From a virus (Duplodnaviria; Heunggongvirae; Uroviricota; Caudoviricetes), in the IMG/VR virus record IMGVR_UViG_3300043395_001986, positions 109,308 through 173,307 of that record: a DNA stretch of 64,000 nucleotides; one strand, given 5' to 3'. The position numbers were made by a program, and so were the translations under genes. The notes beneath the pieces are model-generated. The model saw only the letters and a list, made by a program, of their open reading frames with translations, did not search any database and had not been told where the DNA came from. Below are positions 1 to 64,000 of this stretch, in pieces. Numbering within the stretch: position 1 is the first letter of the stretch; each line of letters starts with the position of its first letter.

Positions 1-117
1 GGTGATGGATTTAGTGGAAGTGTATATGGAATTGGAAATGTAACAACATTTAGTTCATCGGTAGATTATAGATTATCTTCATTGGCATCTACAACTGATG
101 CGGGTGTTTGGGTATAA
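1..117 (+). CDS. 3' end of a tail-fibre-like protein (partial)
   Basis: Frame 1 reads GDGFSGSVYGIGNVTTFSSSVDYRLSS...WV*. It shares the GIGNVT.(F/Y)S.SVD.R motif with the downstream fibres. Confidence 0.7.
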   Translation, partial: GDGFSGSVYGIGNVTTFSSSVDYRLSSLASTTDAGVWV

Positions 118-135
118 TAAAATAAAAATCGCACA

Positions 136-609
136 ATGAGTATAGAATTTACAGGTGGTTTTACAATTACGCAAGGTGGAATTACACCTGAAATAGGTAA
201 CTATTATTTATCACCGTCATATACACCTGCTATTAATCAAGGTGAAATTACAATTCCAAAGCATGATAATGGGACGTGGACATTGGATTTTAATGATGTA
301 AATGAAAATACTGGAAATGCTATTTACATTAATAAATTTGATTCTAATAATAATGATAATAGTGTGTATTTAACTCAATTAGTAGGTAATCATACACATT
401 TAACATTTACACAAAATTCATATCATATAACATTTGATTGTACTAATCAGGCTTGGCAAGATGGTGGAGTGGGTGGACCAAATTCTAATCAGGTTTTGCA
501 TGACCCAACTTTTGGAAATGCACCACAAAACTCAATTAGTATTATTTCAACTTCGGGTGTAACATTTAATAATATCGACCCTGTTGGAATTACAATTCAA
601 GTAATTTAA
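136..609 (+). CDS. hypothetical protein, probably virion-associated
   Basis: 157-aa ORF, Asn/Thr/Gly-rich, in the tail module. Confidence 0.6.
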   Translation: MSIEFTGGFTITQGGITPEIGNYYLSPSYTPAINQGEITIPKHDNGTWTLDFNDVNENTGNAIYINKFDSNNNDNSVYLTQLVGNHTHLTFTQNSYHITFDCTNQAWQDGGVGGPNSNQVLHDPTFGNAPQNSISIISTSGVTFNNIDPVGITIQVI

Positions 610-636
610 TCTTTTTATTTTAAATAACAATATTTA

Positions 637-662
637 TAAAGGTACTATATAGTACCTTTTTT
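637..662 (+). terminator. intrinsic terminator-like palindrome
   Basis: AAGGTACTATATAGTACCTT is a perfect palindrome and is followed by a T-run. Confidence 0.55.
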
Positions 663-696
663 CGTTGTTAAATAACAATAAAAACGTTCCATACAT

Positions 697-1233
697 ATGG
701 CTCAACAAAAAATTATACTGAAACGCTCTGCCGTTCCTGGTAGAGTACCCGATACGTCTTCAATAAATTTAGGTGAAGTAGCAATAAACACCTATGACGG
801 TAAACTATATTTCAAAAAATCAGGTTCAGTTGAGTCAGTAGAAACGATTTTAACAACGAACACAATTACAAGTGGTTCGATACAAGTTTCCGAAGATATT
901 ACAGCACAAAGAGACCTTTATGTAATTAGAGATATTATTACTATTGGTGATATTGATGCGGGTGGAGATGTTAGTGGTAGTGGATTATCAATCAATGATA
1001 CTGTCCAAATTACACATAATAATATACAACTATCTGGTTCAATGGCATTAACCGGTAGTATGGTAGCAAGTTCATTTAGTGGTGATGGTAGTGGTTTAAC
1101 AAATATAGTAGTAGACCTTTCAACTGCACAATTAAATGAAGTGGATGCTAATAATATTCCACCTCGTTCTTTTGCAGAATTATATGTAGGATGTGCAACA
1201 TTAGACATAGTAGATTTGGATTTTAATAATTAA
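697..1233 (+). CDS. short tail-fibre-associated protein with Mtd-N/hyaluronidase-N-like attachment domain
   Basis: N-terminal LKRSAVPGRVP...GEVAINTYDGKLYFK motif typical of fibre attachment domains. Confidence 0.6.
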   Translation: MAQQKIILKRSAVPGRVPDTSSINLGEVAINTYDGKLYFKKSGSVESVETILTTNTITSGSIQVSEDITAQRDLYVIRDIITIGDIDAGGDVSGSGLSINDTVQITHNNIQLSGSMALTGSMVASSFSGDGSGLTNIVVDLSTAQLNEVDANNIPPRSFAELYVGCATLDIVDLDFNN

Positions 1234-1263
1234 CATATTTATACAAAACGATAAAAGATATAG

Positions 1264-3912
1264 ATGGCAACTTTTATACTGAAAAACAATAGCGGTTCTA
1301 TAACAGCAGGACAATTGGAATTTAACCCAGAAAGCAAATCATTAGCATTAGGTGATGGTTCCAAAGTAATTAATATAGCAAAACTAAACGATGTTAATAG
1401 TGGGAGCTTCAATATAAGTGGTGACTTATTTGTAAGTGGAAACGCTAATATTGTTGGTAATTTAACATTCGGAGATAATTCGGGAGCAGATACTGTCACT
1501 GTCGTTGCATCTTTATCATCATCTTTAATACCAGAAGGAAATAATGTACATGATTTAGGTAGTACAACAAAATACTGGAAAACAGGTTATATAACTGCAA
1601 TTACGGGTTCATTAAGTGGCTCTGTTAATGGTATAGATATTACCCCATTTAGCGCATCGGTATCGACATCAATTGGTAATTTAAATAATACATCTTCTAA
1701 TCATGAAAATAGAATTTTAAATTTAGAACAACATAGTGGTAGTGTTAATCAATTTACAGCATCCATAACTGCATCATTTAATACAACAAGTGGTAGTTTA
1801 AATGTAGTAAGTCAATCATTATTAAATGTATCAACTTCATATGTTGCAACTTCTCAATCATTAAATTTAGTAAGTTCATCTTTATTAACATTTAGTGCAT
1901 CTCAATATAATGCAGATAGTACATCATTTGATAGTAGATTAGATTTAGTAGAAGCAACGGCATCATATCTAAACACATCATTCAGCACTTCGGTAGATAG
2001 TAGATTGGATTTGATAGAACAAACAGGTTCTAATCATGAAAATAGAATTCATATTTTAGAATTATCACAATCTGCATTTGATACAGCAATTGAATTAGAT
2101 TCTACTAATGTAACTATTTACGGAAATTTGACGGTACAAGGAACACAGACGGCAATTCAATCCAATATTTTAAATGTAAAAGATTTAAACATTACAATTG
2201 CAAGTGGTTCTACCAATTCAGCAGCTGCAAATGGTGCCGGTATTAATATAGATGGTGCAAATGTAACAATGAGTTGGAGTGATGCAAATCAAAGAATAGA
2301 ATTAAATAAAGATTTTGCAGCAACCGGTTCAATAAGTTCATCAACAATTAATGGTATTGGAAATGTAACATTATATTCTGCATCAGTAGATAGTAGATTA
2401 GTTAGTTTAGAATTAACCGGTTCTAATTTTAGTACTAAAATAGCTAATTTAGAACAACATAGTGGTAGTGTTAATCAATTTACAGCATCCATAACTTCAT
2501 CATTTAATACAACATCTCAAAGTTTAAATTTAGTAAGTGCATCGTTATTTACATTTAGTGCATCTCAATATTTAGCAGATTCATCTTCGGTAAATAATAG
2601 ATTAATTAATGTAGAATCAACTGCATCATATTTAAATACAACATTTAGTTCTTCGATTAGTAATAGAACAACTTTATTAGAACAAACTGCATCTTATTTA
2701 AATACAACATTCTCAACATCAGTAGATAGTAGAATAGATGCATTAGAAAACTTTAGTGGTTCTGAATATAAAAATGATAGTAGTTCATTTGATACAAGAA
2801 TTAGTGCAAGTACATTAACATTTAACGATACAACGGGTCAAACAGGAATTGATTTTACACACAATGGCACACAGGTTAGTGCAATTGCAAGTGGATTAAG
2901 TACCACTTCAAATGTACATTTTGCCAGTGTAACCGCATCAAATAGTATTAGTGCATCTGGGACAGTTTATTGTGATACATTAGTAGCAAGTACATTGGTA
3001 GGTGCAACTTTACCTGTATTGGAATATGAAACAAATGGTACTTTGGGCAATCTTTTAATTAAAGGTGCAACTTCAAAATCAATTCAAGTTGTAGATACAA
3101 TTACGTTCACCGGAATGACACAAAATGGTATTGACCAATATAGTGCAACTGGTTTATATATGACAGGTTCTATTACTGCATCATTAGGATTTAGTGGTAG
3201 TGTTTCTGGTATTGGAAATGTAACATTATTTAGTTCATCAATTGACCAAAGAATTAAAGATGCAACTAACGAACAATATATTGCTGGGTTTGCAACAACA
3301 GCATCATTGCAAATAGTAAGTGCAAGTGCATGGGGAGCATTCCAAAGTGCAAGTTCTTATAGTGGAAGTTTTTATACAACTATAAATAATTTGAGTTCAT
3401 CTGTATATACATTCTCATCTTCAATTGATAGTAGAGTAGATACATTAGAAGGAACAACACATACTCACTCTAATAAAGCAAATTTAGATACAATAAATCA
3501 AAATTTAGGTACAACATCAACTGGTGTTCAATTTGCATCATTGGGTGTTGGAACTGCACCTGATGCAACTTATGAATTTAAAGTAGCAGGTGATATAGCA
3601 GCAAGTGGTGATATTGTTGCATTTAATTCTTCCGATGAAAGATTGAAAGAAAATATAAAACAAATTGAAAACGGATTAGAAAAAATAAATAAAATTTCTG
3701 GTTATGAATTTGATTGGAATGAAGATTTGCAAAAGGCAAGAAAAGGACATGATGTAGGTATACTGGCACATGAAATTGAAGAAATTCTTCCAGAAGCAGT
3801 GACTAGAAGAGATAATGGTTATTTAGCAGTAGATTACGAAAAAATAATTCCACTTTTAATACAATCTGTAAAAGAATTATCAGCTAAAGTAAAGGAATTG
3901 GAAAATAAGTAA
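1264..3912 (+). CDS. tail fibre with C-terminal intramolecular chaperone (peptidase S74-like)
   Basis: Ser/Thr-rich heptad repeats; C-terminal SDERLKENI...GILAHEIEEILPEAV...VDYEKIIPLLIQSVKEL. Confidence 0.85.
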   Translation: MATFILKNNSGSITAGQLEFNPESKSLALGDGSKVINIAKLNDVNSGSFNISGDLFVSGNANIVGNLTFGDNSGADTVTVVASLSSSLIPEGNNVHDLGSTTKYWKTGYITAITGSLSGSVNGIDITPFSASVSTSIGNLNNTSSNHENRILNLEQHSGSVNQFTASITASFNTTSGSLNVVSQSLLNVSTSYVATSQSLNLVSSSLLTFSASQYNADSTSFDSRLDLVEATASYLNTSFSTSVDSRLDLIEQTGSNHENRIHILELSQSAFDTAIELDSTNVTIYGNLTVQGTQTAIQSNILNVKDLNITIASGSTNSAAANGAGINIDGANVTMSWSDANQRIELNKDFAATGSISSSTINGIGNVTLYSASVDSRLVSLELTGSNFSTKIANLEQHSGSVNQFTASITSSFNTTSQSLNLVSASLFTFSASQYLADSSSVNNRLINVESTASYLNTTFSSSISNRTTLLEQTASYLNTTFSTSVDSRIDALENFSGSEYKNDSSSFDTRISASTLTFNDTTGQTGIDFTHNGTQVSAIASGLSTTSNVHFASVTASNSISASGTVYCDTLVASTLVGATLPVLEYETNGTLGNLLIKGATSKSIQVVDTITFTGMTQNGIDQYSATGLYMTGSITASLGFSGSVSGIGNVTLFSSSIDQRIKDATNEQYIAGFATTASLQIVSASAWGAFQSASSYSGSFYTTINNLSSSVYTFSSSIDSRVDTLEGTTHTHSNKANLDTINQNLGTTSTGVQFASLGVGTAPDATYEFKVAGDIAASGDIVAFNSSDERLKENIKQIENGLEKINKISGYEFDWNEDLQKARKGHDVGILAHEIEEILPEAVTRRDNGYLAVDYEKIIPLLIQSVKELSAKVKELENK
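1720..2514 (+). repeat. 69-nt direct repeat within fibre 1
   Basis: 1720-1788 and 2446-2514 differ at one position. Confidence 0.9.
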
Positions 3913-3966
3913 ATATTTATAATAAGTAAAAACATTTTTAATCGTCTTAAAAAAAAGGTAAACTAG

Positions 3967-6900
3967 ATGGCACTTAAATTTAGACGTGGGACAACCGCAC
4001 AGAAATCAGGTTCGTTAGCAGTAGGAGAACCATATATTAACTATGACCTACAAACATTACAAATAGGAACGGACCAAGGAGATGTAACATTGTCTACAAC
4101 AAGTCCAACTGCAACATCAGCAGTAGCATCTATTTCCGCATCAAACTTTTTATCAGCTTCTTATTTAGAAATTGTAAATGATGCAAATATTAAAGGAAAT
4201 GTAACTATTGGTGGTACAATTCAAATTGGTGATAATACATCGGATACTATTAATGTAGTAGCATCATTGAGTTCTTCACTTATTCCGCAATCAGATAATA
4301 CCTATGATTTAGGTTCTCTTTCTAAATCTTGGAAAGACCTTTATATATCTACTGGTTCAATTAAATTTGTATCAGCAGGTACAATAGTAGGTTCATTATC
4401 AACAAATGCATCGGGATTACAATTAACAAACGATATATATGTTGCAAGTGATGGTAACACAGGTGTTAGAGTTGGTAGAGGTGCTGGAAGTAATACAACA
4501 TTTAATACTGCATTAGGTTATGCAGCATTAAACAGCAATACAACTGGACAATCAAATACAGCAGTAGGCGCAACGGCATTAACATCAAATAAATCTGGTG
4601 ATAGTAATGTGGCAGTTGGTACAACCGCATTATCATTTAATGAAGCTGGAAGTGATAATACTGCAGTTGGTACTCAAGCATTATATAAAAATGCGGGATA
4701 TCAAAATACAGCAGTAGGTAAAGAAACATTATTTAATAGTATTTCTGGTTCAGGCAATACTGCAGTCGGTGCAATTGCATTAAAAAGAATTGGTGATAAT
4801 GGCGGAAATAATACAGCAATTGGTTACCTAGCTGGACAATATGCAAGTGGTTCATCAAATTCAAACGTATATATTGGTAATGGAGCCGGTCCAACTGCAA
4901 GTGTTGAAGAAAGTGGAAAATTATATATTAACAACGCAGCAAGTAACACTCCATTAATTGGTGGTGATTTTACACAAAGAGAAATATATGTTGATGGTGA
5001 TATTATACCAGCAACAACAAATGCAAGAGATTTAGGTTCTTTAACAAATATTTGGAGAGACCTTTACATTTCTACTGGTTCAATTAAAATGGTATCAAAT
5101 GGTGTAGTTGTTTCCGTATTATCAAATACGGGAAATGGATTTGCATTAGACCAGGGTATTACTGCAAATGGTAATAGTTCATTTGGTACATCATCTGCAG
5201 CAGTAACATCGGTAACCGGTTCATTGAATGTAAGTGGTGCGGTAGCAGTAATTGGTTCAGTAAGTGCATCAACAATTACTGGTATTGGTAATGTAACAGC
5301 ATATTCATCTTCAGTAAATAGTAGAGTATCATCATTAGAATCATTCTCATCTTCATTAGGAAATGGATTTGCAACAGATGCAGAATTAGGAGTAGTAAGT
5401 GCAAGTGCATGGGGAGCATTCCAAAGTGCTTCTGCATACTCTGCATCTTTAGCAACTTCAATTAGTGCAAGTAAAGCAGAGTATACATCATTTAGTGCAA
5501 GTAATGCAACAAATGATAATACTCAAACAACAAATATAACAGCAGCTTCTGCAAGTGCATGGGGAGCATTCCAAAGTGCTTCTGCATACTCTGCATCTTT
5601 AGCAACTTCAATTAGTGAAAGTAATGCAAGTGCAGTAGGATATAGTGCTAGTGCAGCAAGTGCATTGAGTTCTGTAAGTGGTGCAGTAGCAACTTCATTA
5701 AACAATGCTAGTTCTTCTGCGTATTCAACATTTGCTAAATTAAATGGGGATAACACATTCACCGGAACACAAATTATTACTGGTTCACTTTATATAAGTT
5801 CTAATTTAATAGTTCAAGGTTCATCATCATTACAAAATATAACTGCAAGTGCAGTATCAATTGGTACTAATACTGTCATTTTAAATACAAATAACCCTGC
5901 TGTAAGATATGGTGGGTTATCGGTAACTGATAGTGGTAGTGCAGCAGGTAAGAGTGGTTCTTTATATTTTGATTCAACAGATGATGAGTGGATATTTGTA
6001 CATCAAGGAAATGCAGCAGTAACTTCATCAACAGTCATTACTGGTCCTGAAACCTATGATAATTTAGGCAACGAAACCCATTTAACTGATAATAGATTAG
6101 TTAAAGCAAAAAATGGTTTCCATATTGTTGATTCAAATATTTCTGATACTGGTACGAAAGTGAGTATCTCAAGTGATTTAGATGTAATAGGAGCAATAAG
6201 TTCATCAACTATAAATGGTATTGGAAATGTAACATTATATTCATCTTCAGTAGATAGTAGAATTATAACTAATGCAAATGCAGCAGCAGGAGCGTTCGCA
6301 AGTGCAAGTGCATATAGTTCATCTGCAGCAACTTCATTTAGTGCTAGTTTAGCAAACGTAACAGCAATTAGTAGTTCATTTGCGGCAAACACAATAACAA
6401 TAAATGGTACAGCAGTTAAATTAGGTGGTACTTTAACAACCGCACAAACTTTAGCAGGAGCAATTTCATCTTCAGCTCAGGTAAATGGTTTAAGTATTCT
6501 TTATAATTCAATGAGTATTGCTGGTACTTCAACTGCATTAGGTGGAACAATAAGTGCAGCAACAATTGGTAACGCAATTGGAGCATTTAGTTCATCAGCA
6601 CAAGTTAATGGTACTGCAATTCAAAATAATTCAATCACTATCAATGGTACATCAGTAGCATTAGGTGGTACTTTAACTACGGCTCAAACATTAGCCGGTG
6701 CAATAAGTTCATCAGCACAAGTTGACCATAACTCAACTACAAACTATTCAGCAAATAGACATATTGACCATACCGCAGTTTCAATTACAGCAGGTAGTGG
6801 TATTAGTGGTGGTGGTGATATTAGTGCAACTAGAACATTAACATTAGATACCGGTTCTGCACACTTTTTAGGTGGAGCAAGAGGAGCAATATCAGTATCA

Positions 6901-7518
6901 GATACAACTGGTGCAAGTGGTATTGATTTAACATATAATAGTGGTACGGGAGTATTGAGTGGTGTTTTAGCAAATTCGGCGATAACAATTGCAGGTAGTT
7001 CTACTTCATTAGGTGGTTCAATAAGTGCAGCAACAATTGGTAACGCAATTGGAGCATTTAGTGGTTCTGCACAAGTAGATTTAACAGCAACAACTAACTA
7101 TGGCACTTATATTAACCAAGCAGTTAAAACAACTTCTTCACCAACATTTGCTGGTTTAACAATCAATGGTTCAATTACAGCAACCGGAGATATTACTGCA
7201 TACTATACTTCTGATAGAAGATTTAAAAATAATGTTCAAACAATTCCTAACGCATTGGATAAGGTTAGAGCATTAAATGGTGTGACTTGGGATTGGGCAG
7301 AAAATACAAATGATGTAACAAAAGCAGCACCAACAACTGGTCTTATCGCACAAGAAGTTCAAGCAGTATTACCACAAGTTGTTAAGGAAAAAGAAGATGG
7401 TTTCTTGGGATTGGATTACTCAAAGATGATTGGTCTTTTAGTAGAAGCAATTAAGGAACAACAATATAAAATAGATTTATTATCCGCTGAATTAGAAGGA
7501 TTAAAAACTAAAGATTAA
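3967..7518 (+). CDS. long tail fibre with NTAVG adhesin-like repeats and S74-like chaperone
   Basis: N-terminal MALKFRRGT; tandem NTA(V/L)G repeats; C-terminal SDRRFKNN...GLIAQEVQAVLP...LDYSKMIGLLVEAIKE. Confidence 0.85.
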   Translation: MALKFRRGTTAQKSGSLAVGEPYINYDLQTLQIGTDQGDVTLSTTSPTATSAVASISASNFLSASYLEIVNDANIKGNVTIGGTIQIGDNTSDTINVVASLSSSLIPQSDNTYDLGSLSKSWKDLYISTGSIKFVSAGTIVGSLSTNASGLQLTNDIYVASDGNTGVRVGRGAGSNTTFNTALGYAALNSNTTGQSNTAVGATALTSNKSGDSNVAVGTTALSFNEAGSDNTAVGTQALYKNAGYQNTAVGKETLFNSISGSGNTAVGAIALKRIGDNGGNNTAIGYLAGQYASGSSNSNVYIGNGAGPTASVEESGKLYINNAASNTPLIGGDFTQREIYVDGDIIPATTNARDLGSLTNIWRDLYISTGSIKMVSNGVVVSVLSNTGNGFALDQGITANGNSSFGTSSAAVTSVTGSLNVSGAVAVIGSVSASTITGIGNVTAYSSSVNSRVSSLESFSSSLGNGFATDAELGVVSASAWGAFQSASAYSASLATSISASKAEYTSFSASNATNDNTQTTNITAASASAWGAFQSASAYSASLATSISESNASAVGYSASAASALSSVSGAVATSLNNASSSAYSTFAKLNGDNTFTGTQIITGSLYISSNLIVQGSSSLQNITASAVSIGTNTVILNTNNPAVRYGGLSVTDSGSAAGKSGSLYFDSTDDEWIFVHQGNAAVTSSTVITGPETYDNLGNETHLTDNRLVKAKNGFHIVDSNISDTGTKVSISSDLDVIGAISSSTINGIGNVTLYSSSVDSRIITNANAAAGAFASASAYSSSAATSFSASLANVTAISSSFAANTITINGTAVKLGGTLTTAQTLAGAISSSAQVNGLSILYNSMSIAGTSTALGGTISAATIGNAIGAFSSSAQVNGTAIQNNSITINGTSVALGGTLTTAQTLAGAISSSAQVDHNSTTNYSANRHIDHTAVSITAGSGISGGGDISATRTLTLDTGSAHFLGGARGAISVSDTTGASGIDLTYNSGTGVLSGVLANSAITIAGSSTSLGGSISAATIGNAIGAFSGSAQVDLTATTNYGTYINQAVKTTSSPTFAGLTINGSITATGDITAYYTSDRRFKNNVQTIPNALDKVRALNGVTWDWAENTNDVTKAAPTTGLIAQEVQAVLPQVVKEKEDGFLGLDYSKMIGLLVEAIKEQQYKIDLLSAELEGLKTKD
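5401..5617 (+). repeat. 67-nt exact direct repeat within fibre 2
   Basis: 5401-5467 equals 5551-5617; 37 nt (5393-5429) also match 3314-3350 in fibre 1. Confidence 0.9.
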
Positions 7519-7520
7519 TA

Positions 7521-8531
7521 ATGTATGATGTTTATTATACAACTGGTTACGGAAATAAAGTAGGAGCTGGAAGTGATTTGTGGGTTAACAATTGGATTGA
7601 ATGTGTGGCTCCAAAACTTACAAAAAAATCAGTATTACTAATTCATAGAAGTAAGCCAAAAAATTACGAAGAGGGGAATGAACTTCCCCTTTCCGTTTTT
7701 TGGCAAAGTGATGACCCAATTAAATTTGATGAAATGTTGGATGAATGTGAAAATATACACATTCTACACGGACATTATTATCCATCACATGGATTAATAA
7801 GAAATCTAAATAAAATAAAAAGTTATGTAATGCATAACTCAATTGATTTGAGTTTAAAAGCTGGTTTATTCTCCGATGCACCAGGTGTACAACACTTTGG
7901 AGCAGATAGTGAATGGGAAAATAATATAATTGAAAAAGCAGAAAAAAGAATTTGGGTTGGAGTATTTGATACACCAAAACATGCTAATTATAAATTTGAA
8001 AATATCCCAAATTATTATGAGTTTATTCATAATAAAAAACTATCAGATTCAACAATAGTTGGATTTGCAGCAAGAACTGAAACACGAAAGAGAGTTTGGT
8101 ATTTAGAAAATATAAAAAGTGTAATTTTTACAAATGCTAAAATTTTAAGAGATATCTGGGAGAAAAAATATGGATGTGATTTTAGAAAATCAAAAGTATA
8201 TAATTTTGATTGGCAATTTCACACTAATTTTTTTGAAATGGATTGGGGAATAGCACATTGTGCATTTAACTATGAACCATTTGGATATGGTATATTTCAA
8301 GCCGTTGATTGGGGTAAACTTCCAATAATTAGTAATACATGGAATCCTGATTTTGGCTATCCATTTAGAGCTGATAATAAAAAAGAATTTGAAAATTGTG
8401 TTGAAAATATAAAAAAATTAAGTTACGAAGAAAAAGAAATACATTTTAATAAAATAAAAATGTTTTTATCTGATAATTATTCCGACAAAGAATTGTGGAC
8501 AAAAAGATTATTAGATATTTATATTAGTTAA
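7521..8531 (+). CDS. putative GT-B (GT4-like) glycosyltransferase
   Basis: C-terminal YEPFGYGIFQAVDWGKLPII resembles the GT4 EPFG..EA..G.P motif. Confidence 0.6.
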   Translation: MYDVYYTTGYGNKVGAGSDLWVNNWIECVAPKLTKKSVLLIHRSKPKNYEEGNELPLSVFWQSDDPIKFDEMLDECENIHILHGHYYPSHGLIRNLNKIKSYVMHNSIDLSLKAGLFSDAPGVQHFGADSEWENNIIEKAEKRIWVGVFDTPKHANYKFENIPNYYEFIHNKKLSDSTIVGFAARTETRKRVWYLENIKSVIFTNAKILRDIWEKKYGCDFRKSKVYNFDWQFHTNFFEMDWGIAHCAFNYEPFGYGIFQAVDWGKLPIISNTWNPDFGYPFRADNKKEFENCVENIKKLSYEEKEIHFNKIKMFLSDNYSDKELWTKRLLDIYIS

Positions 8532-8543
8532 AGGAGAAAGACC

Positions 8544-10205
8544 ATGCCAAAAACAAATTTAAGTTTAGGAAACTTATTCAGAGCAACAAAAGGAACAGCA
8601 CGTTCAACCGAAACTTCATCACTTAATAATAATAATGGTGGAGGTAGTACACAAGTATCACTATCTGATTTTGCAGTAGATTCTGTTACCCACAATCACG
8701 TATTTACTTATGTTGTAGAAGGAACATCAGAAACATTTACAACAACATTTGGTAGTGCAGGAACAAGACATAGTTCGAGAGTAGCAGGTGTATCACAAAA
8801 TTACACTGTCACAACAAGTGATGCAGCTCAATTCACTATTACGGCAACACCACCAAACTTTTCAATCAATGCACAATCAGTAACATCTGGTGCATATGCA
8901 GGGCAGAGTGCGGGATGTACAATTAGTGCAACTTATGCAGATGGATTTAATACATCAGCAACGGGATATAATGTAGCATCTACAAAAACAATATATTCAG
9001 TAGATACATACAATTCAATCAATGATGTTTATTGTGTAAGCACAGATACGCAAATTCAATTAGCAGATGGTTCATTAGTGGATGCAGGCGATGTGTATGT
9101 TGGAGATAAATTATTAGCATATGTACCTACAACTTTACCAGATGAGAGTGATTCATTTAATCCATGGATTTGGTGGAATGAAAATCAATTAGCAGGTAAT
9201 ACGCAAGAAGTTGTTGTTAGAAATGTATTTTTTAATTTTGTAGATAAATTCTATAATATAAATGATGGTTTATTAAAAGTTACAGAAACTCACCCTACAT
9301 TATGTTTGGATGAACCATCTGGTGTTTATAAGTTTAAGCAGGCAATGGATATTAGAGTTGGTGATAAACTTGTAAAATATAATAAAGATACAAACCAAAT
9401 AGAAGAAATAGTTGTAACATCAAACGCATTAGTATTAAGTTCAATAGAAGTTGTTACAATAGATGTTGAGCAAGCTGACGTTTATTTAGCAAATGGGTTT
9501 ATTTCACATAATAAAGGTTCAAACTCAATTATTCCTATTCCAAACGCAAACTTAAGAATGTATTTGCATCCACAATACTCACAATCAGTTGAAGTAAATA
9601 CAACAGACTGGTCAGACCTTTCTGGATTTAAAACAGGATTTAGACAAATTGCAACACCTACTAGAAATACAACCCCATACTATACTTGGACGTTGAATGG
9701 TAGTTCACAATATTTTTTCAAACCAGCAAATGGTTCAGCAGATGCATTAAGTACAGGTGCAACTGAATTTAATCAATCCGCATTTACATTGATTATGTGG
9801 ATTAAAACTCCTGCTACATTAGGTACTGCAACTTTATTTAGTAAAACAAATGGTTCTTCTAAAGATTATGAATTAGCAATGACTTCAACTGCTTTACAAT
9901 TGAATTCAAGTGTATTCGGAAATGTATCAGTAACACATGGTTTAAGTACATCTACATATAATATGTTGGCAGTAACATTAAGTGGCACAACAACTAAATT
10001 TTATAAAAACGGAACACAGGTAGGAACTGACCAAACAACAACGGCGGGTACTGCAAATAATTCATATCCTTTATATATAGGTGGAGGAGTTGGTACTTAC
10101 TTTAATGGTGAAATTGGTGAAGTAATATTCTATGGTGGAAGTGCATTAACAGCACAAAACATATCAGATATTTACGCTAATACCAAAGGAAGTTATGGTT
10201 TGTAA
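8544..10205 (+). CDS. virion protein with internal Hint (intein-like) domain and C-terminal LamG/ConA-like domain
   Basis: CVSTDTQIQLADGS...TETHP...VYLANGFISHN (aa 164-323); C-terminal FTLIMWIK...LAVT...FYKNG...FNGEIGEVIFY. Confidence 0.8.
   Translation: MPKTNLSLGNLFRATKGTARSTETSSLNNNNGGGSTQVSLSDFAVDSVTHNHVFTYVVEGTSETFTTTFGSAGTRHSSRVAGVSQNYTVTTSDAAQFTITATPPNFSINAQSVTSGAYAGQSAGCTISATYADGFNTSATGYNVASTKTIYSVDTYNSINDVYCVSTDTQIQLADGSLVDAGDVYVGDKLLAYVPTTLPDESDSFNPWIWWNENQLAGNTQEVVVRNVFFNFVDKFYNINDGLLKVTETHPTLCLDEPSGVYKFKQAMDIRVGDKLVKYNKDTNQIEEIVVTSNALVLSSIEVVTIDVEQADVYLANGFISHNKGSNSIIPIPNANLRMYLHPQYSQSVEVNTTDWSDLSGFKTGFRQIATPTRNTTPYYTWTLNGSSQYFFKPANGSADALSTGATEFNQSAFTLIMWIKTPATLGTATLFSKTNGSSKDYELAMTSTALQLNSSVFGNVSVTHGLSTSTYNMLAVTLSGTTTKFYKNGTQVGTDQTTTAGTANNSYPLYIGGGVGTYFNGEIGEVIFYGGSALTAQNISDIYANTKGSYGL
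9033..9512 (+). other. Hint / bacterial intein-like domain
   Basis: Cys1, block-B TxxH (TETH), block-F Asp, terminal His-Asn followed by Lys. Confidence 0.8.
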
Positions 10206-10242
10206 TAATTTTTATATATTTATATATACAAAAATATAAACT

Positions 10243-10491
10243 ATGAAAATAAGAGAAGAATTGTTACAACAAGTTAAACAGATTAGAACATCTGCAATTC
10301 AAATCACAACTACATTAGGTGATTTAGTAATTGATGAAAATAATATCAAGTTACAAAAAGAAGAGTTATTAAAAAACTATTCTCAATTAATTGTAAGTGA
10401 AAAAAATTTAATAGATACAATTAATAAAGAATATGGAGAAGGTAATTTAGATTTGGCAACCGGAGAGTTCACACCAACTGAACAAAAATAA
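10243..10491 (+). CDS. hypothetical coiled-coil protein
   Basis: 82-aa ORF with an upstream ATATTTATA motif. Confidence 0.7.
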   Translation: MKIREELLQQVKQIRTSAIQITTTLGDLVIDENNIKLQKEELLKNYSQLIVSEKNLIDTINKEYGEGNLDLATGEFTPTEQK

Positions 10492-10571
10492 AAAAACAAA
10501 GATACTTTTCAAACTAAATACATATATTTATATGAAGAGTATTTCTATATAAAACATTTAAGGAGAAAACA

Positions 10572-12830
10572 ATGGCAGAAAAAATAGTATCACCAGGCGT
10601 ATTTACGAGAGAAAATGACCTTTCGTTTTTAGCACAAGGAGTATCAAACATCGGAGCGGCAATCGTAGGGCCTTTCAAACAAGGACCTGCATTCAAACCA
10701 ACCATCGTAACATCACAATCTGAATTAGCAGATATTTTTGGTGTTGCAGATGGCACTTATTATACCCCGTTAGCAGCTCAAAATTATTTGAGAGAAGCAG
10801 GTAGTGTAACAATTTGTAGAGTAGCAGGTTTAGGTGGTTATACCGATCCTGGAGCAGTAATTTTAAAAGCAACAACAGCCGGAGAATCTGCATCAGTAGG
10901 TATCTTATTCAATACAATTGATGGTATCACAGGCTCAGCATTTACTTCATTTGGAAATGGTAATTTCACAATAAATGGAATATCATCTTCAGTTGTAGCA
11001 GCAAGTACAGCATCAATTGATGATGTTTTTGGTACATCTCCGTTAGGTGAAAAAGGTGCATATACAATTGGATTATTCGAAAATCACGGATTAACAATAG
11101 ATGGTACAACTACATTAACAGCAGTTAGTGCATCTCAAAATTTTGCATTTGATGCAACTTACGCATCAACACCTTGGGTTAAATCACAAGAAATTGGTGG
11201 TGAAAGATTTGATTTATTTAGAATACATACATTATCAGATGGTGATGTTGAGAATACAAGATTCAAAGTAACTATTTCTCAAATTAAGAGAGCAGGTTCA
11301 ATCGTAGGTTCTGATTATGGTTCTTTCTCATTGCAAGTTAGAAAATTCAACGATACAGATAAGAAAAGATTTATATTAGAGCAATACAACGGATTAACAT
11401 TAGACCCAGATTCTCCAAATTATATAGCAAGAGTAATTGGTGATATTTACAATACAATTGATACCGAAGGTATTAGTGGTAAAGTATCTGAAAATGGTGT
11501 TTGGAAAAACAAATCTAAATACATTAGAGTAGAAGTTAAAGATGGTAGTTTATATCCTGCAGCAGCAGTTCCATTTGGACATGGAGCATATACATTACCT
11601 GTATCAGTAAGTGCAGCAATAGGTAATATCATACCAAAAGTAACTTATTCAACAGCATCATTGAGTTCTTCTGTATATACTAGTGGTATTGATTTAGAAG
11701 GAAACACAGATAATAAGATTTATTTAAGAGCTATACCAGCAAATGCGGGTATTGGTGCAAATGAAGTATTTGGATTAGATACAAATGTTGGATTGGAGCT
11801 ATCAGTAGCAAATGATAATCCAACTCAAATTTCATATAGAAGTTTTACTATTGCATTCCAAGGTGGATTTGATGGTTTTGATGTTAGATTATCTAAAGCA
11901 AAATCAGATGATAACGATAATAGTGCATGGTTAACCGGTAATGTAGGTGGTATGTTATGTGCAGCATCTACACAAAGTGGTTCAATAGCATATTCTTTAT
12001 GTTTTAACGCATTATCTAATAAAGATGAATATGATATTAATCTATTAGTAACTCCTGGTATTGTGAGAAGTTTACATCCATCAGTAGTAACAGCAGCATT
12101 AGATATGATTGAAGCTAGAGAAGATGCATTCTATGTATTCGATGCAGTTGACCATAGTGGTGATATTTTAAGTGTAGTAGAGCAAGCAGAGGCAGTAGAT
12201 TCAAACTACGCAGGTACTTATTATCCTTGGGTTAAAACAATTGATAGTAATACTAACAAATTAATAACTATCCCACCATCAGTATTGATTCCAGCTGTTT
12301 ACGCAGCAAACGATAACGCTAAAGCTGAATGGTTTGCACCAGCAGGTTTAAATAGAGGTGGATTAGTAGGAGCAGTTGGTGTAGTTAATAGATTAACACA
12401 CGCAGAAAGAGATACATTATATGAATCAAATGTAAACCCAATCGCTCAATTCCCAGGACAAGGTATTGTAGTATTCGGACAAAAAACATTACAACAATTA
12501 CCATCAGCATTAGATAGAATTAATGTAAGAAGATTGTTAATCAACTTGAAAAAGTTTGTTGCATCTTCAGCTAGATTCTTGGTGTTCGAACAAAACACTG
12601 CTGAATTGAGAGCTAAGTTTTTAAACATTGTAAATCCATATATGGAATCAATCCAACAAAGACAAGGTTTATATACATTTAAAGTAGTAATGGATGAAAG
12701 TAATAATACTCCTGATACAATTGATAGAAATATCTTACAAGGAGCTATCTACTTACAACCAACTAAAACAGCTGAATTCATTGTAATTGATTTCAATGTT
12801 TTACCAACCGGCGCTACTTTTAACGCATAA
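10572..12830 (+). CDS. contractile tail sheath protein
   Basis: SPGVFTRENDLSF N-terminus; YYPWVK, WFAPAGLNRG, RINVRRL and IYLQPTKTAEFI C-terminal sheath motifs. Confidence 0.95.
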   Translation: MAEKIVSPGVFTRENDLSFLAQGVSNIGAAIVGPFKQGPAFKPTIVTSQSELADIFGVADGTYYTPLAAQNYLREAGSVTICRVAGLGGYTDPGAVILKATTAGESASVGILFNTIDGITGSAFTSFGNGNFTINGISSSVVAASTASIDDVFGTSPLGEKGAYTIGLFENHGLTIDGTTTLTAVSASQNFAFDATYASTPWVKSQEIGGERFDLFRIHTLSDGDVENTRFKVTISQIKRAGSIVGSDYGSFSLQVRKFNDTDKKRFILEQYNGLTLDPDSPNYIARVIGDIYNTIDTEGISGKVSENGVWKNKSKYIRVEVKDGSLYPAAAVPFGHGAYTLPVSVSAAIGNIIPKVTYSTASLSSSVYTSGIDLEGNTDNKIYLRAIPANAGIGANEVFGLDTNVGLELSVANDNPTQISYRSFTIAFQGGFDGFDVRLSKAKSDDNDNSAWLTGNVGGMLCAASTQSGSIAYSLCFNALSNKDEYDINLLVTPGIVRSLHPSVVTAALDMIEAREDAFYVFDAVDHSGDILSVVEQAEAVDSNYAGTYYPWVKTIDSNTNKLITIPPSVLIPAVYAANDNAKAEWFAPAGLNRGGLVGAVGVVNRLTHAERDTLYESNVNPIAQFPGQGIVVFGQKTLQQLPSALDRINVRRLLINLKKFVASSARFLVFEQNTAELRAKFLNIVNPYMESIQQRQGLYTFKVVMDESNNTPDTIDRNILQGAIYLQPTKTAEFIVIDFNVLPTGATFNA

Positions 12831-12875
12831 TTAAAAAAAGAGATACTTATATACAACGATTAAAGGATAAAAAAT

Positions 12876-13364
12876 ATGGCAGAAGTTCTAACATTTGATA
12901 AAATATTCTATACTAACTTTGAACCAAAGTTAAAGAACAGATTTATTATGGAGATTGATGATATTCCATCTTTCATAATTAAAGCAGCTCAAAGACCGAC
13001 AGTTGAATCAGAGGATGTAGAATTACACCACATCAACTTAATTAGAAAGATTAAGGGAAAAACAAAGTGGAATGATATTACAATTAAGTTGTACGACCCA
13101 ATTGTACCATCTGGAGCACAGGCGGCTATGGAATGGATTCGTACTTCACATGAATCTGTAACTGGTAGAGATGGATATGCAGACTTCTACAAAAGAACAC
13201 TAACTTTCAAAACTATTGGACCAGTAGGTGATGTAGTTGAGCAATGGAAATTAGTTGGAGCGTATATTAAAACTGCAAACTTCGGTGATATGGATTGGTC
13301 AGAACAAGACCCAATGGAAATCGAATTAACAATCAGATATGATTACGCAATTTTAGAATTCTAA
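12876..13364 (+). CDS. tail tube protein (T4 gp19-like)
   Basis: Follows the sheath gene; EPKLKNRF...W..ITIKLYDPI...W.LVGAY...FGDMDWS...IRYDYA. Confidence 0.9.
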   Translation: MAEVLTFDKIFYTNFEPKLKNRFIMEIDDIPSFIIKAAQRPTVESEDVELHHINLIRKIKGKTKWNDITIKLYDPIVPSGAQAAMEWIRTSHESVTGRDGYADFYKRTLTFKTIGPVGDVVEQWKLVGAYIKTANFGDMDWSEQDPMEIELTIRYDYAILEF

Positions 13365-13380
13365 TAAGAACTAAACATAA

Positions 13381-13420
13381 AAAAAAAGGGGTACAAAAAT
13401 TGTATCCCTTTTTTATTTTT
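13381..13420 (+). terminator. intrinsic terminator
   Basis: AAAAAAGGGGTACAA-AAA-TTGTATCCCTTTTTT hairpin after the tube gene. Confidence 0.75.
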
Positions 13421-13450
13421 CTTATATTTATATATACAAATATATAGGTT

Positions 13451-14041
13451 ATGACATCAAAAGAATTTGTTATTTGGTTAAGAGGATTTACCGAAGGAGT
13501 ACATGAATTTAATGTAACTCCAAAACAATGGGATTATTTAAAAGAAAAATTGGCAGAAGTTAGTGATGAACCAAAGATAGGAACTCCAATTGGGATAGGT
13601 GGATGGGGAACACCAAATGGTTCACCACATATTACACCACCACAACCAATAGACCCATACAATCCATATAAAATAACTTGTACACCAGGAACAACATCAC
13701 CTGGATTTCAAGTTACAACAACACCTGGTACTACCGGATTTATTACAATTGCCAATCCAAACATAGCATCATTTGGTACAGGTAGTACGGGCATTTTAAA
13801 TACATATAATCCATCATCAACCACATATGGATATCCAAGCGGTTCTGCATGGAGTTATACAAACGCAACACAACCATATAGTACATATGATGATGATAGT
13901 GTTAACCCAAATAAAAAAATAACACCCTGTGTTGGGCATGAATTGGAATCACAGAAAGAAGAAAAAAGAATTAGTAAAAAAAGAAAAGCCAAATCAGTAA
14001 AAGAATGGGAAGAAGAAATTGATTTAGGTGGGGCAGAATAA
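13451..14041 (+). CDS. hypothetical protein with Pro/Thr/Gly-rich low-complexity centre
   Basis: 196-aa ORF with its own ATATTTATA motif. Confidence 0.7.
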   Translation: MTSKEFVIWLRGFTEGVHEFNVTPKQWDYLKEKLAEVSDEPKIGTPIGIGGWGTPNGSPHITPPQPIDPYNPYKITCTPGTTSPGFQVTTTPGTTGFITIANPNIASFGTGSTGILNTYNPSSTTYGYPSGSAWSYTNATQPYSTYDDDSVNPNKKITPCVGHELESQKEEKRISKKRKAKSVKEWEEEIDLGGAE

Positions 14042-14078
14042 AAAATTTAAAAAACAAATAGTTATATAAAAAGTTATT

Positions 14079-14906
14079 ATGGAAGAAAACATTCAAATAG
14101 GAAGAGGTTCGGTTATACCAACACAGACAGTACAACCAACCGAAACAACACAAAAGAAATATGATTTCCCTACGGAAGTTATATCATTGCCATCAGAAGG
14201 TAAAGCATATCCTGAAGGACACCCATTATCAAATGGGACAGTTGAAATCAAATTGATGACAGCAAGAGAAGAAGATATCCTTTCTTCACAAAACCTTATT
14301 AAAAAGGGTATTGTATTAGAAAAATTATTTGAATCAGTTATGATTGACCCTAAATTAGCAGATGAAATGTTAGTAGGTGATAAGAATGCTGTATTAATAG
14401 TTTCTCGTATGTTAGCATATGGACCAGAATATGTTGTAGAGATGACAGACCCTTATAGTGGATTAAAACAAAAACAATCAATAGACCTTTCAGAATTAAA
14501 ACCAAAAGAAATTGATTACTCTCAATTAAATCCACAAAATAGATATACATTTACAACACCATCTGGTAGAGTAATTGAGTTTAAATTATTAACTCATAAA
14601 GATGAAAAAGATATTACTGCGGAAATTCAAGCAATGCAGAGACTAACCAAATCAGAAACATCTTTAGATTTAACAACTCGTTTAAAGAAAATGATTACTG
14701 GTATAGATGGTAACACAGATAGAGGTACAATCAATAGATATGTAGACACTCAAATGTTAGCTAGAGATACAAAAGCGTTTAGAGATAATTTAAGAAAAAT
14801 TTCTCCAGATTTAGATTTGAAATTTAACTTTGTATCAGAATCAACGGGTGAAGTGGAGGCACTTGATATACCTTTTGGGGTTGACTTTTTTTACCCTACC
14901 GAGTGA
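14079..14906 (+). CDS. baseplate hub assembly / tail assembly chaperone (T4 gp26-like)
   Basis: LPSEG..YP, MTAREEDIL, GDKNAVL..R..AYG motifs; lies upstream of the tape measure gene. Confidence 0.75.
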   Translation: MEENIQIGRGSVIPTQTVQPTETTQKKYDFPTEVISLPSEGKAYPEGHPLSNGTVEIKLMTAREEDILSSQNLIKKGIVLEKLFESVMIDPKLADEMLVGDKNAVLIVSRMLAYGPEYVVEMTDPYSGLKQKQSIDLSELKPKEIDYSQLNPQNRYTFTTPSGRVIEFKLLTHKDEKDITAEIQAMQRLTKSETSLDLTTRLKKMITGIDGNTDRGTINRYVDTQMLARDTKAFRDNLRKISPDLDLKFNFVSESTGEVEALDIPFGVDFFYPTE

Positions 14907-15093
14907 TTATAGTAAAACATTACACGAAGAAATATTCTTTTTGGTATTTCAAGGAGGTGGCGGATTTACTCATTCAGATATATACAATATGCCGGTTAAG
15001 ATTAGAAGGTTTTATGCACACATTCTAATTGATATTAAGAAAAAAGAATTGGAAGAACAAAAGAAAGCAGAAAGTAAAGTTAGGAAAAGATAA
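14887..15093 (+). CDS. frameshift-extension ORF of the tail chaperone (G/GT-like)
   Basis: The +1 frame reads FFTLPSDYSKTLHEEIFFLVFQGGGGFTHSDIYNMPVKIRRFY from the T7 run at 14886-14892. The track start at 14830 gives an implausible N-terminus. Confidence 0.6.
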   Translation, partial: FFTLPSDYSKTLHEEIFFLVFQGGGGFTHSDIYNMPVKIRRFYAHILIDIKKKELEEQKKAESKVRKR

Positions 15094-15110
15094 GTCCTAA
15101 CTTTTCTTTT
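15076..15110 (+). terminator. intrinsic terminator
   Basis: AAAGTTAGGA / TCCTAACTTT 10-bp stem followed by a T-rich tail. Confidence 0.7.
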
Positions 15111-15143
15111 TATATGATATTTATTAAGAGTAAAAGACTTATT

Positions 15144-15356
15144 ATGGCAAAAATAGTAATTAGAGAAAATTTTATTGATGATTTAATCGGAAAGTTTTAT
15201 CAGTCATTAGTTGATAATACAGAAAAAAGATACATTGATAGAATCAAAAAAGATGACCCGGAGCTTGCAAAATTATTTGATAAGCAAGCGGAAGCTCATA
15301 AAAAAACACAGGACGCTTTTAGAAAAGCAATAGAAAGAGCATCTGGTAAAAGATAA
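15144..15356 (+). CDS. hypothetical protein
   Basis: ATG at 15144 (MAKIVIREN...) is preferred over the track start. Confidence 0.65.
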   Translation: MAKIVIRENFIDDLIGKFYQSLVDNTEKRYIDRIKKDDPELAKLFDKQAEAHKKTQDAFRKAIERASGKR

Positions 15357-15370
15357 ACAATTTATTTTAA

Positions 15371-18300
15371 ATGGCTACATCCGTTTCAGCAGACCAAGCT
15401 AAATTAAATGATTTAGAAAAAGAATATAAACAACTTTTGGAGAAAAGAAAAGGTCTTCAAAAGGAGTTGAATGCCCTGGATAAAGATAATATAGATAAAA
15501 GAAAAACAATAATTGGTCAGATTAAAGAAATAAACCAATTAATGTATCTTTCTAAAACGTGGCAAGATGAAACTAATGCATCTATAATAAGAGGTGCAGA
15601 TGGATTTAGGTCTATTGCCGATACAATGGAAGCAGTTAAAAATTCAGCAGGAGAAAGTCATGTTGAATTTAGAGGATTAGGAGAAGGATTAAAAGAAAGT
15701 TCTTCATTTATACAAAAAATAGGATTACAACTACAAGAAGCACCAACATCATTGGCTCAAATGAGAGCAATGAGCGAAAACTCTTGGATACCGGAATCCG
15801 CAAAAGCTAGATTAGAAGATGCATTAAACATCCAAGGTCAAATGATGGAATTGCAATCGCAAATGGCCGGAATGAGTGCAGAAGATGGGGATAAGTTTAA
15901 AGAAAAATTATCACTATATACTGCATTAGAAACTAAATTAGCAGAATCATTAACACAATATCAGGGAGAATCTAAAATAGCAGCTTCTATTTTAACTGCT
16001 ATGATGAATCAAAACGAAGAATTAAATAAAAGATTGCCTATTTTAAAATTAAATCAAGCTCTTACAAAAGACCAAAAAGAAGAATTAGAAGAACAATTAG
16101 AAATTTTTAAAAAAATTAAAAATGGATTATTGGCGTTAAATGGTATTGTAAAAACAATGTTTGGAAGTATTACTGGTTTTATTGGAGTTGGTTTAATTGC
16201 ATTAGGAAAGATGTGGCATAAATTCCACGAAATATCAGAAGAGATTGGTGTAGGTATGATGGGTATGATGAAATTTAAAACCCAATTAATGTTGACAGGT
16301 GCGATATTTGGAGAAAAGGGAGCAGCGGCGGCAAAAGAATTAGCTAAACAGATGGGTAATGTTGACCAGGTTGGGTTTATGGCTTCATTGAAAGCAGGTT
16401 ATTTGGCAAACCATTTGGGAATATCGGGTCAAGAAGCAGCAACTTTATCAATGCAGTTTGGTAAAATGCAAGGAGAGAGTGTACTTGTAGGACAAAACAC
16501 AGCCTATGCAGCAGCACATTTAGCAGAAGCAAATAATGTAATGCCAAATGCTGTAATGGAAGATTTAGCAAAAAATACAGAAGTATTTGCTAAATTTTCG
16601 GCACATGGTGGATATAATATGATTAAAGCAGCAGTTCAAGCGGCTAAATTAGGTGTTAGTGTTGAAAAGACAGCGGGTATGGCAGAACATTTATTGGATT
16701 TTGAAAACTCAATAAATGAAGAAATGGAAGCAAGTGCAATGCTAGGTAGAGAAGTAAACTTCCAAAGAGCAAGAGAATTAGCATTTCAAAATGATATTGA
16801 AGGTGCAACAAAAGAAATGTTAAGACAAGTTGGTGGTATCAATGAGTTTAATAATATGAACTTATTCCAAAGACAAGCCATAGCAAAAGCAATGGGTGTA
16901 GAGGTAAGTGAATTACAAACAATGTTAGCAAACCAGGAACAAGCACAGACAGTTACTGGAAAATTACACGGAGGATTTACAGCAATAGGTGGTGCAATAC
17001 AGCATTTATTTAATAATAACTTCTCAAAGATATTAGAAGGTATGGGTGCCTGGTTGGTAATGTTTGGACATATTAAAACAATGTGGCCAGGTGTATTTGG
17101 ATGGTTAAAACAATTTGGTTCATTGGCATGGTCAATAGTTACTGGTCCATTTAGATTGTTAAAGGCATTAACAATGGGTGTGTGGAATGCAATTTCAAAT
17201 AGTGCAATGTGGACACGAATATGGACAGGAATAACAACTGCATTGGGGTCGGCATGGGCATTTGTAAAAAATGCAGCATCTGGTATTTGGAATGCTATTA
17301 TGAATAGTACAATAATGACACGAATTTGGGGAGCAGTAACATGGGCAGTTGGTGGAGCGTGGAATTGGATTAAAATGTCAGGTATGTGGATGTTGAATAC
17401 AATGTTCCCAGGAATATTAGCAAAAATGGCAGCGTTAAAAACCGCCACAATTGCACAAACTGCAGCAGAACAAACAAAAAATGCAGCAACAGCAGGTGGA
17501 GCAGCCGTTAGTACCGGTGCAAATGCAGCGGGTACGGCAGCAACGGCGGGAATGTTCTCTAGAATAAACACAGGTGCATTAATAAAAGGCGCATTTGCAA
17601 TATTAATTTTAGCAGGAGCATTATATGTTGCAGCAAAAGGATTTCAGGAGTTTGGAAGTGTTGAATGGGGAGGTGTTGCAAAAGGATTAGTAGGATTAGC
17701 AGGTATAGCTGTAATTGCAATGAGTTTAGGTGGAGCAGCAAGTCAAATGGTTATAGGTGCAGCGGCAATCGCATTATTAGGATTGGCATTGATACCGGCA
17801 GCATACGCATTTTCATTATTAGGTGGAGTTGATGCGGGTTCAATACTTGCATTTGCAGCATCTATTGCTATATTGAGTTTAGTGGTAACTGGATTGGGAG
17901 CATTAATAGCTGGACCTGGTGCACTTGTATTTGGAGCAGGTATATTAGGATTACTTGCTTTGGGTGGTGCAATTGCAGTAATGGCGAGTATATTAAGTGG
18001 AGTTCAGCCTGGCGCATTCCAAGCGGTAACTGATTTTTTAGTTGCAATAGCACCTGCGGCATTAGTAGTTGCGGCATTAGCAGCAGGAATTTTTATGTTA
18101 GGAACTTCTATAATGTTTTTAGCAACTTCATTAATAGCATTAGGAGCAGCAGGAATTTTATCTGCTCCTGGATTATTAGCTTTAATGGCGATATCGGCAA
18201 TAGCAGAAGGATTGGGAATTGATATGGGTGGAATTGTTGGCGGTGGTGGAAAGCAAGGAGAAGACCCTGTCTTATTGGAATTGCAAGGGTTACGCGCAGA

Positions 18301-18394
18301 TTTAGCAGCAGGTAAAATCGCAGTTCATATGGATGGTATGGCTGTGAGTAGAAAAATATTTAAAACCGCAGGAAATTCAAAAACAGATAAGTAA
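15371..18394 (+). CDS. tape measure protein
   Basis: 1007 aa, helical, Ala/Gly-rich, with periodic Trp repeats and hydrophobic segments; canonical position. Confidence 0.9.
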   Translation: MATSVSADQAKLNDLEKEYKQLLEKRKGLQKELNALDKDNIDKRKTIIGQIKEINQLMYLSKTWQDETNASIIRGADGFRSIADTMEAVKNSAGESHVEFRGLGEGLKESSSFIQKIGLQLQEAPTSLAQMRAMSENSWIPESAKARLEDALNIQGQMMELQSQMAGMSAEDGDKFKEKLSLYTALETKLAESLTQYQGESKIAASILTAMMNQNEELNKRLPILKLNQALTKDQKEELEEQLEIFKKIKNGLLALNGIVKTMFGSITGFIGVGLIALGKMWHKFHEISEEIGVGMMGMMKFKTQLMLTGAIFGEKGAAAAKELAKQMGNVDQVGFMASLKAGYLANHLGISGQEAATLSMQFGKMQGESVLVGQNTAYAAAHLAEANNVMPNAVMEDLAKNTEVFAKFSAHGGYNMIKAAVQAAKLGVSVEKTAGMAEHLLDFENSINEEMEASAMLGREVNFQRARELAFQNDIEGATKEMLRQVGGINEFNNMNLFQRQAIAKAMGVEVSELQTMLANQEQAQTVTGKLHGGFTAIGGAIQHLFNNNFSKILEGMGAWLVMFGHIKTMWPGVFGWLKQFGSLAWSIVTGPFRLLKALTMGVWNAISNSAMWTRIWTGITTALGSAWAFVKNAASGIWNAIMNSTIMTRIWGAVTWAVGGAWNWIKMSGMWMLNTMFPGILAKMAALKTATIAQTAAEQTKNAATAGGAAVSTGANAAGTAATAGMFSRINTGALIKGAFAILILAGALYVAAKGFQEFGSVEWGGVAKGLVGLAGIAVIAMSLGGAASQMVIGAAAIALLGLALIPAAYAFSLLGGVDAGSILAFAASIAILSLVVTGLGALIAGPGALVFGAGILGLLALGGAIAVMASILSGVQPGAFQAVTDFLVAIAPAALVVAALAAGIFMLGTSIMFLATSLIALGAAGILSAPGLLALMAISAIAEGLGIDMGGIVGGGGKQGEDPVLLELQGLRADLAAGKIAVHMDGMAVSRKIFKTAGNSKTDK

Positions 18395-18396
18395 GA

Positions 18397-20541
18397 ATGC
18401 CAACATCATTAAAAGACATATATGAAAAGTGGAATTTTCCAAATAGCAGTGACCCAAAGGCAATAGATACAAAAGTGCCATCAAAGTTAGAAACTGATGG
18501 AAAGCAATTATTACATTTAGTAAAAGAGAGTCCAAAAATATACGGAACAGATATTATAAGAATTGCTAGTGGAGGGCAAGTTGATAAAGATAAAGTAAGA
18601 AGTGTTGTTGGTAAAATTGCAGGAAAAGGTAAATTAGGTGGATTTGTAAAAAAATTAATAGCACCAACTGCATATAAACCTGGGGATTTAATCGCAGATA
18701 ATAAAACAATAGACCCATTATATGAGGGAGTTCAGGAGAATGGTTCATTTGGTGGTGTGGTATTAAAATCGGTTAAACAATTTTTAAAAGATAATAAAAC
18801 ACCACAACAAATAGCTGGTAATGCATTAGGAGCAGGATTGGATTTGGCCCAAAAAGGATTAAAAGCATTAGGTAATAAAGCATTGGGTAAATTAGGAATT
18901 GGAAAAATAGATTCCGATAACCCAGTTGATGTTAGAAAGCCTTCATCTTCATATATTAGTAAAAGGTCTTTAATATTCCCATCTACTGTCGTTATACATC
19001 AAAATAAAAATGTTGGCGGTGTTGTAGGAAATCAAGAACAAAATTATTTTGTAGATGGTATTGCAATTGATGATGTATTTAACAAAAGAATTACAATTGG
19101 AACTGATTTTAAATCTATAATAGATGATACTGCAATTGCATATGAAAATGATAAAGTATTAAAATCAGATACCTACTTCAATGGTTCAATGATGCTAAAA
19201 TTTAGCAAAGATGGATATGAAGGAATGAAAGGTGTGGCTAACTATAATGAATATATAAAAGCCGAAAACACAACTAAATCAATATTATTAAAACAAAGAA
19301 AAGATTTTAATCATAATATTAGAAATAAATTTTTATCAATAGATACCGATATTAATGAAGTATTAGTATTTGCAAATGTTTCTGGTTCCGTTTTATATCC
19401 AAAGAAAACAAAATTACCTTCTGATTTTCCTTTAATTGGAACATTGGATGGTAAAGCACCAGACCCAAAAGAAAAGAAAGATATCTATGGACAAAATAAT
19501 GGTGCAATAAATTCATTCTCACAATCATTATTAGATAGTGGTAGAAGAGTAGACCAATCATATTTTGGAAGTGGTAGTATTAATGTTGATAATCAGATAA
19601 CAAAAGGAACATTAGTAAGTAATCCAAATGTATCAACTGCAAGTTTTGCATATACAAATAATAAAGATATATACGAAGGTGATAGTTCAACTATTGGAGA
19701 TGTAGAAAAGAAAATTGCAACATCAAAAGTTTTAAGACAAACATATAAAACATTACAACCACAACCAGTTAAAATAACATTACCTACATATAGTAGTAAA
19801 CCGGGAGCATTTTTAAATAAATCAAAACAAAGTATATTAAGTAAAGCGCCTTCAAATTTAAATGTAGTTATTGCAGGAATTTCGTTTCCATCTACAATAA
19901 CATCATTTCAGGATTCACTAACACCGAATTGGGATAGTGTAAATCCAATTGGAGCAGGTGTACCTTTTTATGTATTTAATAATGTTGAAAGAGAAATATC
20001 TTTTAAAATGCTTTTATATGCAGAAAATGCATCAGAAGTGGCCGCGATAAAAGATAAATATAATGCAGTAGGTAAGGCAGCGTGGAGTAAAAGAGGCCAA
20101 TATGGTGCATACGGAAATATAACAAGTCTTACAATTGGTAACCTAATTTCACAAGTTGGATTTATAAGTGCATGGACATTATCAATAGATGATATGCATC
20201 CGTGGGATATAGATGCAGGATTACCAATGGTTGCTTCAATTGATATTACATTTAAAGTAGCAACAAATAATGATACTGAAACATATAATTTATATGGATT
20301 TAGTCCAGATGTTAAAGCTGAAAACGAAGCGGTTCCAGGAGCAGCAGTTGGTAAAACACGAAGCACACTTGATCCAGAATATAAAGCGTTAGCAACTGAA
20401 AAAGAAAAATCTGATTATTTATTTTTTAAAGATAAACCAACCGATAAAGTGGCATCGGATAATACGAGAAATGTTCCACAAGAACAATTAAAAGCGAATT
20501 TAGAAAAGGATACTAAAATAAAAAAGAAAATAGGAGGATAA
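18397..20541 (+). CDS. baseplate / tail-tube-initiator-like protein
   Basis: Follows the tape measure gene; C-terminal tube-fold-like FQDSLTPNW...EREISFKMLLY segment. Confidence 0.5.
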   Translation: MPTSLKDIYEKWNFPNSSDPKAIDTKVPSKLETDGKQLLHLVKESPKIYGTDIIRIASGGQVDKDKVRSVVGKIAGKGKLGGFVKKLIAPTAYKPGDLIADNKTIDPLYEGVQENGSFGGVVLKSVKQFLKDNKTPQQIAGNALGAGLDLAQKGLKALGNKALGKLGIGKIDSDNPVDVRKPSSSYISKRSLIFPSTVVIHQNKNVGGVVGNQEQNYFVDGIAIDDVFNKRITIGTDFKSIIDDTAIAYENDKVLKSDTYFNGSMMLKFSKDGYEGMKGVANYNEYIKAENTTKSILLKQRKDFNHNIRNKFLSIDTDINEVLVFANVSGSVLYPKKTKLPSDFPLIGTLDGKAPDPKEKKDIYGQNNGAINSFSQSLLDSGRRVDQSYFGSGSINVDNQITKGTLVSNPNVSTASFAYTNNKDIYEGDSSTIGDVEKKIATSKVLRQTYKTLQPQPVKITLPTYSSKPGAFLNKSKQSILSKAPSNLNVVIAGISFPSTITSFQDSLTPNWDSVNPIGAGVPFYVFNNVEREISFKMLLYAENASEVAAIKDKYNAVGKAAWSKRGQYGAYGNITSLTIGNLISQVGFISAWTLSIDDMHPWDIDAGLPMVASIDITFKVATNNDTETYNLYGFSPDVKAENEAVPGAAVGKTRSTLDPEYKALATEKEKSDYLFFKDKPTDKVASDNTRNVPQEQLKANLEKDTKIKKKIGG

Positions 20542-20545
20542 TTTT

Positions 20546-20827
20546 ATGAGTAGATATTATAAGCATAAAATAGAAAAAACTAAAACAGGTAAAAATATTT
20601 ATGAATTAAAGCCTGCTCCTAAATTTGATGATTCTGATAATGATATAGTTATTATCACAACAGCCGAAGACCGTTTAGATTTGTTAGCAAAAAGGTTTTA
20701 TGATGATGAAACACTTTGGTATGTTATAGCATACAATAATAATCTTACGGAAATTGATTTAAAATTAAAAGAAGGTACTCAATTAAAAATACCTTCAAAT
20801 CCGTTTACAATTAAAGATTTATTATAA
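20546..20827 (+). CDS. LysM-like / tail X baseplate protein
   Basis: EDRLDLLAKRFYDDETLWYVIA..N...G.QLKIP. Confidence 0.8.
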   Translation: MSRYYKHKIEKTKTGKNIYELKPAPKFDDSDNDIVIITTAEDRLDLLAKRFYDDETLWYVIAYNNNLTEIDLKLKEGTQLKIPSNPFTIKDLL

Positions 20828-20828
20828 T

Positions 20829-22952
20829 ATGGGATTTCCATTTTTATCAAACCTACCTGCAGAAATTGGTAACAAATTTTACAATGTACAAAACCTATGG
20901 GATAAAGGACCAAAACCTTATATCGCGTATAGAAGTGGTGCACAATGGACTACTGCTGCAACAGTCGGTAATGACCAATGGTTAACATTTAAGTATGATA
21001 ATGCAGCAGGTAAAAGACATCCTGTATCTATATTAGGATTGGAAGTTAAGGCAAGTGGTGCAAATGGTACATTAAGAAAAGCAGAAGTAACAATACAATT
21101 TCCAAATTATGATTATATAGATTCTGAACCTTGGAAAGATTTTTTTAGAATTGGAAATACAGCTGCAGTTGTATGGGGATGGACGTATAAAGGAAGTGGC
21201 GCCGGCAATATAGACGAAGCCGGAAAAGTTTTTAATAATGTAACGGAATGGAGAAATTATGTATCATCTAAAGGTTATGAACATGAAATTATGGTTGGTT
21301 TGATGACAAACTTCGAACTGACAGTAAATTCAAACGGAACTGTCACAGTCGTATTTCATATATCATCACCAAATGAATTACCTGGTACATTAAAATTAGG
21401 AAGAGCGGATGATGAAAATAGAGGGGCATTTAATAGTGATGAAAAGAAAGATAAATTACATAAAGTATTAAATGGATTAAATTATAGTCAGAAAGACTCC
21501 GCAAATAAAGCAGAATTAAAAGCAAATTCAATTAATTTTGATTTGCCTTGGTTAGATTTTACTTATGGCAATTCTGATGAACCATATGCATCATTAGATA
21601 TTATTATAAAATCAGTTGTAAATAATTTTAAAGCAATTGTAAACCCTCAATTTGAATTTACATTTGATATAAGTGATGCGGTTGCGAGAGGGCATGAGCA
21701 TATGATTAGTATAAGTGAAAATGTTATATTTCCAAACGCCAAAGCACCTGGATTCTCACGTGAAACAGATACGGATGGAAGTAGAATGGCAGTTCCAATA
21801 GTTAGTTCACTTCAAGATTTAACCATACTTAAAGGTGGTTCTACGGAAGTAAATTTTCCTGAACCAAAATCATTAACAATATCATCAACCGAAGGAAATA
21901 TACAATTTCCTGCATATAAAGCTGGGTATATAAAAAATATTTATATGCAAATAACTTGGGTTGAAGAAACATTAAAAACTTGTGATACTATTGCGGATTG
22001 GATTGAAAAGTTATGTGATGAATTAAGATATGCAAGTTGTGATTTAATGGATGTACATTTAAGCGAAAGACCAGATGTAAATGGAAAATTAATAACAACA
22101 TTAGTTGATTTTAATTTAACACCACCAAAAGCAGATGCGCAACCATTTAATCTAAACCCTAGAAAAGCCGGAAGTGGAATTACCGATATTAGTTTAACTA
22201 CCGATATGCCAAAACAAATGGCGGCACAGGCAGTAATGGGAGAATCGTTAGCTCAAAAAAAGACAGGCGGAGTTGAGGGTAATAATTTATTTGCAAAAAA
22301 AGAACCAGATGCAATTTTAGGACCATTTAAAGAAGAAAAAGCTAGAGGTGAAGCTATTAAATCATTACAAAAAAGTGGTAAAAAAAATCCAACAGAAGCA
22401 GAGATTAAAGCAGAACAAGAAAAATTAAAAAAACAAAAAGAAACAGAAGAAGCTGCAGCAAGAGAAGCAGCAGATGAAGTTGGGTTTTGGGATTCAATAG
22501 TTAATAGTGTTACATCAGCAGTTGCAAATATATTTAACGCACCGGTGGAAGCTCAAGTTAAAATAAAAACAACCAATAACAACGGAAAGGAATGGAAAAT
22601 AGAAGGATATGCAGGGGAAGGCAGTGGTTGGTCTGGAGATGGGAAAAGTGGTAGTAGTTTATTTCCAATATTTAAACACAGAGATGCCATTACAAATATA
22701 ATAAATGGTAGAGCAGCAAACGCACCTGCGGTATTTGATGGTTCATCAATGCTTACTAATTGTGAAGTAGAAATAAAAGCAGTAGGATTTGGTGGATTAA
22801 AAAATGGATATAGAATGCAAATAGAAGGAATGCCATTTGGGTTAAAAGATAGAGGATATTTTCAATTAACAACAATATCTCATACTGTCGATAATACAAA
22901 ATGGGAAGTTAATTGTAAAGCTAAATGGAGAGTAGTTAGAAAACAACCATAA
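20829..22952 (+). CDS. baseplate hub-like protein
   Basis: Position after the LysM gene; C-terminal G...G..FQLTTISHTVDNTKWEV motif. Confidence 0.55.
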   Translation: MGFPFLSNLPAEIGNKFYNVQNLWDKGPKPYIAYRSGAQWTTAATVGNDQWLTFKYDNAAGKRHPVSILGLEVKASGANGTLRKAEVTIQFPNYDYIDSEPWKDFFRIGNTAAVVWGWTYKGSGAGNIDEAGKVFNNVTEWRNYVSSKGYEHEIMVGLMTNFELTVNSNGTVTVVFHISSPNELPGTLKLGRADDENRGAFNSDEKKDKLHKVLNGLNYSQKDSANKAELKANSINFDLPWLDFTYGNSDEPYASLDIIIKSVVNNFKAIVNPQFEFTFDISDAVARGHEHMISISENVIFPNAKAPGFSRETDTDGSRMAVPIVSSLQDLTILKGGSTEVNFPEPKSLTISSTEGNIQFPAYKAGYIKNIYMQITWVEETLKTCDTIADWIEKLCDELRYASCDLMDVHLSERPDVNGKLITTLVDFNLTPPKADAQPFNLNPRKAGSGITDISLTTDMPKQMAAQAVMGESLAQKKTGGVEGNNLFAKKEPDAILGPFKEEKARGEAIKSLQKSGKKNPTEAEIKAEQEKLKKQKETEEAAAREAADEVGFWDSIVNSVTSAVANIFNAPVEAQVKIKTTNNNGKEWKIEGYAGEGSGWSGDGKSGSSLFPIFKHRDAITNIINGRAANAPAVFDGSSMLTNCEVEIKAVGFGGLKNGYRMQIEGMPFGLKDRGYFQLTTISHTVDNTKWEVNCKAKWRVVRKQP

Positions 22953-22961
22953 AAAATTAAT

Positions 22962-23345
22962 ATGGATTTAGTAAAAGCATATAAGAAATTAGCAGGTAGA
23001 CAAGAACTAAATGTAATAGATGCCTATCATCCTAATCCAATTTCGGAGGATTATAAAATTGGATATATTGATAGATTTTTTGTAAGAGCAGGAAATCAAT
23101 CAAATGGAATAATAACTGAAATAGCTCCGAAATTATTTGATAAACTGCAATCGGATAAACGATTTATTACAGCTAGATTAAGATGGAAAATATCAGGACC
23201 ATATGAAACTATTTTTAATGAAGATGGTTCTGTTAAAGAATTTGGAATAATTCACGCAAACAAACGCTCAATAGAATTAGCAAAAAAAAGTATACCAAAT
23301 ATAGATACCTTTTTAGTTGATTATACAAAATTTTATAAAAAATAA
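22962..23345 (+). CDS. hypothetical (probable baseplate) protein
   Basis: 127-aa ORF contiguous with the tail operon. Confidence 0.6.
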   Translation: MDLVKAYKKLAGRQELNVIDAYHPNPISEDYKIGYIDRFFVRAGNQSNGIITEIAPKLFDKLQSDKRFITARLRWKISGPYETIFNEDGSVKEFGIIHANKRSIELAKKSIPNIDTFLVDYTKFYKK

Positions 23346-23396
23346 TTACTTCTAAAAACAATTTTATATATTTATATATACAACAATAAATTAGTT

Positions 23397-24179
23397 ATGG
23401 CAAATTTTAAACATTTAACAGATTTGGAAATCCAACAAATGACCTTTGATTGGAGATACAGAGGATTTACGGTCCTAGAATTATTAACAGAAGAACAAGT
23501 AGATGAGATTAATGATGAGTTAGAAAGACTTCGCCAAGAAAGAATAGGCACTACTACCGAAGACGGTAAAGAATGGGGAGAGTGGGACCCGTTTGCATAT
23601 CCACATAAACTATCAGCAAAGTTAGAAGCTCTATTTGCACATCCAAAAGTTTTGGAAGCGGTAGAATTTTTAATGGAAGGTGAAATTCAAGGTATGCAAA
23701 GTTGGTGTTACTTTAAACCACCAGGACAATTAGGTAGAGACCAACATCAAAACGCATTTTATACACAATGTGGTCACAATGAAATTATTAACACAGCATT
23801 AGCTTTAGATAATCACGATCCTGAAAATGGTGCAGTATGGAACTACGAAGGTTCACATAGATTGCCAGTTTTACCAATAGAAGTGGATGAGGAAAGAACA
23901 AAAACTAATCCAACATTTTGGAGAAACGAAAGAGGTAAACCTTGTGTAATGCCAGAAGGACATGATTTCCGTAAAGTAGAAGGATATTTAAGAAAAGGAC
24001 AAATAGTGTTGTTACATTCACATTGTGTACATGGTTCAGAAGCAAATAACTCAAATAGAATGAGAAGAAACTTTTTAGGTGGATACTTAAAGAAAGGTGC
24101 AAATTTTTCAACCGGTAGTCATATGAAAAGAGAACCAATTGATATGTACGAATTAAGAAAAAAACATTGGGGAGAATAA
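23397..24179 (+). CDS. PhyH-family Fe(II)/2-oxoglutarate dioxygenase
   Basis: YFKPPG...HQN...ALD.....NG.....GSH...HGS..N.S...RR pattern. Confidence 0.85.
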   Translation: MANFKHLTDLEIQQMTFDWRYRGFTVLELLTEEQVDEINDELERLRQERIGTTTEDGKEWGEWDPFAYPHKLSAKLEALFAHPKVLEAVEFLMEGEIQGMQSWCYFKPPGQLGRDQHQNAFYTQCGHNEIINTALALDNHDPENGAVWNYEGSHRLPVLPIEVDEERTKTNPTFWRNERGKPCVMPEGHDFRKVEGYLRKGQIVLLHSHCVHGSEANNSNRMRRNFLGGYLKKGANFSTGSHMKREPIDMYELRKKHWGE

Positions 24180-24189
24180 AAAATAGATT

Positions 24190-24218
24190 GGGGAGTTTAA
24201 ATACTCCCTTTTTTATTT
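24190..24218 (+). terminator. intrinsic terminator
   Basis: GGGAGT-TTAAAT-ACTCCC followed by a T-run. Confidence 0.75.
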
Positions 24219-24251
24219 TGTTTTGTCACAAAAATTTACTATATTTGTGAC

Positions 24252-25622
24252 ATGATTTTTGTAGAAGATATAGATAGTTTGCAGGCACTTAAAGTAAAAT
24301 GGTTATCCGAAGATTGTGTAATATACCCACAATGGTCAGATAATAAACTGCATTTTTCTGAAAATAGATTATCATTCATTGTATTTTATTTTAATCAATC
24401 ATCGCAATATTACATCGTCAATATAAACCATACTGATTGTTTAGGTATGAAAATAGAAGGGTTAGACTTTTTGAATGAAAAACAAATTGGAAACCTAAAT
24501 AGAATTATTTATTGGTTTAAAGAATTTTCTCAATTATATGATATTGATAACGGAATAGATGCCGATATTTTACATATGTGTTCATTTGGTAAAGTAGCGG
24601 AGGAATATCAAATACCAAAACCATACTATAAAGATTTAGTAAATATAAATGATTCAGTTCCAATTTCAAAACAACTAGAACAAATCAAATCATTAATGCA
24701 AATATATCACACTTGCACAACTTGGAAAACATTTATAAGTGTTAAAGAATTTAGTAAATATGTAAAAGCATTTGGTGAAATAGAAAAAAATGGAATATAT
24801 GTTGATGAAGAAATATCACAACAAAGAGAAGGCAAAAGAAATCAAGATGGTTTAGTGTTTTCATCCTATAATTTTTTAACATCAACATTAAGACCTTCTA
24901 ATACATTCGGAGGAACAAACTTTTCAGCTCTTAATAAAAATACTGGAATTCGTAAGCACTTTACAAGTAGATATGGAAACGATGGTAGAATTCTAAATAT
25001 AGATTTTGTGTCCTATCATCCTCGTATTTTAGCAAATATATTTGTTGACCTATTTAAAAAACACCCAAATAGATTTTCATCACATTATTCAACAATTGAT
25101 GAAAATACAAACATATATAATTGGATTCAAAGCCAATCCATTGCTTTAAATGATATAACATATGATGAAATGAAAGTTTTAACCTTTCAACAAATATATG
25201 GTGGTATAGATGCTGAAATGAAAGAGATACCATTTTTTAATGATATTGCATTATTTACTGAAAAATTATTAGAAAATATAGATGGAAGAGGTATAGTAGA
25301 AAGTAGAATATTTAAATTACCATTGAGAGTAGTTGAATTTGGCAAAGCGATTTCGGGAACAAAAGCATTTAATTATTACATTCAGGCATTAGAAACCGAA
25401 ATAAATGTTGAAAAAATTAAAAAGGTAGTTGAGTTGTTAAGAGGTAAAAAAACAAAATTAATATTATATACATATGATGCCTTAACTTTTGATATTTATA
25501 AAGAAGAAACATATTTATTAAAAGAAATAGAAAGTATTTTAAAAGAAGGAGCATATCCTATTAAAGTTACAATCGGAAAAAATTATCAAGAGCAAAATGA
25601 ACTTAACACAAGAAAATCTTAA
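24252..25622 (+). CDS. family-A DNA polymerase-like protein (polymerase domain, divergent)
   Basis: Motif A IDFVSYHPRIL; motif B MKVLTFQQIYG; motif C YTYDALTFD; PSNTFGGTNFSALNK segment. Confidence 0.75.
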   Translation: MIFVEDIDSLQALKVKWLSEDCVIYPQWSDNKLHFSENRLSFIVFYFNQSSQYYIVNINHTDCLGMKIEGLDFLNEKQIGNLNRIIYWFKEFSQLYDIDNGIDADILHMCSFGKVAEEYQIPKPYYKDLVNINDSVPISKQLEQIKSLMQIYHTCTTWKTFISVKEFSKYVKAFGEIEKNGIYVDEEISQQREGKRNQDGLVFSSYNFLTSTLRPSNTFGGTNFSALNKNTGIRKHFTSRYGNDGRILNIDFVSYHPRILANIFVDLFKKHPNRFSSHYSTIDENTNIYNWIQSQSIALNDITYDEMKVLTFQQIYGGIDAEMKEIPFFNDIALFTEKLLENIDGRGIVESRIFKLPLRVVEFGKAISGTKAFNYYIQALETEINVEKIKKVVELLRGKKTKLILYTYDALTFDIYKEETYLLKEIESILKEGAYPIKVTIGKNYQEQNELNTRKS

Positions 25623-28098
25623 TCAATTATTAGAAGATATTTTATTGGAATTAAGTGTGGAAGTTGGTGTAGTTGATTTGACTAACGAAGAACACTTAAA
25701 TAAATTAAAAACTCATTTATATAGAAATGGGTTAATGGAATTTATCGAGCTTTTACCAGAAGGAGTACAACATATTGTTGATGAAGCAGATGATAATAAG
25801 ATAGATAAAGTTCTTAAAATGAAAGTAAGTGGTGCCTTTGGTAAACAGGTTACTGTCGCAACTGCATTAGGTTATGAAAAAGATGATGACTTTGCAAAAA
25901 GCAACCTAAAAAGGTCAGCAAATAGAGCAGCTAAAGCATTATTAAGAACTAATAAAATTAAAATGGATGATTTGGATTTCGTAGATGCTCCAGAAAGAGA
26001 AAGCGAACCAAATATTTTTAGTAAAGAAAAGCAACCATCTAAAACTAAAAAACAAGAACCAAAACCAGAAGAACCTAAAAAAACAAAACCTACTGATAAA
26101 CCACAACCATCTGCTCAAAATCAAAAAGCAGGAGATAGTAGTTCATTTAAAGCTGCGTTTGCTTCAACCACAAAACAAAAAGGTGATAAAATAGATTCAA
26201 CATTATCCGATAAAGCAAAAGAATCGGGTAAAGCATTAGATATATGTGCTGAAAAATCTGCAAAAGTAGCTGCATCACGTGGTGTTAAAGTTAAGAAAGG
26301 ATTTATTTATTTAGAAAATGAAAAGGGCTCTAACAAATATGTTGAGGTAAATGTTAATGATTTAAAGAAAGCATTGGCAACATTATTTGCAGGTGGTAAA
26401 TTAGATGCTGCACAAAGAAAATTATTAAATCAAACAACCAAATTTGTAACAAATCCTGAAAACGGAGATGTTAAAATGTATTTTACAAGAACAGCAATCG
26501 GAAGACATCCACAACAAGGATATGAAAGTATCCAATTGGCAGCGGATAATTTACCAATGGTTAATGCAGTTAAAGAATTTGCTTTAAAAAATGGATTAAA
26601 TGTAGGTAAATCATCAGAAGGAGCAATTGGTAAAAAAGTATTTACTCCTTTAAAAATGGTACAAGCAGTAAACCCATCACAGCCAGAATCTAAATTAGAT
26701 ATAGCAGAACAAAAAGATGGTAGTGTTAAGGTTGGTAATGTGATGATGAAAAAAATGAAAATTCCTGATGTTAAAAAATTGGCACAGGCATTGGTTGATA
26801 AAGGATTGGATAAAACAGAAGCAGCTAGACAAGCAAAATATACTGTCAATCAAATTAAAGCATATAATGGAAGATTAGATGATTTAGTAACTGCAAGAAA
26901 AGATGCTGAAAAAGAAGGTAAACCTTTAACTATGGTGAACTTTGGAGATGTAACCACAGCAGAAGGAAGAAGAAAAGTGGCTAGCTCTTTATTAGAAGGT
27001 GTTACTAAAAACTTTAAAAATGAATTAGATAAATACGCAAAAGAATTTGGTAAAGATGATTTAACAAAAACTCCTGAAAATAAAGCAATATTTAAAACAT
27101 TAGAAGAGCTAAAAACGTTTAATCAAAAATACGATTTACAAACAGATGAGGGAGCAAGAAGAGCGTATAAAAAGAAATTAGATGAATTGTTATTAAATAT
27201 GGCAAATTCACCTGACTTTAAAGATTCTGTTGCGGATTTTACAGAATTAAAAGCAGGTTTACAATTCTTATCAGAAGGCAAACAGGTATTATTCCCATCA
27301 TCTGAAAATTTCAAAACAGCAGATATTATTGTATTACCAGATGATATAGATGTAAAACCTAAAAAGGGTGAAACAATAGAACAAGCTATAGCTAAAAATT
27401 TACAATTCTACAATGTATCATTAACATATGTTGGTGGGTTGAGTGTTAAGTATAAAGGAGGTGGCGGTTCAGCAGGTATTCCTAAAATTATGATGACAGA
27501 ATACAAACACCCAAATACTAAAAAAGAAATGTTAGCTGTGCAAGATATATATGGTTTAGCATATCCTAAAAATAAAGATGAGCAACAAAACATATCCGAT
27601 GGAGCATTGAAACAGGCCGAAGGTAAACTTAAAAAGTTTGTTGATTATGCAGTTAAAGCTGGTATAATTACAGCAGAAGAAGCTAAAAAGGCAATGACAA
27701 TTGGTACTGCAATTGGTACTAACATGGGTGATAAATTAACCAAAGCAGGTGTAGCAGCGTGTGGTGGTGCAAAGGGAGTTAAGAACTTTAAAAGAGCATT
27801 ACAATTACATCACTCTATGATGCATCTAACGGCATTGATTAATAATAGAGATATGGATTATACCAGATTTTCAAACTTTAATGAAGAAATTTCTGTAAAT
27901 AAAGATTCAATCGCAACAGCAGTTAAAGATGATATAGCAGATGGTGTAAGTACACCTTGTTATATGAGTCCACATCACGATCCTGGATTCACAATATCAG
28001 CAAGTAAAAAGACGGGATGTAAAGCGGCAGCACCAACAAACCAAAATCCATCACACATTGTGTCAGAAGAACCTGATTTATTAAAAAGAAAAGTATAA
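25597..28098 (+). CDS. large Lys-rich hypothetical protein, possible PD-(D/E)XK-like domain
   Basis: 833 aa with a K/P/E linker; TADIIVL...LSVKYKGG resembles a restriction-endonuclease-fold motif. Confidence 0.55.
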   Translation: MNLTQENLNQLLEDILLELSVEVGVVDLTNEEHLNKLKTHLYRNGLMEFIELLPEGVQHIVDEADDNKIDKVLKMKVSGAFGKQVTVATALGYEKDDDFAKSNLKRSANRAAKALLRTNKIKMDDLDFVDAPERESEPNIFSKEKQPSKTKKQEPKPEEPKKTKPTDKPQPSAQNQKAGDSSSFKAAFASTTKQKGDKIDSTLSDKAKESGKALDICAEKSAKVAASRGVKVKKGFIYLENEKGSNKYVEVNVNDLKKALATLFAGGKLDAAQRKLLNQTTKFVTNPENGDVKMYFTRTAIGRHPQQGYESIQLAADNLPMVNAVKEFALKNGLNVGKSSEGAIGKKVFTPLKMVQAVNPSQPESKLDIAEQKDGSVKVGNVMMKKMKIPDVKKLAQALVDKGLDKTEAARQAKYTVNQIKAYNGRLDDLVTARKDAEKEGKPLTMVNFGDVTTAEGRRKVASSLLEGVTKNFKNELDKYAKEFGKDDLTKTPENKAIFKTLEELKTFNQKYDLQTDEGARRAYKKKLDELLLNMANSPDFKDSVADFTELKAGLQFLSEGKQVLFPSSENFKTADIIVLPDDIDVKPKKGETIEQAIAKNLQFYNVSLTYVGGLSVKYKGGGGSAGIPKIMMTEYKHPNTKKEMLAVQDIYGLAYPKNKDEQQNISDGALKQAEGKLKKFVDYAVKAGIITAEEAKKAMTIGTAIGTNMGDKLTKAGVAACGGAKGVKNFKRALQLHHSMMHLTALINNRDMDYTRFSNFNEEISVNKDSIATAVKDDIADGVSTPCYMSPHHDPGFTISASKKTGCKAAAPTNQNPSHIVSEEPDLLKRKV

Positions 28099-28496
28099 TG
28101 GAAATGAAAACGCAGTTACTATGTACATTTACAGATAAAGTTGGTTATAAAGAAGTAATAGAAACAATTAAAAATAATTTCCAAATTGCTTTTAATTATA
28201 TTTACGTTCTTCAAAATAAAGAACTACCAAACGAATTATACATAACTTACAATATAGTAAGTGAAGATATTACTAATAAAATAAATCTAAAAACTATTTT
28301 AGTTCATAGAAAAAAACATAGTAATACTTTATACACAATTAATGCTCTTAATCAATTAGTCGTTGAGTTAAATGGAGCATTAGACCCACACTTCCAAATT
28401 GATTGGGAAAAATATAAGAATTGTATATTAGTAACAAACACAGAAGGGGTTAAAAAAATTAGCACTAGAATTTTTGATATTATCGAAATAAAATAG
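28098..28496 (+). CDS. conserved phage hypothetical protein
   Basis: 132-aa ORF coupled to the previous gene. Confidence 0.7.
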   Translation: MEMKTQLLCTFTDKVGYKEVIETIKNNFQIAFNYIYVLQNKELPNELYITYNIVSEDITNKINLKTILVHRKKHSNTLYTINALNQLVVELNGALDPHFQIDWEKYKNCILVTNTEGVKKISTRIFDIIEIK

Positions 28497-28524
28497 TATA
28501 TTTGTAAAAATATATTACTAAACG

Positions 28525-28914
28525 ATGAATAACAAAGAACAAGTATCACTTAATCAAATTTTCCAAGAACTGGAAAATGAATCCGCTATTCAATATTGTG
28601 AGAGAGAATATCCCCAGATGATGGAGGAGTTTAAAAAAATTCAATCAGAAATGTATGAAACATTCTGTAAGAAACAAAGGAATTATGGCCCTGGAAATAT
28701 TTCAGTTGGAACACCACTTACAACAAAAGAAGATGTAAAACTTTCTCTAACAGGTCTTTGGTTTAGAATTAATGATAAGGTTCAAAGATTAAAGCAATTG
28801 ATAGTATTAGGTCAACCTGATGAAGTGGGTGAATCAATACAAGATACATATCAGGACCTATCCGTATATGGTATTATAGCACAATTAGTACAAAGAGGTA
28901 AATGGGCAAAATAA
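28525..28914 (+). CDS. nucleotide-modification-associated domain (Nmad1/DUF1599-like) protein
   Basis: KKQRNYGPGNI...GLWFRINDKVQRL...ESIQDTYQDLSVYGIIA. Confidence 0.7.
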   Translation: MNNKEQVSLNQIFQELENESAIQYCEREYPQMMEEFKKIQSEMYETFCKKQRNYGPGNISVGTPLTTKEDVKLSLTGLWFRINDKVQRLKQLIVLGQPDEVGESIQDTYQDLSVYGIIAQLVQRGKWAK

Positions 28915-28915
28915 A

Positions 28916-29260
28916 ATGAATTTAGTTAAAATATTACAATCATTCATCCTTTTTATGTTGGGTGGATTTGGACATTGGTATATAATGTATTGGCAATTCA
29001 AAATGTCAAATTGGATAAAAACACCATATCCTTATGTTATTGCAGTTATTTGTACTTGGTTATGGATAAAAGCAAGTGAATATGGTGTAGCCGGATTTAA
29101 TGGTAGTATGTGGAGTAATAGATTTTTATTCTTCGTGACGGGCGTATTTGTTGGAATGGTACTATATCCATATCATTACCATCAGCCGTTTACCCTTAAA
29201 GTATTAGTGCAAGTCCTTCTGGCATTGGCTATTATAGGGGTGTCAATTTTATGGAAATAA
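28916..29260 (+). CDS. small membrane protein
   Basis: About four hydrophobic segments in 114 aa. Confidence 0.7.
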   Translation: MNLVKILQSFILFMLGGFGHWYIMYWQFKMSNWIKTPYPYVIAVICTWLWIKASEYGVAGFNGSMWSNRFLFFVTGVFVGMVLYPYHYHQPFTLKVLVQVLLALAIIGVSILWK

Positions 29261-29262
29261 AT

Positions 29263-29293
29263 TTGGAAAATTCAAATATTAGTCGTATATTTG
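29263..29293 (+). promoter_or_regulatory. Bacteroidota-type sigma-A promoter
   Basis: TTTG (-33) followed by TATATTTG (-7) upstream of the SSB gene. Confidence 0.75.
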
Positions 29294-29370
29294 TATAGGT
29301 TTTTGATATTTATAGATGGTTATAGCTATAAACCATAAACCTTAATTTTAAACTTTAAAACTTAAACAGC

Positions 29371-30216
29371 ATGAACATCAATGCAATCAAGGCTCGTCTG
29401 AATGCCTTACAAAACAACACAAAAAAATCAGACTCTCTTTGGAAGCCAGCACCTGGCAAATACATAGTTCGAATTGTTCCTTACAAATTTAACAAAGACA
29501 ATCCATTTATTGAACTATTTTTTCACTACAACATTAACAACAAAACTTATTTGAGTCCTATCTCTTTTGGTAGACCTGACCCAATCGTAGAGTTTGCAGA
29601 AAAACTTAAGAAATTAGGCGATACTGAAAACTGGAAAGCGGGTAAAAAGATGGAGCCAAAATTAAGAACTTTCTGTCCAATTTTAGTAAGAGGGCAAGAA
29701 AATGAAGGAGTTAAGTTTTGGGGATTTGGTAAGACCGTTTATGAGGAAATTTTAGCAATCATTGCTGACCCTGATTATGGTGATATTACTGACCCAATTA
29801 GTGGTAGAGATATTGTAGTAGAAGTATTAGATGGTGCGGAAATTGGTAAGAGCTACAACGAAACTCGTATCAGAGTAAAGCCAAATCAAACTAAACTTTC
29901 TGAAAATCAAGAAGTGGTATCTAAAGCATTAGATAATCAAAAAGAGATTACAGAAATTTATTCGGAATTAACTTACGCTGAATTAAAAGGTATTTTAGAA
30001 AATTGGTTAGACCCATCAAAAGCAGCAACTGACGAAGAAGCAGTAGAAGAAGAAATTGCAGCACAACCTGCTATTTCAAAACCTACAACAGCAGTAGCAG
30101 AAACCTTACAACCTACACCAAAAAAGGTAGATGAAATTAATGACCTACCTTGGGAAAAGGAAGAAGCTAAATCTACAAAAGATGATGTAGCAGCAGCGTT
30201 TGATGATTTATTTTAA
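29371..30216 (+). CDS. single-stranded DNA-binding protein (T4 gp32-like)
   Basis: WKP..GK..VRIVP, GRDI motif and acidic C-terminal tail ending AFDDLF. Confidence 0.85.
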   Translation: MNINAIKARLNALQNNTKKSDSLWKPAPGKYIVRIVPYKFNKDNPFIELFFHYNINNKTYLSPISFGRPDPIVEFAEKLKKLGDTENWKAGKKMEPKLRTFCPILVRGQENEGVKFWGFGKTVYEEILAIIADPDYGDITDPISGRDIVVEVLDGAEIGKSYNETRIRVKPNQTKLSENQEVVSKALDNQKEITEIYSELTYAELKGILENWLDPSKAATDEEAVEEEIAAQPAISKPTTAVAETLQPTPKKVDEINDLPWEKEEAKSTKDDVAAAFDDLF

Positions 30217-30233
30217 TAACAAAAATTTTCTAA

Positions 30234-31361
30234 ATGGCAAAAATAAGTAAACAGGAAGACTTAGCAAGTGTACTTGCAGATTCCTTAAATAAAAAATGGA
30301 AAGACCAAAAGGTAGCATTCTTTTTAGATGATGACTCCGATGGAGCACCAACGAATGTAAACGGATGGATTTCTACCGGTACTGCAATGCTAGACGTTGC
30401 AATATCAAACAGACCTTATGGTGGTTTGCCAGTTGGAAGAATTACTGAAATTACCGGTTTAGAGCAGAGTGGAAAATCTCTGCTCTCTGCCCATCTTTTA
30501 GCTGAAACACAAAAGCAAGGTGGGGTTGCAGTATTAATTGATACTGAAACTGCGGTAAGTAGAGAGTTCTTCGATGCAATTGGAGTAGATGTATCTAAAT
30601 TACTTTATGTAAGTGTAGACACAGTCGAAGATATATTTGAAACTATTGATACAATCATTGAAAAAGTTAGAACTTCTGATAAAGATAAAATAGTTACAAT
30701 CGTAGTCGATTCAGTAGCAGCAGCATCTACAAAGAAAGAGATGGAAGCTGATTATGAAAAAGACGGTTACGCAACTGATAAAGCTATTATCATTTCAAAA
30801 GCAATGAGAAAGATTACCAATGTAATCGGTAGACAGAAAATTGCAGTTATCTTCACAAACCAATTAAGACAAAAGTTAGGAGTAATGTTCGGTGACCCTT
30901 GGACTACATCGGGCGGTAAAGCATTAGCATTCCACGCTTCAGTTCGTATTCGTTTAAAGAATATGGGACAGATAAAAGCGGGCGATAAAATTATCGGCAT
31001 CAAAGTAAGAGCACAGGTAATTAAAAATCGTTTAGGACCACCATTGCGTTCTGCTGATTTCGATATCTACTTTGATAGTGGTATTGATAATTATGGCGGA
31101 TGGCTAAAGGTAATGAAAGATAGTAAGTTAGTAAAACAAGCTGGTGCATGGTATGAATATATTGATACCGATAGCGGTGAAATTATCAAATTCCAATCTA
31201 AAGATTTCATTTCTTTACTGATGGATAAAGAGGAAATTAAAGAACAAATTTATAAAAAAATCTGCGAATCAACTATCTTACAATATAAGAAAGGAGGAAT
31301 CGACCCAGATGCAGTAGAATACGCAAATGGAGATGATTTCGCAGGAGGTTTAGAAGATTAG
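30234..31361 (+). CDS. recA: RecA/UvsX recombinase
   Basis: GRITEITGLEQSGKS Walker A; VVDSVAA; TNQLR; SGGKALAFHASVRIRL. Confidence 0.95.
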   Translation: MAKISKQEDLASVLADSLNKKWKDQKVAFFLDDDSDGAPTNVNGWISTGTAMLDVAISNRPYGGLPVGRITEITGLEQSGKSLLSAHLLAETQKQGGVAVLIDTETAVSREFFDAIGVDVSKLLYVSVDTVEDIFETIDTIIEKVRTSDKDKIVTIVVDSVAAASTKKEMEADYEKDGYATDKAIIISKAMRKITNVIGRQKIAVIFTNQLRQKLGVMFGDPWTTSGGKALAFHASVRIRLKNMGQIKAGDKIIGIKVRAQVIKNRLGPPLRSADFDIYFDSGIDNYGGWLKVMKDSKLVKQAGAWYEYIDTDSGEIIKFQSKDFISLLMDKEEIKEQIYKKICESTILQYKKGGIDPDAVEYANGDDFAGGLED

Positions 31362-31362
31362 T

Positions 31363-32409
31363 ATGAAAGATTTATACAAAAAGTTACTCAACGAAGTTAC
31401 AGAAGAACATCAATATCAAGGCACATTAGGGAAAAACTCTAATGTGCTTTTAGTTGATGGACTAAATACATTCATTCGTAGTTGGACAGCAAACCCATCT
31501 CTAAATGATAATGGAGAACATATTGGCGGAATTGTTGGTTCTTTAAAAGGAATAGCATATGCAATACGACAATATAATTGTACCCGTTGTATTGTTATAT
31601 TTGATGGTAAAGGTGGGTCACAACGAAGAAAAGAATTATTTGGTGATTATAAAGCCGATAGAGGCAACAACCGATTCAGAGTCAATAGGGCATACGAAGA
31701 TATGATGTCTCAAGAAGATGAACAACAATCTATGAAAAGACAATTGGTTTCATTGGTTTCTATTTTAGAACATATGCCAGTACAGGTTATGTTATATGAT
31801 AGAATTGAAGCAGATGATGTAATAGGATATATCGCATCTCAACTCCTTAAAGAAGGAGAAGGTTGTACCATAATGAGTTCGGATAAAGATTTTTTACAAT
31901 TAGTTACTGATAATGTAAAAGTATATTCACCAACTAAAAAGAAACTCTATACAATAGATTCGGTATTAGATGAGTATGGAGTACACCCGCATAACTTTAT
32001 TAATTTTAGAATGTTAGATGGGGATAAATCAGATGGAATAGATGGAATAAAAGGATGTGGTATAAAAACCATCATTAAAAAGATTCCAATGGTGACAGAA
32101 TCAACTCAATATTCAGTTGATGATATTATATCATTTGCAGAACAAAACAAAGCAAATGGAAAGATATACACCGACATATTTGAGCAAAGAGATATAGTTG
32201 AGAGAAATTATAAATTAATGCAATTATCTGACCCGGATATAAGCGGACAAGTTAAACTAAAAATTAATGATAAATTTTTGGAAAACTTAAAAAAATTCGA
32301 TAAATTAGACCTAATAAAAGCAATGATGCATTATAAAGTTATTAACTCATTTGGTGATGTTAATAAATGGTTAATGGATTCATTTTACACAATTAACAAA
32401 TTAAATTAA
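31363..32409 (+). CDS. 5'-3' exonuclease / flap endonuclease (T4 RNase H-like)
   Basis: LVDGLN, FDGKGGS, YKADR, EADDVIG, SSDKDF and GDKSDGIDGIKGCG motifs. Confidence 0.9.
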   Translation: MKDLYKKLLNEVTEEHQYQGTLGKNSNVLLVDGLNTFIRSWTANPSLNDNGEHIGGIVGSLKGIAYAIRQYNCTRCIVIFDGKGGSQRRKELFGDYKADRGNNRFRVNRAYEDMMSQEDEQQSMKRQLVSLVSILEHMPVQVMLYDRIEADDVIGYIASQLLKEGEGCTIMSSDKDFLQLVTDNVKVYSPTKKKLYTIDSVLDEYGVHPHNFINFRMLDGDKSDGIDGIKGCGIKTIIKKIPMVTESTQYSVDDIISFAEQNKANGKIYTDIFEQRDIVERNYKLMQLSDPDISGQVKLKINDKFLENLKKFDKLDLIKAMMHYKVINSFGDVNKWLMDSFYTINKLN

Positions 32410-32425
32410 AACATGGAGGTAAACT

Positions 32426-32680
32426 ATGAAGTGTCTTAAAAGTACAAAAACAGGAGCAATTATCAGAGTAACTGATAAAGAAGCACACAACTCAACAAGT
32501 GAATGGAAGTATATTCCAAAATCAGAATGGAAAGCTTTAAGAAAACCTGTATCTGAAAAACAATCAGAAGAAGCAGAAAAGAAAGCAGAAACTATTTCTG
32601 AAAAAGCATTAAAACGCCAAAAGTTAAAAGACAAACAAAGACCAGCAGAAGATTTAGATAACAGATTAATGGAAAAATAA
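32426..32680 (+). CDS. hypothetical basic protein
   Basis: 84-aa ORF preceded by GGAGG. Confidence 0.7.
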   Translation: MKCLKSTKTGAIIRVTDKEAHNSTSEWKYIPKSEWKALRKPVSEKQSEEAEKKAETISEKALKRQKLKDKQRPAEDLDNRLMEK

Positions 32681-34038
32681 TGGAAGCAGTAGACACACTA
32701 CAAAAATATGGTTCATCATATCAATCTAAAGTAGTAGCTGCATTTCTTACTGATTCTAAATTTTTAGAACAAGTTTACGATATAACTAATAAAGATTTTT
32801 TTGAAAGTGAAGCAAATAAATGGATTGTAAATGAGATAATAAAATATTATCCACAATTTAGAACTGCTCCATCTATTGATGTTTTTAAAATTAAAATCAA
32901 AGAAATTGAAAACGAAGCTGTACAAAAAATAATTGTTGAACAATTAAAGTATGTTTATACTTTACTTGGTTCAACTGATTTACCTTATGTTAAGCAAGAG
33001 TATTTAAAATTTTCTAAACATCAAAAATTAAAAGAAGCAATTTTTAAATCAGTTGATTTAATTAAAGCAGAAAAATTAGATGAAGTTGGTAGTATTATCA
33101 ATGATGCATTAAAAGCAGGTTTAGAGAGCAATTTCGGTTTAGATTATTTGGAAGATATTGACTTGATAATGGAAGAAACAAAAAGAAATTCAGTACCAAC
33201 TGGATGGAAAGTTGTTAACGATTTGATGGATGGTGGATTAGGACCCGGTGAATTGGGAGTTGTATTAGCACCATCGGGTATTGGTAAGACTTGGTTTTTA
33301 TCTAAATTGGCATGTGATGCATTGAAAGCAGGTAAAAATGTTTTGCATTATACATTGGAGTTATCCGAAACATATGTTGGACATAGATATTCAACCATCT
33401 TAACCGGTATTCCATCTGATAAACTTAAAGAAAGAAAAGATGAAATCAAACAAAAGGTTTCACACATTAGCGGTAAAGTTATTATTAAATACTATCCACC
33501 ACAGGCAGCGAGTACCAAAACATTACATGCCCACATTGATAAATTAGCGGGTGTAGGATTTAAACCCGATATTATTATAATTGATTATGCAGACCTTTTA
33601 AAATCTTCTCACAAAGGTAGAGATAATTTATATGCAGAATTGGGTGGGATATACGAAGAACTACGAGGATTGGGTGGTGAATTAGGAATACCAATTTGGA
33701 CAGCATCTCAAACTAATAGAGCTGCAATTGAACATGAAGTTATTCAAGCGGATAGTGTGGGTGATTCATATAAGAAAGTTCAAACTGCGGATTTTATTAT
33801 GAGTGTGAGTAGAAAGACAAAAGATAAATTAGCAAATACAGCAAGAATCCATATAGTTAAAAACCGATTTGGACCAGATGGATTAACGTTCCCGGCTAAA
33901 TTAGATACTATGGTTGGGCAAATTGATATATTTGACCAATCATCTTCGGAAGGAATGAGTGCAACAAAAGAATCAAACAACGGACAAATATTAGAAAGAA
34001 AATTATTACATAAAAAATATGTAGAAAATATGGGTTAA
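32680..34038 (+). CDS. dnaB: replicative helicase (DnaB/gp41-like)
   Basis: LAPSGIGKT Walker A; IIIDYAD; WTASQTNR; VKNRFGPDG. Confidence 0.9.
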   Translation: MEAVDTLQKYGSSYQSKVVAAFLTDSKFLEQVYDITNKDFFESEANKWIVNEIIKYYPQFRTAPSIDVFKIKIKEIENEAVQKIIVEQLKYVYTLLGSTDLPYVKQEYLKFSKHQKLKEAIFKSVDLIKAEKLDEVGSIINDALKAGLESNFGLDYLEDIDLIMEETKRNSVPTGWKVVNDLMDGGLGPGELGVVLAPSGIGKTWFLSKLACDALKAGKNVLHYTLELSETYVGHRYSTILTGIPSDKLKERKDEIKQKVSHISGKVIIKYYPPQAASTKTLHAHIDKLAGVGFKPDIIIIDYADLLKSSHKGRDNLYAELGGIYEELRGLGGELGIPIWTASQTNRAAIEHEVIQADSVGDSYKKVQTADFIMSVSRKTKDKLANTARIHIVKNRFGPDGLTFPAKLDTMVGQIDIFDQSSSEGMSATKESNNGQILERKLLHKKYVENMG

Positions 34039-34192
34039 TAAGTATAATATATACTTAAAAAAAAGTTATAAAAAACACACTTTTTTTAAGTAAAATTGGG
34101 TTGTATATATTATACATCCCATATTTATTAATACATTTTCCACTTTTTTGGAAAAAAATTTTTTACATTAACTGACAAAATTACATTTTAGA

Positions 34193-36459
<2,267 letters not shown>

Positions 36460-36495
36460 TTTTGTAATAAAGGTTATTATTAGTAAATTTGTTAT

Positions 36496-37953
36496 ATGTG
36501 CGGAATAATAGGTGGTAATTGGTTTACATCTAAAAAGCAAACCCATACCCAATTAAATAAAATAATTCATAGAGGTAGAGATGCTTCTATCGTAGATAAT
36601 GTAGATGGTGTCTTTGTTGGGCACAATCGTTTATCAATACAGGACTTATCTTCAACTGCAAATCAACCAATGTGGAATGAAGATAAGACCGTTTGTATTG
36701 TATACAATGGTGAACTTTGGGATAGTTTTGAAACAAAAGAATTAAAAAAAGGTCTAAAAACAAAGTTCAAAACAAAATCTGATACTGAAATAATTTTAAA
36801 TGCCTATTGCGAATTAGGAACTAACTCATTTGAATTATTAGATGGGATGTTTTCATTTGCAATAGTTGATACAAAAATTCATAAAATATTTGTAGTTAGA
36901 GATTATGTTGGGGAATTACCTTTATGGTACGCAATTGATAACGATAATAAGTTAGTATTTTGTTCGGAAAAGAAAGGATTACCAATATCCGAGTTGTATG
37001 AAAAACAAGTTAAAGCGGTTTATCCTGGTACTTACATAGATTATAACTACAACACATTAGAACATTCTATAAAGACGTATTATACACTTCCTAACGAAAT
37101 TATAAATGATGATAGAGAAACTATTGTTAAAAATATAAGAGTGATGTTAGAGGAAGCGGTTAAAGTAAAAATGGTATCTGACGTTCCAATTTGCACTATA
37201 TTGAGTGGGGGTATTGATTCGGTGATAACAACTTACATACTTTCAAAAATAAACCCTAATATTGAAGCATTTGTGGTTTCAATGGGAGACGGTGATACGA
37301 AGAATGACGATATCAAATACGCTAGAATAGCTGCAAAGGAATTTGGTGTTAAGTTGCATGAAATAATATTAACTGAACAGGATGTAATTGATGCAATAGA
37401 TGAAACACTTTATGTTATTGAGCAAGCTCGTTGGCAAAATTTAGGTAGTGCAATTGCGCAAGTTGCATTAGGTAAAAAAATAAATGAGTTAGGATTTAAA
37501 GTAGTATTCAGCGGAGACCTATCGGATGAAATTTGGGGAAGTTATGGACACATCCAGGCATTTCATTACAAACCTGAAGATTATGATAAGGCTAGAAGAA
37601 AATTAGTACAGGATGTTCACAAAACTAATTTCCTAACAACCAATCAATCTATTATGTGGGGTGGGACAGTTGAAGTAAGAACTCCTTATAGTTGGAGGCC
37701 ATTTGTAGAATACACATTAAACATTCCACCACTATATCAAAAAGAAAATGGTCATATGAAACCATTATTAAGAGCAGCATTTAAAGGTGAAATATCAGAT
37801 GAACTTCTTTTTAGACCAAAAGTATTTTTCGCAAAGGGAGCTAGAACAGGTGAGTTAATAGAAAGTAGGAAAGATATTTTGAAATCTAAACTAAAAGAGT
37901 TATATTTGTATAAAGACCAATTAAACTTAAATAAATTTTTTGAATATGCTTAA
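36496..37953 (+). CDS. asparagine synthetase B-like glutamine amidotransferase
   Basis: MCGIIG Ntn-Cys; HNRLSI; YNGE; LSGGIDS PP-loop; SGDLSDE. Confidence 0.9.
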   Translation: MCGIIGGNWFTSKKQTHTQLNKIIHRGRDASIVDNVDGVFVGHNRLSIQDLSSTANQPMWNEDKTVCIVYNGELWDSFETKELKKGLKTKFKTKSDTEIILNAYCELGTNSFELLDGMFSFAIVDTKIHKIFVVRDYVGELPLWYAIDNDNKLVFCSEKKGLPISELYEKQVKAVYPGTYIDYNYNTLEHSIKTYYTLPNEIINDDRETIVKNIRVMLEEAVKVKMVSDVPICTILSGGIDSVITTYILSKINPNIEAFVVSMGDGDTKNDDIKYARIAAKEFGVKLHEIILTEQDVIDAIDETLYVIEQARWQNLGSAIAQVALGKKINELGFKVVFSGDLSDEIWGSYGHIQAFHYKPEDYDKARRKLVQDVHKTNFLTTNQSIMWGGTVEVRTPYSWRPFVEYTLNIPPLYQKENGHMKPLLRAAFKGEISDELLFRPKVFFAKGARTGELIESRKDILKSKLKELYLYKDQLNLNKFFEYA

Positions 37954-38467
37954 TTTTATAAAAGCAGAAAAAGGTACAGCAGAAATGGCAAAAGCACTTC
38001 AACAGGCTTCTGCTATTATTGATTTGTATCCAGAAATATTTCCACACTTATATAAACAAAGTTTTAAGTTGGAAAAATATATTGAAAAGGGAGGTCTCAT
38101 ATTACAAGATGGAGTTGTTATTACATTTGGTAGATATGGTAGTAATGGTAAGATGAGCAGAAATGCTGTCACCTATAAAAAGAAAGGTGATTTTATTCTT
38201 CATCAAATTGCAAATATAGACCAGCATAACGGAAATGCTAAAGTAGTGTTATCCGACTTTATAGAATATTGTAAATCACAACACGCAGAAAATTTATTTC
38301 TGACAGTTAGAAAATATAATGATAAAGCGGTTAATTTTTATTATAGAAATGGATTTGTAAAAGATAGTGATATTCATTGGACATCTAAAAAAGATGGAAT
38401 TATTCCAGGCGTTGTTTTTAGATTAAGATTAGTTGCTGATAAAAATATTGAGACAGTATGTATTTAG
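37940..38467 (+). CDS. GNAT-family acyltransferase
   Basis: LHQIA...GNAKVVL...LTVRKYNDKAVNFYYRNGF. Confidence 0.8.
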   Translation: MNMLNFIKAEKGTAEMAKALQQASAIIDLYPEIFPHLYKQSFKLEKYIEKGGLILQDGVVITFGRYGSNGKMSRNAVTYKKKGDFILHQIANIDQHNGNAKVVLSDFIEYCKSQHAENLFLTVRKYNDKAVNFYYRNGFVKDSDIHWTSKKDGIIPGVVFRLRLVADKNIETVCI

Positions 38468-39690
38468 ATTATTTTGATAAGTTTAAAGGTATGCAACCAT
38501 ACCTTTTTATTAGTCCAGAAGAATGGACACACATAAAAGCTACATTTCAAAAAGCAGATGTATGCGAATCGTTAGCGATAATAGCAATGGAATATCCATT
38601 ACCTTACATTGAAATTAGTGAAGCAGAAGCATTGAAAGAATATCAGGCTTTAAAAGGAACTAATTGGCGAGATTTATTTAAAAAGGGAGAATGGGTTCCG
38701 AGAAAAGCAAGTGAAAGTAGATACCCAATTACATTTAGAGGTGAGCAACAATTTGTAAGAAGAATAAACACCGGTAATGCGGCATCTAATCATTTTCAAC
38801 AAGCAAATCGTTGGAGTGTAGATGGGACAGTATCTCCTGGGCCAGCAAGAACTTGGAGAACTTTGGATTTTATGAAAACATTAATGGGTGCAATGTACAC
38901 TTTAAAGTTTAAAGAAATTGGAAGAAGTGAATTAAGAACAGCATTAGGTTTAAGAAAATATATTTGTTCTCAATTCAAACCAAATGTAGCAAAAGCATTA
39001 TATGATTTTTATGAATGTAAAAATGTATTAGATATATCAGCTGGGTGGGGTGACCGCCTTTGTGGTTTTTTTGCAAGTGAAAATGGCGAACATTATGTAG
39101 GTATAGACCCTAGAAAAGAAAATCATCCAATATACCAACAACAGGCTGATTGGTATAAAAAACACAATACATTCTTTGAAACTGATAAGAACGCAACATT
39201 TTATGAATCACCTGCGGAAGATTTAGACTTAACACAATACCCAGAATATTTTGATATTGTATTTAGTTCACCACCATATTTTAATGTTGAAAGATATTCA
39301 TATGATGATACACAAAGTTGGGTTAGATATAAAACAATTGATGATTGGAATACATTGTTCTTACATAAAACAATTGCTAATGTTTGGCCTACACTTAAAG
39401 TTGGTGGCATATTAGCAGTGAATATTGCAGATGTATATGCAACTTCAAAGGGAGACGGTAAAGGTTATCAAGAGATTACAAATCCAATGAATGATTATAT
39501 TAAATCATTGGGTGGAGAATATGAAGGATGTTTGGGTATGGAAATGGCAAAGAGACCTGGTTCAGCAGGAGCAGGTGCTATTATTGAAGGGGATGAAGGT
39601 AGATATACCGAAGAAGCATTGAGAAAAGCGGAAGAAGCTAAAAATAAAACATTCTGTGAACCAGTTTGGATTTGGAAAAAAATAAAATAA
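38458..39690 (+). CDS. SAM-dependent amino-type DNA methyltransferase-like protein
   Basis: VLDISAGWGDRL (motif I) followed by FSSPPYF (motif IV). Confidence 0.8.
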   Translation: MYLDYFDKFKGMQPYLFISPEEWTHIKATFQKADVCESLAIIAMEYPLPYIEISEAEALKEYQALKGTNWRDLFKKGEWVPRKASESRYPITFRGEQQFVRRINTGNAASNHFQQANRWSVDGTVSPGPARTWRTLDFMKTLMGAMYTLKFKEIGRSELRTALGLRKYICSQFKPNVAKALYDFYECKNVLDISAGWGDRLCGFFASENGEHYVGIDPRKENHPIYQQQADWYKKHNTFFETDKNATFYESPAEDLDLTQYPEYFDIVFSSPPYFNVERYSYDDTQSWVRYKTIDDWNTLFLHKTIANVWPTLKVGGILAVNIADVYATSKGDGKGYQEITNPMNDYIKSLGGEYEGCLGMEMAKRPGSAGAGAIIEGDEGRYTEEALRKAEEAKNKTFCEPVWIWKKIK

Positions 39691-39694
39691 AATT

Positions 39695-40804
39695 ATGGAT
39701 AAAACTAGACCAATGTATAGCCCTGCACATGGTGCAGATTTCCCATCGGAATTATATATTTTCAATAAAACTGGAAAGACGGTAAATGGTATATACTATA
39801 ATAGTGGAGTTAATTGGAATAAAAAAGTATTTGAATATTTAACAAAATCAAATGCAAAATTAGTATTTCAAAGAAGAAACTACCAAACACTTAAAACATT
39901 TTCAATAAATGATATTTACGAAATTGATATGGGCAATGGTGATTTGGCATTGATATCATTTAATAATAGAGATTTGGAAGATATGCCGGCATTTTTAACA
40001 AAAGGTAATCAAGAAAAATCTAGTTTAAGATGTTGGATTCAATGTAGTTGTGATATAGAAAAATTCTTTAATAAGTTTCCTGATTTTAATACATTTGCTA
40101 AAAACGATAACACAGGTAAAATTCATTTATTAAAAGCAACATCCTATGGATTTGAAACCGAAGCATTTGATTTGAAAAAACCAAAGATAGATTTGGAATT
40201 AAACTATGGAACAGGCTTTACTAAAATACATAGAAACATTGTTGATACAATTAGAGGTAAGAATGATAACAATGCTAAATTAGTTTTATTGCACGGATTA
40301 CCTGGAACTGGAAAGACAACTTATTTAAAGTATTTGGCACATGAATTAGGTAAGAAGGTATTATTTTTACCGCCTGTTATGGCAGATGGTATCGTAAACC
40401 CAGATTTCGTTCCTTTTTTAATGGAGAATAAAGATTGTGTATTAATAGTAGAAGATGCAGAAAAGGTAATTGGAGACAGACAAAGTAGTGGTAGTTCAAT
40501 TGGAGTATCTAATCTATTAAATTTGAGTGATGGTATATTGGGTGATATTTTAAATATCCATATTATTGCAACATTCAATATGGATAGAGAAAAAATTGAT
40601 AGTGCATTATTAAGAAAAGGTAGATTAATTGCTGAACATAAATTTGGTAAATTAAGTGTAAATGATACCAATAAATTATTGGAAAAAATAGGAAAGGAAA
40701 CTACATCAGATACAGAATTAACATTAGCGGAAATTTATAATATAGATAATCAGCAAGATAAAACAAAAGACGAAAGACAAACTATTGGATTCAATAGATA
40801 TTAA
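39695..40804 (+). CDS. AAA+ ATPase
   Basis: HGLPGTGKT; LIVEDAE; DSALLRKGRL. Confidence 0.9.
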   Translation: MDKTRPMYSPAHGADFPSELYIFNKTGKTVNGIYYNSGVNWNKKVFEYLTKSNAKLVFQRRNYQTLKTFSINDIYEIDMGNGDLALISFNNRDLEDMPAFLTKGNQEKSSLRCWIQCSCDIEKFFNKFPDFNTFAKNDNTGKIHLLKATSYGFETEAFDLKKPKIDLELNYGTGFTKIHRNIVDTIRGKNDNNAKLVLLHGLPGTGKTTYLKYLAHELGKKVLFLPPVMADGIVNPDFVPFLMENKDCVLIVEDAEKVIGDRQSSGSSIGVSNLLNLSDGILGDILNIHIIATFNMDREKIDSALLRKGRLIAEHKFGKLSVNDTNKLLEKIGKETTSDTELTLAEIYNIDNQQDKTKDERQTIGFNRY

Positions 40805-40805
40805 T

Positions 40806-41567
40806 ATGAAAGTTTTATATTCAATTGGCGATTCAATCACATGGGGAGCAGAATTAAATGATAAACGAAATAGATTTTCGCGTATCATAGCAGATGAATT
40901 GGGATATATAGATTTTAATTGTGCAAGTAGTGGTATATCAAATGATAGAATATTTCGAAACACTATCAGAGATATATCTAAATTTTTAAATGGTAATAAA
41001 ATATCAAACGAAGAAATTGGTAGTATAAAAGCCAAAGATATATTTGTATTGGTTCAATTTACTACACCAACCCGTTTTGATTATTTTGATGGTGATGTAT
41101 TCCTACCAGAAAGATTTTGGGATAACGATAAATGGGGATATAAAGATATACATAGAGTTACCGATAATCCATATATTATAAACCAAACAGATGCAAGAGC
41201 ATCTTATGTTAGAATGTTTCAACAGGTACTTACATTAGACTCATTTTTAGAAAAAAATAATATACCACATCTTATAGTGAATGGTTTTGTGGATTTTGAT
41301 GAGAATGATTGTATATTATTTGATGCTAGAACATGTGAGGAAAAAATATTAAAGATATTTGATACTACTGATGACTACTTTGGATTACGAAATATGTACC
41401 ATTTGTTACCAACATCCTTTAAGGAGCCTTCTTTGTATAGAAATTTAGATAATAATTGTTTTGCAGAAAGAGGACATGCAAATAAAAAAGGAAACCTAAT
41501 TATTGGTGATGTTTTAATTAAAAAAATATATGATATTCTTAAACCAAAACGCAAAGCACAAAAATAA
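40806..41567 (+). CDS. SGNH/GDSL-like hydrolase
   Basis: IGDSITWG; G.SNDRI; C-terminal GHAN. Confidence 0.6.
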   Translation: MKVLYSIGDSITWGAELNDKRNRFSRIIADELGYIDFNCASSGISNDRIFRNTIRDISKFLNGNKISNEEIGSIKAKDIFVLVQFTTPTRFDYFDGDVFLPERFWDNDKWGYKDIHRVTDNPYIINQTDARASYVRMFQQVLTLDSFLEKNNIPHLIVNGFVDFDENDCILFDARTCEEKILKIFDTTDDYFGLRNMYHLLPTSFKEPSLYRNLDNNCFAERGHANKKGNLIIGDVLIKKIYDILKPKRKAQK

Positions 41568-42267
41568 AGAACTAAACTATATCCATACTCATAATACCGG
41601 AGACTCTATTCCATATAGAATAAATAATTTGGGATTTAGAGGAAAGGATTGGGAAGACGGAGAAGAAGGGCATATTCTATGTGTTGGCGATGCTTTAACT
41701 TTTGGTGTAGGTATTCCTCAAATAGAAACTTGGCCGGAAAAGTTAAGTAGAGATATTGGTACACATTATCACAATCTCAGCTGTTATGATTGGAGTAATG
41801 ACCATATTTGGTTTAATACAATGCAATATTTGCGAAGGGGCTGGGGATGGAAACCCGTCGCTATTTTTATTTTATGGACAATTTTTGATAGAAGATTCCA
41901 CTTTATGTCAGACAAAGATATTATGCATTTAGCCGTTCATAGTGGAAAGGGAAATCAATCACCAATACATACATCAATAACCGATGCCTATCTCTATATA
42001 AACAATGATGAAAACAATTCGGTTAATTTTAGTAAGAGTTTTTATTCACTAAAAGATTATTGTGAAACCGAAGGCATAGATTTCTATTGTGCGGGAGTTG
42101 TACCACAAAAAGCGAATTGGTTTGGTATAGAAATGAAGGATTTTAAGAATGAATATGAAACCTTTAAGGGTGGGGCTAAAGATGGGGTACATCCTGGTAG
42201 GGAATTTCATCAACATATTAGTGATTATTTTAGTACACAAATCATTGATAATCAACAAGTTAGATAA
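41530..42267 (+). CDS. SGNH/GDSL-like protein (catalytic Ser apparently replaced)
   Basis: INNLGFRG; VGDALTFG; DGVHPG. Confidence 0.55.
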   Translation: MIFLNQNAKHKNKELNYIHTHNTGDSIPYRINNLGFRGKDWEDGEEGHILCVGDALTFGVGIPQIETWPEKLSRDIGTHYHNLSCYDWSNDHIWFNTMQYLRRGWGWKPVAIFILWTIFDRRFHFMSDKDIMHLAVHSGKGNQSPIHTSITDAYLYINNDENNSVNFSKSFYSLKDYCETEGIDFYCAGVVPQKANWFGIEMKDFKNEYETFKGGAKDGVHPGREFHQHISDYFSTQIIDNQQVR

Positions 42268-42280
42268 AAAAACCACAAAA

Positions 42281-42313
42281 ATTTGGTGGTCTCAAAAAGA
42301 TTTCGTATCTTTG
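42281..42313 (+). promoter_or_regulatory. Bacteroidota-type sigma-A promoter
   Basis: ATTTGG...TCGTATCTTTG upstream of the phosphoesterase. Confidence 0.7.
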
Positions 42314-42332
42314 TTTATCAAAGTTAAATTTT

Positions 42333-43100
42333 ATGAGAATAACACATATTTCCGATACTCACAATAAACACAATCATTTAACGAATGATTTGCCGGGTGG
42401 AGATATATTAATTCACTCTGGCGACTTTACATCTATTGGTAGAGAAAGTGAAGTTAGAAACTTTATTAATTGGTTAAAATTAAGAACGAATTATACTCAT
42501 AAAATTTTCATAGCCGGAAATCACGATATAACATTCCAATCTGAAAAACTATTTAGATTGAAATCGGAGTGGTTTGATAGAAAAGTATATAGTGATGAAG
42601 GAGCGTTGGGTAGACCTGAATGGTTAGAAGAATTTCTTAAAAACGAATTAGATGACTCAATCATTTATTTGGAGAATAGTTCAGTAGAGATTGGTGGTAT
42701 CAAAATATGGGGCTCACCATACTCACCAACTTTTGGTAGAGATTGGGCGTTTAATGTGAATAGAGGGCATGATGCGGCTGAATTGTGGAGTCAAATACCC
42801 ACCGATACGGATGTTTTAATTACACATACTCCAATATACGGGTATTGTGATAGAACATACAACACAAATGAAAATGTAGGATGTGCCGATTTGTATCATA
42901 GAGTGCACGAAGTAAAACCACATTTACATTTTTCTGGCCATATACACGAAGCGCATGGTTGGGGAACTATACCTTATAGAGATGAATGGGGTGATACTTA
43001 CACCTTTAATGGAAGTAGTTGTAGTTTGGAATATTTTTATCAAAATAAACCAATTACATTAGATTATAATTTTGAAACAAGAGAATTGAATTTTATATAA
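42333..43100 (+). CDS. calcineurin-like metallophosphoesterase
   Basis: SDTH, GDFT, GNHD, THTP and GHIH motifs. Confidence 0.9.
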   Translation: MRITHISDTHNKHNHLTNDLPGGDILIHSGDFTSIGRESEVRNFINWLKLRTNYTHKIFIAGNHDITFQSEKLFRLKSEWFDRKVYSDEGALGRPEWLEEFLKNELDDSIIYLENSSVEIGGIKIWGSPYSPTFGRDWAFNVNRGHDAAELWSQIPTDTDVLITHTPIYGYCDRTYNTNENVGCADLYHRVHEVKPHLHFSGHIHEAHGWGTIPYRDEWGDTYTFNGSSCSLEYFYQNKPITLDYNFETRELNFI

Positions 43101-43582
43101 TGAAAGAGAGAATTTGGTTATTTTTAGACGACGTTAGAGTTCCTAATGATGAGAAATGGCAAGTAGTTAGAAGCTATGATGAATTAGTGGCTCATATCCG
43201 TTTGAATGGTTTAGAAAATTACGAAGTGATTTCATTGGACCACGATTTAGGATTTACTGCAATGGTAGAGTATTATACTAATGCAAAAGAAAATTATAAA
43301 ATAAACTACGATAACATACAGGAAAAAACTGGATTAGATTGTGCTAAATGGTTAGTAGCAGAAAGTATGAATACCGGTATTCCAATACCACAAGTATTTG
43401 TACATTCTGCTAACCCAATTGGTGCAGGAAATATTATCGGATATGTAAACAATTACTTAAAAAGTTTTTGTAAATTACCAATGGTATGTGTACAAACGCA
43501 TATACCACATCATATTCCAGAAGAGCATGTTCTAACGGAAGTAGAAAGGGAAGCACTTTGGAATGCTAAAAATAAAAAATAG
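43100..43582 (+). CDS. cyclic-phosphate-processing receiver-like domain protein
   Basis: LFLDDVR.P, ISLDHDLG, TGLDCAKWL and VHSANPIG motifs. Confidence 0.7.
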   Translation: MKERIWLFLDDVRVPNDEKWQVVRSYDELVAHIRLNGLENYEVISLDHDLGFTAMVEYYTNAKENYKINYDNIQEKTGLDCAKWLVAESMNTGIPIPQVFVHSANPIGAGNIIGYVNNYLKSFCKLPMVCVQTHIPHHIPEEHVLTEVEREALWNAKNKK

Positions 43583-43584
43583 TT

Positions 43585-43887
43585 ATGGCACCAAAAAAAG
43601 TAGAAGGTGATTTTCATATTGGAGATGGAGCACATTTGACGGTAAAAAGTTCTACTGTCGTAGAAATGCATGATTACCTAAAATTAATGACAGGAGATGG
43701 TAAAAGTGTTACTTTGGATGTAGTTATAAAAGCAGACTTCGATAAAATTCCACCACAATATCATCAGTTATTTTGTCAAATGATGATGGTAAGATATGGT
43801 GGTATGGTAAACATTTGGGATAATACACAACCATTCGCTAAACCAGAAACACCAAAGAAAAAATGGTATCAATTTTGGAAAAAATAA
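43585..43887 (+). CDS. hypothetical protein
   Basis: 100-aa ORF in an operon-like run. Confidence 0.7.
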   Translation: MAPKKVEGDFHIGDGAHLTVKSSTVVEMHDYLKLMTGDGKSVTLDVVIKADFDKIPPQYHQLFCQMMMVRYGGMVNIWDNTQPFAKPETPKKKWYQFWKK

Positions 43888-43896
43888 AACAAAGTT

Positions 43897-44109
43897 ATGG
43901 CAAAACCAGTATTCGTAATGAGATTTCGTAATTCCATGAGTGATGAAGAACAAAAGACTGTATCCGAAATAATATACAAATCGGATATGAATAATGAATA
44001 TCACATTATAGTATTAAAAAATGATAAAGATACTGATGAATTTGAAATGTTTAATGCAGATAAGATTGAAAGACAAGAATGGAATACTTTAATAAATAAA
44101 TTAAAATAA
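43897..44109 (+). CDS. hypothetical protein
   Basis: 70-aa ORF. Confidence 0.65.
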   Translation: MAKPVFVMRFRNSMSDEEQKTVSEIIYKSDMNNEYHIIVLKNDKDTDEFEMFNADKIERQEWNTLINKLK

Positions 44110-44277
44110 ATGATGTACGAAATAACACAATACATTGGGATTGGTATAATCGGAACAGGTCTTTGGATGGCCTTTGAAATTTGGCGAGCACCATTGATGG
44201 AAGAACAACCAGATGGAAGTTGGAAAACAATTAAGCCGGCTAAAAAACTATCGGATTTATTTAAACGAAAAAAATAG
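44110..44277 (+). CDS. small membrane protein (not in ORF track)
   Basis: 55 aa, MMYEITQYIGIGIIGTGLWMAFEIWRAPL...KRKK; fills the gap between neighbours. Confidence 0.6.
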   Translation: MMYEITQYIGIGIIGTGLWMAFEIWRAPLMEEQPDGSWKTIKPAKKLSDLFKRKK

Positions 44278-44281
44278 AGTT

Positions 44282-44503
44282 ATGATAATTAGTTATGTAA
44301 TAGGTATTGGTTGTAGTTTTATAATGGCTGCAATTATTTCATTCTTTTGGGTAAGAGGAATTGATAATATGAAAAAGAATTACCCAGATTATACAGGAGA
44401 AGATTTTTTGAATTGGGGAAATGATGATAAAAAGAGTGATAAAAAGGAAAGTGGTAGTTATAAAGACCTGGAAAAATTAGGTAGAGGACGTTCAAAATAT
44501 TAA
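44282..44503 (+). CDS. small membrane protein
   Basis: MIISYVIGIGCSFIMAAIISFFWV hydrophobic N-terminus. Confidence 0.6.
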   Translation: MIISYVIGIGCSFIMAAIISFFWVRGIDNMKKNYPDYTGEDFLNWGNDDKKSDKKESGSYKDLEKLGRGRSKY

Positions 44504-44507
44504 AATT

Positions 44508-44798
44508 ATGATACAATTTATTAAGAAAAATTACGGAAAATTAGGAATGAGTTTTGCATTAGTTATGCTAGTAATTAACTATTTCCAAAGACAAGAATTA
44601 GTACAATTAAGAAATAAACCAGAAGTTGTAGTTGGTGGTGATATTCAAAAAGCAGAATTAATTGATTCATTACAAGGCGAATTGTTTAATTCTCAAAACA
44701 TAAACGGCAGATATGAAATGAGTTTAGAGAATTTAAAAATGAAACACCCACAAGCAGCTGCAGATTTTATTTATTATATGGAGCACGAAACTGAATAA
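44508..44798 (+). CDS. hypothetical protein with N-terminal TM segment
   Basis: 96-aa ORF. Confidence 0.65.
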   Translation: MIQFIKKNYGKLGMSFALVMLVINYFQRQELVQLRNKPEVVVGGDIQKAELIDSLQGELFNSQNINGRYEMSLENLKMKHPQAAADFIYYMEHETE

Positions 44799-44809
44799 AA
44801 TTTTATAAT

Positions 44810-45187
44810 ATGGGAGAACAACATGTACCATTAACAATCAATGATGATGGATTGGTAACAAAAGTAGGACATGATATGGGTGGGTCCTATGAAATAAAAA
44901 CACCTAAATATGAACAATTAGAAATCCAATTTCCAAAGGTAGATGGAAATGGACAATCTATTTATGAAACGTGTATTATGTGTGGTAATGAAACTACTAC
45001 ATTAAAAAGTACACATATAGATTTTAGAACTGGATATGTAGAGGGAGCGGGACAACTATGTTGGGAGTGTTATACCGGTAAATCTAGGAGTCTTATTACA
45101 ATAGATGAAAGAACTATCATTGATACACCAAACGATGCAGAATTGGGTGCAAAGGTACGACAAATGTATTGGGATAGTAAATCATAA
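44810..45187 (+). CDS. hypothetical protein with CxxC...CxxC motifs
   Basis: CIMCG...GAGQLCWEC. Confidence 0.7.
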   Translation: MGEQHVPLTINDDGLVTKVGHDMGGSYEIKTPKYEQLEIQFPKVDGNGQSIYETCIMCGNETTTLKSTHIDFRTGYVEGAGQLCWECYTGKSRSLITIDERTIIDTPNDAELGAKVRQMYWDSKS

Positions 45188-45195
45188 TTATATAT

Positions 45196-45570
45196 GGGGA
45201 TGCCATGGAATTGATTGCAATGTAAATGGTAGTACCACACGTAGACAAAGGAAGAAAGTCTTTAAATACTTACAAAACAATAACTGACGAAATGTCAACA
45301 ATGACCTTTGATTCTTTAATGGAATTCATCGGCGCTGATTACGCAGTAGCTGCCTAATCACAATCGGGTCGGAATACATATAACCTAGGAACAGAAGTAT
45401 CTATAAAGGTGGAAAATTAACTGAACCCAAAATCGAGTTAAAATAATGATGGCGATGAATTATCAAAACTCGCCTAATTTGTAAGTTTTGATAAAATTTA
45501 CTAAACGTGTGATATGCTGGTATTATTAGTTCTTTGTAAGACAGGGGTTCGATTCCCCTCATCTCCACTA
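45196..45570 (+). ncRNA. ssrA: tmRNA
   Basis: 5' GGGGATG pairs with 3' CATCTCC-A (G3:U); T-arm GGGGTTCGATTCCCC; tag ORF 45286-45357 ends YAVAA*. Confidence 0.92.
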
Positions 45571-45746
45571 AAATTAAATAGTGTGGTATCTGATACTGAC
45601 AGCTCTTTGGGAGTGATGGGTGTGAAAGCAGATTGAAAAGGGTACGACCCAACCCCACACTATTTAATTTAAAAAAATATACAAATATTTTTGGAAAATT
45701 GAATTTTTTGTAGTATATTTGTATATATATAAAAACGAAATAACAT

Positions 45747-45818
45747 CGTGGCGTAGAGCAGAGGTAGCTCACAAGGCTCATAACCTTGGGGTCGCAGGTT
45801 CGAATCCCGCCGCCGCAA
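45747..45818 (+). tRNA. tRNA-fMet (CAT)
   Basis: C1:A72 mismatch; anticodon loop CTCATAA; TTCGAAT T-loop. Confidence 0.88.
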
Positions 45819-45919
45819 CAAATGTTAAGGTTGAAGCCATCAACTAATAAAACCGATTGAGTGACGTATGCAGTACGGAAGAAAGCCGGACACCTTAACA
45901 AAAAAAAAAACCCAAAGAA

Positions 45920-45952
45920 ATTTGGTAGTTTGAAAAAAGTATCGTATATTTG
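45920..45952 (+). promoter_or_regulatory. Bacteroidota-type sigma-A promoter
   Basis: ATTTGG...TCGTATATTTG upstream of the large ncRNA. Confidence 0.75.
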
Positions 45953-46029
45953 TATTGTTAAGTTTGAAACTTATAGGCAATGAAAGATACTCGGTATTCA
46001 AACTTTTAGTTCTTTAAAAGATTAAAAAT

Positions 46030-46565
46030 ACTTTACATAGTAGACTTGTTCTACATAGTAAACAACGGCCGCATATGGTCGTCAAATAAACTACGAAAGT
46101 AGGATAAAGTGGATTGTTAGGTTTACACAATCTGCGGTTTATAGGTCTTTGGACTTATGAGCTTGAGTATGCAAGTGGGGTATCATTTGAGCTTTGTACG
46201 AAAGGGTAACACTATATCGGAAGAGTTTGAATGACCGGGGTAAGTAGATACTTCGGTTGAGTTCGGAAGAACAATAAGAATAACTCATAGAACATCAGTA
46301 AGAAATATAACGCTAATCACTTTATACAATTGCGGTGTTCAATTCAAGAGGAGTCTTAAAACCAAGCCATCCGAAAGGACGTAAGGTATGTTAATGTACA
46401 GGTGGTGCTGTTATTAACCATTGATAAATCGTACCAACGATTATTGGTGAAGATTTCTTATAGAATGGTACTGACGATAGTACATCGGGTAGTTCAGTAT
46501 TCTCTCGACCAAAAGTTGAGGGAACTGGTTGGCAAACCGCTACCTGAACCCATCTACAAACCAAC
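46030..46565 (+). ncRNA. large ornate ncRNA, ROOL/GOLLD-like (family unconfirmed)
   Basis: ORF-poor; several GNRA-capped hairpins; long-range GTAGAT/ATCTAC pairing; upstream promoter; adjacent to tRNAs. Confidence 0.6.
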
Positions 46566-46614
46566 CCTTTTATCAAAATGAGGATTTTGACAATTCAATT
46601 TAAAAATAAAAGCT

Positions 46615-47245
46615 TAAGTGTTTGCCAGTTACGGACGAAAGATGTGTACATAGTAGGGAGCTGTTCCTTGCCACGATACCTTCGCAAGAGGTCTGTGATT
46701 CTTTAAAAAAACTTCTAACACCGCAAGTGTTAATCAGGTCGGCAGATTTGAAGAAGCGGAGTATAAAGAGAGTAAGACGTAACTCAAAGACTGATAGTCT
46801 CAAATCATCCACATTGTATCGGTACTACTCAAAAGGTAGTGGATAAGAAAGGAAACAATAATCTTTCTAAAGTCGGTACTCCCAATGAGGTAATCTCACT
46901 CATTTATTTTTTTACAATGGTTGTATATTGGTTCGATTCCAATAGTAAAAACAAATAGTCCGTTTGCAATAATAGCTCGAATAGTGAGAAAGAAGCAGTT
47001 AGGACTTTAACTAAACAACAAAACCTTTGAAACTATTCACAAGTATCGTGGTCATTTTAGCATAGAGTTCAGATGTGCGAACCTCTCAAGCAGTTTTAGA
47101 CCTAATAAAAAAACTAAAATGTAGCATAGATACATCCGGTTTTGTGGGGAAGTTTTAGACCAATAAATAAACGCAATCTATACGATATGATTGCCAGTTA
47201 TGTAGTAGGCCGCTATAAGAGAGAGCTGTTCCCCTTTTTCTCTCA
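46615..47245 (+). ncRNA. unassigned large structured ncRNA block(s)
   Basis: Multiple hairpins; duplicated TTGCCAGTTA/TAGTAGG/GAGCTGTTCC motif; no convincing ORF. Confidence 0.5.
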
Positions 47246-47350
47246 TTTTAAATGGCTAATTTGACGAGGCTAGTATTAACCAGAGCATGACTTGGATGGC
47301 GTATTTTGAAGTTAGATTAGCTTTTTTAAAAAAACTATATTTATTATAAG

Positions 47351-47446
47351 ATGATGAACTTGAATTTACATACGAATTGTTATCAACCGACGCTTAATGT
47401 GTGGGGTAGCATTATTATGTATAATTCAGGGGATATAAAAGGATAA
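47351..47446 (+). CDS. putative 31-aa leader peptide
   Basis: MMNLNLHTNCYQPTLNVWGSIIMYNSGDIKG*, between an ATATTTAT motif and a terminator. Confidence 0.45.
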   Translation: MMNLNLHTNCYQPTLNVWGSIIMYNSGDIKG

Positions 47447-47474
47447 TAGTATAGTAGATTATATAAATTATTTG

Positions 47475-47508
47475 AAAACCCTGACTTAAAAAAGTTGGGG
47501 TTTTTTTG
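47475..47508 (+). terminator. intrinsic terminator / attenuator before the tRNA array
   Basis: AAAACCCTGACT / AGTTGGGGTTTT stem followed by T7. Confidence 0.8.
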
Positions 47509-47515
47509 TTTATAG

Positions 47516-47589
47516 GCTTCTTTAGCTCAGCAGGTTAGAGCGACTGACTGTTAATCAGTAGGTCCTTGGTTCGAGCCCAAGAAGAAGCG
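47516..47589 (+). tRNA. tRNA-Asn (GTT)
   Basis: Cloverleaf; GCTTCTT/AAGAAGC acceptor stem. Confidence 0.93.
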
Positions 47590-47594
47590 CAATT

Positions 47595-47676
47595 GGGAGT
47601 ATTGTGTAGCGGCAATCACTGCGGACTGTAAATCCGCTCTCATTCGAGTTCGAAGGTTCGAGTCCTTCTACTCCCA
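47595..47676 (+). tRNA. tRNA-Tyr (GTA)
   Basis: Cloverleaf with long variable arm. Confidence 0.93.
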
Positions 47677-47682
47677 CAAAAA

Positions 47683-47754
47683 GCAGGTGTCGTATAATGG
47701 CCATTACTCCTTCCTTCCAAGTAGGAGACGGAGGTTCGATTCCTCTCACCTGCT
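47683..47754 (+). tRNA. tRNA-Gly (TCC)
   Basis: Cloverleaf; U73. Confidence 0.9.
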
Positions 47755-47759
47755 CAAAT

Positions 47760-47830
47760 TGCCTCTTTGTGTAATGGTAGCACAAAAGTTTTTGGTTCTT
47801 TTAGTTTAGGTTCGAATCCTAAAGAGGCAT
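47760..47830 (+). tRNA. tRNA-Gln (TTG)
   Basis: Cloverleaf; TGCCTCT/AGAGGCA acceptor stem. Confidence 0.88.
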
Positions 47831-47835
47831 CACTT

Positions 47836-47909
47836 TGGAATATAGCTCAATTGGTTAGAGCATCCGTCTGATACGCGGAAGGTTGTAGGTTCGAGTCCCA
47901 CTATTCCAA
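47836..47909 (+). tRNA. tRNA-Ile (GAT)
   Basis: Cloverleaf; anticodon loop CTGATAC. Confidence 0.9.
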
Positions 47910-47970
47910 CCGATGTTTTGTAGTAATGAGGTAAGGTTAAAACTGACATACATAATACAAAACATAAATT

Positions 47971-48041
47971 GCGGGTTTGGTGCAACGGCAGCATGTAAGT
48001 CTCCAAAACTTTTGATGGGAGTTCGAATCTCTCAACCCGTG
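47971..48041 (+). tRNA. tRNA-Trp (CCA)
   Basis: Cloverleaf; anticodon loop CTCCAAA. Confidence 0.88.
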
Positions 48042-48049
48042 CAAACAAT

Positions 48050-48122
48050 GGCTCTATGGTGAAATGGATTATCACGCAACGCTACGGACGTTGAATTTTG
48101 GGTTCGAATCCTAATGGGGCTA
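48050..48122 (+). tRNA. tRNA-Arg (ACG)
   Basis: Cloverleaf; anticodon loop CTACGGA. Confidence 0.9.
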
Positions 48123-48137
48123 CTAAAACAAAATGAT

Positions 48138-48401
48138 ATGAAAACATTTAAAGATTTGGAATTTAAATCTCACCCAATGGGTATGGGAGTAATAGCTAGA
48201 GAAGATTTTCATAATGGTTATGGAGTGACCGTTGTAAAAGGACCGCACACATATGGTGGAGATAAAGGATTATATGAATTGGCAGTTTGGAAAGATGGAA
48301 CAATTCATTACGATAATCCAGTTGCAATGGGAGATGTGGTTGGATATTTAAGAGAAGAAGATGTTACCGATGCTATTTTATTAGTTCAGAAATTTGAATA
48401 A
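48138..48401 (+). CDS. hypothetical protein within the tRNA array
   Basis: MKTFKDLEFKSHPMG...; ATG at 48138 lies outside tRNA-Arg. Confidence 0.75.
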   Translation: MKTFKDLEFKSHPMGMGVIAREDFHNGYGVTVVKGPHTYGGDKGLYELAVWKDGTIHYDNPVAMGDVVGYLREEDVTDAILLVQKFE

Positions 48402-48403
48402 AA

Positions 48404-48474
48404 GGCGAGTTGGCCGAGTGGTGAGGTGGAGCTCTGCAAAAGCTTTCACATAGGTTCGATTCCTATACTCGCCT
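48404..48474 (+). tRNA. tRNA-Cys (GCA)
   Basis: Cloverleaf; U73. Confidence 0.92.
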
Positions 48475-48480
48475 CAACAT

Positions 48481-48552
48481 GGTGGTTGTAGCCTAATGGT
48501 AGGGCGAAAGTTTGTGGCACTTTATGTGAGAGTTCGATTCTCTCCAATCACA
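48481..48552 (+). tRNA. tRNA-His (GTG)
   Basis: Cloverleaf; anticodon loop TTGTGGC; G-1 present. Confidence 0.88.
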
Positions 48553-48556
48553 CAAA

Positions 48557-48640
48557 GGAAGGATGGGTGAGGGGTTTAAACCAGCAGTTTACTAAACTGC
48601 CGACTCAAAAGGTCCGTGAGTTCGAATCTCACTCCTTCCG
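48557..48640 (+). tRNA. tRNA-Ser (ACT)
   Basis: GCAGT-TTACTAA-ACTGC anticodon arm; long variable arm; G73. Confidence 0.85.
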
Positions 48641-48641
48641 C

Positions 48642-48782
48642 ATGAAAACAAATAAATTTGAAACTAACAAAAGAGTAAATCGTATTGTTAGAATTAGAAA
48701 AATTATTAGAGAAAATGGAGCTTGTTTAATATGTGTGAGGAGATGGAATGGTGGAATTAAAAAATATAGAACAAACTGCTAA
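48642..48782 (+). CDS. small basic hypothetical protein
   Basis: 46-aa ORF from ATG 48642 between two tRNAs. Confidence 0.45.
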   Translation: MKTNKFETNKRVNRIVRIRKIIRENGACLICVRRWNGGIKKYRTNC

Positions 48783-48784
48783 AT

Positions 48785-48865
48785 ACCCCGTTGGTGGAAT
48801 TGGTAGACACGCTGGTTTTAGGCACCAGTGCGAAAGCATTAAGAGTTCGAGTCTCTTATGGGGTA
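48785..48865 (+). tRNA. tRNA-Leu (TAG)
   Basis: Cloverleaf with variable arm; A73. Confidence 0.92.
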
Positions 48866-48880
48866 CAAAAATAAAGTATT

Positions 48881-49336
48881 ATGAAATATAAACGGCTATT
48901 CGATAGTAAAGAAGTAGATTTAGTTGAATATGTAAAAGACTGGTTAGAGTTAAAACCAAATGCAGAAATACTGATTGGTTGTGACTCACAAAACTTTTCA
49001 GATAAAACGATATACGCTATTGTAGTGGCAATTTATGATGTGGGTAAAGGTGCACATGTTTTATATAATAGGTGGAAAACGAAAAGAGAACCAACTAGAA
49101 ATATTAGATTATTGAATGAAGTTTGGTATGCAGTTGAAACTGCCGAATATATGAAAAATGCAGGTATTCCTGAAGTTAAGTGGATTGATATAGATATTAA
49201 TCCAGACCCAAAATTCAAATCTAACGAAGTTTTAAGGCAAGCGGTGGGTTTAGTGGAAGGAATGGGATATAAGGTAAGATACAAAACTTTGGGACCTATT
49301 GCAACTTACGCAGCTGACCATTTAGTTAAAATTTAA
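48881..49336 (+). CDS. RNase H-like protein (DUF458/YkuK-like)
   Basis: ILIGCDSQ, RLLNEV and DIDIN acidic motifs; A..AAD C-terminus. Confidence 0.7.
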   Translation: MKYKRLFDSKEVDLVEYVKDWLELKPNAEILIGCDSQNFSDKTIYAIVVAIYDVGKGAHVLYNRWKTKREPTRNIRLLNEVWYAVETAEYMKNAGIPEVKWIDIDINPDPKFKSNEVLRQAVGLVEGMGYKVRYKTLGPIATYAADHLVKI

Positions 49337-49431
49337 ACTTTTTTAGTTTTTTGGGTAGCTGTAAAAAATTTTTTGGAGTTAAAAATTTTGCCACGTGCGA
49401 ATTTTATACTATATTTGTAACATACAAAACT

Positions 49432-49503
49432 GCTCGGTTGGACTAGGGGTTAGGTCACATCCCTTTCACGGATGTAGCACGGGTTCGAATCCCGTACCGA
49501 GTA
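49432..49503 (+). tRNA. tRNA-Glu (TTC)
   Basis: Cloverleaf; anticodon loop CTTTCAC. Confidence 0.92.
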
Positions 49504-49698
49504 CAAAGGTACACTATAATTCGGTCAAGCCACATTTAGCCGTTAGTGTATTGATAGGTAAGAGAAAAAGAAGTGGCTGGGACGTTTCTCTTACCGACCA
49601 TATAGGTTGATTGGAATTTGCCCATTGTGGCCAAATCGGTTAGAAATGCCAGTCGTAAAAGTAGATGTCCACGCACCCATCTTCTACTTTCCTAAATT

Positions 49699-49772
49699 GC
49701 CTTGATAGCTCAGTTGGCCAGAGCATCTGATTTGTAATCAGAGGGTCGTCAGTTCGAATCTGACTCGAGGCT
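49699..49772 (+). tRNA. tRNA-Thr (TGT)
   Basis: Cloverleaf; anticodon loop TTTGTAA. Confidence 0.92.
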
Positions 49773-49831
49773 CAAAAGGACTTAAATGGTCGAAGTACAA
49801 GACCGGTGTAGGTTAGTCCCACCTACAAAAA

Positions 49832-49905
49832 GGAGTGGTAGTTCAGTTGGTTAGAATGCTGCCCTGTCACGGCAGAGGTCGCGGGTTCGAGTCCCGTCCA
49901 CTCCG
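49832..49905 (+). tRNA. tRNA-Asp (GTC)
   Basis: Cloverleaf; G73. Confidence 0.94.
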
Positions 49906-50148
49906 CAAACACAATTAGGTTGTATATGCAATTAGCTCGGCAACCTTTTACACCTGAAGATGTGAGATGGTTGTGTTTTAAAGTTGTTCTATACACTTAA
50001 CACGCTTAGTAACAAAGCAAGGCACATAGAGTTACATAGAAGCATGGAGTAATTACCCAACGCTACATTCGGACTACAAATGTGATTAAGTTCAGACGTT
50101 GTAGAGAAAGAGATGTTAAGAGTAAACTTGCAAGTTAGAACAACTAAT

Positions 50149-50220
50149 GGACTCATAGTTAAATGGATATAACTACTGCCTTCTAAGCAGTTATTGGTAG
50201 TTCGATTCTACCTGAGTCTA
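50149..50220 (+). tRNA. tRNA-Arg (TCT)
   Basis: Cloverleaf; anticodon loop CTTCTAA. Confidence 0.9.
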
Positions 50221-50225
50221 CAAAT

Positions 50226-50299
50226 TGGGAAATAGCGCAGTCCGGTAGCGTACTTGGTTTGGGACCAAGGGGTCGCAGGTTCGAATCCTGTTTTCCCAA
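50226..50299 (+). tRNA. tRNA-Pro (TGG)
   Basis: Cloverleaf; anticodon loop TTTGGGA. Confidence 0.92.
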
Positions 50300-50358
50300 C
50301 ATAATATTTGGTAGTTTAAAAAAATTATCTTATATTTGTAAAAGTTATTTGATAAGCA

Positions 50359-50443
50359 GCCTTGGTGTTGGAATTGGTAGACAAGACAGACTTAAAATCT
50401 GTTTCGCTGAAAGCGAGTGCGGGTTCGATTCCCGCCTGAGGCA
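50359..50443 (+). tRNA. tRNA-Leu (TAA)
   Basis: Cloverleaf with variable arm. Confidence 0.92.
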
Positions 50444-50463
50444 CGGACGGAAAAACCAAAGTT

Positions 50464-50537
50464 GGGGAAGTAGCTCAGTTGGCTAGAGCATCTGCCTTGC
50501 ACGCAGAGGGTCATGGGTTCGACTCCCTTCTTCTCCA
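50464..50537 (+). tRNA. tRNA-Ala (TGC)
   Basis: G3:U70 pair; anticodon loop CTTGCAC. Confidence 0.93.
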
Positions 50538-50543
50538 CAATAT

Positions 50544-50649
50544 GCCGGAGTGGCGGAAAGAGATGTGTACAATCTTGAGACGTTCCTATTCTAGAGTGGT
50601 GGGGTAACCGAAAAGGACCCCGTGAAGTTAACCAATACTTCCTCCGGCA
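50544..50649 (+). ncRNA. tRNA-like RNA with intact acceptor stem and aberrant core
   Basis: GCCGGAG/CTCCGGC-A-CC ends; no canonical D-arm or T-loop. Confidence 0.55.
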
Positions 50650-50704
50650 CCTTATGGGCTTTGGTGATATAGCCATAAAGAGAGATAGATGTTTCTCATT
50701 CACT

Positions 50705-50740
50705 AAAATAGGTAGGTGTTTCCACCACCTGCTTATTTTT
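50705..50740 (+). terminator. terminator-like hairpin within the array
   Basis: AAAATAGGTAGGTG / CACCTGCTTATTTT. Confidence 0.55.
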
Positions 50741-50743
50741 ATT

Positions 50744-50818
50744 GGACCTGTAGCTCAGTTGGTTAGTAGCACCTGACTCATAATCAGGGGGTCATAGGTT
50801 CAAGTCCTATCGGGTCCA
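50744..50818 (+). tRNA. tRNA (CAT), elongator Met or Ile2
   Basis: Fully paired G1-C72; anticodon loop CTCATAA. Confidence 0.88.
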
Positions 50819-50847
50819 CAAATTATTAAAATTTAAAACATAAAACT

Positions 50848-51123
50848 ATGGAATTTTTTGGTTATTATTATTTGATTTGTTTGGTGTATTGTTTGTATAT
50901 GTCATTCAAAAAATGGAACAGAGATGTTAAAACAGGTGGGTTAGGTATTTCACCTGGTTTAGACACAATGGCTATGTTGATTATGTGTTGGGCATTGGCT
51001 CCAATTGATATATTTTTGACATGGGTTAGGGTCTATAAAGAAGCAGAAGAAGCTAGAAGAAATCAAAGTAAATTTGAAATGGATACTAAAGATTTCGAAA
51101 AAGAAAAAGGTAATATCTATTAA
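50848..51123 (+). CDS. small membrane protein
   Basis: Two hydrophobic segments and a charged tail. Confidence 0.7.
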
Positions 51124-51130
51124 TATAACA

Positions 51131-51215
51131 GGAGAGATGGCAGAGTGGTTGAATGCACCGGTCTTGAAAACCGGCATACTGAAAGGTATCTGGGGTTCGA
51201 ATCCCTGTCTCTCCG
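51131..51215 (+). tRNA. tRNA-Ser (TGA)
   Basis: Cloverleaf; long variable arm; G73. Confidence 0.94.
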
Positions 51216-51311
51216 CAAATTTGGAGCACGAAGAACTAACATAATCGGAGTGCTTAACCCATAAGTTGATTAAATTCAATTATAAGGTTTCCAGTGAGTT
51301 AGTTCAAAAAT

Positions 51312-51471
51312 TGTAAGGTGGTGAAATTGTGCACACATCGGCAGACACACCCACTCGTCTCGTGGGCGCTGAGTTTGAAATAGGTAAATGAATATGGGTT
51401 GACCACAAAGCCGGCTATTTTGTTCTTTACTGAATCACAGCATGAAGGTTCGATTCCTTCCCTTACAGCCA
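51312..51471 (+). ncRNA. 160-nt tRNA-like RNA with expanded D-loop and about 77-nt variable region
   Basis: TGTAAGG/CCTTACA-G-CCA; T-arm GAAGGTTCGATTCCTTC; CCCAC-TCGTCTC-GTGGG arm. Confidence 0.7.
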
Positions 51472-51484
51472 AAATACTATATTT

Positions 51485-52051
51485 ATGAGTATGAGAATTA
51501 AACTATTTGTTGCATTACCAAGTGAGTTTCCAATAGAAAAAGCACCATTAGGAGTAGATGTTATTTATACAGGAGTTGGTAAAATAAACGCAGCAATTAA
51601 AGCTACTCAAACATTAGAAAATTTATCACCAGCAGATACTATTGTTATTAATTATGGAAGTGCAGGTGGACATATCACTATGATTAATAGTTTGTTTAAA
51701 TGTAAAAACTTTGTCCAAAGGGATATGGATGCAAGACCATTTGCTAAAAAAACAATTACACCATTTGATGAAGTTGTTTGGAATAAATTAAATTTAGTAA
51801 ATGATTCAATTGATTTTAACGGATTAGGATATCATACTTGTCATACACAAGACCGATTTGAAACATCACCAAATAGAATTTCCGATATGGAAGCATACTC
51901 AATCGCAAAAGTATGTAAGATTTATGGATTTGATTTTACAGCATACAAATATATAAGTGATAGTGGTAATCACAAAGATTGGTCAGAAAATCACAATAAA
52001 GGGATTGAATTATTTTTAGAACAATTAAAAAAAGATTTTAAAATAGGATAA
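51485..52051 (+). CDS. purine nucleoside phosphorylase / MTA-SAH nucleosidase-like protein
   Basis: TGVGKINAA, INYGSAGG, DMEAYSIA and KYISD motifs. Confidence 0.8.
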   Translation: MSMRIKLFVALPSEFPIEKAPLGVDVIYTGVGKINAAIKATQTLENLSPADTIVINYGSAGGHITMINSLFKCKNFVQRDMDARPFAKKTITPFDEVVWNKLNLVNDSIDFNGLGYHTCHTQDRFETSPNRISDMEAYSIAKVCKIYGFDFTAYKYISDSGNHKDWSENHNKGIELFLEQLKKDFKIG

Positions 52052-53262
52052 TGGTTATAGAATACAACTTAAATGAAAGTTACGAAGGTGGTTTAAATTT
52101 TTTTGTTTATCAACAAAATTGTTGCACAAGAGAGGAAGCAATGTATTTTTTATTAAGTAATAATTTTGAACTTAATAAAGATTTTGTAATGCAAGACAAT
52201 ATACATCATTACAAAAAAATAGGTCTAAAATTAAATACGGAAGATTATATTAATCTTATATGGGTATCTAGAAATCAAGATAGTATTTCAAATTATGCAG
52301 CCGAAGGAATACATTTCATAAATGTATATGATTACAATCCGGCAGTTAGAGAAGGATTAGAAAAATATGCAGTTTCATCCGATAAACATGTTTATATAAT
52401 AAATTCTACATACGGCGAAGGTGGATGTATCTATGAAGATATTATGAAAATATATTCGGATAGAAATTTGAGAGGATACCATGCAACTGATAAAGTACAC
52501 TATAAAGATACACCTGGATTTATATATGATTTCGGCCTAACCGCTAGAAGATTTTTTGCATCTTCTGTACTACATAAATTACCAAAGCATGTTTTTGATG
52601 CAAAAGATAAATCTAAAAGATTTATTTTCTCTATGAGAAAAATATCATTTCAATGGAGACAAGCATTTTACAAAGTTTTAATCAAACACAAGGCATTAAA
52701 TAATCCAAAGTTTTTGGTTACTATGGCTAATATGGTGGATGATAATAAACGATATATGGACTCAAGATTTACAATGATTGATGAAACATATGGTGGGTTT
52801 TCGTTCCCAAATAATCAGGTTAAAGAAGCATGTTGGATTAAAAAATTAAGAGATGTTGAGTTTATGGGTAGAATTGATGCGGTTTTTGAATCAAATAACA
52901 TCCCACCAAATGAAACTAAAATACCAGATGGTAATTTCTTAACTGAAAAAACTTTTAATTATCTATTTAACGAATTACCATTCTTATATGTTTCAAATCA
53001 TTGTCATTTAATTCTTAAAAATGCAAAATTAGATGATTATTCGGAAGTATGGGGATTAGATTTTAATCATCCAGATTTTAATAATCATGTTTTGGATAGA
53101 ATAGATGAATTATGTAATTTATCTGATGAAGAGTTTGAAGAAGTAGTTGCTAAAGCAGAAATTGTTGCAACTAAAAATTATAAAAGATTTTTGGAATTAG
53201 TTTCCGAAGACCCGTTACCTAAATTTATACGATTATACAATGGTGAAGCATTTAATAACTAG
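52051..53262 (+). CDS. hypothetical protein, possibly glycosyltransferase-like
   Basis: 403 aa; FLTEKT...PFL motif; weak. Confidence 0.45.
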   Translation: MVIEYNLNESYEGGLNFFVYQQNCCTREEAMYFLLSNNFELNKDFVMQDNIHHYKKIGLKLNTEDYINLIWVSRNQDSISNYAAEGIHFINVYDYNPAVREGLEKYAVSSDKHVYIINSTYGEGGCIYEDIMKIYSDRNLRGYHATDKVHYKDTPGFIYDFGLTARRFFASSVLHKLPKHVFDAKDKSKRFIFSMRKISFQWRQAFYKVLIKHKALNNPKFLVTMANMVDDNKRYMDSRFTMIDETYGGFSFPNNQVKEACWIKKLRDVEFMGRIDAVFESNNIPPNETKIPDGNFLTEKTFNYLFNELPFLYVSNHCHLILKNAKLDDYSEVWGLDFNHPDFNNHVLDRIDELCNLSDEEFEEVVAKAEIVATKNYKRFLELVSEDPLPKFIRLYNGEAFNN

Positions 53263-54283
53263 TGGGTGTTCATTTACTCGTTTAAAGCATCCATATGTTG
53301 GAAGTGATATACATAAAAGAAATTCAGCTAAAGAAGATACTGAAACATATTATACATATGCTCATCATTTAGCTAAAAAATATAATTTAGAATTACATAA
53401 CGAAGGATTTCCAACATTTGATAATGGTGGAATTGTTAATACAATTATACAAAGAGTTAATAAGCTATTAAAGAATGGAATAGCAACTGATGAAATTTTT
53501 GTGATTGCTCAATTCACAACTTCTGTTAGATATTCATTTTTAGTAGATAAGAATTTAAGTATATTAAGAGATTATGATGTTTCAAAAGTAGGTATAGGAC
53601 ATACTGCTAATTATTTAGATGAAGGGCAATCTTATTATGATAATGGATATGCTTTTTTAGGAAGTGGGTCACCACCATTACAAAACCAAGCTCAAAATAG
53701 ATTTAATAAAATATATGATGGTTTATTAGATGAAACGAATGCAACATTTTTAATGATAAAAAACATACATCATCTGCAAACATTTCTAAAATCAAAAGGA
53801 ATTAAATATGTTTGCTTTTTTATGTTAAATCAATTAGTTGATAACTCATATTATCCATTCAATCATCATAGAGATTTTAAATATTATAATGAAAATTGGA
53901 GCGATTTAAAATTTGGAGAATTGGCTTCTAAAAAATTCATACCATACAATAGAGAAAATACAGAAATTTGGAATAATTTCAATAATCAATATTGGAAAAT
54001 ATTTTTAGATGATATTGATTTTGGACCATTTTGGTTTTTTAATAATGAAGCAACAAAATATTCTGGAGTATTCGAATGGTCTTTTTCTAAATTTAATAAA
54101 GATGAATTGTTGTATACTTGGCACGAAGAAGAAAGTTCAGAATGTAAAACAAAAGATGAATTAATTAATTGGTTAAATAAAGTAGGATTTCAGGGGTATC
54201 ACCCATCGGCAGAATTGTGGAAAATATTTGTAGAAGAAGAATTAATACCACATATAAATAAAACACATCCTAATATTTTTTAA
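53240..54283 (+). CDS. SGNH-like hypothetical protein
   Basis: LITSGCSFT N-terminus; YHPS near the C-terminus. Confidence 0.5.
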   Translation: MVKHLITSGCSFTRLKHPYVGSDIHKRNSAKEDTETYYTYAHHLAKKYNLELHNEGFPTFDNGGIVNTIIQRVNKLLKNGIATDEIFVIAQFTTSVRYSFLVDKNLSILRDYDVSKVGIGHTANYLDEGQSYYDNGYAFLGSGSPPLQNQAQNRFNKIYDGLLDETNATFLMIKNIHHLQTFLKSKGIKYVCFFMLNQLVDNSYYPFNHHRDFKYYNENWSDLKFGELASKKFIPYNRENTEIWNNFNNQYWKIFLDDIDFGPFWFFNNEATKYSGVFEWSFSKFNKDELLYTWHEEESSECKTKDELINWLNKVGFQGYHPSAELWKIFVEEELIPHINKTHPNIF

Positions 54284-54313
54284 TTCGGATTTTTTTTAGT
54301 ATATTTGTTATAT

Positions 54314-56836
54314 ATGTATCAAAACGTTTATTATCAACGAGAAAGAAATCTTGTTCACTTATGGGATGACAAATTAGGTTACACTACATTTCGTTATCAA
54401 CCATACGCATTTCAAAAAAACCCAATGGGTGACCATACTACAATGTATGGTGATAGAGTTTCAAAGTTAACAAAGTTTCAAAAAGATGATCCAGATTTAT
54501 TTGAAGCAGATGTTCCCGAAACAACTCGTATATTAGTAGATGCCTATTATGATTCTGATTTACCATCGGAAGGTCATATTGTATTGACTTTTGATATTGA
54601 GGTTGAGATGATAACAGGTCTACCAAATACAGAAAAAGCTGAAAATGAAATTACTGCAATTGCTTTACATGATTCTGCTACCGATGAATATTATGCATTA
54701 GTTTTAGATAAAGAAGGCAAAATAAAACAAAATGTTTCTAAACAAAATAATAGGACAGTTAAAACATTTAGAAGCGAAAAAGAACTTTTAAGTGATTTTG
54801 TCACTTTGTATGAACACATAAATCCAACTATCATAACAGGTTGGAATATTGATTTCTTTGATGTTCCATATCTTTATAATCGCCTAAAAAACTTATTTGG
54901 ACCAACATACGCAAATAGATTATCACCAATAGGTGAATGTTTCTATTCACCATATAGAAAAAGATGGTCTTTTGCAGGAGTTTCTTCTTTGGATTATATT
55001 AATTTATATAAAAATTATAACTATGGGTTAGAACCATCTTATACTTTGAATTATATTGCAAAGAAGGAATTGGGTAGAGAGAAAATTGCATATGAGGGAA
55101 GTTTAGATGACCTATTTAGAGAAGATATTGAAAAGTTTATTGAGTATAATATTGTGGATGTTGAATTGGTTGTTGAATTAGATAGAAAATTACAATTCAT
55201 TGACCTTTGTAGAGGTATCTGCCACGCTGGTCATGTTCCATACGAAGATTTTGTTTATTCTTCAAAATATTTAGAAGGAGCATGTATGACCTACCTTAAA
55301 AGAAAGGGATTAGTTGCACCAAATAAACCAGCTGATAGGAAAGAAAGAATGCAAGAAATCAATGATAATAATCAAGAAAAGTTTATTGGTGCATATGTGA
55401 AAGACCCTATACCTGGAAAATATGATTGGTTATATGACTTGGATTTGACATCACTATATCCATCAATCATTATGACTCTTAATATTTCACCGGAAACAAA
55501 GGTGGGTAAGATTAGAGGATTTGATATGGAAGGGTGGGTTAAAGGAACAACAAACGAATATGAGGTAGAAAATTCGGATTTAGTTTATACACATGAAGAG
55601 TTGAAAGAATTATTGAATGACAATAATATGGCAATCTCTTCTAATGGAGTATTATATAATCAGGATAAACCAGGATTAATTCCTGATATCCTAAATTTAT
55701 GGTTCTCTCAACGTGTGGAGTTCCGTAAATTAGAAAAACAATATGGAAAAGAAGGCAACAAACAACAGCATGCTTTTTATGCAAAAAGACAGCTCGTTCA
55801 AAAAATTCTTCTTAACTCAATGTATGGTGTATTGGGACTTCCTGCTTTCCGTTTCTATGATGTGGATAATGCAGAAGCCGTTACAACAACAGGACAGACA
55901 GTTATTAAGAACACTGCTAAAATGGCAAACATCAAGTATAACAAAGAGCTTGGAACAAATGAAGATTACAACATTTATATTGATACGGATTCTGTATTCT
56001 TTTCTGCGTTACCACTTGTTAAACATCGCTTTCCAAATTGGGAAAGTTTTACGGATAGTGAATTAGCTATAAAAATTGATGAAATAGCAGGTGAAGTTCA
56101 AGAATTTCTCAATAAGTTCTACGATTTGATGGCAGATAAAATGTTTAATGTAAAAAAACATAGATTTGAAATCAAAAAGGAATATATCAGTAAAGCTGGT
56201 ATTTGGATTGCAAAGAAACGATATGCACAATGGATTATCGCAGCGAATGGATTACCTGTTGATAAATTGGATGTTAAAGGATTGGATGTAGTTCGTTCAT
56301 CATTCCCCAAAGCATTTCAGGACTTTATGGCTAGAGTATTGAGAGATATTCTTATGGGTAAGAAACAAAGTGATGTTGATGATGAAATTTTAGAATTTAA
56401 AAAGAACATTGTTAATTTACCAATTGAGCATATCGCCAAAGGAAGTGCCGTAAAAGAAATTAGTAAATATGATAAAAAGAGTAGTAAGTTGAATTTAGCT
56501 GAATTTGAGAAATCAACTCCTGCGCATGTTAAAGCAGCTATTGCATATAATCGTTTACTTAAATTTTACGATTGTCCTTTTAAATATGAACCATTAAGAG
56601 ATGGTGATAAAACAAAATGGGTATATCTGAAAGCAAATCCTCTAAATTTAGATGGATGTGCGTTTAAAGGATATGATGACCCTAAAGAAATTAAAGATTT
56701 TATAACCCAATATATTGATTATGATAGAATCTTTGAAGCCGAATTGGAAAGTAAGTTGGATGATTTCTATTCTGCATTGGGTTGGGAGAAAGTAACCGCT
56801 GAAACAAAAAAAGCGGCAGAATTTTTTTCTTTTTAG
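54314..56836 (+). CDS. family-B DNA polymerase (T4 gp43-like)
   Basis: Exo FDIEV; DLTSLYPSII; KILLNSMYG; YIDTDS; KKRY. Confidence 0.96.
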   Translation: MYQNVYYQRERNLVHLWDDKLGYTTFRYQPYAFQKNPMGDHTTMYGDRVSKLTKFQKDDPDLFEADVPETTRILVDAYYDSDLPSEGHIVLTFDIEVEMITGLPNTEKAENEITAIALHDSATDEYYALVLDKEGKIKQNVSKQNNRTVKTFRSEKELLSDFVTLYEHINPTIITGWNIDFFDVPYLYNRLKNLFGPTYANRLSPIGECFYSPYRKRWSFAGVSSLDYINLYKNYNYGLEPSYTLNYIAKKELGREKIAYEGSLDDLFREDIEKFIEYNIVDVELVVELDRKLQFIDLCRGICHAGHVPYEDFVYSSKYLEGACMTYLKRKGLVAPNKPADRKERMQEINDNNQEKFIGAYVKDPIPGKYDWLYDLDLTSLYPSIIMTLNISPETKVGKIRGFDMEGWVKGTTNEYEVENSDLVYTHEELKELLNDNNMAISSNGVLYNQDKPGLIPDILNLWFSQRVEFRKLEKQYGKEGNKQQHAFYAKRQLVQKILLNSMYGVLGLPAFRFYDVDNAEAVTTTGQTVIKNTAKMANIKYNKELGTNEDYNIYIDTDSVFFSALPLVKHRFPNWESFTDSELAIKIDEIAGEVQEFLNKFYDLMADKMFNVKKHRFEIKKEYISKAGIWIAKKRYAQWIIAANGLPVDKLDVKGLDVVRSSFPKAFQDFMARVLRDILMGKKQSDVDDEILEFKKNIVNLPIEHIAKGSAVKEISKYDKKSSKLNLAEFEKSTPAHVKAAIAYNRLLKFYDCPFKYEPLRDGDKTKWVYLKANPLNLDGCAFKGYDDPKEIKDFITQYIDYDRIFEAELESKLDDFYSALGWEKVTAETKKAAEFFSF

Positions 56837-56876
56837 AAAAAAGTTTCGTATATTTGTAAAAATTAAAACTTAAAAT

Positions 56877-57596
56877 ATGAACAAAACAAGAATTACAAGA
56901 TTTATCCAAAAGTATAATTTGGCTGGATTAGTAGAATCAGTTGCTTGGAAAGCAGGTGATAACAAATTAGTTACTCGTTTTATCTCCGATGATAAGACAG
57001 TATTAGGTGAAATTGAATTGGATAACTTTTCATTCACATCTCCGGAATTAGGAGTTTACACTACATCTACTTTATCAAAATTGCTTTCAGTAGCAGGTGA
57101 AGATGTTGAATTAGATGTACAAGAAGTTGATGGTAAAGCAATCAATTTATTTGTTAAAAGTGATGACACAAAGTTACAATTTCAGTTAGCTGATTTGGCG
57201 GTTATTCCAAATGTACCTGACTTGAAAAAACTTCCTAATTTTGATATCCAAATCAATTTTGACGGAAAATTTATTGACAAATTCATCAAAGCCAAAAACG
57301 CATTGAGTGATGTTGATACATTCACTGTCTTAACAGAAAAGGGTGAATTGAAAGTTGTATTAGGGTACTCAAATGTAAACTCTAATAGAGCTATATTTTC
57401 TGTTCAAAAAGATTTCGCAACAGAGATTAAACCAATTTCTTTTTCAGCAAAATACTTTAAAGAAATTCTTACTGCAAACAAAGAAGCAACTTCGGTTGTA
57501 TTAAATGTATCAACATCTGGTTTAGCACACGCTGAATTTAAAGTTGATGACTTTACTTCAAAATATTATTTAGTTGAAGTACAATTGACAGCGTAA
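56877..57596 (+). CDS. sliding clamp (gp45-like)
   Basis: Follows PolB; about 240 aa with a two-domain beta-rich pattern; C-terminal SKYYLV. Confidence 0.7.
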   Translation: MNKTRITRFIQKYNLAGLVESVAWKAGDNKLVTRFISDDKTVLGEIELDNFSFTSPELGVYTTSTLSKLLSVAGEDVELDVQEVDGKAINLFVKSDDTKLQFQLADLAVIPNVPDLKKLPNFDIQINFDGKFIDKFIKAKNALSDVDTFTVLTEKGELKVVLGYSNVNSNRAIFSVQKDFATEIKPISFSAKYFKEILTANKEATSVVLNVSTSGLAHAEFKVDDFTSKYYLVEVQLTA

Positions 57597-59167
57597 TGAG
57601 TTTTGAATATAATAAAAAATACTTTTACGAAAGAAACGATTGGTTGTATAGAGATGATATAAATCTCAAATACGAAAATGTTTTAAAAATGCCATTCACT
57701 CAATTTGAAGAGTGGGTGGCATATTTTCGTGCTGTTGCTGTAAAAGAATGGAATGAAACCGGTGCACCACCAAGAATAGGTGTTGATGAAGCAGAAATTA
57801 TAGAAAACTTTTCTAAATTACAAACTTATAAAGTAAATGAGTTTGAAGAAAAAGATGATGATGGAAATGAAGTAATATTCAATTTCAATAAATTTGCAAC
57901 ACCTGTTAATCAATTCTTTCCTGCGATGTATAAAACTGGTATTGGTGGTTCAACATATGAAAAGCCAAAACCATCAATATATGATGTATTTGCAAATGAT
58001 GCATATCTTCCTGAATTTGTAAAAGCGATGAGAAGATTAACACGTCAAGATGGAATGTATCGTTTTACAAAAACATTGCATCTTAATCATCCTGATTTTC
58101 ATAATTCTCATATACAAAGTGGTAAAGAATGGATTGAAGAATGGATGAGAGGTAATATTAAAGAAGGTTATGAATTTTGTTTATCTCAAGCGGATAGCAA
58201 AGTTCCATCACCACCAATTACTGCACAAGAAGTAAAAGATTTGTATAAATCCGGTATCATTGGATATCATCACATTTCATCTTTAAAAACAGCAGATTGG
58301 GGTGATAACATTGATAATTTGGTAGACCTTCCAAAGCAACCTATACAAATTAAATTATATCCATTAGGTCAAACAATATTTCCAGAAGCAACCGCTGCAT
58401 TTAGAATTGGTATGGGAACACAGGCGGCAGTAAATTTCCCACCTTTAACTGCGAAATATCTTTACCAAAAATTCACAGAACATATCAAAGAACAAGATGT
58501 GATTAATATCTATGACCCATCTTCTGGGTGGGGTGGTAGAATATTAGGAGCATTATCAGTAGATGATAGAAATATTCACTACATTGGTAATGACCCTAAT
58601 ACCGAAAACCAAATACCTGAAATAGGTAAAACTAGATATGAATATTTAGCTGAATTTTTTAACAATAAAGTTCCAGGCGCTGCTAATCCATTTTGGGGAC
58701 ATGCAAATACTTACGAAATATTCACAACGGGTTCGGAAATTATAAGTGAAGACCCTAGATTTCAAAAGTATAAAGGTAAGTTGGATTTTGTATTCACTTC
58801 TCCACCTTATTTTGATAGAGAGCGATATTCTGAAGATGATACACAATCTTTTAAAAAGTTTGCTTCATATGAGAGTTGGCGAGATGGTTTTTTAAGACCA
58901 ACTTTAACAACCGCATTTGAGTATTTGAGAAACGATAGATATATTTGTTGGAATATCGCCGATATCAAAGTTGGTAGTGATAAATGGTTTACTTTGGAAC
59001 AAGATAGTATTGATATTCTTACTGAATTGGGTATGGAGTATAAAGGAAAAATAAGAATGACAATGAGTCCAATGACAGGAATGGATTTGTCAAAAGCAAA
59101 AAATAGTATGCAAATAGGTGGTGAATTTTATAAATACGAACCAATATTTGTTTTTTATAAACCTTAA
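57596..59167 (+). CDS. second SAM-dependent amino-type DNA methyltransferase-like protein
   Basis: IYDPSSGWGGRI and FTSPPYF; C-terminal EPIFVFYK parallels the 38458 protein. Confidence 0.8.
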   Translation: MSFEYNKKYFYERNDWLYRDDINLKYENVLKMPFTQFEEWVAYFRAVAVKEWNETGAPPRIGVDEAEIIENFSKLQTYKVNEFEEKDDDGNEVIFNFNKFATPVNQFFPAMYKTGIGGSTYEKPKPSIYDVFANDAYLPEFVKAMRRLTRQDGMYRFTKTLHLNHPDFHNSHIQSGKEWIEEWMRGNIKEGYEFCLSQADSKVPSPPITAQEVKDLYKSGIIGYHHISSLKTADWGDNIDNLVDLPKQPIQIKLYPLGQTIFPEATAAFRIGMGTQAAVNFPPLTAKYLYQKFTEHIKEQDVINIYDPSSGWGGRILGALSVDDRNIHYIGNDPNTENQIPEIGKTRYEYLAEFFNNKVPGAANPFWGHANTYEIFTTGSEIISEDPRFQKYKGKLDFVFTSPPYFDRERYSEDDTQSFKKFASYESWRDGFLRPTLTTAFEYLRNDRYICWNIADIKVGSDKWFTLEQDSIDILTELGMEYKGKIRMTMSPMTGMDLSKAKNSMQIGGEFYKYEPIFVFYKP

Positions 59168-59171
59168 TTAT

Positions 59172-59603
59172 ATGTTTGTTAAAATTAAAAAATTAAATGA
59201 AAATGCAGTAATTCCTAAATACGCTAAAGATGGCGATGCGGGAATGGATTTAGTAGCAACATCAATTATATCAGAAACCAATACACAAATTACATATGGT
59301 ATTGGATTGGCATTGGAAATACCTGATGGATTTGTAGGATTAGTATTCCCTCGTTCTTCAATTAGAAAGACTAGATTACAATTAAGTAATTCAGTTGGTG
59401 TAATTGATAGCGGATATAGAGGTGAATTACAAGCAACATTCAATAAAATTAATAACAATTCTCAATCCGAAAATGATTACAAAATAGGTGATAGAATTGC
59501 ACAAATTATGATTATTCCATATCCTAAAATAATATTTAGAGAAGTAGAAGAATTATCCAATACCGAAAGAGGCGATGGTGGATTTGGTTCTACGGGCAAA
59601 TAG
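59172..59603 (+). CDS. dut: dUTPase (trimeric)
   Basis: AGMDL, PRSS, GVIDSGYRGE, RIAQ and RGDGGFGSTG motifs. Confidence 0.96.
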   Translation: MFVKIKKLNENAVIPKYAKDGDAGMDLVATSIISETNTQITYGIGLALEIPDGFVGLVFPRSSIRKTRLQLSNSVGVIDSGYRGELQATFNKINNNSQSENDYKIGDRIAQIMIIPYPKIIFREVEELSNTERGDGGFGSTGK

Positions 59604-59629
59604 TATATATTTATAAAAAAATAAATACT

Positions 59630-60466
59630 ATGATTTTAAAAAGAGGTGATAACAACGATAATGTTAAAAAACTACAAGAGAAATTACATTTAGACCCGGT
59701 AGGAAACTTTGGACCTAAAACCGAAGAAGCAGTTAAAGTATGGCAAGCAGCTCATGGTTTGGCAGCAGATGGTATTGTGGGTGATAAGACTTGGGCAATG
59801 ATTATGGGTGAAGAAGAACATGCAGAAGTTAAACAACAAGTTGCAGCAGTATCCAATTCAACAGGTCTTAATCTATCTAAATTAAAAGGACATATTCCTG
59901 ATGCAGTAATCGCAATGATTCCTGATACAGCAGCTAAGTTCCAAATTAATACTCCGTTAAGATTGGCACACTTCTTAGCACAATGTGGACACGAAAGTGG
60001 TGGATTCAGATTAACAAAAGAAAACCTAAACTATTCAGCTAAAGGTTTGAATGGTATCTTTAAGAAATACTTCCCAACTTTAGAATCAGCTCTACCTTAC
60101 GAAAGAAAGCCTGAAAAGATTGCAAACAAAGTATATGGTGGAAGAATGGGTAACGGCCCTGAAAGTAGTGGTGATGGTGCAAAGTTTTGCGGCCGTGGAT
60201 ATATTCAATTAACAGGTAGAGATAACTATACTGCATTTGGTAAAGCAATCGGGGAAGATGTAACAACAAACCCACAAGTAGTAGCTGAAAAATACGCGTT
60301 ATTATCAGCAGCATGGTTCTTCAATAAGAACAAATTACATATAATGGCTGATGGTGGTGCGACTGACGCAGTAGTAACATCAATTACTAAAAGAGTAAAT
60401 GGTGGAACAATTGGTTTAGCAGATAGAATTAAACATTTTAAAGAATACTATAATTTATTAGCGTAA
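59630..60466 (+). CDS. endolysin: peptidoglycan-binding domain plus GH19 catalytic domain
   Basis: VKKLQ..L...G.FGPKT...DGIVGDKT; AHFLAQCGHESGGF; GRGYIQLTG; TKRVNGG. Confidence 0.92.
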   Translation: MILKRGDNNDNVKKLQEKLHLDPVGNFGPKTEEAVKVWQAAHGLAADGIVGDKTWAMIMGEEEHAEVKQQVAAVSNSTGLNLSKLKGHIPDAVIAMIPDTAAKFQINTPLRLAHFLAQCGHESGGFRLTKENLNYSAKGLNGIFKKYFPTLESALPYERKPEKIANKVYGGRMGNGPESSGDGAKFCGRGYIQLTGRDNYTAFGKAIGEDVTTNPQVVAEKYALLSAAWFFNKNKLHIMADGGATDAVVTSITKRVNGGTIGLADRIKHFKEYYNLLA

Positions 60467-60642
60467 TGGCAAGTATATTAGAATTAACACAAAAAATTAG
60501 AGAAAATTTAAGAATTTTAGAAACCGAAGAAGGTATAGAAAGTTCAGTTTTGGATGAAATATGGGATTATGTAACCGAAATTGATGATATTGTATATGAA
60601 TCCGAGGAAGAAGATGGTAGATTTGAAGATATAGATGAATAA
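60466..60642 (+). CDS. small highly acidic protein (not in ORF track)
   Basis: 58 aa, MASILELTQK...YESEEEDGRFEDIDE; start overlaps the endolysin stop. Confidence 0.65.
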   Translation: MASILELTQKIRENLRILETEEGIESSVLDEIWDYVTEIDDIVYESEEEDGRFEDIDE

Positions 60643-60675
60643 ATTTGGTAGAATGGAATAATATTCGTATTTTTG
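60643..60675 (+). promoter_or_regulatory. Bacteroidota-type sigma-A promoter
   Basis: ATTTGG...TCGTATTTTTG upstream of the clamp loader. Confidence 0.7.
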
Positions 60676-60694
60676 TATAAAATAACGAATAATT

Positions 60695-61645
60695 ATGAGC
60701 TTTTTCTCTACAAACGAAACAACTAAAAAAGATAATTCACTTTGGGTAGAAAAATACAGACCTAATAAATTAAGTGAATATATAGGTAACGAACTATTAA
60801 AAGAAAAGGTGCAGGGATATCTTGATGAAAATGATATTCCACACCTTTTGCTTTATGGCAAAGCCGGGACTGGTAAAACAACATTAGCAAAACTTATTGT
60901 TAATTCGATTGAATGTGATAGTATGATTATCAATGCTTCGGATGAAAATAATGTTGAGACCGTTCGTAACAAAGTAAAAAACTTCGCAAGTGGTGCGGGT
61001 TTCAAAGGATTCAAAATCATTATATTGGATGAGTTTGATTATATGACTCCAAACGCACAAGCAATTCTCCGTAATCTAATGGAGACATTTTCAAAACATT
61101 GTAGATTTATTCTAACTTGCAATTATCATGAAAAGATTATTGAACCAATTTTAAGTAGATGTCAAACATTTGCAGTAACACCACCAACTAAAAAAGATGT
61201 TGCGGTGCATGTAGCCTCTATTTTGGAAAACGAAAAAATTAAATTTGAACCAAAAGTATTAAGTGAAATTGTTCAACAATTTTATCCAGATATTCGTAGA
61301 GTATTAAATACTTGTCAATTACAATCATCAAAGGGTGAATTGAAATTGGATAAACAATCAATTGTAAGTTCTGATTTTAAAACAAAAATAGTTGACATCT
61401 TAAAGTCGGAAGCAGATAGAAGAACAACTTATATGGAAGTAAGACAGACTGTTTTAGATGCAAAAGTAAAAAACTTTGCAGAAGTTTATTCTTACCTATA
61501 TGAAAAAGTTGATGAATATGCAAGTGGAAATACATCAAATGTAACTATTGCAATTGCAGATGGTATGTACAAAGATACCTTTGTTATAGACAAAGAGATT
61601 ATGTTTATGGCAACAATGATTGGAATTATTAATACAATAAAATAA
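60695..61645 (+). CDS. clamp loader ATPase subunit (RFC/gp44-like)
   Basis: [25 protein letters not shown] and SRC motifs. Confidence 0.93.
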
Positions 61646-61646
61646 A

Positions 61647-61955
61647 ATGACAGAAAATTTTAAAACAGCAAAACCATTGGGAGATAGAGTCCTAATAGAA
61701 ATTGAATCAGAAGAAAAAACAATTAATGGAATTATTATTCCAGATACGGTCAAAATGGGAGATAATAAAATAGGAAAAGTAGTATCAGTTGGTGATGGTA
61801 TATATACCAATGATGGTATTCTTATACCTATGGCAGTTAAAGTTGGTGATAGTGTTATGTTACCCGGTGGTAGTATGAGTGTATCAACTATTAAATTAAA
61901 CAACAAAGACTATTATCTTTGTAGAGAAATGGATTTATTAATGATTATTAAATAA
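61647..61955 (+). CDS. groES: co-chaperonin GroES
   Basis: KPLGDRVLI; GIIIPD; GKVVSVGDG; VKVGDSV. Confidence 0.9.
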
Positions 61956-61961
61956 AAAGTT

Positions 61962-62222
61962 ATGCAAAAAGGACAACCGGTACAGGAATTGGATTGGAGT
62001 AAAGCACAGGAATTACAATGTGTTAAATGCAACGGAGATATATTTTTACCAGCAGTAAAAGTAAAAAAATTAAGTAGATTAGTATCTATGTTACCAAACG
62101 ATGTTATGGGACCATATGATGTTTTTTTATGTGCAAATTGTGGGACAGTTTGTGATGAATTAATACCAGAAGAATTTAAAAACAAAGTAATAAAACCAGC
62201 AAATGGCGGAATCATCAGCTAA
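61962..62222 (+). CDS. small Zn-finger-like protein
   Basis: CVKC...CANCG. Confidence 0.65.
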   Translation: MQKGQPVQELDWSKAQELQCVKCNGDIFLPAVKVKKLSRLVSMLPNDVMGPYDVFLCANCGTVCDELIPEEFKNKVIKPANGGIIS

Positions 62223-62673
62223 TAAAAGATTAGGTCTATTTGACCATATAAATGCAGTTACATCCGTACAAGACCCAAATTATTTCAAAAAAATATCAGA
62301 AGAAGATAAAAAGACGTGGAGTAATTATATGATTATTCGTTATCTTTCTATGAGTTATGAACTTATTGAAATGATAGGGGAAATACAATCTCTTGCACAA
62401 GAAATGGAACCTGAAATTTTATACAAAACTCTTATAGATTTAGTTCCAAAGAAAAAATATTATCTTAAATGGATGAAAGGTAAAAAAACAACTGACTATG
62501 AAGATTTTTTATATGATTTGATGGTAAAAGAATACGAAGAAAGTAAAGAACATATTGAAGAATATTTGGATATTTTATATGAATCTAGAAGTGGTAGAGA
62601 ACATATTCAATCTTTATGTGAAAAATATGGAATAGATAAAAAAGAAATTACGAAGTTAAAACTTAAAATTTAA
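62203..62673 (+). CDS. hypothetical protein, possibly clamp loader small subunit (gp62-like)
   Basis: Position near the clamp loader; W..YMI.RYLS and Y..W.K motifs. Confidence 0.45.
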   Translation: MAESSANKRLGLFDHINAVTSVQDPNYFKKISEEDKKTWSNYMIIRYLSMSYELIEMIGEIQSLAQEMEPEILYKTLIDLVPKKKYYLKWMKGKKTTDYEDFLYDLMVKEYEESKEHIEEYLDILYESRSGREHIQSLCEKYGIDKKEITKLKLKI

Positions 62674-63546
62674 ATGGCAAAAGTTAGTTACTCTCAATAT
62701 ACAATGTGGGCAAATTGTCCGCAACAATACAAATTGGCATACATAGATGACTTGAGTGAAAGTACATCAAACATCAATACTATATTTGGTACTGCTATGC
62801 ATGAAGTTTTGCAACATTATTTGACCGTATTCTATGGTATATCCAAAAAACAAGCAAATGAAATTGACTTGAAAAAAATGTTATTGGATAGTTTACGAGA
62901 AAATTTCAAAAAAGAACAAGAAAAAGCACCGGATGGTACTATTGTTGCAACAAAAGAAGAATTAGAAGAATTTTATGGTGATGGTATAGAGATTCTTAAT
63001 TGGTTTGCAAAAAAGTCAGATACAATTTTTTCTAAAAAAGGATGGGAATTGGTAGGAGTTGAAAGAGCACTTAACATCAAAGTTAAGGAAAATGTAAACT
63101 ATATGGGATTTATAGATGTGTTATTAAAACACAAACCATCTGGTGACCATTTAATTATTGACTTTAAAACAAGTAGAAGTGGTTGGACTAAAGATATGAA
63201 AAAAGATAAAACAAAACTAAATCAGTTATTGTTATATAAACATTTTCTTTCGGAACAATATAAGATTGATATTAATAAGATTAAAGTAGAATATCACATT
63301 ATTAAAAGAAAGATAAATAAAGATTATGAATATCCAATACCACATATTTCAGTATTTGCACCTGCAAATGGAGCAATTACTGTCAAAAAAGGTGTAAAAG
63401 AATTTATGGAATTCGTGCATTCAGTTTTTAAAGAGGATGGTTCATATAATATGGAAGCAGATTATACACCAAATCCAGGAGAAAAAAATAAAAATTGTAG
63501 ATGGTGCGAATTTAAAGATAAAAAAATATGTCCTCTTTTTAAATAA
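62674..63546 (+). CDS. PD-(D/E)XK exonuclease (RecB/Cas4-like)
   Basis: SYSQ...CP; GFID...IIDFKTS; QL..Y; C-terminal CRWC....CP. Confidence 0.88.
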   Translation: MAKVSYSQYTMWANCPQQYKLAYIDDLSESTSNINTIFGTAMHEVLQHYLTVFYGISKKQANEIDLKKMLLDSLRENFKKEQEKAPDGTIVATKEELEEFYGDGIEILNWFAKKSDTIFSKKGWELVGVERALNIKVKENVNYMGFIDVLLKHKPSGDHLIIDFKTSRSGWTKDMKKDKTKLNQLLLYKHFLSEQYKIDINKIKVEYHIIKRKINKDYEYPIPHISVFAPANGAITVKKGVKEFMEFVHSVFKEDGSYNMEADYTPNPGEKNKNCRWCEFKDKKICPLFK

Positions 63547-63587
63547 ATATATATTTATATATATAAATAAAATAAAAGGAGGAAAAT

Positions 63588-63788
63588 ATGTCAAAAGTAA
63601 AAACAAGACTTACCTCTGTTAAGGTTTTGGAAACTTTATATAATCGTTTCAAAATTCATACCATTGAAGATGAAACAAATTTACAAAAAGTAGTAAACAG
63701 AAGTTTACATTTATATGTTAAAGATGCAGATTATAGAGAGCAAATAAAACAATGTACGGAGTTACAAGTTAGTGGTTCACAATTTTAA
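63588..63788 (+). CDS. small DNA-binding-like protein (possible ribbon-helix-helix)
   Basis: LTSVKV strand followed by two helices. Confidence 0.5.
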   Translation: MSKVKTRLTSVKVLETLYNRFKIHTIEDETNLQKVVNRSLHLYVKDADYREQIKQCTELQVSGSQF

Positions 63789-63796
63789 AAAAAGTT

Positions 63797-64000
63797 ATGG
63801 CAAAAAAGAAAATTTTGTTACTATCAGATGATTTAAGAATGACGAGTGGTATTGCAACAATTTCTCGTCAATTAGTTTTAGGGACAGTTGATAAATATGA
63901 TTGGGTACAATTAGGTGCAGCAATCAATCACCCAGAACAAGGAAAGGTATTTGACTTATCCGAAGATATAAAAAATAGAACAGGTGTAGAAAATGCTTCT
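63797..64000 (+). CDS. glycosyltransferase N-terminus (partial)
   Basis: MAKKKILLLSDDLRMTSGIATISRQL resembles a GT4 N-terminal motif; runs off the window. Confidence 0.65.
   Translation, partial: MAKKKILLLSDDLRMTSGIATISRQLVLGTVDKYDWVQLGAAINHPEQGKVFDLSEDIKNRTGVENAS

Follow-up and report, generated by a model that had tools for sequence, protein, structure and literature searches.

A multi-unit RNA island with a tmRNA, GOLLD and a candidate attenuator before the main tRNA block of a freshwater jumbo phage

The stretch of DNA analysed here (the window; 64,000 nucleotides) belongs to the 237,307-bp (~237 kb) genome of a freshwater jumbo phage from IMG/VR, which has an A/U-rich codon usage and the standard genetic code. 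Searches with ARAGORN and Rfam placed every tRNA and the tmRNA of the genome within a single ~6.3-kb part of the window, and the two tools agreed on one tmRNA and 21 tRNAs, as had been counted in the original prediction, with the tRNAs spanning 45747-51216 on the + strand throughout. The anticodons are mostly U34 and match A/U-ending codons; tRNA-Val, tRNA-Phe and tRNA-Lys are missing from the phage and have been lost relative to its relatives. The features of the island are as follows.

45196..45570, +: tmRNA gene (ARAGORN; Rfam RF00023, full model; ends called at 45568/70)
45571..45670, +: long hairpin directly 3' of the tmRNA, with a perfect 16-bp base (inverted repeat)
45691..45723, +: promoter-like site (TTTG, ~19 nt, TAnnTTTG) before tRNA-Met
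45747..45819, +: tRNA-Met(CAT), upstream neighbour of GOLLD (ARAGORN, Rfam)
45921..45954, +: promoter of the GOLLD unit, 33-nt motif
~46007/46065-46902, +: GOLLD RNA, whole (Rfam and homology)
46007..46484, +: GOLLD 5' domain (homology, RNAalifold)
46485..46902, +: GOLLD 3' domain, the universally conserved half (Rfam RF02032)
46903..47254, +: post-GOLLD companion block (conservation, RNA contigs)
47255..47327, +: pgC, a ~67-nt structured hairpin RNA followed by a T-run (covariation)
47339..47515, +: candidate leader-peptide attenuator unit (terminator scan, alignment, fold, profile)
47516..48866, +: tRNA block I, behind the attenuator: Asn, Tyr, Gly, Gln, Ile, Trp, Arg(ACG), ORF, Cys, His, Ser(ACT), Leu(TAG) (ARAGORN, Rfam)
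48114-48401, +: 95-aa ORF inside block I (phrog_4074 match)
48881..49336, +: RNase H-like nuclease gene (PF04308/YkuK family; Pfam E 5e-19)
49388..49419, +: promoter-like site before tRNA-Glu
49432..50300, +: tRNA block II: Glu, Thr, Asp, Arg(TCT), Pro (ARAGORN, Rfam)
49505-49698 and 49907-50148, +: block II spacers
49981..50148, +: ultra-conserved 168-nt element between tRNA-Asp and tRNA-Arg(TCT)
50308..50340, +: second copy of the 33-nt promoter motif, before tRNA-Leu(TAA)
50359..51216, +: tRNA block III: Leu(TAA), Ala, tl1, Met, ORF, Ser(TGA) (ARAGORN, Rfam)
50544..50651, +: tl1, tRNA-like RNA (covariation)
50848-51123, +: 91-aa membrane-protein ORF inside block III
51312..51471, +: tl2, tRNA-like RNA (covariation)

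Every item that had been predicted for the island is present. The structured, ORF-poor sequence, put at about 1.3 kb, measures 1,696 nt from tRNA-Met to tRNA-Asn (45820-47515); it holds a promoter and GOLLD, then the companion block that is conserved 3' of GOLLD, and the leader with its terminator. These data support the island as the complete translation-support RNA set of the phage, and the tRNAs would reduce the dependence of phage translation on the host tRNA pool. The tmRNA scored 79.5 bits against RF00023 (cut-off 47) and encodes a 23-residue tag with the terminal sequence YAVAA, which is kept in relatives; an SmpB gene was not found anywhere in the phage genome. Spacer structure was scored as a fold z-score against shuffles, giving -4.8 for 45569-45672 (the post-tmRNA hairpin, conserved in L015 only), -3.9 for 50656-50743, -2.7 for 47912-47970, -2.5 for 51217-51311 and -2.3 for 49981-50148, with unremarkable values for the remaining island spacers. 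The last of these five is the 168-nt element, which keeps 90-95% identity between loci with 55-80% identical proteins, and which had no match in an Rfam search.

The array also carries three small protein genes, among them the RNase H-like nuclease gene, which had been expected inside the island and was identified there as a PF04308 member. Homologues of this gene occur in 80 related IMG/VR loci, without exception inside or beside tRNA arrays. The AF2 model of the protein has a pLDDT of 85.6, and its best Foldseek matches (TM 0.4-0.5) are RNase H1, RT-RNase H, the C-terminal half of UvrC and EndoV. The 91-aa membrane-protein ORF is kept in 26 of the 80 loci. The elements of the island co-occur in related phages: the order tmRNA, tRNA-Met, GOLLD, tRNA array is common to close relatives. 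Block order and content vary among relatives, and in distant ones the RNase H-like gene precedes both GOLLD and the tmRNA.

The 33-nt promoter pattern has two exact matches with none expected, and TATATTTGTA occurs 12 times versus 1.0 expected. The motif is thus enriched, and its spacing is of the Bacteroidota type, which suggests, from promoter sequences, a Bacteroidota host. The island would be read as several short transcription units under a repeated phage promoter.

The long RNA that the original prediction called a scaffold is GOLLD, a known cage-forming 14-mer "nanocage" RNA of phages for which a closed-cage structure has been solved. In the literature, GOLLD follows tRNA-Met in the tRNA islands of phages, its expression rises during lysis, and GOLLD env-38 is likewise preceded by tRNA-Met; the same order of tRNA-Met and GOLLD is seen in most close relatives, and islands that combine GOLLD, tRNAs and a tmRNA are already known. 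The 3' domain aligned to positions 1-416 of the 416 in RF02032 with 269.1 bits (cut-off 150, E 1e-75), and in five relatives a tRNA begins 8-15 nt past its end. The 5' domain, whose conserved core begins near 46065, is homologous to the 5' flanks of GOLLD in >60 loci and shows compensatory changes at 81 of 105 pairs (RNAalifold, 39 sequences).

Downstream of GOLLD, the companion block is 86% identical to L002 and 78% identical to L004/L005, is missing in L018, L022 and L025, and has a fold z-score of only -0.6. Within it lie the remnant of a T-arm (46928-46942), a discrete RNA of high abundance (~46976-47179) and, on the 3' side, a conserved part. The discrete RNA, ~204 nt long, is represented in three runs by contigs that start at 46966/76/78 and end at 47179 (depth 972-1200), with adapter sequence adjoining 46976. 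The block is followed by pgC, which has 13 homologues with compensatory changes at 11 of 21 pairs and had no match in Rfam; the GOLLD unit probably has its 3' end or its terminator here. In four river metatranscriptomes, which may share one campaign, RNA contigs identical to the GOLLD 3' domain had depths of 718-836; among contigs with 0-1 mismatch to the window, those of GOLLD and its companion RNA had depths of 718-1200, versus 2-6 for those of flanking genes, each depth being a single figure per contig. GOLLD would be co-transcribed with two companions, the ~204-nt RNA and the ~67-nt U-run hairpin RNA. Read-through from the GOLLD unit into the leader region is possible; the contig depths are uninformative on read-through, because RNA-seq captures tRNAs poorly.

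Two malformed tRNA-like RNAs had been proposed, and both exist; in relatives they are conserved and show compensatory changes. The first, tl1, has an acceptor stem of 7 bp and a D-arm into which a variable hairpin is inserted. Its anticodon-like stem is very short and bears a conserved UCUAGA loop, and there is also an extra arm, together with a T-loop that is non-canonical; it has 12 homologues with compensatory changes at 10 of 23 pairs, and neither an ARAGORN call nor an Rfam match was obtained. It invariably lies between tRNA-Ala or tRNA-Tyr and tRNA-Met, and in 10 of 15 loci 1-7 nt separate it from the tRNA before it. In the second, tl2, the acceptor stem is 7 bp long, the T-arm is canonical and the "variable arm" of ~80 nt covaries; the anticodon-like stem, of 5 bp, closes a conserved YNGUCUC loop, which as CUGUCUC resembles the tRNA-Asp anticodon loop CUGUCAC. 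Compensatory changes were found at 26 of 35 pairs among 28 homologues, and 43 more copies in other IMG/VR contigs bring tl2 to at least 70 phage contigs overall. It comes after tRNA-Ser and, in ~20 loci, ends ~30 nt upstream of the RNase H-like gene; no Rfam family matched, and ARAGORN had to be run at relaxed settings to call it, which it then did as "Lys(ctt)" with an insert of 81 nt. Because their spacing in the array is tRNA-like, tl1 and tl2 are probably processed like tRNAs.

The island could be mainly a cassette of tRNAs and GOLLD that moves horizontally, as do the GOLLD-bearing tRNA arrays of mycobacteria, and that is kept by drift or selfish spread and not for phage translation: such arrays are known to transfer between mycobacteria and phages, block order and content vary among relatives, and three tRNAs are lost here. 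This explanation is very improbable, however, as no integrase, transposase or homing endonuclease was found in or adjoining the island, strong purifying selection, with compensatory changes, acts on the structures, the anticodons suit phage codon usage, and the RNAs are highly abundant.

The region between the GOLLD unit and block I had been described as an attenuator-like leader, and its parts are the following.

within 47339..47515, +: promoter-like TATATTTAT at the attenuator start
47351-47446, +: leader ORF, 31 codons
47425-47432, +: antiterminator segment inside the leader ORF
47474-47505, +: intrinsic terminator with a T7 run (terminator scan)

A profile search recovered 23 distinct full-length copies in related loci, and the ORF, the terminator and a covarying in-ORF segment recur in these, which bears out the description. 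The leader ORF is intact in all 23 (31-53 codons; chance of an open frame, 0.01-0.08 per locus), the terminator has a stability of -14 to -21 kcal/mol, and the in-ORF segment, 7-10 bp in length and ending 6-23 nt upstream of the stop codon, covaries with the terminator 5' arm across six arm versions (CCCCTAAC, CCTCTAAC, CCCTGAC, CCCCTTAAC, CCCGAAC and CCCGGAC). The antiterminator pairing outperforms no fewer than 93.6% of the 500 shuffles in 23/23 loci and is equalled by at most 8 of 500 in 15/23. tRNA-Asn is the next gene, 7-22 nt away, in 16 of the 23 loci. The copy in the window is a short version and the weakest of the set: its ORF has just 31 codons, its antiterminator pairs perfectly over 6 bp (-10.9 kcal/mol; equalled by 28 of 500 shuffles), and the phage carries no tRNA for two of the amino acids that the ORF encodes, Val and Lys.

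It is also conceivable, though rather unlikely, that the island is constitutive, with 47351-47446 an ordinary small-protein gene followed by its terminator and the complementarity acting on that gene, through the stability of its mRNA or control of its translation, and not on the tRNAs. The peptide N-terminus (xLHTNCYQP) is conserved, as is the C-terminus (KLEDTDVG) in relatives; the peptide in the window, with 16 amino acid kinds, is not unusual in composition (P 0.22); and the tRNA blocks starting at 49432 and 50359 have promoters and no leader. However, the ORF-terminator unit directly adjoins a tRNA in 22 of the 23 loci, and a constitutive terminator would silence the array, since the gap between terminator and tRNA is too short for another promoter. 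Moreover, the in-ORF segment tracks the terminator arm through all six variants, the conserved C-terminal peptide coincides with the pairing segment, and the leaders of relatives either contain all 20 amino acids within 38-52 residues (P 0.001-0.016) or, in a second leader type, have codons that match their own tRNA block at 29 of 33 residues (P 2e-5). An RNA-level role of the leader is possible, because the N-terminal codons are conserved also at synonymous sites.

Comparative sequence evidence therefore backs a translation-sensing switch before the main tRNA block. The leader ORF would be translated while RNA polymerase nears the intrinsic terminator; a fast ribosome would cover the in-ORF segment, so that the terminator forms and transcription stops, whereas slow decoding, for example when charged tRNA is scarce, would leave the segment to pair with the 5' arm and allow read-through into the tRNAs. 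The attenuator would thus gate the first and largest tRNA block and probably raises tRNA production when translation slows; here we infer that the leader is translated, which way the switch works and which physiological signal it reads, as well as the roles of GOLLD, the tRNA-like RNAs and the nuclease. No description of leader-peptide attenuation of phage tRNA arrays was found in the literature. Taken together, a multi-unit RNA island with GOLLD and an attenuator-gated first tRNA block is the best explanation of the whole, with a probability of about 0.7.

A phosphoesterase/receiver-fold gene pair had also been noted upstream of the island, and it is present.

42333..43100, +: calcineurin-like metallophosphoesterase gene, Metallophos (PF00149, E 5e-15; phrog_1649)
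43100..43582, +: cREC gene (cREC_REC), receiver fold, cyclic-phosphate-processing; overlaps the 3' end of the Metallophos gene (PF20274, E 2e-20)

The original prediction can be read as having this pair sense tRNA damage and switch the island on, with the tRNA-like RNAs as decoys against host anticodon nucleases and the long RNA as a scaffold. Consistent with such a system, a Metallophos homologue lies <10 kb from the RNase H-like gene in 42 of the 80 related loci, with cREC beside it in 18 of the 80, the Asp-like anticodon loop of tl2 is strongly conserved, and tl1 and tl2 have the array spacing of processed tRNAs. The system is nevertheless distinctly unlikely: the "receiver" is not a signalling receiver but a cREC domain, predicted to process 2',3'-cyclic phosphates (PMC7824862), and it is a stand-alone PF20274 protein with no output domain; as a predicted cyclic-phosphate hydrolase it is an enzyme rather than a signalling module. 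The pair has no regulatory architecture and in relatives lies on the opposite side of the island, the "scaffold" belongs to a family with its own solved structure, and the leader attenuator is a different and better-supported sensor. Of the proposal that the island senses and then supplies tRNAs, the regulation is supported in the form of the leader switch, conserved and covarying in 23 loci, and the Metallophos/cREC sensor is not. RNA ligases of a repair pathway (RtcB, Rnl1, Rnl2) were looked for and not found; the pair probably encodes RNA-end-processing or repair enzymes that act on the island RNAs. In relatives, the linked Metallophos gene usually lies immediately 3' of the tRNA array.

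The observations behind the original prediction, which took the island (45196-51471, about 6.3 kb) for a module that senses tRNA loss and then supplies replacement tRNAs, decoys and scaffold RNAs, were confirmed almost item by item, and its reading of the island as a translation-support module was partly right. ARAGORN called the tmRNA (45196-45568) and all 21 tRNAs (45747-51216), every one on the + strand, and all 22 genes pass the Rfam gathering threshold. The tmRNA matches the full RF00023 model with 79.5 bits against a cut-off of 47, and its predicted tag, 23 residues ending in YAVAA according to ARAGORN, is kept in relatives. SmpB (PF01668) was not found in the phage genome; the tmRNA would therefore have to rely on host SmpB. 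Because only 1,976 of the island's 6,276 bases are tRNA or tmRNA, the island consists mostly of something else, as had been held. The source record (237,307 bp, rated complete by CheckV, with the window at bases 109308-173307) contains no tRNA or tmRNA gene beyond these 22. Its + strand carries 228 of the 239 long ORFs, and stop codons are distributed as 185 TAA, 23 TGA and 20 TAG, which indicates the standard genetic code. The third codon position is mostly A or U, and U34 is present in the majority of phage anticodons. A megablast search of GenBank phages with the island returned short tRNA matches only, and relatives were therefore drawn from IMG/VR, where the RNase H-like (PF04308) gene inside the island served as the anchor for 80 related loci (numbered with the prefix L). 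Genes for tRNA-Val, tRNA-Phe and tRNA-Lys are absent from the phage of the window; all three are present in L002, its closest relative.

Two side observations concern this gene set. Among the relatives L023, L058, L065 and L074, tmRNA tags differ greatly by class, comprising a host-like GEYNYAIAA, a 20-residue GNVYNNMEVAGLLATSKVAA and the 23-residue tag of the phage studied here. The tRNA-Ser at 48557-48641 has the unusual anticodon ACT (A34), as does the same tRNA in L002, and tRNA-Ser(GCT) is absent from the genome, even though 31% of its Ser codons are AGT.

The window contains 12 copies of the motif TATATTTGTA, where 1.0 would be expected, and + strand copies are preceded by TTTG about 19 nt upstream, giving the arrangement TTTG, about 19 nt, TAnnTTTG. 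We take TTTG-N19-TAnnTTTG to be the Bacteroidota primary-sigma consensus. Example sites across the window are as follows:

28497, promoter motif
29286, promoter motif
37901, promoter motif
41039, promoter motif
45714, promoter motif
45945, promoter motif
49410, promoter motif
50331, promoter motif
56849, promoter motif

A 33-nt version of the motif is found exactly twice, before the GOLLD RNA and before tRNA-Leu(TAA), and further copies precede tRNA-Met and tRNA-Glu. Since motifs stand ahead of several blocks, the island would be a chain of short promoter-driven units and not one operon. The genes of the window lack Shine-Dalgarno sequences, and this, together with the Bacteroidota-type promoters, suggests a host among the Bacteroidota.

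One of these blocks, that of tRNA-Asn, stands behind a leader made up of the following elements:

47339-47347, + strand, promoter-like TATATTTAT ahead of the leader ORF
47351-47446, + strand, leader ORF of 31 codons, followed by a 27-nt spacer
47474-47505, + strand, intrinsic terminator with seven Ts (terminator scan; -13.6 kcal/mol)

The tRNA-Asn gene starts at 47516, 10 nt past the terminator, and because this leaves no room for a promoter in between, transcription of the array must pass the terminator. A leader profile made from seven homologues yielded 23 distinct full-length copies. The leader ORF is intact in all 23 loci (31-53 codons) despite indels, against a per-locus probability of 0.014-0.078 for an open frame, and the terminator, at about -14 to -21 kcal/mol, shows compensatory changes in relatives. 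Furthermore, each of the 23 loci has, in the last codons of the ORF, a 7-10-bp segment complementary to the 5' arm of the terminator, and segment and arm co-vary in six versions (CCCCTAAC/GTTAGGGG, CCTCTAAC/GTTAGAGG, CCCTGAC/GTCAGGG, CCCCTTAAC/GTTAAGGG, CCCGAAC/GTTCGG and CCCGGAC/GTTCGG). The segment ends 6-23 nt ahead of the stop codon, most often 14, and the terminator arm starts 16-33 nt past the stop. When the upstream sequence was shuffled with dinucleotides preserved, 0-8 of 500 shuffles reached the pairing energy in 15 loci, and no locus had more than 32 of 500 that did so. A tRNA follows the terminator in 22 of the 23 loci, namely tRNA-Asn within 7-22 nt (16 loci), tRNA-Leu(TAA) within 47-85 nt (5 loci) and tRNA-Gly at 105 nt (one locus). 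What had been described from the single sequence as an attenuator-like leader is thus supported by 23 loci with intact ORF, terminator and covarying antiterminator, and these elements constitute, as predicted from the comparison, an attenuator architecture of the trp/his type. A ribosome near the end of the leader ORF would mask the antiterminator segment.

Leader-peptide transcription attenuators control amino-acid operons, as in trpL, hisL, leuL, thrL, ilvL and pheL. The phage leaders share with those of the trpL/hisL type the short ORF, the intrinsic terminator, the ORF-proximal segment set against the terminator 5' arm, and a geometry that allows a ribosome near the stop codon to mask the antiterminator. 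They differ in that phage tRNA genes would be the regulated genes, in that no run of a single codon is present and no 1:2 hairpin was identified, in an mRNA that is apparently near-leaderless, and in being known from sequence alone. Unlike trpL/hisL-type leaders, those of the relatives either sample every amino acid or keep to those of the block downstream. The relatives' leaders before tRNA-Asn, 38-52 residues long, include each of the 20 amino acids (P 0.001-0.016 per peptide). Another leader type (MMNLVYIQQPSNNPLSGNGRGIYLC...), which has a canonical promoter and is absent from the window, was observed in L048, L056, L043, L053, L059, L050 and L044; 29 of its 33 residues come from the set of the Leu-Arg-Pro-Asn-Leu-Tyr-Ile-Met-Gly-Gly-Gln-Ser block that follows (P 2e-5). 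By their composition, the leaders of the relatives look like decoding probes. The window's attenuator is the shortest and weakest copy, with 6 perfect base pairs that 28 of 500 shuffles equal, and its peptide has 16 kinds of amino acid (P 0.22), with 14 of 17 amino acids served by the array; it includes Val and Lys codons, for neither of which the phage has a tRNA. An attenuation mechanism is therefore graded separately, as likely for the family, and as plausible but weaker for the phage of the window; that the leader is translated, that termination is conditional and what the signal is are all inferred. No paper on phage tRNA genes controlled by leader-peptide attenuation came up in a full-text literature search, and to our knowledge feedback from translation has so far been known only for amino-acid and synthetase genes. 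If true, an attenuator before a tRNA array would mean that phages adjust their tRNA supply through feedback from translation, and its logic would account for the ability of large phages to withstand tRNA-targeting defences or the depletion of host tRNA.

The long structured, ORF-poor stretch between tRNA-Met and tRNA-Asn does contain a structured RNA, as had been proposed; the supposed scaffold RNA, however, belongs to a known family. Positions 46485-46902 match the Rfam model of GOLLD (RF02032) over its full length (1-416 of 416; 269.1 bits against a cut-off of 150; E 1e-75). In the reported structure of GOLLD, a universally conserved 3' region (residues 421-833 of the env-38 RNA) is preceded by about 420 nt of less conserved 5' sequence; GOLLD is found in phages near tRNA islands, with env-38 downstream of a Met-tRNA, and by cryo-EM forms a 14-mer nanocage, closed-cage assembly being known only for env-38 (bioRxiv 10.1101/2024.12.08.627333; PMC12286853). 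The 416-position Rfam model corresponds in size to that 3' region. Upstream of 46485, 480 nt are homologous to the GOLLD 5' flanks in more than 60 IMG/VR loci, with homology beginning at about 46007 among close relatives and at about 46065 across all loci, and in an alignment of 39 non-redundant sequences 81 of the 105 consensus pairs of this 5' domain show compensatory changes (RNAalifold pair counts, as for all covariation figures here). The 5' homology and the full 3' model match place GOLLD from about 46007 or 46065 to 46902, roughly 840-900 nt, and because a tRNA starts 8-15 nt past the 3' end of the model in five relatives, the 3' boundary is fixed. A promoter motif (45921-45954) precedes GOLLD, with tRNA-Met just upstream. 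Compared with GOLLD as described by Weinberg et al. (2009), the copy of this IMG/VR jumbo phage is alike in its full-length model match, its 5' domain of about 420-480 nt, its phage-borne location in a tRNA island downstream of tRNA-Met, its lake and river water origin and its high expression; the RNA itself shows no difference and is a member of the family. A search to E 1 found no second GOLLD and no other Rfam family in 46903-47515 or in the spacers, where the only scores were those of antisense-tRNA artefacts and weak ones for YrlA, sX4 and manA, well under the respective cut-offs. A 9-nt complementarity between GOLLD 46671-46679 and 47042-47050 was not supported as a pairing, since the GOLLD side is invariant and its partner gains two mismatches in L004 and L009.

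GOLLD and tRNA-Asn are separated by 613 nt, with 86% identity in L002 and 78% in L004 and L005, where a tRNA-Gly is inserted ahead of this block; L018, L022 and L025 lack it. The order behind GOLLD is as follows:

46928-46942, T-arm-like remnant just past GOLLD
46976-47179, RNA of about 204 nt within a conserved block
47255-47321, hairpin RNA of about 67 nt, with a T-run behind it to 47327
47351-47505, leader ORF and terminator

At the position of the remnant, L009 (6806-6900) and L011 (70-170) carry an entire tRNA-like element, long variable arm included, which ARAGORN did not call. The hairpin RNA has covariation at 11 of 21 pairs among 13 sequences, and with its T-run it probably closes the GOLLD transcription unit; this RNA was also observed 4-5 kb upstream of the RNase H-like gene in the distant relatives L044, L062, L066 and L074. 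Directly behind GOLLD lies the discrete, very abundant RNA of about 204 nt, which contains two tandem units (TAGCATAGA, a hairpin, then AGTTTTAGACC-AATAAA), and relatives in the same RNA runs lack one tandem unit (joint 47041 to 47126). Only about five homologues were available, too few for covariation, and the RNA was rejected as a stable fold, its z-score of -0.6 being no better than that of shuffles.

Sequence words of the island were found in freshwater and river metagenomes of 22 coded studies and in six metatranscriptome runs, and Logan contigs of four river metatranscriptomes were aligned to 41000-55000. Flanking protein genes are covered by contigs with 0-3 mismatches at a depth of 2-6 (e.g., 43090-43369, 44463-44763 and 54309-54572), and as these come from the same libraries, the source organism was present in the RNA runs. 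GOLLD-identical contigs have depths of 718-836 (46395-46559) and 784 (46705-46867), and contigs from 46966, 46976 or 46978 to 47179 have depths of 972-1200 in three runs, with an Illumina adapter abutting 46976. GOLLD and the RNA of about 204 nt thus appear to exceed the neighbouring genes about two-hundredfold in abundance, as judged from one depth figure per contig, from summed bins that also gather relatives and from four runs that may be one campaign. Cover on the tRNA blocks is low or nil, and the tRNA-like RNA at 51312-51471 has a depth of 6-10; these figures carry no weight, since tRNAs are poorly captured and contigs show neither strand nor absence. What is new relative to known GOLLD is its set of conserved companions, that is, the RNA of about 204 nt and the terminal hairpin RNA of about 67 nt within the same unit, together with the environmental RNA evidence. 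GOLLD is among the largest bacterial and phage RNAs without a known function, and a phage family that provides natural variants by the dozen in one fixed setting, together with conserved companions and with environmental data pointing to very high RNA levels, offers handles on its role.

Two sequences that had been called malformed tRNAs proved to be real, conserved and covarying tRNA-like RNAs, which are referred to as tl1 (50544-50651) and tl2 (51312-51471). For tl2, 28 distinct homologues were found in related loci, with compensatory changes at 26 of 35 predicted pairs, and 43 further copies were found by HMM on other IMG/VR contigs; a loose DNA pattern also matched many unrelated loci, and this count keeps only the HMM-confirmed copies. 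Its acceptor stem spans 7 bp, its T-arm (GGTTCGAATCC) is canonical, its D-arm may carry a hairpin insert, and its "variable arm" of about 80 nt covaries. The anticodon-like stem, of 5 bp, bears the conserved loop YNGUCUC, which differs in one base from CUGUCAC of tRNA-Asp and has a pyrimidine at position 37 and, in the window's copy, C33. The element lies 2-10 nt behind tRNA-Ser in 22 of 36 loci and ends about 30 nt ahead of the start of the RNase H-like gene in about 20. The 12 homologues of tl1 covary at 10 of 23 pairs and have an acceptor stem, a D-arm with a variable insert, an anticodon-like stem of 2-3 bp whose UCUAGA loop is conserved, an additional hairpin and a T-loop that is not canonical. 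This element is always located between tRNA-Ala or tRNA-Tyr and tRNA-Met, 1-7 nt behind the upstream tRNA in 10 of 15 loci. Searches to E 1 matched neither element to any Rfam family or to the RF00005 tRNA model, and ARAGORN called tl2 only at relaxed settings, with an 81-nt insert; both fall outside the tRNAs, taken as cloverleaves above the RF00005 cut-off with a 7-nt anticodon loop bearing U33 and a purine at 37. The UCUAGA loop raised an amber-suppressor tRNA as a candidate for tl1, which was rejected on its lack of a proper anticodon stem and on the standard code of the genome with its TAG stops. Both elements are functional RNAs positioned like tRNAs, and because of this placement they are probably excised by RNase P and RNase Z.

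The tRNA cluster of phage T4 also encodes small tRNA-like RNAs, the stable RNAs C and D (species 1 and 2), for which no function is known. These are the nearest precedent, and the likeness would lie in being small tRNA-like RNAs among phage tRNA genes, presumably processed as tRNAs are. Likened by description, tl2 differs from them in its variable arm of about 80 nt and tRNA-Asp-like loop, and tl1 in its nearly absent anticodon stem and non-canonical T-loop.

Three protein genes recur with the island:

42333-43100, Metallophos (PF00149), 57 bits against 21.5 (Pfam)
43100-43582, cREC_REC (PF20274), 73.7 bits against 27 (Pfam)
48881-49336, PF04308, 69 bits against 25 (Pfam)

PF04308 is the YkuK/DUF458 family, predicted to be RNase H-like (PMC3985635). 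Its gene lies in or beside tRNA arrays in 80 of 80 loci, and D35, E70, E86, E89, D103 and D105 are invariant in 32 sequences. A PDB sequence search with the RNase H-like profile returned nothing, and only the fold search gave matches, in which an AlphaFold model (AF2; pLDDT 85.6) resembled RNase H1, RT-RNase H, the C-terminal half of UvrC and endonuclease V (EndoV) with TM 0.4-0.5 in Foldseek. The position of the gene beside tl2 suggests array RNA as a substrate of the predicted nuclease. The phosphoesterase/receiver pair had been put forward as the sensor of tRNA loss. The receiver is, however, a cREC domain, a divergent receiver fold for which 2',3'-cyclic phosphate hydrolysis in RNA repair and NAD/ADPr conflicts was proposed (PMC7824862), and in 42 of 80 loci a Metallophos gene, and in 18 of 80 a cREC gene, is located no more than 10 kb from the anchor gene, in most cases immediately downstream of the array. 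The link of the pair to the island is real, and by its predicted domains the pair is enzymatic, not regulatory. Good comparative evidence instead points to the leader-peptide attenuator, and not this pair, as the built-in decoding sensor. The pair resembles the cREC-phosphoesterase RNA-repair and NAD-ADPr systems (Iyer et al. 2021; PMC7824862) in that a stand-alone cREC sits beside a phosphoesterase in a jumbo phage, and differs in its linkage to a tRNA island and in that no RtcB or Rnl2 ligase was found in the phage genome and a search for Rnl1 gave no signal there, with control genomes equally silent.

Islands combining GOLLD, tRNA and tmRNA genes are already a known kind, and GOLLD-bearing tRNA arrays of mycobacteria were reportedly treated by Morgado et al. 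in 2020. The island resembles the tRNA/tmRNA arrays of large phages and the GOLLD-bearing arrays that exist in mycobacteria (PMC6582537) in its clustering of at least 20 tRNAs, a tmRNA and GOLLD, with pseudo- or odd tRNAs among them. In contrast to these arrays, it belongs to a different phage lineage with a GC content of 30% and Bacteroidota-type promoters, its array consists of blocks driven by promoters, with a leader attenuator preceding one of these blocks, and a PF04308 nuclease gene is included. Unusual in the island are the attenuator family, the two many-member, unnamed tRNA-like families, the conserved and abundant companions of GOLLD, and the PF04308 and Metallophos-cREC partners, which, like the tRNA-like families, are recurrent and unexplained in phage tRNA arrays. 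A joint reading, to which we would give roughly one chance in five, is that of a self-regulating "translation autonomy" module. A leader sampling many or all amino acids would gauge ribosome speed and open the terminator of the tRNA array when decoding slows, e.g., upon depletion or cleavage of host tRNA. The tRNA-like RNAs tl1 and tl2 (the latter with its tRNA-Asp-like loop and U37) would be non-decoding mimics that occupy or titrate tRNA-directed host enzymes and are handled by the PF04308 nuclease and Metallophos-cREC, and the GOLLD cage, with the equally abundant 204-nt RNA, would add a further layer of the same programme.

Of the structured spacers, at least six of which had been claimed, five fold clearly better than shuffles:

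45571-45670, hairpin after the tmRNA, z -4.8
47912-47970, spacer, z -2.7
49981-50148, 168-nt element between tRNA-Asp and tRNA-Arg(TCT), z -2.3
within 50656-50743, terminator-like hairpin followed by five Us, immediately ahead of the second tRNA-Met, z -3.9
51217-51311, spacer, z -2.5

Four others (45820-45905, 48642-48784, 49505-49698 and 49774-49831) are unremarkable, with z of only -0.5 to -1.7, and were rejected. The 168-nt element matches no Rfam family and keeps 90-95% identity where proteins are only 55-80% identical, too conserved for covariation. No conserved leader ORF was seen at the 50705-50743 hairpin, which ends 1-5 nt before the second tRNA-Met(CAT) and is conserved only in L012. 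Two small ORFs of the array are conserved in relatives, one for a 95-aa phrog_4074 protein and one for a 91-aa membrane-like protein. Farther upstream, at 36496-39690, an AsnB-like amidotransferase gene (PF00733), a small ORF and a methyltransferase-like gene follow one another with overlapping ends behind a ribonucleotide reductase gene.

Follow-up and report, generated by a model that had tools for sequence, protein, structure and literature searches.

A tRNA-associated RNA stretch of a 237-kb jumbo phage as the front part of a GOLLD RNA

The locus

The DNA analyzed here, referred to as the window, is a stretch of 64,000 nucleotides (positions 109,308 to 173,307 of IMG/VR record IMGVR_UViG_3300043395_001986). 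The source record is a complete virus of 237,307 bp, a jumbo phage. Rfam scans identified a tmRNA and 21 tRNAs in the window, all on the + strand, which is also the strand of a GOLLD RNA present in a single copy in the whole phage. The order at the locus is tmRNA (45196–45568, +, with a 23-residue tag ending in ADYAVAA), tRNA-Met, GOLLD, and then an array of 20 tRNAs, and the relatives of the phage are syntenic (tmRNA, tRNA-Met, GOLLD, tRNA-Asn, remaining array). The neighboring phage genes, all on the + strand, encode a tail-fibre chaperone domain, a class II ribonucleotide reductase, an AAA ATPase, a metallophosphoesterase, and a family-B DNA polymerase. A phage or prophage site adjoining tRNA genes is characteristic of GOLLD, and such a site is found here, in a 237-kb virus with a tmRNA, 21 tRNAs, and phage proteins. 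The tmRNA tags of four relatives (L019, L004, L009, and L011) are 24 residues long and very similar, and they are likewise encoded upstream of tRNA-Met and GOLLD.

The interval 46030–46565 had been flagged from the sequence, in what we call the original prediction, as an ornate noncoding RNA of about 540 nt and of the ROOL/GOLLD kind. That it is a large ornate RNA associated with phages and tRNAs is borne out by a GOLLD match and by the tRNA and tmRNA setting.

Family match, homologues, and extent of the RNA

The proposed check with the Rfam ROOL and GOLLD models assigned the family. GOLLD (RF02032) matched 46485–46902 (+) over the full length of the model (positions 1–416 of 416) at 269.1 bits, with a gathering score of 150 and an E value of 1e-75. 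The Rfam model describes the conserved 3' domain only, and it overlaps the flagged interval in the last 80 nt of the latter. Within 46065–46484, Rfam gave a sub-threshold manA-like match alone (17.6 bits), and a permissive scan (E ≤ 1) of 45560–47520 returned nothing further of relevance.

A total of 58 loci were collected from viral contigs by two word scans, one with a word from the 5' part and one with a word from the 3' core. In an nhmmer comparison (query 45990–46920) nearly all 58 loci aligned over the whole length, from about 46008 or 46065 to about 46910, and full-length collinear homologues were obtained with the 5' word and, independently, with the 3' word. Duplicates and truncated copies were removed, which left an alignment of 40 sequences, the window and 39 distinct full-length homologues. 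Of the relatives fetched, L019 comes closest, at 80% identity. Averaged over pairs of sequences, identity is 30% for the leader (45990–46064), 65.5% for the 5' domain (46065–46484), 68% for the hairpin that opens the 3' domain, 44% for the linker (46558–46612), and 66.9% for 46613–46902. Within this subfamily, the 5' half and the half modeled by Rfam are equally well conserved. A blastn search of the INPHARED phages gave one weak match, inside the flagged part, to LR745206, a 635-kb uncultured phage; its locus has a tRNA, then a similar 5' stretch, and then an Rfam GOLLD match at 287 bits.

Conservation begins abruptly at 46065, and the conserved unit is 46065–46902 (+), approximately 838 nt. 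This extent is supported by nhmmer, the 40-sequence alignment, the consensus fold, the Rfam match, the start of the env-38 GOLLD, and contigs from RNA runs. The unit has the GOLLD plan, that is, about 800 nt divided into a 5' domain (P1–P13 in the literature), a variable linker (J13/15), and a conserved 3' domain (P14–P27). The 5' or "cap" domain (46065–46484, +), recognized by its identity, its base pairs, and its env-38 bridge loops, makes up most of the flagged interval. It is followed by P14, the hairpin with which the 3' domain starts (46485–46547, +; Rfam model positions 1–62, equivalent to env-38 pairs 422–481), by a linker of 55 nt with many indels and without a tRNA (46558–46612, +), and by the remaining 3' or "ring" domain, P15–P27 (46613–46902, +), through which the RF02032 model runs to its last position. 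The original size of about 540 nt and the boundaries 46030–46565 thus need revision: that interval comprises about 35 nt of weakly conserved leader, the 5' domain, the hairpin that opens the 3' domain, and the beginning of the linker. The T-run near 46570 sits inside the variable linker and is not an end of the RNA; contigs from RNA runs bridge it.

Secondary structure and the link between the two domains

The + strand of the 536-nt flagged stretch folds at −156.8 kcal/mol (z −5.27), a value equaled by none of 100 shuffles, and the − strand has a z of −0.81. The consensus fold of the 40 sequences contains 190 pairs, and one or more compensatory double changes occur at 141 of these. Counted from this consensus fold, 99 pairs lie inside 46071–46483, of which 71 are compensatory; an independent RNAalifold run gave 113 pairs inside 46065–46484, of which 74 are compensatory.

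Every motif of the original prediction is present at its given position, and covariation in the 40 sequences bears out all but one of the six local hairpins as well as the long-range helix. The hairpins CTAC-GAAA-GTAG (46091–46102), GTTC-GGAA-GAAC (46261–46272), and GTACTG/TAGTAC (46468–73/46478–83), all on the + strand, are 99–100% paired with compensatory changes. In the ACCA-loop hairpin AATCGT/ACGATT (46427–32/46437–42, +) the stem is wholly variable and the YACCAA loop is conserved. The TCC-GAAA-GGA hairpin (46370–46379, +) is a clade-specific extension, found in 11 of 40 sequences, of a shorter GAAA-capped stem. The sixth, GGTT-GGCA-AACC (46527–46538, +), has to be given up, as it is only 43% paired across the alignment and its GGCAAAC (46531–37) pairs instead with GTTTGCC (46620–26, +). 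This pseudoknot is 99.6% paired with compensatory changes at six of seven positions, and it corresponds to the published covarying pairs 467–471/555–559 of the env-38 GOLLD, a further GOLLD characteristic. The outer stem of the first 3' hairpin is supported by the Rfam alignment. A second pseudoknot lies at the 5' terminus, where a hairpin (46065–70/46077–82; 84% paired, compensatory at 46066–46081) carries GCATAT (46071–76) in its loop; these residues are 100% paired with GTATGC (46167–72, +), with four pair types at 46073–46170.

The long-range helix GTAGAT/ATCTAC (46244–49/46552–57, +) joins a loop of the 5' domain to the strand just 3' of the first 3'-domain hairpin. The pairing proposed earlier is real: the helix is 95.8% paired, four of six positions are compensatory, none of 1000 shuffles is as good, and slid controls reach at most 40%. 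Three covarying states occur, namely GTAGA/TCTAC, GTGGA/TCCAC, and ACCGG/TCGGT. The helix is probably P13 of the literature, since the nomenclature (P1–P13, J13/15, P14–P27) implies a P13 strand between P14 and the linker, which is where ATCTAC sits. The published env-38 supplementary tables, which cover motifs and bridges rather than ordinary helices, give no contact at about 180–185/488–493 (PMC12286853).

Because two covarying helices cross the flagged 3' boundary, the two halves form one molecule. One might instead suppose that the 5' stretch is an independent RNA gene of about 0.5 kb ahead of a shorter GOLLD with the 3' domain only, as Rfam models 46485–46902 only, the literature describes weaker conservation of the 5' region, and a construct limited to the 3' domain is still able to assemble (PMC12990946). 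We regard this as very improbable. Besides the two helices, the P14 hairpin spans the supposed boundary, the halves are collinear in all homologues and are separated by neither a promoter nor a terminator, contigs bridge 46390–46698, and the env-38 GOLLD is a single chain of 833 nt.

Comparison with the env-38 GOLLD and other systems

The env-38 GOLLD is 833 nt long, lies 3' of a tRNA-Met, and was found by cryo-EM to form a 14-mer cage of D7 symmetry (PDB 9MEE; Kretsch et al. 2025, PMC12286853). Its residues 1–420 make up the caps and residues 421–833 the rings, and a disordered linker, residues 497–538, points inward (PMC12286853). The published env-38 covariation table spans residues 422–832 only (PMC12286853). 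Motifs of the window and env-38 were compared by eye, from a published text with missing letters and not through a base-level alignment.

The opening motifs of env-38 are those of the window from 46065 onward, and at a constant offset of about 46063–46064 the bridge residues of env-38 land, by this comparison of motifs, on loops in the window. By eye, the window has the env-type 5' domain of GOLLD, with loops at residues 33–35, 201–204, 339–342, 369–372, and 410–414. The GAAA at 46095–98 is equivalent to G33–A35 (A34/A35) of bridge B1, which in env-38 is the sole contact of the 5' domain with the 3' domain of a neighbor, and GGAA at 46265–68 to G201–A204 (A203/A204) of B3. For the kissing bridge B5, UGGU 46403–06 with ACCA 46433–36 stands for U339–U342 with A369–A372, and this complementarity is retained in 40 of 40 sequences. 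For the kissing bridge B4, the loop 46474–78 with 46316–20 stands for G410–U414 with A253–C257; the window has ACGAU/AUCAC, three pairs, compared with five in env-38 (GGGAU/AUCCC) and four to six in most homologues. The GAAA loop at 46373–76 is probably L11a.

The two RNAs are also alike in length (833 and about 838 nt), in the tRNA-Met upstream of each, in the two-domain plan with a variable internal linker (the window linker corresponds to env-38 residues 497–538), and in having the bridge loops (GAAA, GGAA, UGGU/ACCA, and the GGGAU type) at the same residue numbers along with the 467–471/555–559 pseudoknot. They differ in that the window sequence is distinct, its B4 is cut to 3 bp, and its L11a-like stem is extended; the window phage is a jumbo phage of freshwater and rivers, whereas env-38 comes from a marine scaffold. 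Words specific to env-38 occurred in none of the fetched loci. Judged by its sequence features, the window RNA can be classed as a close relative of the env-38 GOLLD. The sequence is new and the family is known; the RNA is neither a ROOL nor a new RNA class.

The GOLLD of Streptococcus agalactiae forms a 12-mer, and its 3' domain alone a 10-mer (PMC12990946). It belongs to the same family and has the same 3' domain (P14–P27), but it is 700 nt long and lacks P9, P11a–c, and P21b, whereas the window has the full env-type 5' domain. Mobile elements that combine GOLLD with a large tRNA array and a tmRNA are already known from mycobacteria (PMC6582537, PMC9569102). The window shares this combination; however, in the mycobacterial GOLLD a tRNA lies inside J13/15 and the carriers are chromosomes, plasmids, and prophages of Actinobacteria, as against a jumbo phage of the lytic type whose promoter boxes resemble those of Bacteroidota.

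ROOL (RF03087) is likewise a large ornate RNA of phages and prophages near tRNA islands and forms RNA-only cages (8-mer or 6-mer), and so operates along similar lines. The earlier view that size and context fit ROOL best drew on the flagged size of about 540 nt and the phage and tRNA setting, and we now give it hardly any chance of being correct. Scanned at the gathering threshold, the window yielded no ROOL match, and 45560–47520 yielded none even at E ≤ 1; the same transcript bears a full-length GOLLD 3' domain, and it resembles the env-38 GOLLD from the first residues. ROOL is unrelated to GOLLD in sequence and secondary structure, and its plan, in which 5' and 3' parts intertwine over about 580 nt, is not that of the window RNA, which is about 838 nt long with two separately conserved domains and a variable linker. 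It is about equally implausible that 46065–46484, with no Rfam hit beyond the manA-like one, represents a new class of ornate RNA or a coding sequence, as its 5' domain is plainly homologous to that of env-38, the overlapping ORFs are short (the longest 49–61 aa on either strand), and substitutions track base pairing and not codons.

Expression in public sequencing runs

The stretch, whole or in part, is present in 20 public runs, 11 of which are river or freshwater metatranscriptomes. Contigs from one DNA run and from three RNA runs, each of a different study, were mapped on 45000–48200. Such contigs are no proof of transcript ends, strand, or level, and contigs of related phages are drawn to the conserved parts. 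With this reservation, word depth in the three RNA runs climbs at the 46070–46176 bin, from 69 to 11,462, from 1.2 to 48, and from 0.2 to 2,945. Depth ranges from 36 to 17,224 over 46070–46925, staying high through the 46819–46925 bin, is about zero over the tRNA block, and is near zero over 47354–48200, whereas the DNA run is continuous throughout. The domain boundary and the linker are bridged by RNA contigs (X11 record 14, 46390–46698; X6 record 28, 46536–46697). These observations hint at an abundant RNA of about 840 nt. The missing cover over 47354–48200 and upstream of 46070 in the RNA runs is a weak hint only.

Upstream elements

The original prediction placed a promoter at 45945. The box there, TATATTTG (45945–45952, +), is of the Bacteroidota −7 type. 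It also precedes tRNA-Met (45714) and the tRNA blocks (49410 and 50331), and it is found just upstream of GOLLD in seven of the fetched loci (L031, L033, L035, L039, L040, L041, and L055). The word TANNTTTG is enriched, with 156 occurrences as compared to 111 ± 11 expected. The TATATTTG box is a plausible candidate for the promoter of the GOLLD unit.

The leader (45960–46064, +) contains a conserved GTTCTTTAAA box (46009–46018) and a small hairpin, GTAGA/TCTAC (46040–46054). Depth over the leader is low in the RNA runs (69, 1.2, and 0.2, against thousands within GOLLD), and the leader appears to lie outside the abundant RNA. A GTTCTTTRAA box is present 20–60 nt 5' of the first GOLLD helix, with a small tetraloop hairpin, in most of the loci L002–L060. 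It is not general in this phage (two matches, 0.77 expected), and it is probably transcribed, since it is downstream of the TATATTTG box in some loci. The box may serve in processing or regulation.

Downstream region

Immediately 3' of GOLLD is a tRNA-like remnant (46906–46951, +) with a 7-bp acceptor-like stem, TTTTTAC/GTAAAAA, and a canonical T-arm, ATTGG-TTCGATT-CCAAT, without D and anticodon arms. Neither ARAGORN nor Rfam called it, and 46903–46955 folds like its shuffles (z −0.4). At the equivalent position in L011, ARAGORN finds a tRNA-Gly(UCC). The remnant could mark a 3' processing site of GOLLD.

The ORF-poor block that follows, 46955–47253 (+), is deep in contigs of the three RNA runs. 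Cover is deep over 47033–47353, and X18 record 22 (47096–47279, depth 5,247) shows zero differences from the window. The block, which is specific to the near relatives of the window, contains a direct repeat, AGTTTTAGACC (47092 and 47151), and shuffles fold as well as the block does (z −0.7). An apparent three-part copy of GOLLD 46621–46665 at 47191–47235 was rejected, as it amounts to two collinear 13-mers with an E value of 0.82 each.

Next is a hairpin RNA of about 74 nt (47254–47327, +) that has a 12-bp closing stem and a CAUGA loop and is followed by a T-run. The closing stem is rewritten in each clade, and the apical module is near-invariant (TAACC-N-G-N-GCATGAC...GGCG). In a model-fitted alignment, which favors structure, covariation is strong: the hairpin is 95.8% paired, 17 of 22 pairs show double changes, none of 500 shuffles does as well, and slid controls reach at most 45%. 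Rfam has no family for it even at E ≤ 5. The first word scan for the hairpin gave 119 loci, mostly chance matches, which were filtered with nhmmer and a covariance model. This covariance model (R1) finds the hairpin once in this phage and in 6 of 59 loci gathered with GOLLD words; in 100 loci that a permissive word scan of viral contigs supplied, it has 46 full-length matches. Further copies of about 70–74 nt are L063:2216–2283, L092:149–216, L097:3920–3987, and L079:7474–7545. In the env-38-like clade the hairpin lies 51–369 nt 3' of GOLLD. In distant phages it fills tRNA-sized slots in tRNA arrays, with spacers of 1–8 nt and often near a tmRNA, and most of these fetched loci are without GOLLD. 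Since the 12-bp stem is as long as the acceptor and T-stem stack, tRNA-processing enzymes might, as a guess, excise the hairpin.

A 31-codon ORF (47351–47446, +) lies 5' of a terminator at 47474–47505. It belongs to a conserved family of small proteins, MKTLxLHT...W.G...LEDTDVG, of 29–53 aa with in-frame length variation, encoded 23–66 nt past the hairpin in 17 of 22 relatives examined. The 31-aa copy of the window keeps the start of the family and differs at the C-terminus. The sequence pattern looks more like that of a small gene than of a pure leader peptide.

Discussion

In our view, with a probability of about 95%, the flagged stretch is the front part of one GOLLD RNA of about 838 nt, belonging to a 237-kb jumbo phage and located between tmRNA/tRNA-Met and a 20-tRNA array. 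As the Rfam model covers the 3' domain only, every env-type GOLLD has a 5' half with the appearance of an unannotated ornate RNA, and such halves will go on being flagged as such. The alignment of 40 sequences provides covariation support for the 5' cap domain, for two pseudoknots, and for the helix that ties the cap to the 3' domain.

By analogy with env-38, the RNA would fold free of protein and self-assemble as a closed cage (of 14 subunits in env-38), in which the 5' domains would form two caps and the 3' domains the rings, with the variable linker directed inward. The loops flagged earlier would then be contacts between subunits, GAAA in B1, GGAA in B3, ACCA/UGGU in B5, and 46474–78/46316–20 in B4. 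We infer cage assembly of the window RNA from homology only. With B4 at three of five pairs, the stoichiometry of the cage could deviate from that of env-38, and this natural weak-B4 variant could serve to probe how the number of subunits in a cage is determined.

The literature assigns no biological role to GOLLD (PMC12286853, PMC12990946). Tentatively, and with the odds against it, the RNA may be a bulk product of the lytic phase, made with the phage tRNAs and tmRNA, that acts on the translation apparatus by enclosing or scaffolding cargo, either ribosomal or of tRNA size. This very RNA is present in river and freshwater metatranscriptomes.

The more novel item at the locus is the conserved hairpin RNA that occupies tRNA slots of phage tRNA arrays. 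It is conceivable, though in our estimation rather unlikely, that GOLLD heads a composite RNA unit together with the expressed block of about 300 nt, the hairpin of about 74 nt, and the gene of the 29–53-aa peptide, in which the hairpin or the peptide would act as a cage partner, cargo, regulator, or tRNA-like decoy. If the hairpin or the peptide does work with the GOLLD cage, it would provide the first genetic handle on the function of GOLLD.

Follow-up and report, generated by a model that had tools for sequence, protein, structure and literature searches.

Layout and genomic setting of the locus

The block at positions 46615-47245 of the window (the whole 64-kb stretch of DNA that was analysed) belongs to the 237-kb record of a freshwater jumbo phage and lies inside its tRNA island. 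It comprises parts of two unrelated RNAs that lie side by side, the 3' part of a GOLLD RNA and then part of a second structured RNA, which we call RNA2. A tmRNA and a tRNA-Met are located upstream of GOLLD, and 20 further tRNAs downstream. The main features are as follows:

About 46000-46908, + strand: whole GOLLD RNA, with a variable 5' domain of ~480 nt and a conserved 3' domain
46485-46902, + strand: conserved 3' domain of GOLLD (RF02032, model positions 1-416 of 416)
46884-46913, + strand: last GOLLD hairpin (AAUGAG...CUCAUU) and U-rich tract, the 3' end of GOLLD
46909-46951, + strand: tRNA-like minihelix of 43 nt (acceptor-like stem, linker, T arm)
46978-47040 (approximate limits), + strand: decayed tRNA-Gly
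47043-47327, + strand: conserved core of RNA2 (5' box, S1, A-rich linker, E, B module, U-run)

The preliminary description had seen in the block either two paralogous, possibly permuted, ncRNAs or one RNA of about 630 nt, and had recognised no named family. The presence of two structured ncRNAs was borne out, while their kinship and the single RNA were not. The best explanation, which we hold with considerable confidence, is that of two unrelated RNA genes with a putative processing signal between them, the likeness of the two motif copies being coincidental.

The first half of the block is the 3' part of a GOLLD RNA

A cmscan search matched 46485-46902 to GOLLD with 269.1 bits (gathering score 150; E = 1e-75), and GOLLD takes up 46615-46902 of the block, its first 290 nt or so. 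The absence of a named family was thus wrong for the first half (GOLLD, RF02032) and held for RNA2, since a search of 46903-47450 against Rfam 15 with permissive filters gave no match at E up to 10. GOLLD RNA was reportedly described by Weinberg and colleagues in 2009. Besides the covariance-model score, the identification draws on the long-range helix and consensus hairpins, a length of some 800 nt or more and the phage tRNA setting. Compared with known GOLLD RNAs, the whole-model match, the variable 5' domain, the phage origin, the position after tRNA-Met in a tRNA island and the abundance in RNA libraries revealed no material difference, and the RNA is one more member of the family, from a freshwater jumbo-phage clade.

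The limits of the RNA were given by homology and by RNA cover. Homology to relatives extended over 46008-46908 (82% to G001) and 45995-46905 (90% to L190). Metatranscriptome contigs of four studies, which are assembled, blind to ends, strand and single-transcript status, and pool relatives of at least 90% identity, covered two stretches, 46035-46905 and 46966-47351. Depth there lay for the most part between hundreds and thousands (tens to hundreds in run X14), whereas cover was ~0 at 46906-46965 and from 47375 onward. At the 46035 bin depth climbed from below 100 into the thousands, and it dropped to ~0 after 46905; the uncovered stretches 45700-46034 and 47375 onward serve for contrast only and are not proof of silence. 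The 3' end was placed by the Rfam alignment, the single-sequence fold, the end of homology and the end of RNA cover, and a promoter-like site at 45964-45991 is a consensus match only.

Two helices of the GOLLD 3' domain bear on the motif discussed below. The long-range helix AGUUACG (46626-46632) with CGUAACU (46778-46784) covaries in at least 12 relatives (AGUUGUG/UACAACU, AGUUGC/GCAACU, AGUUUCA/UGAAACU, AGUCAUU/AAUGACU), and the next hairpin, GUAGGG-AGCUGUU-CCUUGC (46652-46670), likewise covaries (GUAUUG/CAAUGC, GUUAAG/CUUAGC, GUAACG/CGUUGC). Both hairpins named in the preliminary description were found, at 46716 and 46788, within the region matched to GOLLD: TAACAC-CGCAA-GTGTTA belongs to the GOLLD consensus in the Rfam alignment, and for AGACTGATAGTCT the Rfam model draws another, overlapping hairpin. 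A hit to manA at 46328-46512 (17.6 bits against 55.2), inside GOLLD, was dismissed as noise. Among the deposited phage genomes of INPHARED, a distant search returned one weak match, in an uncultured 635-kb phage, to part of the GOLLD 5' domain.

The resemblance of the two motif copies is lost in related phages

The motif that opens and closes the block falls into the two RNAs as follows:

46622-46667, + strand: motif copy 1, the 5' strand of the long-range helix and the next GOLLD hairpin (Rfam alignment)
47188-47232, + strand: motif copy 2, comprising H0-3', P2-5', H1, P2-3' and P1-3' of the E domain of RNA2

Every string quoted in the preliminary description was present where it had been placed. 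Within the 64-kb window TTGCCAGTTA occurs at 46622 and 47191 and nowhere else, GAGCTGTTCC at 46658 and 47223 only, and TAGTAGG at 46651 and 47203 plus five more sites. Gapped local alignment of copy 1 with the 613 nt downstream gave a score of 33.5. No dinucleotide shuffle out of 1000 (mean 20.6, sd 2.9, max 31.5) and no other tile of the window out of 202 (max 31.0) scored as high. This corresponds to a p of about 0.002 for one comparison, which is marginal given the free choice of segments.

Such a three-part collinear match, exceeding all shuffles and all other tiles, together with two 10-mers confined to these two places in 64 kb, is what would be expected if a piece of the GOLLD core had been duplicated or gene-converted into the downstream RNA, so that the copies shared descent and perhaps a common binding site. 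The same alignment in six related phages of the same layout gave scores of 17-21.5, however, equal to background, and the shared letters differ in structural role between the two RNAs, with separate covariation behind each role: in GOLLD they form one strand of a long-range helix and a hairpin, in RNA2 the strands of other helices. Moreover, L192 and L227 already carry the bulk of the copy-2 letters that match (GAUUGCC, GUAGUAGG and GAGAGAGC.GUU.CCC), and in these phages copy 1 of GOLLD is different or the match is lost; the flanks of the motif carry no further collinear similarity. True paralogy is thus close to refuted, and we consider it very unlikely. Since the resemblance is lost in the six related phages, we regard the likeness as coincidence; it rests in part on letters that each RNA conserves for its own fold and in part on a small number of changes specific to the lineage, including a compensatory pair in P2.

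The proposed pairing of CAGTT with AGCTG in each copy was upheld in copy 2, where it is the covarying helix P2 of E, and failed in copy 1, where CAGUUAC pairs with GUAACU ~150 nt downstream with the support of covariation. Copy 2 could also be imagined to mimic the 5' strand of the GOLLD helix, its AGUUAUG forming seven pairs with CGUAACU (including one G-U), which would let RNA2 pair with GOLLD in trans as a switch or docking site. The relatives contradict this extremely improbable arrangement: the GOLLD 3' strand changes (UACAACU, GCAACU, UGAAACU), the RNA2 strand changes independently, keeping its P2 partner, and changes in one strand are not mirrored in the other. The 9-nt inverted repeat that had been noted, in which CCACGATAC (46671) is the reverse complement of GTATCGTGG (47043), is at chance level, as 57% of block shuffles contain at least one. 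In a first scan with a pattern of the motif, 75 of 120 matches (gap of 10 nt) came from a protein-coding gene that is unrelated, and only L014 was a true relative. The finding as first stated dissolves, half of it being the known GOLLD RNA and the repeat itself a coincidence.

A tRNA-like minihelix separates GOLLD from RNA2

Directly after GOLLD, the minihelix forms a 7-bp stem (46909-15 with 46945-51), a GG-bearing linker of 12 nt, AAUGGUUGUAUA, and a canonical T arm, AUUGG-UUCGAUU-CCAAU (46927-43); an anticodon arm is absent. A single-sequence fold gave the same two stems. Related contigs contained 20 distinct variants, in which the T arm was invariant and the stem covaried (UUUUUAC/GUAAAAA, UUAUCAU/AUGAUAG, UUAUCUA/UAGAUAG, AUUAUCA/UGAUGAU). 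The minihelix occupies the site of a tRNA-Gly(UCC) in other relatives: in G001 the tRNA-Gly starts 8 nt after the end of GOLLD homology, and L227 has an intact tRNA-Gly(UCC) between GOLLD and RNA2, with which the decayed tRNA-Gly of the window aligns column for column. Neither ARAGORN nor Rfam RF00005 called a tRNA at 46909-46951, and ARAGORN likewise made no tRNA call for the decayed tRNA-Gly in the window.

tRNA-like elements that direct 3'-end processing, or tRNA punctuation, occur in MALAT1, as the mascRNA, and in mitochondrial transcripts. The minihelix resembles them as a tRNA-like fold directly after a long ncRNA, at a site held by a tRNA in relatives; unlike them, it is limited to 43 nt, comprising no more than the acceptor-like stem, the linker with its GG and the T arm, and its cleavage is a candidate one. 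It may be a cutting site for host tRNA-processing enzymes of the RNase P or RNase Z type, and cutting there would delimit GOLLD at its 3' end and the downstream RNA on its 5' side. A terminator followed by a promoter, instead of processing, could also produce the gap in the contigs over the minihelix.

The single RNA of ~630 nt was incompatible with the end of homology at 46908, with the tRNA-Gly that follows within 8 nt in relatives and with the contig gap at 46906-46965. A broader version would join GOLLD, minihelix and RNA2 in one transcript of ~1.3 kb, with RNA2 as a lineage-specific 3' extension in cis. GOLLD lies on the same strand just upstream in all E-bearing contigs and in 13/13 B-bearing loci scanned, no convincing promoter was found in 46905-47043, and GOLLD linkers can hold tRNAs (Kretsch et al., bioRxiv 10.1101/2024.12.08.627333), all of which would fit such a transcript. 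Against it, 46906-46965 is essentially uncovered in the contigs of four runs while both flanks reach thousands, B is adjacent in only 7 of 83 GOLLD loci with downstream room, and many GOLLD phages have no RNA2. In addition, E and B each occur without the other, family-2 B is found in tRNA arrays kilobases away from GOLLD, and no column of the GOLLD alignment varies along with the H1 palindrome described below. A joint transcript is therefore unlikely, and we continue with GOLLD and RNA2 as two RNAs separated by a minimal tRNA-like element.

RNA2 is a separate and abundant RNA

RNA2 is a separate, abundant RNA that has not previously been described. Its layout is the same in 15 viral contigs, and its 5' box, UUCGURGU, follows the tRNA-Gly or the minihelix by ~1-12 nt in 15/15 E-carrying contigs. 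In this phage, the accumulated RNA apparently begins upstream of the conserved core, near 46966, as judged from contigs of four studies with depths of 60 to 25000 (46966-47179, 47150-47297, 46972-47166, 47096-47279 and 47250-47351). The distant search of INPHARED returned no annotated relative of RNA2 among deposited phage genomes. In this clade of freshwater jumbo phages, a second structured RNA of equal abundance is retained immediately after GOLLD.

The first of its three modules is the S1 domain:

47050-47102, + strand: S1 domain, with a closing helix of GGUC (47050-53) and GACC (47099-102)

Read by eye, the closing helix varies as GGUCG/CGACC, AGUCG/CGACU, AGUGG/CCACU and AGUGA/UCACU, and it is the weakest of the helices. 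RNAalifold found no structure in a MAFFT alignment of S1, because the subgroups lie one column out of register. The folding-energy z-scores of RNA2, E, S1 and the minihelix ranged from -0.5 to +0.5, no better than shuffles.

The E domain is a pseudoknot with covarying helices

The E domain consists of five helices:

47146-47244, + strand: E domain, a pseudoknot of P1, H0, P2, H1 and H2
47146-51 with 47229-34: P1, GGGGAA with UUCCCC
47173-77 with 47190-94: H0, GCAAU with AUUGC
47195-99 with 47224-28: P2, CAGUU with AGCUG
47202-05 with 47213-16: H1, GUAG with CUAU
47219-23 with 47240-44: H2, GAGAG with CUCUC, crossing P1 and P2

The order of the helices was constant and their spacing similar across 15 viral sequences. 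P1, H1 and H2 were present in 15/15, and the exceptions concerned P2, which is absent in subgroup 3, and H0, which was unassigned in two sequences and not located in a third. P1 showed changes on both sides in all six of its pairs, with 94% of cells paired, and P2 covaried as CGGU/GCCG, CGAAUA/UAUUCG and CGAU/AUCG. For P1, H0 and H1 together, 85.6% of cells pair, as compared with 72.8% in shuffles (0/500 reach the observed value) and with 44-54% when the partners are slid. A single-sequence fold recovered the same three helices. A 40-codon ORF that runs across E (47142-47264) was rejected as a gene, since the relatives differ by 1-nt indels.

The H1 loop is palindromic and may mediate self-association

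The loop of H1, UAGGCCG, has 7 nt and a self-complementary centre:

47208-47211, + strand: GGCC, the centre of the H1 loop, a candidate symmetric kissing-loop contact

Positions 3-6 of the loop were palindromic in 36/36 distinct E sequences (AGCU in 15, GUAC in 13, GGCC in 7 and GCGC in 1), against a background rate of palindromic 4-mers of 4.9% in the same sequences. The change from GUAC to GCGC occurred within an otherwise subgroup-2-like sequence, and one subgroup has a 6-nt palindrome, UAGCUA. The centre of the loop stays self-complementary while its sequence changes, the behaviour looked for in a kissing loop; the four palindromes come from four lineages and thus represent few independent events.

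The dimerisation initiation site of HIV-1 is a symmetric kissing loop. Symmetric kissing loops are also found at L9.3 of OLE, L21a and L21b of GOLLD and L18 of ROOL, the same palindrome argument has been made for OLE L9.3 and GOLLD L21a, and the GOLLD homologue env-38 self-assembles into a 14-chain cage by cryo-EM (Kretsch et al., bioRxiv 10.1101/2024.12.08.627333). The H1 loop shares with the OLE, GOLLD and ROOL loops and the HIV-1 site a hairpin loop with a palindromic centre, here switching among GGCC, GUAC, AGCU and GCGC; RNA2 differs from OLE, GOLLD and ROOL in having no sequence or fold in common with them, a 7-nt loop with a 4-nt palindrome, and a self-association that is a candidate one. 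The pattern across relatives suggests that RNA2 dimerises through a symmetric H1 kissing loop. Self-association would be its most likely working principle, the H1 loop pairing with the H1 loop of a second copy in a mode likened to that of GOLLD, ROOL and OLE. Hetero-kissing of H1 with a GOLLD loop was considered and rejected, as the best GOLLD alignment column agrees in 6/15 genomes.

The B module and the termination of RNA2

RNA2 ends in the B module:

47255-47327, + strand: B module, tRNA-sized, with an 11-bp closing helix, a core of ~45 nt and a U-run at 47322-27

The core enclosed by the closing helix (47255-65 with 47311-21) is highly conserved. The closing helix covaries (AU16/UA9, UA13/CG12, GC20/CG5), as does an inner helix when the two families of B are compared, and the fold of B has a z-score of -2.2. 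One pattern located B in 33 viral contigs and a looser pattern in 57; among the metagenome matches listed for the looser pattern, 99 of 120 loci contained it. No second copy was found in the genome of the window itself with two mismatches allowed. As a hammerhead, HDV-like or kink-turn core B gave no fit by eye, and it had no Rfam match.

RNA2 probably terminates at the U-run, and B together with E can be viewed instead as a cis-regulatory leader, a riboswitch or attenuator governing read-through to the small ORF (47351-47446) and to the tRNA array, in which H2 or the B stem with its U-run would be a regulated terminator. The pseudoknot is riboswitch-like, with a C-rich strand in the H2 loop, B ends in a stem and U-run 23 nt before the conserved small ORF, and RNA cover ends after B. 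A leader is nevertheless improbable, because E and B are separable and occur in other contexts, including family-2 B between tRNAs with no ORF after it, and RNA contigs bridge H2 into B. A stable RNA would more typically reach the GOLLD-like depth observed, and a leader offers no obvious place for the palindromes of the H1 loop.

We thus return to RNA2 as an RNA in its own right. It may be a new class of phage structured RNA with three modules, released at the minihelix from a transcript of GOLLD and the tRNA island, accumulating to GOLLD-like levels in rivers and lakes and self-associating by a kissing loop, a composite reading that we put forward tentatively, as possible rather than probable. 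If true, this would make RNA2 a fourth RNA-only homo-oligomer found in nature, with a genetic link to GOLLD.

The tRNA gene cluster of phage T4 encodes small stable RNAs, species 1 and 2 (rnaC, rnaD). Like these, RNA2 is a stable non-tRNA RNA flanked by tRNAs; unlike rnaC and rnaD, it is modular, with a pseudoknot and a palindromic loop, and a sequence relation is not expected. The B module is an undescribed, tRNA-sized element with a conserved core that replaces a tRNA gene in arrays, and it may bear on phage manipulation of translation or on tRNA-directed defence. Family-2 B lies between tRNA genes, with 3' spacers of ~4-20 nt, and in several cases it starts ~8 nt after a tRNA-Met.

Genomic setting

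Analysis of a structured block with a duplicated three-part motif revealed RNA2, an abundant RNA that accompanies GOLLD, has not been described before and bears a self-pairing signature open to testing. The source virus record (237,307 bases) is rated complete, and in the window an RNA island surrounds the block:

45196-45568, tmRNA, upstream of the block
45747-45819, tRNA-Met, upstream of the block
about 1.7 kb after tRNA-Met, without credible genes
from 47516 (tRNA-Asn, the first), 20 tRNAs at the downstream end

The order tmRNA, tRNA-Met, GOLLD is kept across the phage clade (window 45196-45568; relatives, e.g. contig L122, 751-1163), and the long tmRNA tag (23 codons) is alike in relatives (DEMSTMTFDSLMEFIGADYAVAA vs DAKSTMTFDDLMAFVGADYAVAA).

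The block contains GOLLD, and the motif repeat is coincidental

The preliminary description recognized no named family, whereas the first half of the block proved to be GOLLD: RF02032 (Rfam) matched 46485-46902 over the full model length with 269 bits (gathering score, 150). GOLLD RNAs are longer than 800 nt (Kretsch et al., bioRxiv 10.1101/2024.12.08.627333), and homology to the related contigs G001 (82%) and L190 (90%) limits the whole RNA to about 46008-46908. In the Rfam alignment, motif copy 1 (46622-46667) corresponds to the 5' strand of a long-range helix and the hairpin that follows, while TAACAC-CGCAA-GTGTTA is a GOLLD consensus hairpin. Compensatory changes in relatives confirmed both the helix (AGUUACG/CGUAACU, AGUUGUG/UACAACU, AGUUGC/GCAACU, AGUUUCA/UGAAACU, AGUCAUU/AAUGACU) and the copy-1 hairpin (GUAGGG/CCUUGC, GUAUUG/CAAUGC, GUUAAG/CUUAGC), so that CAGUU and AGCUG do not pair with each other in copy 1, where AGCUGUU is the hairpin loop; the pairing proposed for each copy holds in copy 2 (47188-47232), as helix P2 of RNA2.

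In the GOLLD 5' domain (46112-46244 and 46283-46395), RNA contigs from several runs lack 131, 97-109 or 79 nt and some diverge into other sequence; entire sub-domains therefore seem to vary between GOLLD variants that occur together. LR745206.1, an uncultured phage of 634,780 bp, is 70.6% identical to part of this domain (46067-46291) and is the sole deposited phage record with detectable similarity.

The strings quoted for the repeat were all found where they had been placed, and its two 10-mers occur nowhere else in the window. Gapped local alignment of copy 1 with the 613 nt downstream scored 33.5, which was reached by none of 1000 shuffles (mean 20.6, sd 2.9, maximum 31.5) and by no other window tile (maximum 31.0). 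The match is unusual as a single comparison and marginal given that it was picked by eye. In six relatives of the same layout, their own copy-1 segment scored 17-21.5 against their own downstream sequence, equal to the shuffle background, and in the related contig L192 GOLLD reads CUAUCAGUUGUGAAC...GUAUUGAGACGUUCAAUGC but the E domain of RNA2 reads GAUUGCCGGUGUAAGUAGUAGGCCACUAC...GAGCCGUUUCCC. The letters of copy 2 that match are for the most part conserved in E, and a compensatory P2 change (CGG/CCG to CAG/CUG), with a few neighbouring changes, sharpened the match in the window genome. Taken together with the differing structural roles of the copies, these sequence comparisons indicate that the repeat is a coincidence, and two paralogous or permuted ncRNAs with a shared core are not supported. 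The 9-nt inverted repeat, also noted, is at chance level (57% of shuffles have one); one arm (CCACGAUAC) lies in a GOLLD stem and the other is the RNA2 5' box, which reads UCGUAG in contigs L191 and L227 and in subgroup 3 and would there break the pairing. The original observation is thus explained by a known family and a coincidence.

A tRNA-like minihelix follows GOLLD

GOLLD of G001 has the same end point as in the window, and tRNA-Gly(UCC) begins 8 nt further, an arrangement also present in several other relatives. In the window, the slot of that tRNA holds:

46909-46951, minihelix, 43 nt: 7-bp stem, linker AAUGGUUGUAUA and perfect T arm AUUGG-UUCGAUU-CCAAU

A decaying relic was ruled out by 20 distinct variants in related contigs, all with the T arm and linker kept, and by the covarying stem (UUUUUAC/GUAAAAA, UUAUCAU/AUGAUAG, UUAUCUA/UAGAUAG, AUUAUCA/UGAUGAU). 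Since the minihelix retains the tRNA parts building the acceptor/T-arm stack and elbow, which RNase P and RNase Z read, it is a putative processing signal; it would replace tRNA-Gly, which would have the same processing role in relatives. The sequence 3' of it (46978-47040) can be aligned to the tRNA-Gly that L227 retains intact, but is decayed.

Just 3' of GOLLD, contigs L191 (9872-9965), L199, L184 and L235 carry a tRNA-Gly(UCC)-like gene whose D-loop region is enlarged by about 23 inserted nt (UCCACGCGGGUUCGCCCACGGGU-like) and which ARAGORN leaves uncalled; the genes in this place in L190 and L157 are tRNA-like but aberrant.

RNA2 and its E domain

Window 45820-47381 aligns to L192 with 82% identity, and the sequence from about 47043 onward is common to L191, L199, L184, L190, L227 and others. 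Beyond its 5' box and S1, RNA2 comprises:

between S1 and E, A-rich linker
47146-47244, E domain, five helices (below)
P1, GGGGAA/UUCCCC; others GGGAAA/UUUCCC, GGGAGG/CCUCCC, GUAGGG/CCCUAC
H0, GCAAU/AUUGC
P2, CAGUU/AGCUG; others CGGU/GCCG, CGAAUA/UAUUCG, CGAU/AUCG
H1, GUAG/CUAU
H2, GAGAG/CUCUC; others AGAGUU/AACUCU, AGGUUU/AAACCU, GGAAAG/CUUUCC
47255-47321 plus U-run, B, 3' of E

The box UUCGURGU lies about 1-12 nt after a tRNA-Gly, tRNA-like gene or minihelix in 15/15 E-bearing viral contigs. The S1 closing helix covaries (GGUC/GACC in the window; AGUCG/CGACU, AGUGG/CCACU, AGUGA/UCACU elsewhere), as read by eye, RNAalifold having failed there with the subgroups misaligned. P1, H1 and H2 were found in 15/15 sequences in the same order and with similar spacing; P2 is absent from subgroup 3, and H0 was unassigned or unlocated in 3 of 15. 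The P1 and P2 3' strands lie within the H2 loop, and the E fold is therefore a pseudoknot, of which copy 2 comprises H0-3', P2-5', H1, P2-3' and P1-3'. In a MAFFT alignment, both sides of P1 had changed in 6/6 pairs and 94% of cells were paired, while P1, H0 and H1 jointly reached 85.6%, compared with 72.8% in shuffles (0/500 reached it) and 44-54% with partners slid, the independent lineages in these comparisons being few.

Rfam held no family for any RNA2 part (E up to 10), RNA2 was absent at detectable similarity from the deposited phage genomes searched, and its folding energy was indistinguishable from shuffles, with B as the exception. RNA2 may have a biological function and may terminate at the U-run.

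In subgroup 2, the P1 strands (window 47146-47152 with 47226-47234) read AGGGAGGA and CCGCCUCC(C/U), resembling a Shine-Dalgarno/anti-Shine-Dalgarno pair; as other subgroups lack this resemblance, it is probably incidental.

The B module

B has a strongly covarying closing helix of 11-12 bp around a nearly invariant core of about 45 nt, and its inner helix covaries between its two families. A looser pattern found B in 57 viral contigs and in at least 99 metagenome loci among the 120 matches listed; B accompanies E in some loci and not in others, and E likewise occurs without B. GOLLD was just upstream in 13/13 B-bearing loci scanned with Rfam. B was adjacent in only 7/83 GOLLD loci having room downstream, making RNA2 a feature of one clade. 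The second B family lies within tRNA arrays, starting about 8 nt after tRNA-Met in several contigs and in most followed by tRNA-Asp or tRNA-Ser, usually 4-9 nt on, as if placed like a tRNA gene in a 'tRNA slot'.

This family (L251, L181, L185, L256 and other contigs; e.g. L181, 1767-1845) is diverged, with closing stem CUAACUCAAC...GGUGAGUUAG and the same conserved core, and lies kilobases from GOLLD within the same contigs. Located 3' of B is an ORF of 31 codons (47351-47446), kept in relatives at 31 to about 50 codons with a common LHTNC-like start and a V-G-stop ending; RNA contigs left it uncovered. A hairpin and U-run (47474-47505) stop just 10 nt short of tRNA-Asn.

Expression

About half of the 45900-47600 words occur in eleven metatranscriptome runs, each from a separately coded study. 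Contigs of four of these (four studies) were placed on 45700-47700; they pool near relatives and show neither ends nor strand, the latter being deduced from strand-specific G-U pairs and synteny. Depth was hundreds to thousands in most bins of 46035-46905 in three runs (lower in the run X14), 0, 115, 0.9 and 0 over 46906-46972, and 60 to 25,000 in covered bins of 46973-47307 (X14 uncovered beyond 47173). One RNA contig extends to 47351, and 47375-47700 had no cover in the four runs; this flank contrast rules out DNA carry-over as the contig source. Individual contigs connect the S1 and E domains (46966-47179) or E and B (47150-47297, 47096-47279). The gap in cover, 60 nt long, falls on the minihelix; tRNAs were uncovered too, consistent with excision of a tRNA-sized piece.

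The H1 loop

The 7-nt H1 loop has a palindrome at positions 3-6 in 36/36 distinct E sequences of full length from viral and metagenomic sources (AGCU 15, GUAC 13, GGCC 7, including the window, GCGC 1), against a background of 4.9% palindromic 4-mers in E sequences; independent lineages are few here too. The GCGC carrier, contig L301, is otherwise subgroup-2-like, differing from GUAC only in the two central letters, and its H1 stem has changed from GUAG/CUAC to GUAA/UUAC. Pairing of H1 with GOLLD was unsupported: no GOLLD alignment column tracked the palindrome, the best agreeing in 6/15. Neighbouring loop bases are unable to pair intramolecularly. Kretsch et al. (bioRxiv 10.1101/2024.12.08.627333) interpreted the same palindromic pattern in OLE L9.3 and GOLLD L21a as a contact in which two copies pair. 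From the presence of a palindrome in every E sequence, the impossibility of intramolecular pairing and this precedent, we propose that RNA2 may self-associate, the H1 loop of one copy pairing with that of a second.

Follow-up and report, generated by a model that had tools for sequence, protein, structure and literature searches.

What decides when a phage transcribes its tRNA genes? How phage tRNA arrays are regulated, and what they are for, are open questions, to which the locus described here would bring a concrete, testable mechanism driven by demand. It lies in a 237,307-bp IMG/VR virus record of ~31% G+C, of which we analyzed a 64,000-nt part (hereafter the window). Between an ORF-poor block and tRNA-Asn, the window holds a leader stretch composed of a promoter-like box, a small open reading frame (ORF), and a terminator. 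An initial annotation, made from these letters alone, had read the stretch as a transcription attenuator in which the 3' part of the ORF pairs with the 5' arm of the terminator; the tests on homologues reported below support that reading. The features are as follows.

45196–51216, plus strand: tmRNA, then tRNA-Met, about 1.7 kb without long ORFs, then 20 tRNAs
46485–46902, plus strand: GOLLD RNA, a full-length Rfam match (269 bits, E = 1.5e-76) in the ORF-poor ~1.7 kb between tRNA-Met and the leader
47336–47344, plus strand: promoter-like box TATATTTAT, with the ATG 6 nt on
47351–47446, plus strand: leader ORF, 31 codons (ATG plus 30) and TAA, peptide MMNLNLHTNCYQPTLNVWGSIIMYNSGDIKG
47359–47366, plus strand: segment 1, CTTGAATT, codons 3–6, putative anti-antiterminator pairing with segment 2 (from the minimum free energy [MFE] fold and a duplex search)
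47367–47421, plus strand: central hairpin within the ORF, TACATA ... TATGTA (from fold and conservation)
47423–47432, plus strand: segment 2, AATTCAGGGG, predicted to pair with segment 1 or segment 3
47475–47487, plus strand: segment 3, the 5' arm of the terminator, AAAACCCTGACTT, with CCCTGA at 47479–47484
47492–47507, plus strand: segment 4, the 3' arm of the terminator, AAGTTGGGGTTTT, plus the T-run to 47507
47516–47590, plus strand: tRNA-Asn(gtt), starting 8 nt past the T-run
47516–51216, plus strand: tRNA array, 20 tRNAs with tRNA-Asn first, the genes that would be regulated

A family of leaders precedes tRNA-Asn in lake phages

Seen within the window only, the leader ORF is unremarkable: 97 ORFs of at least 20 codons overlap positions 45000–50000, a stretch with few protein genes. 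Searches of a cultured-phage database (blastn, megablast) returned tRNA matches only and no relatives. We retrieved relatives with a 151-aa ORF located inside the tRNA array, which led to 80 related viral loci, many of them sharing the order tmRNA, tRNA-Met, long gap, tRNA-Asn array. A homologous small ORF lies 5' of tRNA-Asn in all related loci examined. Scanning further with the aligned peptides and with a nucleotide profile brought the total to 60 distinct leaders from related viral and metagenome contigs, all with the order promoter box, ORF, terminator, tRNA. The phages that carry these leaders, like the 237-kb phage, are lake phages.

A protein search detected 161 clusters of the leader peptide in metagenomes, and among the 120 clusters listed, every name given by the source is "hypothetical protein"; Pfam and PHROGs yielded nothing meaningful for the peptide. 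An Rfam cmscan of 44500–52000 at E ≤ 1 gave no match in 47338–47515, including none to T-box, riboswitch, or Trp, His, Leu, or Thr leader families, and elsewhere in that range it matched only GOLLD, tmRNA, tRNAs, and weak chance matches. Among bacterial and archaeal genomes there was a single leader match, L155 (CAYNGR010000338.1, 1597 bp), on a contig binned to a Cyanobium metagenome-assembled genome. We did not adopt Cyanobium as the host, because this 1.6-kb contig is too short and is probably a mis-binned phage fragment.

The leader ORF follows a promoter-like box and is under coding selection

The 8-mer ATATTTAT occupies 47337–47344 within the promoter-like box; the initial annotation had recognized this motif but placed its start one base off, at 47338. 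No 8-mers of this genome are more enriched in the 70 nt upstream of genes than this one and TATTTATA, with 32 of 52 copies so placed for ATATTTAT and 33 of 47 for TATTTATA. By strand, ATATTTAT occurs 52 times on the plus and 10 times on the minus strand of the genome, and several phage genes begin 5–7 nt past such a box. A TAYAYWTAW box stands 5–19 nt before the leader ATG in 55 of the 60 homologues. We infer that the box is a promoter, and it resembles the TAnnTTTG -7 box of Bacteroidota; relatives carry TATCTTTG or TATATTTG.

With the ATG only 6 nt past the box, the mRNA is likely to be leaderless, or close to it. Shine-Dalgarno-like cores precede 7% of the phage's genes, which is the background level, and in a phage that does not use such sites their absence at the leader ORF is normal and no objection to its translation. 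The promoter motif and the absence of Shine-Dalgarno sites suggest a host with Bacteroidota-like promoters and with Shine-Dalgarno-independent, often leaderless initiation. Genome-wide (G000), TATATTTAT(A) is the dominant upstream motif, and boxes of the TATATTTG type are enriched too.

Several measures indicate that the ORF encodes a peptide. Family members have 38–54 codons, the window member being shortened, and the ATG is invariant. Across 21 leader variants, frame 0 contains no stops, whereas frame 1 has 99 and frame 2 has 102. The median dN/dS is 0.44 (~1600 pairs), compared with 0.94 and 1.25 when the same alignment is read in shifted frames; dN is smaller than dS in 97% of pairs, and the most variable codon position is the third. 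The initial annotation had proposed looking upstream of tRNA arrays in related phages for a conserved short ORF with compensatory antiterminator pairs; the former is found in the 60 leaders and, as judged from these comparisons, is conserved under coding selection. Its translation is inferred. Within the peptide, His7 and Trp19 are invariant and Gly21, Met24, and Phe25 nearly so, several positions remain invariant over more than 100 variants, and several lineages do without the middle third. That the peptide is under purifying selection could denote that it has a function of its own.

A terminator adjoins the first tRNA gene

The window hairpin, 47475–47504, consists of 13 pairs (two of them G-U) around an AAAA loop and is followed by a seven-T run to 47507, with tRNA-Asn beginning at 47516, so the strong terminator and the tRNA-Asn after it are as the initial annotation described them. 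A terminator scan places the hairpin at 47474–47505 and finds no terminator-like site of more than 5 pairs elsewhere in 44500–52000 (7.5 kb). The hairpin is present in all 60 homologues. Measured from the start of the T-run, the tRNA begins 10–17 nt downstream in 57 of the 60, and the first tRNA behind the terminator is tRNA-Asn in 58. This spacing leaves no room for a separate tRNA promoter between the two, and since the terminator adjoins the first tRNA, transcription of the array has to cross it. In one relative (L025:4620–4716), a tRNA-like sequence with an Asn-like CTGTTAA anticodon loop lies past the terminator and is not called by ARAGORN.

Four segments covary as putative alternative helices

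The 179-nt leader stretch folds well as a whole (z = -5.5). In its MFE structure, codons 3–6 (CTTGAATT) pair with AATTCAGG, the same 3' segment that supplies the antiterminator strand. The part of segment 2 available to segment 1 spans 47423–47430; the antiterminator part, TCAGGG at 47426–47431, is complementary to CCCTGA at 47479–47484, confirming the complementarity first noticed in the window.

The homologues place these segments consistently. The best complement of the terminator 5' arm in the whole ORF ends 11–23 nt before the stop in 60 of 60 leaders; the antiterminator that it would form measures 8–10 bp in most relatives and down to 6 bp in some. Upstream, the sequence that pairs best with segment 2 is at ORF nt 6–20 in 55 of 60. 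On a shorter alignment (A3, 54 sequences), helix 2:3 is paired in 91% of cells, and both sides change in 5 of its 10 pairs (U-A to C-G, G-C to A-U, A-U to G-C, and others), supplying the compensatory antiterminator pairs that the initial annotation had proposed looking for. Changes on both sides of 2:3 fill 35 cells versus 13.3 ± 2.4 in shuffles, none of 500 reaching 35, and slid registers pair at 55% or less. Helix 3:4 in the same alignment is 98.6% paired, with changes on both sides in 4 pairs.

We distinguished 42 four-segment haplotypes; for each of 1:2, 2:3, and 3:4, cognate combinations outperformed the permuted in every one of 2000 permutations. Several lineages have the same position altered in all four segments. 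Examples, in the order segments 1, 2, 3, 4, are:

CTTTAAC / GTTAGAGG / CCTCTAAC / GTTAGGGG
CTCTTAAC / GTTAAGGG / CCCTTAAC / GTTAAGGG
CCTTGAC / GTCAGGG / CCCTGAC / GTCGGGG
CTTGAA / TTCAGGGG / CCCTGA / GTTGGGG (window)

The shuffle and permutation controls were not corrected for sequence relatedness. MAFFT set segment 1 out of register and misplaced segment 2 of the window, and pairing 1:2 was accordingly assessed by duplex search and permutation; RNAalifold, run on an alignment of the whole ORF (A4), predicted no structure. By this comparative evidence, the four segments covary as putative alternative helices 1:2, 2:3, and 3:4 in the manner of the trp attenuator, and across the homologues the leader features are far beyond chance.

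Folding predictions agree with a balanced switch. Full transcripts are predicted to adopt 1:2 plus 3:4 in 18 of 21 cases, and nascent RNAs ending at segment 3 to adopt 2:3 in 21 of 21. As modeled, the nascent RNA prefers 2:3 even without a ribosome, and termination in the untranslated state would thus rest on kinetics. Within the central hairpin, the blocks TACATAC and GT.TGT are nearly invariant (57 sequences) and show no covariation; the hairpin's role is unknown, and it is possibly an RNA polymerase pause or a spacer element.

The amino acids of the leaders match the tRNAs behind them

We counted amino-acid types in 167 distinct peptides of the family. All 20 amino acids occur in 56 of 56 peptides of 52 aa, in 55 of 56 of 53 aa, and in 6 of 7 of 39–40 aa; among proteome windows of equal length, only 0.2%–2% contain all 20. 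Rare residues appear about once per peptide. The position of the single Cys varies over at least six alignment columns and that of the single Tyr is mainly one of two, yet hardly any peptide has lost either. Such a distribution is more consistent with selection to keep every codon type represented than with selection on a protein fold.

No codon is repeated in a run in the leaders, and Asn is not enriched, at 9.2% of residues versus 7.0% in the proteome. We rejected a sensor specific for Asn or Trp on the grounds of this small difference, the lack of tandem codons, and the fact that Trp is a singleton, as His and Cys are; what is sensed is probably general decoding.

In more distant relatives, the tRNAs are split into blocks, each with an unrelated leader of the same four-segment design: a short ORF, a complement of the terminator arm near the ORF's end, a terminator, and a tRNA. 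Their peptides begin, for example, MRQFTHTMSFTICSKW..., MKNINNIL..RPLNNGNGYGVQP..., or MKHCISYHFSLKAAW... The leaders located before such sub-arrays are listed here with the fraction of their own block's amino acids that they contain.

L064: 1378–1540
L066: 3303–3470 and about 520–680 (10/10 and 10/10)
L044: 3279–3445 and about 1650–1810 (11/11 and 11/11)
L049: about 3420–3580 and about 7600–7750 (10/10 and 8/8)
L056: 3654–3815 (9/9)
L063: about 320–470 (10/10)
L028: about 5080–5230 (17/18)

Coverage is also 10/10 in L074. The chance of such a match between a leader and its tRNA block ranges from 0.001 to 0.1 each.

A geometric test asked whether all amino-acid types lie upstream of the limit at which a stalled ribosome still leaves segment 2 free, a condition that the leaders satisfy only in part. 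Long variants place 19–20 of 20 types there, with Tyr at the boundary, and short variants 17–18 of 20. In the short variants, some types occur only at or within segment 2, and under the simple model a stall there should not cause antitermination.

Two loci (L003, ~4600–4745; L011, ~440–580) carry truncated leader-like ORFs (MKSLTTH.TICNPII...) before tRNA-Ile, with the terminator kept and almost no complement in segment 2 (-1.9 and -5.2 kcal/mol). These may be decayed attenuators in arrays without the Asn-to-Lys block.

A model for attenuation of the tRNA array

We consider it likely that the leader is a ribosome-mediated (leader-peptide) transcription attenuator controlling the phage tRNA array, although we have no expression, 5'-end, or read-through data. 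In the scheme we propose, transcription would start at the promoter-like box to give a nearly leaderless mRNA, and the short ORF would be translated while polymerase heads for the strong intrinsic terminator adjoining tRNA-Asn. The outcome would hinge on segment 2, which may choose either segment 1, in codons 3–6, or segment 3, the 5' arm of the terminator. A slow ribosome, lagging or stalled before it has covered about two thirds of the ORF, would hold segment 1 apart and leave segment 2 free, so that the 2:3 antiterminator forms and polymerase continues into the tRNA genes. A fast ribosome would reach the stop codon and sit on or beside segment 2, permitting the 3:4 terminator and ending transcription. 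Without a ribosome, 1:2 would form first and again allow 3:4.

The scheme draws on sequence elements, coding selection, covarying alternative helices, and leader/tRNA matching, all established by comparing sequences; the promoter, translation, the kinetics of coupling, the signal, and the response of read-through to stalling or to charged tRNA are inferred. Given leaders with all 20 amino acids and the matching in split arrays, the signal is most likely the decoding speed of the codons read by the array's tRNAs, which would amount to negative feedback on tRNA supply. In other words, production of the phage's own tRNAs is probably confined to times of slow decoding by ribosomes. We lean, with some reserve, toward the broader proposition that large phages possess a translational speedometer, a mini-gene that selection keeps supplied with every amino acid, or with exactly those its tRNA block serves, and whose translation controls a terminator, so that the phage produces tRNAs on demand, whenever one of them becomes scarce. 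Host tRNAs depleted or cleaved, whether in the course of infection or by anticodon-nuclease defences, could be among the causes of such scarcity; that tRNA cleavage is a trigger, as the initial annotation had it, is speculation.

Other explanations of the leader

An attenuator might respond to a different signal. In leaders of the nascent-peptide arrest type, exemplified by TnaC, the Erm leaders, and the PA5471.1 leader, the peptide itself halts the ribosome, and a conserved phage peptide could do so for a small molecule, a phage or host factor, or translation stress. Such an arrest would account for purifying selection in the ORF's own frame, for the invariance of His7, Trp19, and other positions over more than 100 variants, and for a leader with no single-codon run and with Asn at little above its proteome level. 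The invariant residues, however, are mostly amino acids present once per peptide, as selection for at least one of each would give, and single Cys, Tyr, and Arg codons shift columns yet stay. Nor would arrest by a particular peptide predict that unrelated leaders in split arrays match their own tRNA blocks or that several lineages can dispense with the middle third of the peptide, and we regard this explanation as unlikely.

Two further readings deny the ribosome its part. If the leader were an RNA-only switch, akin to a riboswitch or T-box, with a ligand- or tRNA-binding domain closed by 1:2 and an incidental reading frame, then the strong nucleotide conservation in mid-ORF, which extends to synonymous sites and includes the invariant or near-invariant TACATAC, GTGGATTAT, and GGC, would be expected, and a closing helix 1:2 with an expression platform is indeed a typical riboswitch layout. 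The missing Shine-Dalgarno site also fits, but the genome does not use such sites anyway. An incidental frame is hard to reconcile with in-frame stops numbering 0 versus ~100 in each other frame, with a low dN/dS solely in the leader frame, or with an invariant ATG and a stop at a constrained distance past segment 2; an all-20-amino-acid content would be meaningless for untranslated RNA, and no Rfam T-box or riboswitch matched at E ≤ 1. We give this possibility hardly any weight. Only a little more credence is due to the suggestion that the ORF is no more than a common small phage gene followed by a terminator of its own, the tRNAs being expressed through constitutive partial read-through or another promoter and the complementarities having no regulatory role. 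The peptide family is, after all, conserved and widespread (161 clusters), the pairing is weak in the window alone, and the spacer of some relatives contains a near -7-type box (AATATTTG). That box is absent from many variants (L013, L086, L087, and L004), and its absence led us to reject a separate tRNA promoter between stop and terminator as a general feature. The terminator moreover adjoins the tRNA in 57 of 60 leaders. Covariation of three mutually exclusive helices across 42 haplotypes, segment positions fixed relative to both start and stop codons, and an amino-acid set that tracks the tRNA set are likewise not what an ordinary gene would require, which makes this reading very unlikely in our judgment.

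Relation to known attenuators

Ribosome-mediated attenuation, the reading we prefer, is itself textbook biology, represented in E. coli and Salmonella by the leader-peptide attenuators trpL, hisL, leuL, thrL, and pheL and by the multivalent ilvGMEDA leader. As in these amino-acid operons, the phage element comprises a short ORF, inferred to be translated, and helices 1:2, 2:3 (antiterminator), and 3:4 (terminator and U-run), the ribosome's position would pick the fold, and across the family, though only in part for the window copy, the leader codons correspond to the regulated product. Unlike them, it belongs to a phage and would regulate tRNAs rather than biosynthetic enzymes; it contains about one copy of every amino acid and no run of one codon; its segment 2 lies inside the ORF, 11–23 nt before the stop, and not past it; and its mRNA is probably leaderless, without a Shine-Dalgarno site, and matched by no Rfam leader family. 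In E. coli, the pheST attenuator (pheM leader) uses a run of Phe codons to sense a single amino acid, and what it controls is a synthetase. This attenuator shares with the phage leader, as we propose it to work, attenuation of a gene of the translation apparatus and feedback on charged tRNA, but the phage target is a tRNA array. The T-box riboswitch binds uncharged tRNA directly and has no ORF. Here too a choice between terminator and antiterminator reports tRNA status and controls genes of the translation apparatus, in contrast to which the phage leader has an ORF under coding selection and no T-box match.

Ribosome stalling also relieves a terminator in the leaders of resistance genes, namely mef/mel (PMC4335068), msrD (PMC10314930), yxjB (PMC6851288), and a MexXY regulator (PMC13041342), where the stall is reported to come from a ribosome-bound drug and to depend on the nascent peptide. 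The likeness lies in a stall on a short ORF without a specific amino-acid run that relieves a downstream terminator. Unlike these, the phage leader has nothing drug-related about it, and across the family the codon set matches the downstream tRNA genes.

In our full-text literature searches, no publication turned up that describes attenuation acting on tRNA genes or on phage tRNA arrays. What would be new here is attenuation of the trp-operon style acting on tRNA genes, that is, if the model is true, homeostatic control of the tRNA genes themselves, which would extend classical attenuation to such genes and to hosts without Shine-Dalgarno usage. It would bear on the debate over whether phage tRNAs offset codon-usage mismatch, host tRNA decay, or anticodon-nuclease defences. 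The all-20 leader would also be an unusual case of selection on a peptide's composition rather than its fold, and the element could act as a compact, natural sensor of decoding capacity.

The leader copy in the window

The window copy is the shortest leader found in the family. Its reading in the initial annotation as a 31-codon ORF (47351–47446) with 16 amino-acid types, including five Asn and one Trp, is borne out by the sequence. It lacks Ala, Glu, Arg, and Phe codons, the only such outlier in the family, and despite the missing codons tRNA-Ala, tRNA-Glu, and tRNA-Arg are present in its array; it thus covers 14 of the array's 17 amino-acid types. Its antiterminator has 6 bp and a 47-nt loop, against a terminator of 13 pairs. 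When the ORF was shuffled with dinucleotides preserved, 3.8% of shuffles equaled or beat its duplex with the terminator 5' arm, so that the evidence from the window alone is weak, the pairing being marginally better than chance (p about 0.04). Through a deletion, segment 2 became fused to where the central hairpin ends. Segment 1 has altered as well (C-G to A-U), keeping its pairing with the new segment 2, an argument that selection has continued. This copy may be a weaker or partly decayed switch.

The genes tRNA-Val, tRNA-Phe, and tRNA-Lys, which directly follow tRNA-Asn in relatives (L002, L004, L006, L008, L009, and others), are absent from the entire phage genome. The window leader alone has Met at position 2, where 98 of 101 have Lys, and Tyr in place of the near-invariant Phe. 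We set aside a link between these substitutions (K2M and F25Y) and the missing tRNA-Lys and tRNA-Phe, as it rests on one instance and the leader still has Lys and Val codons.

Just 5' of the promoter box, a further conserved element (47254–47334) forms a 12-bp stem (GGCTAATTTGAC / GTTAGATTAGCT) that encloses ~45 nt, with TTTTTT after it (z = -2.0). It has blastn matches in many of the related loci, and in L044, L046, L066, and L074 it is found inside the tRNA array, immediately before tRNA-Asp. The element may be the 3' end or terminator of upstream RNAs, or it may be derived from a tRNA.
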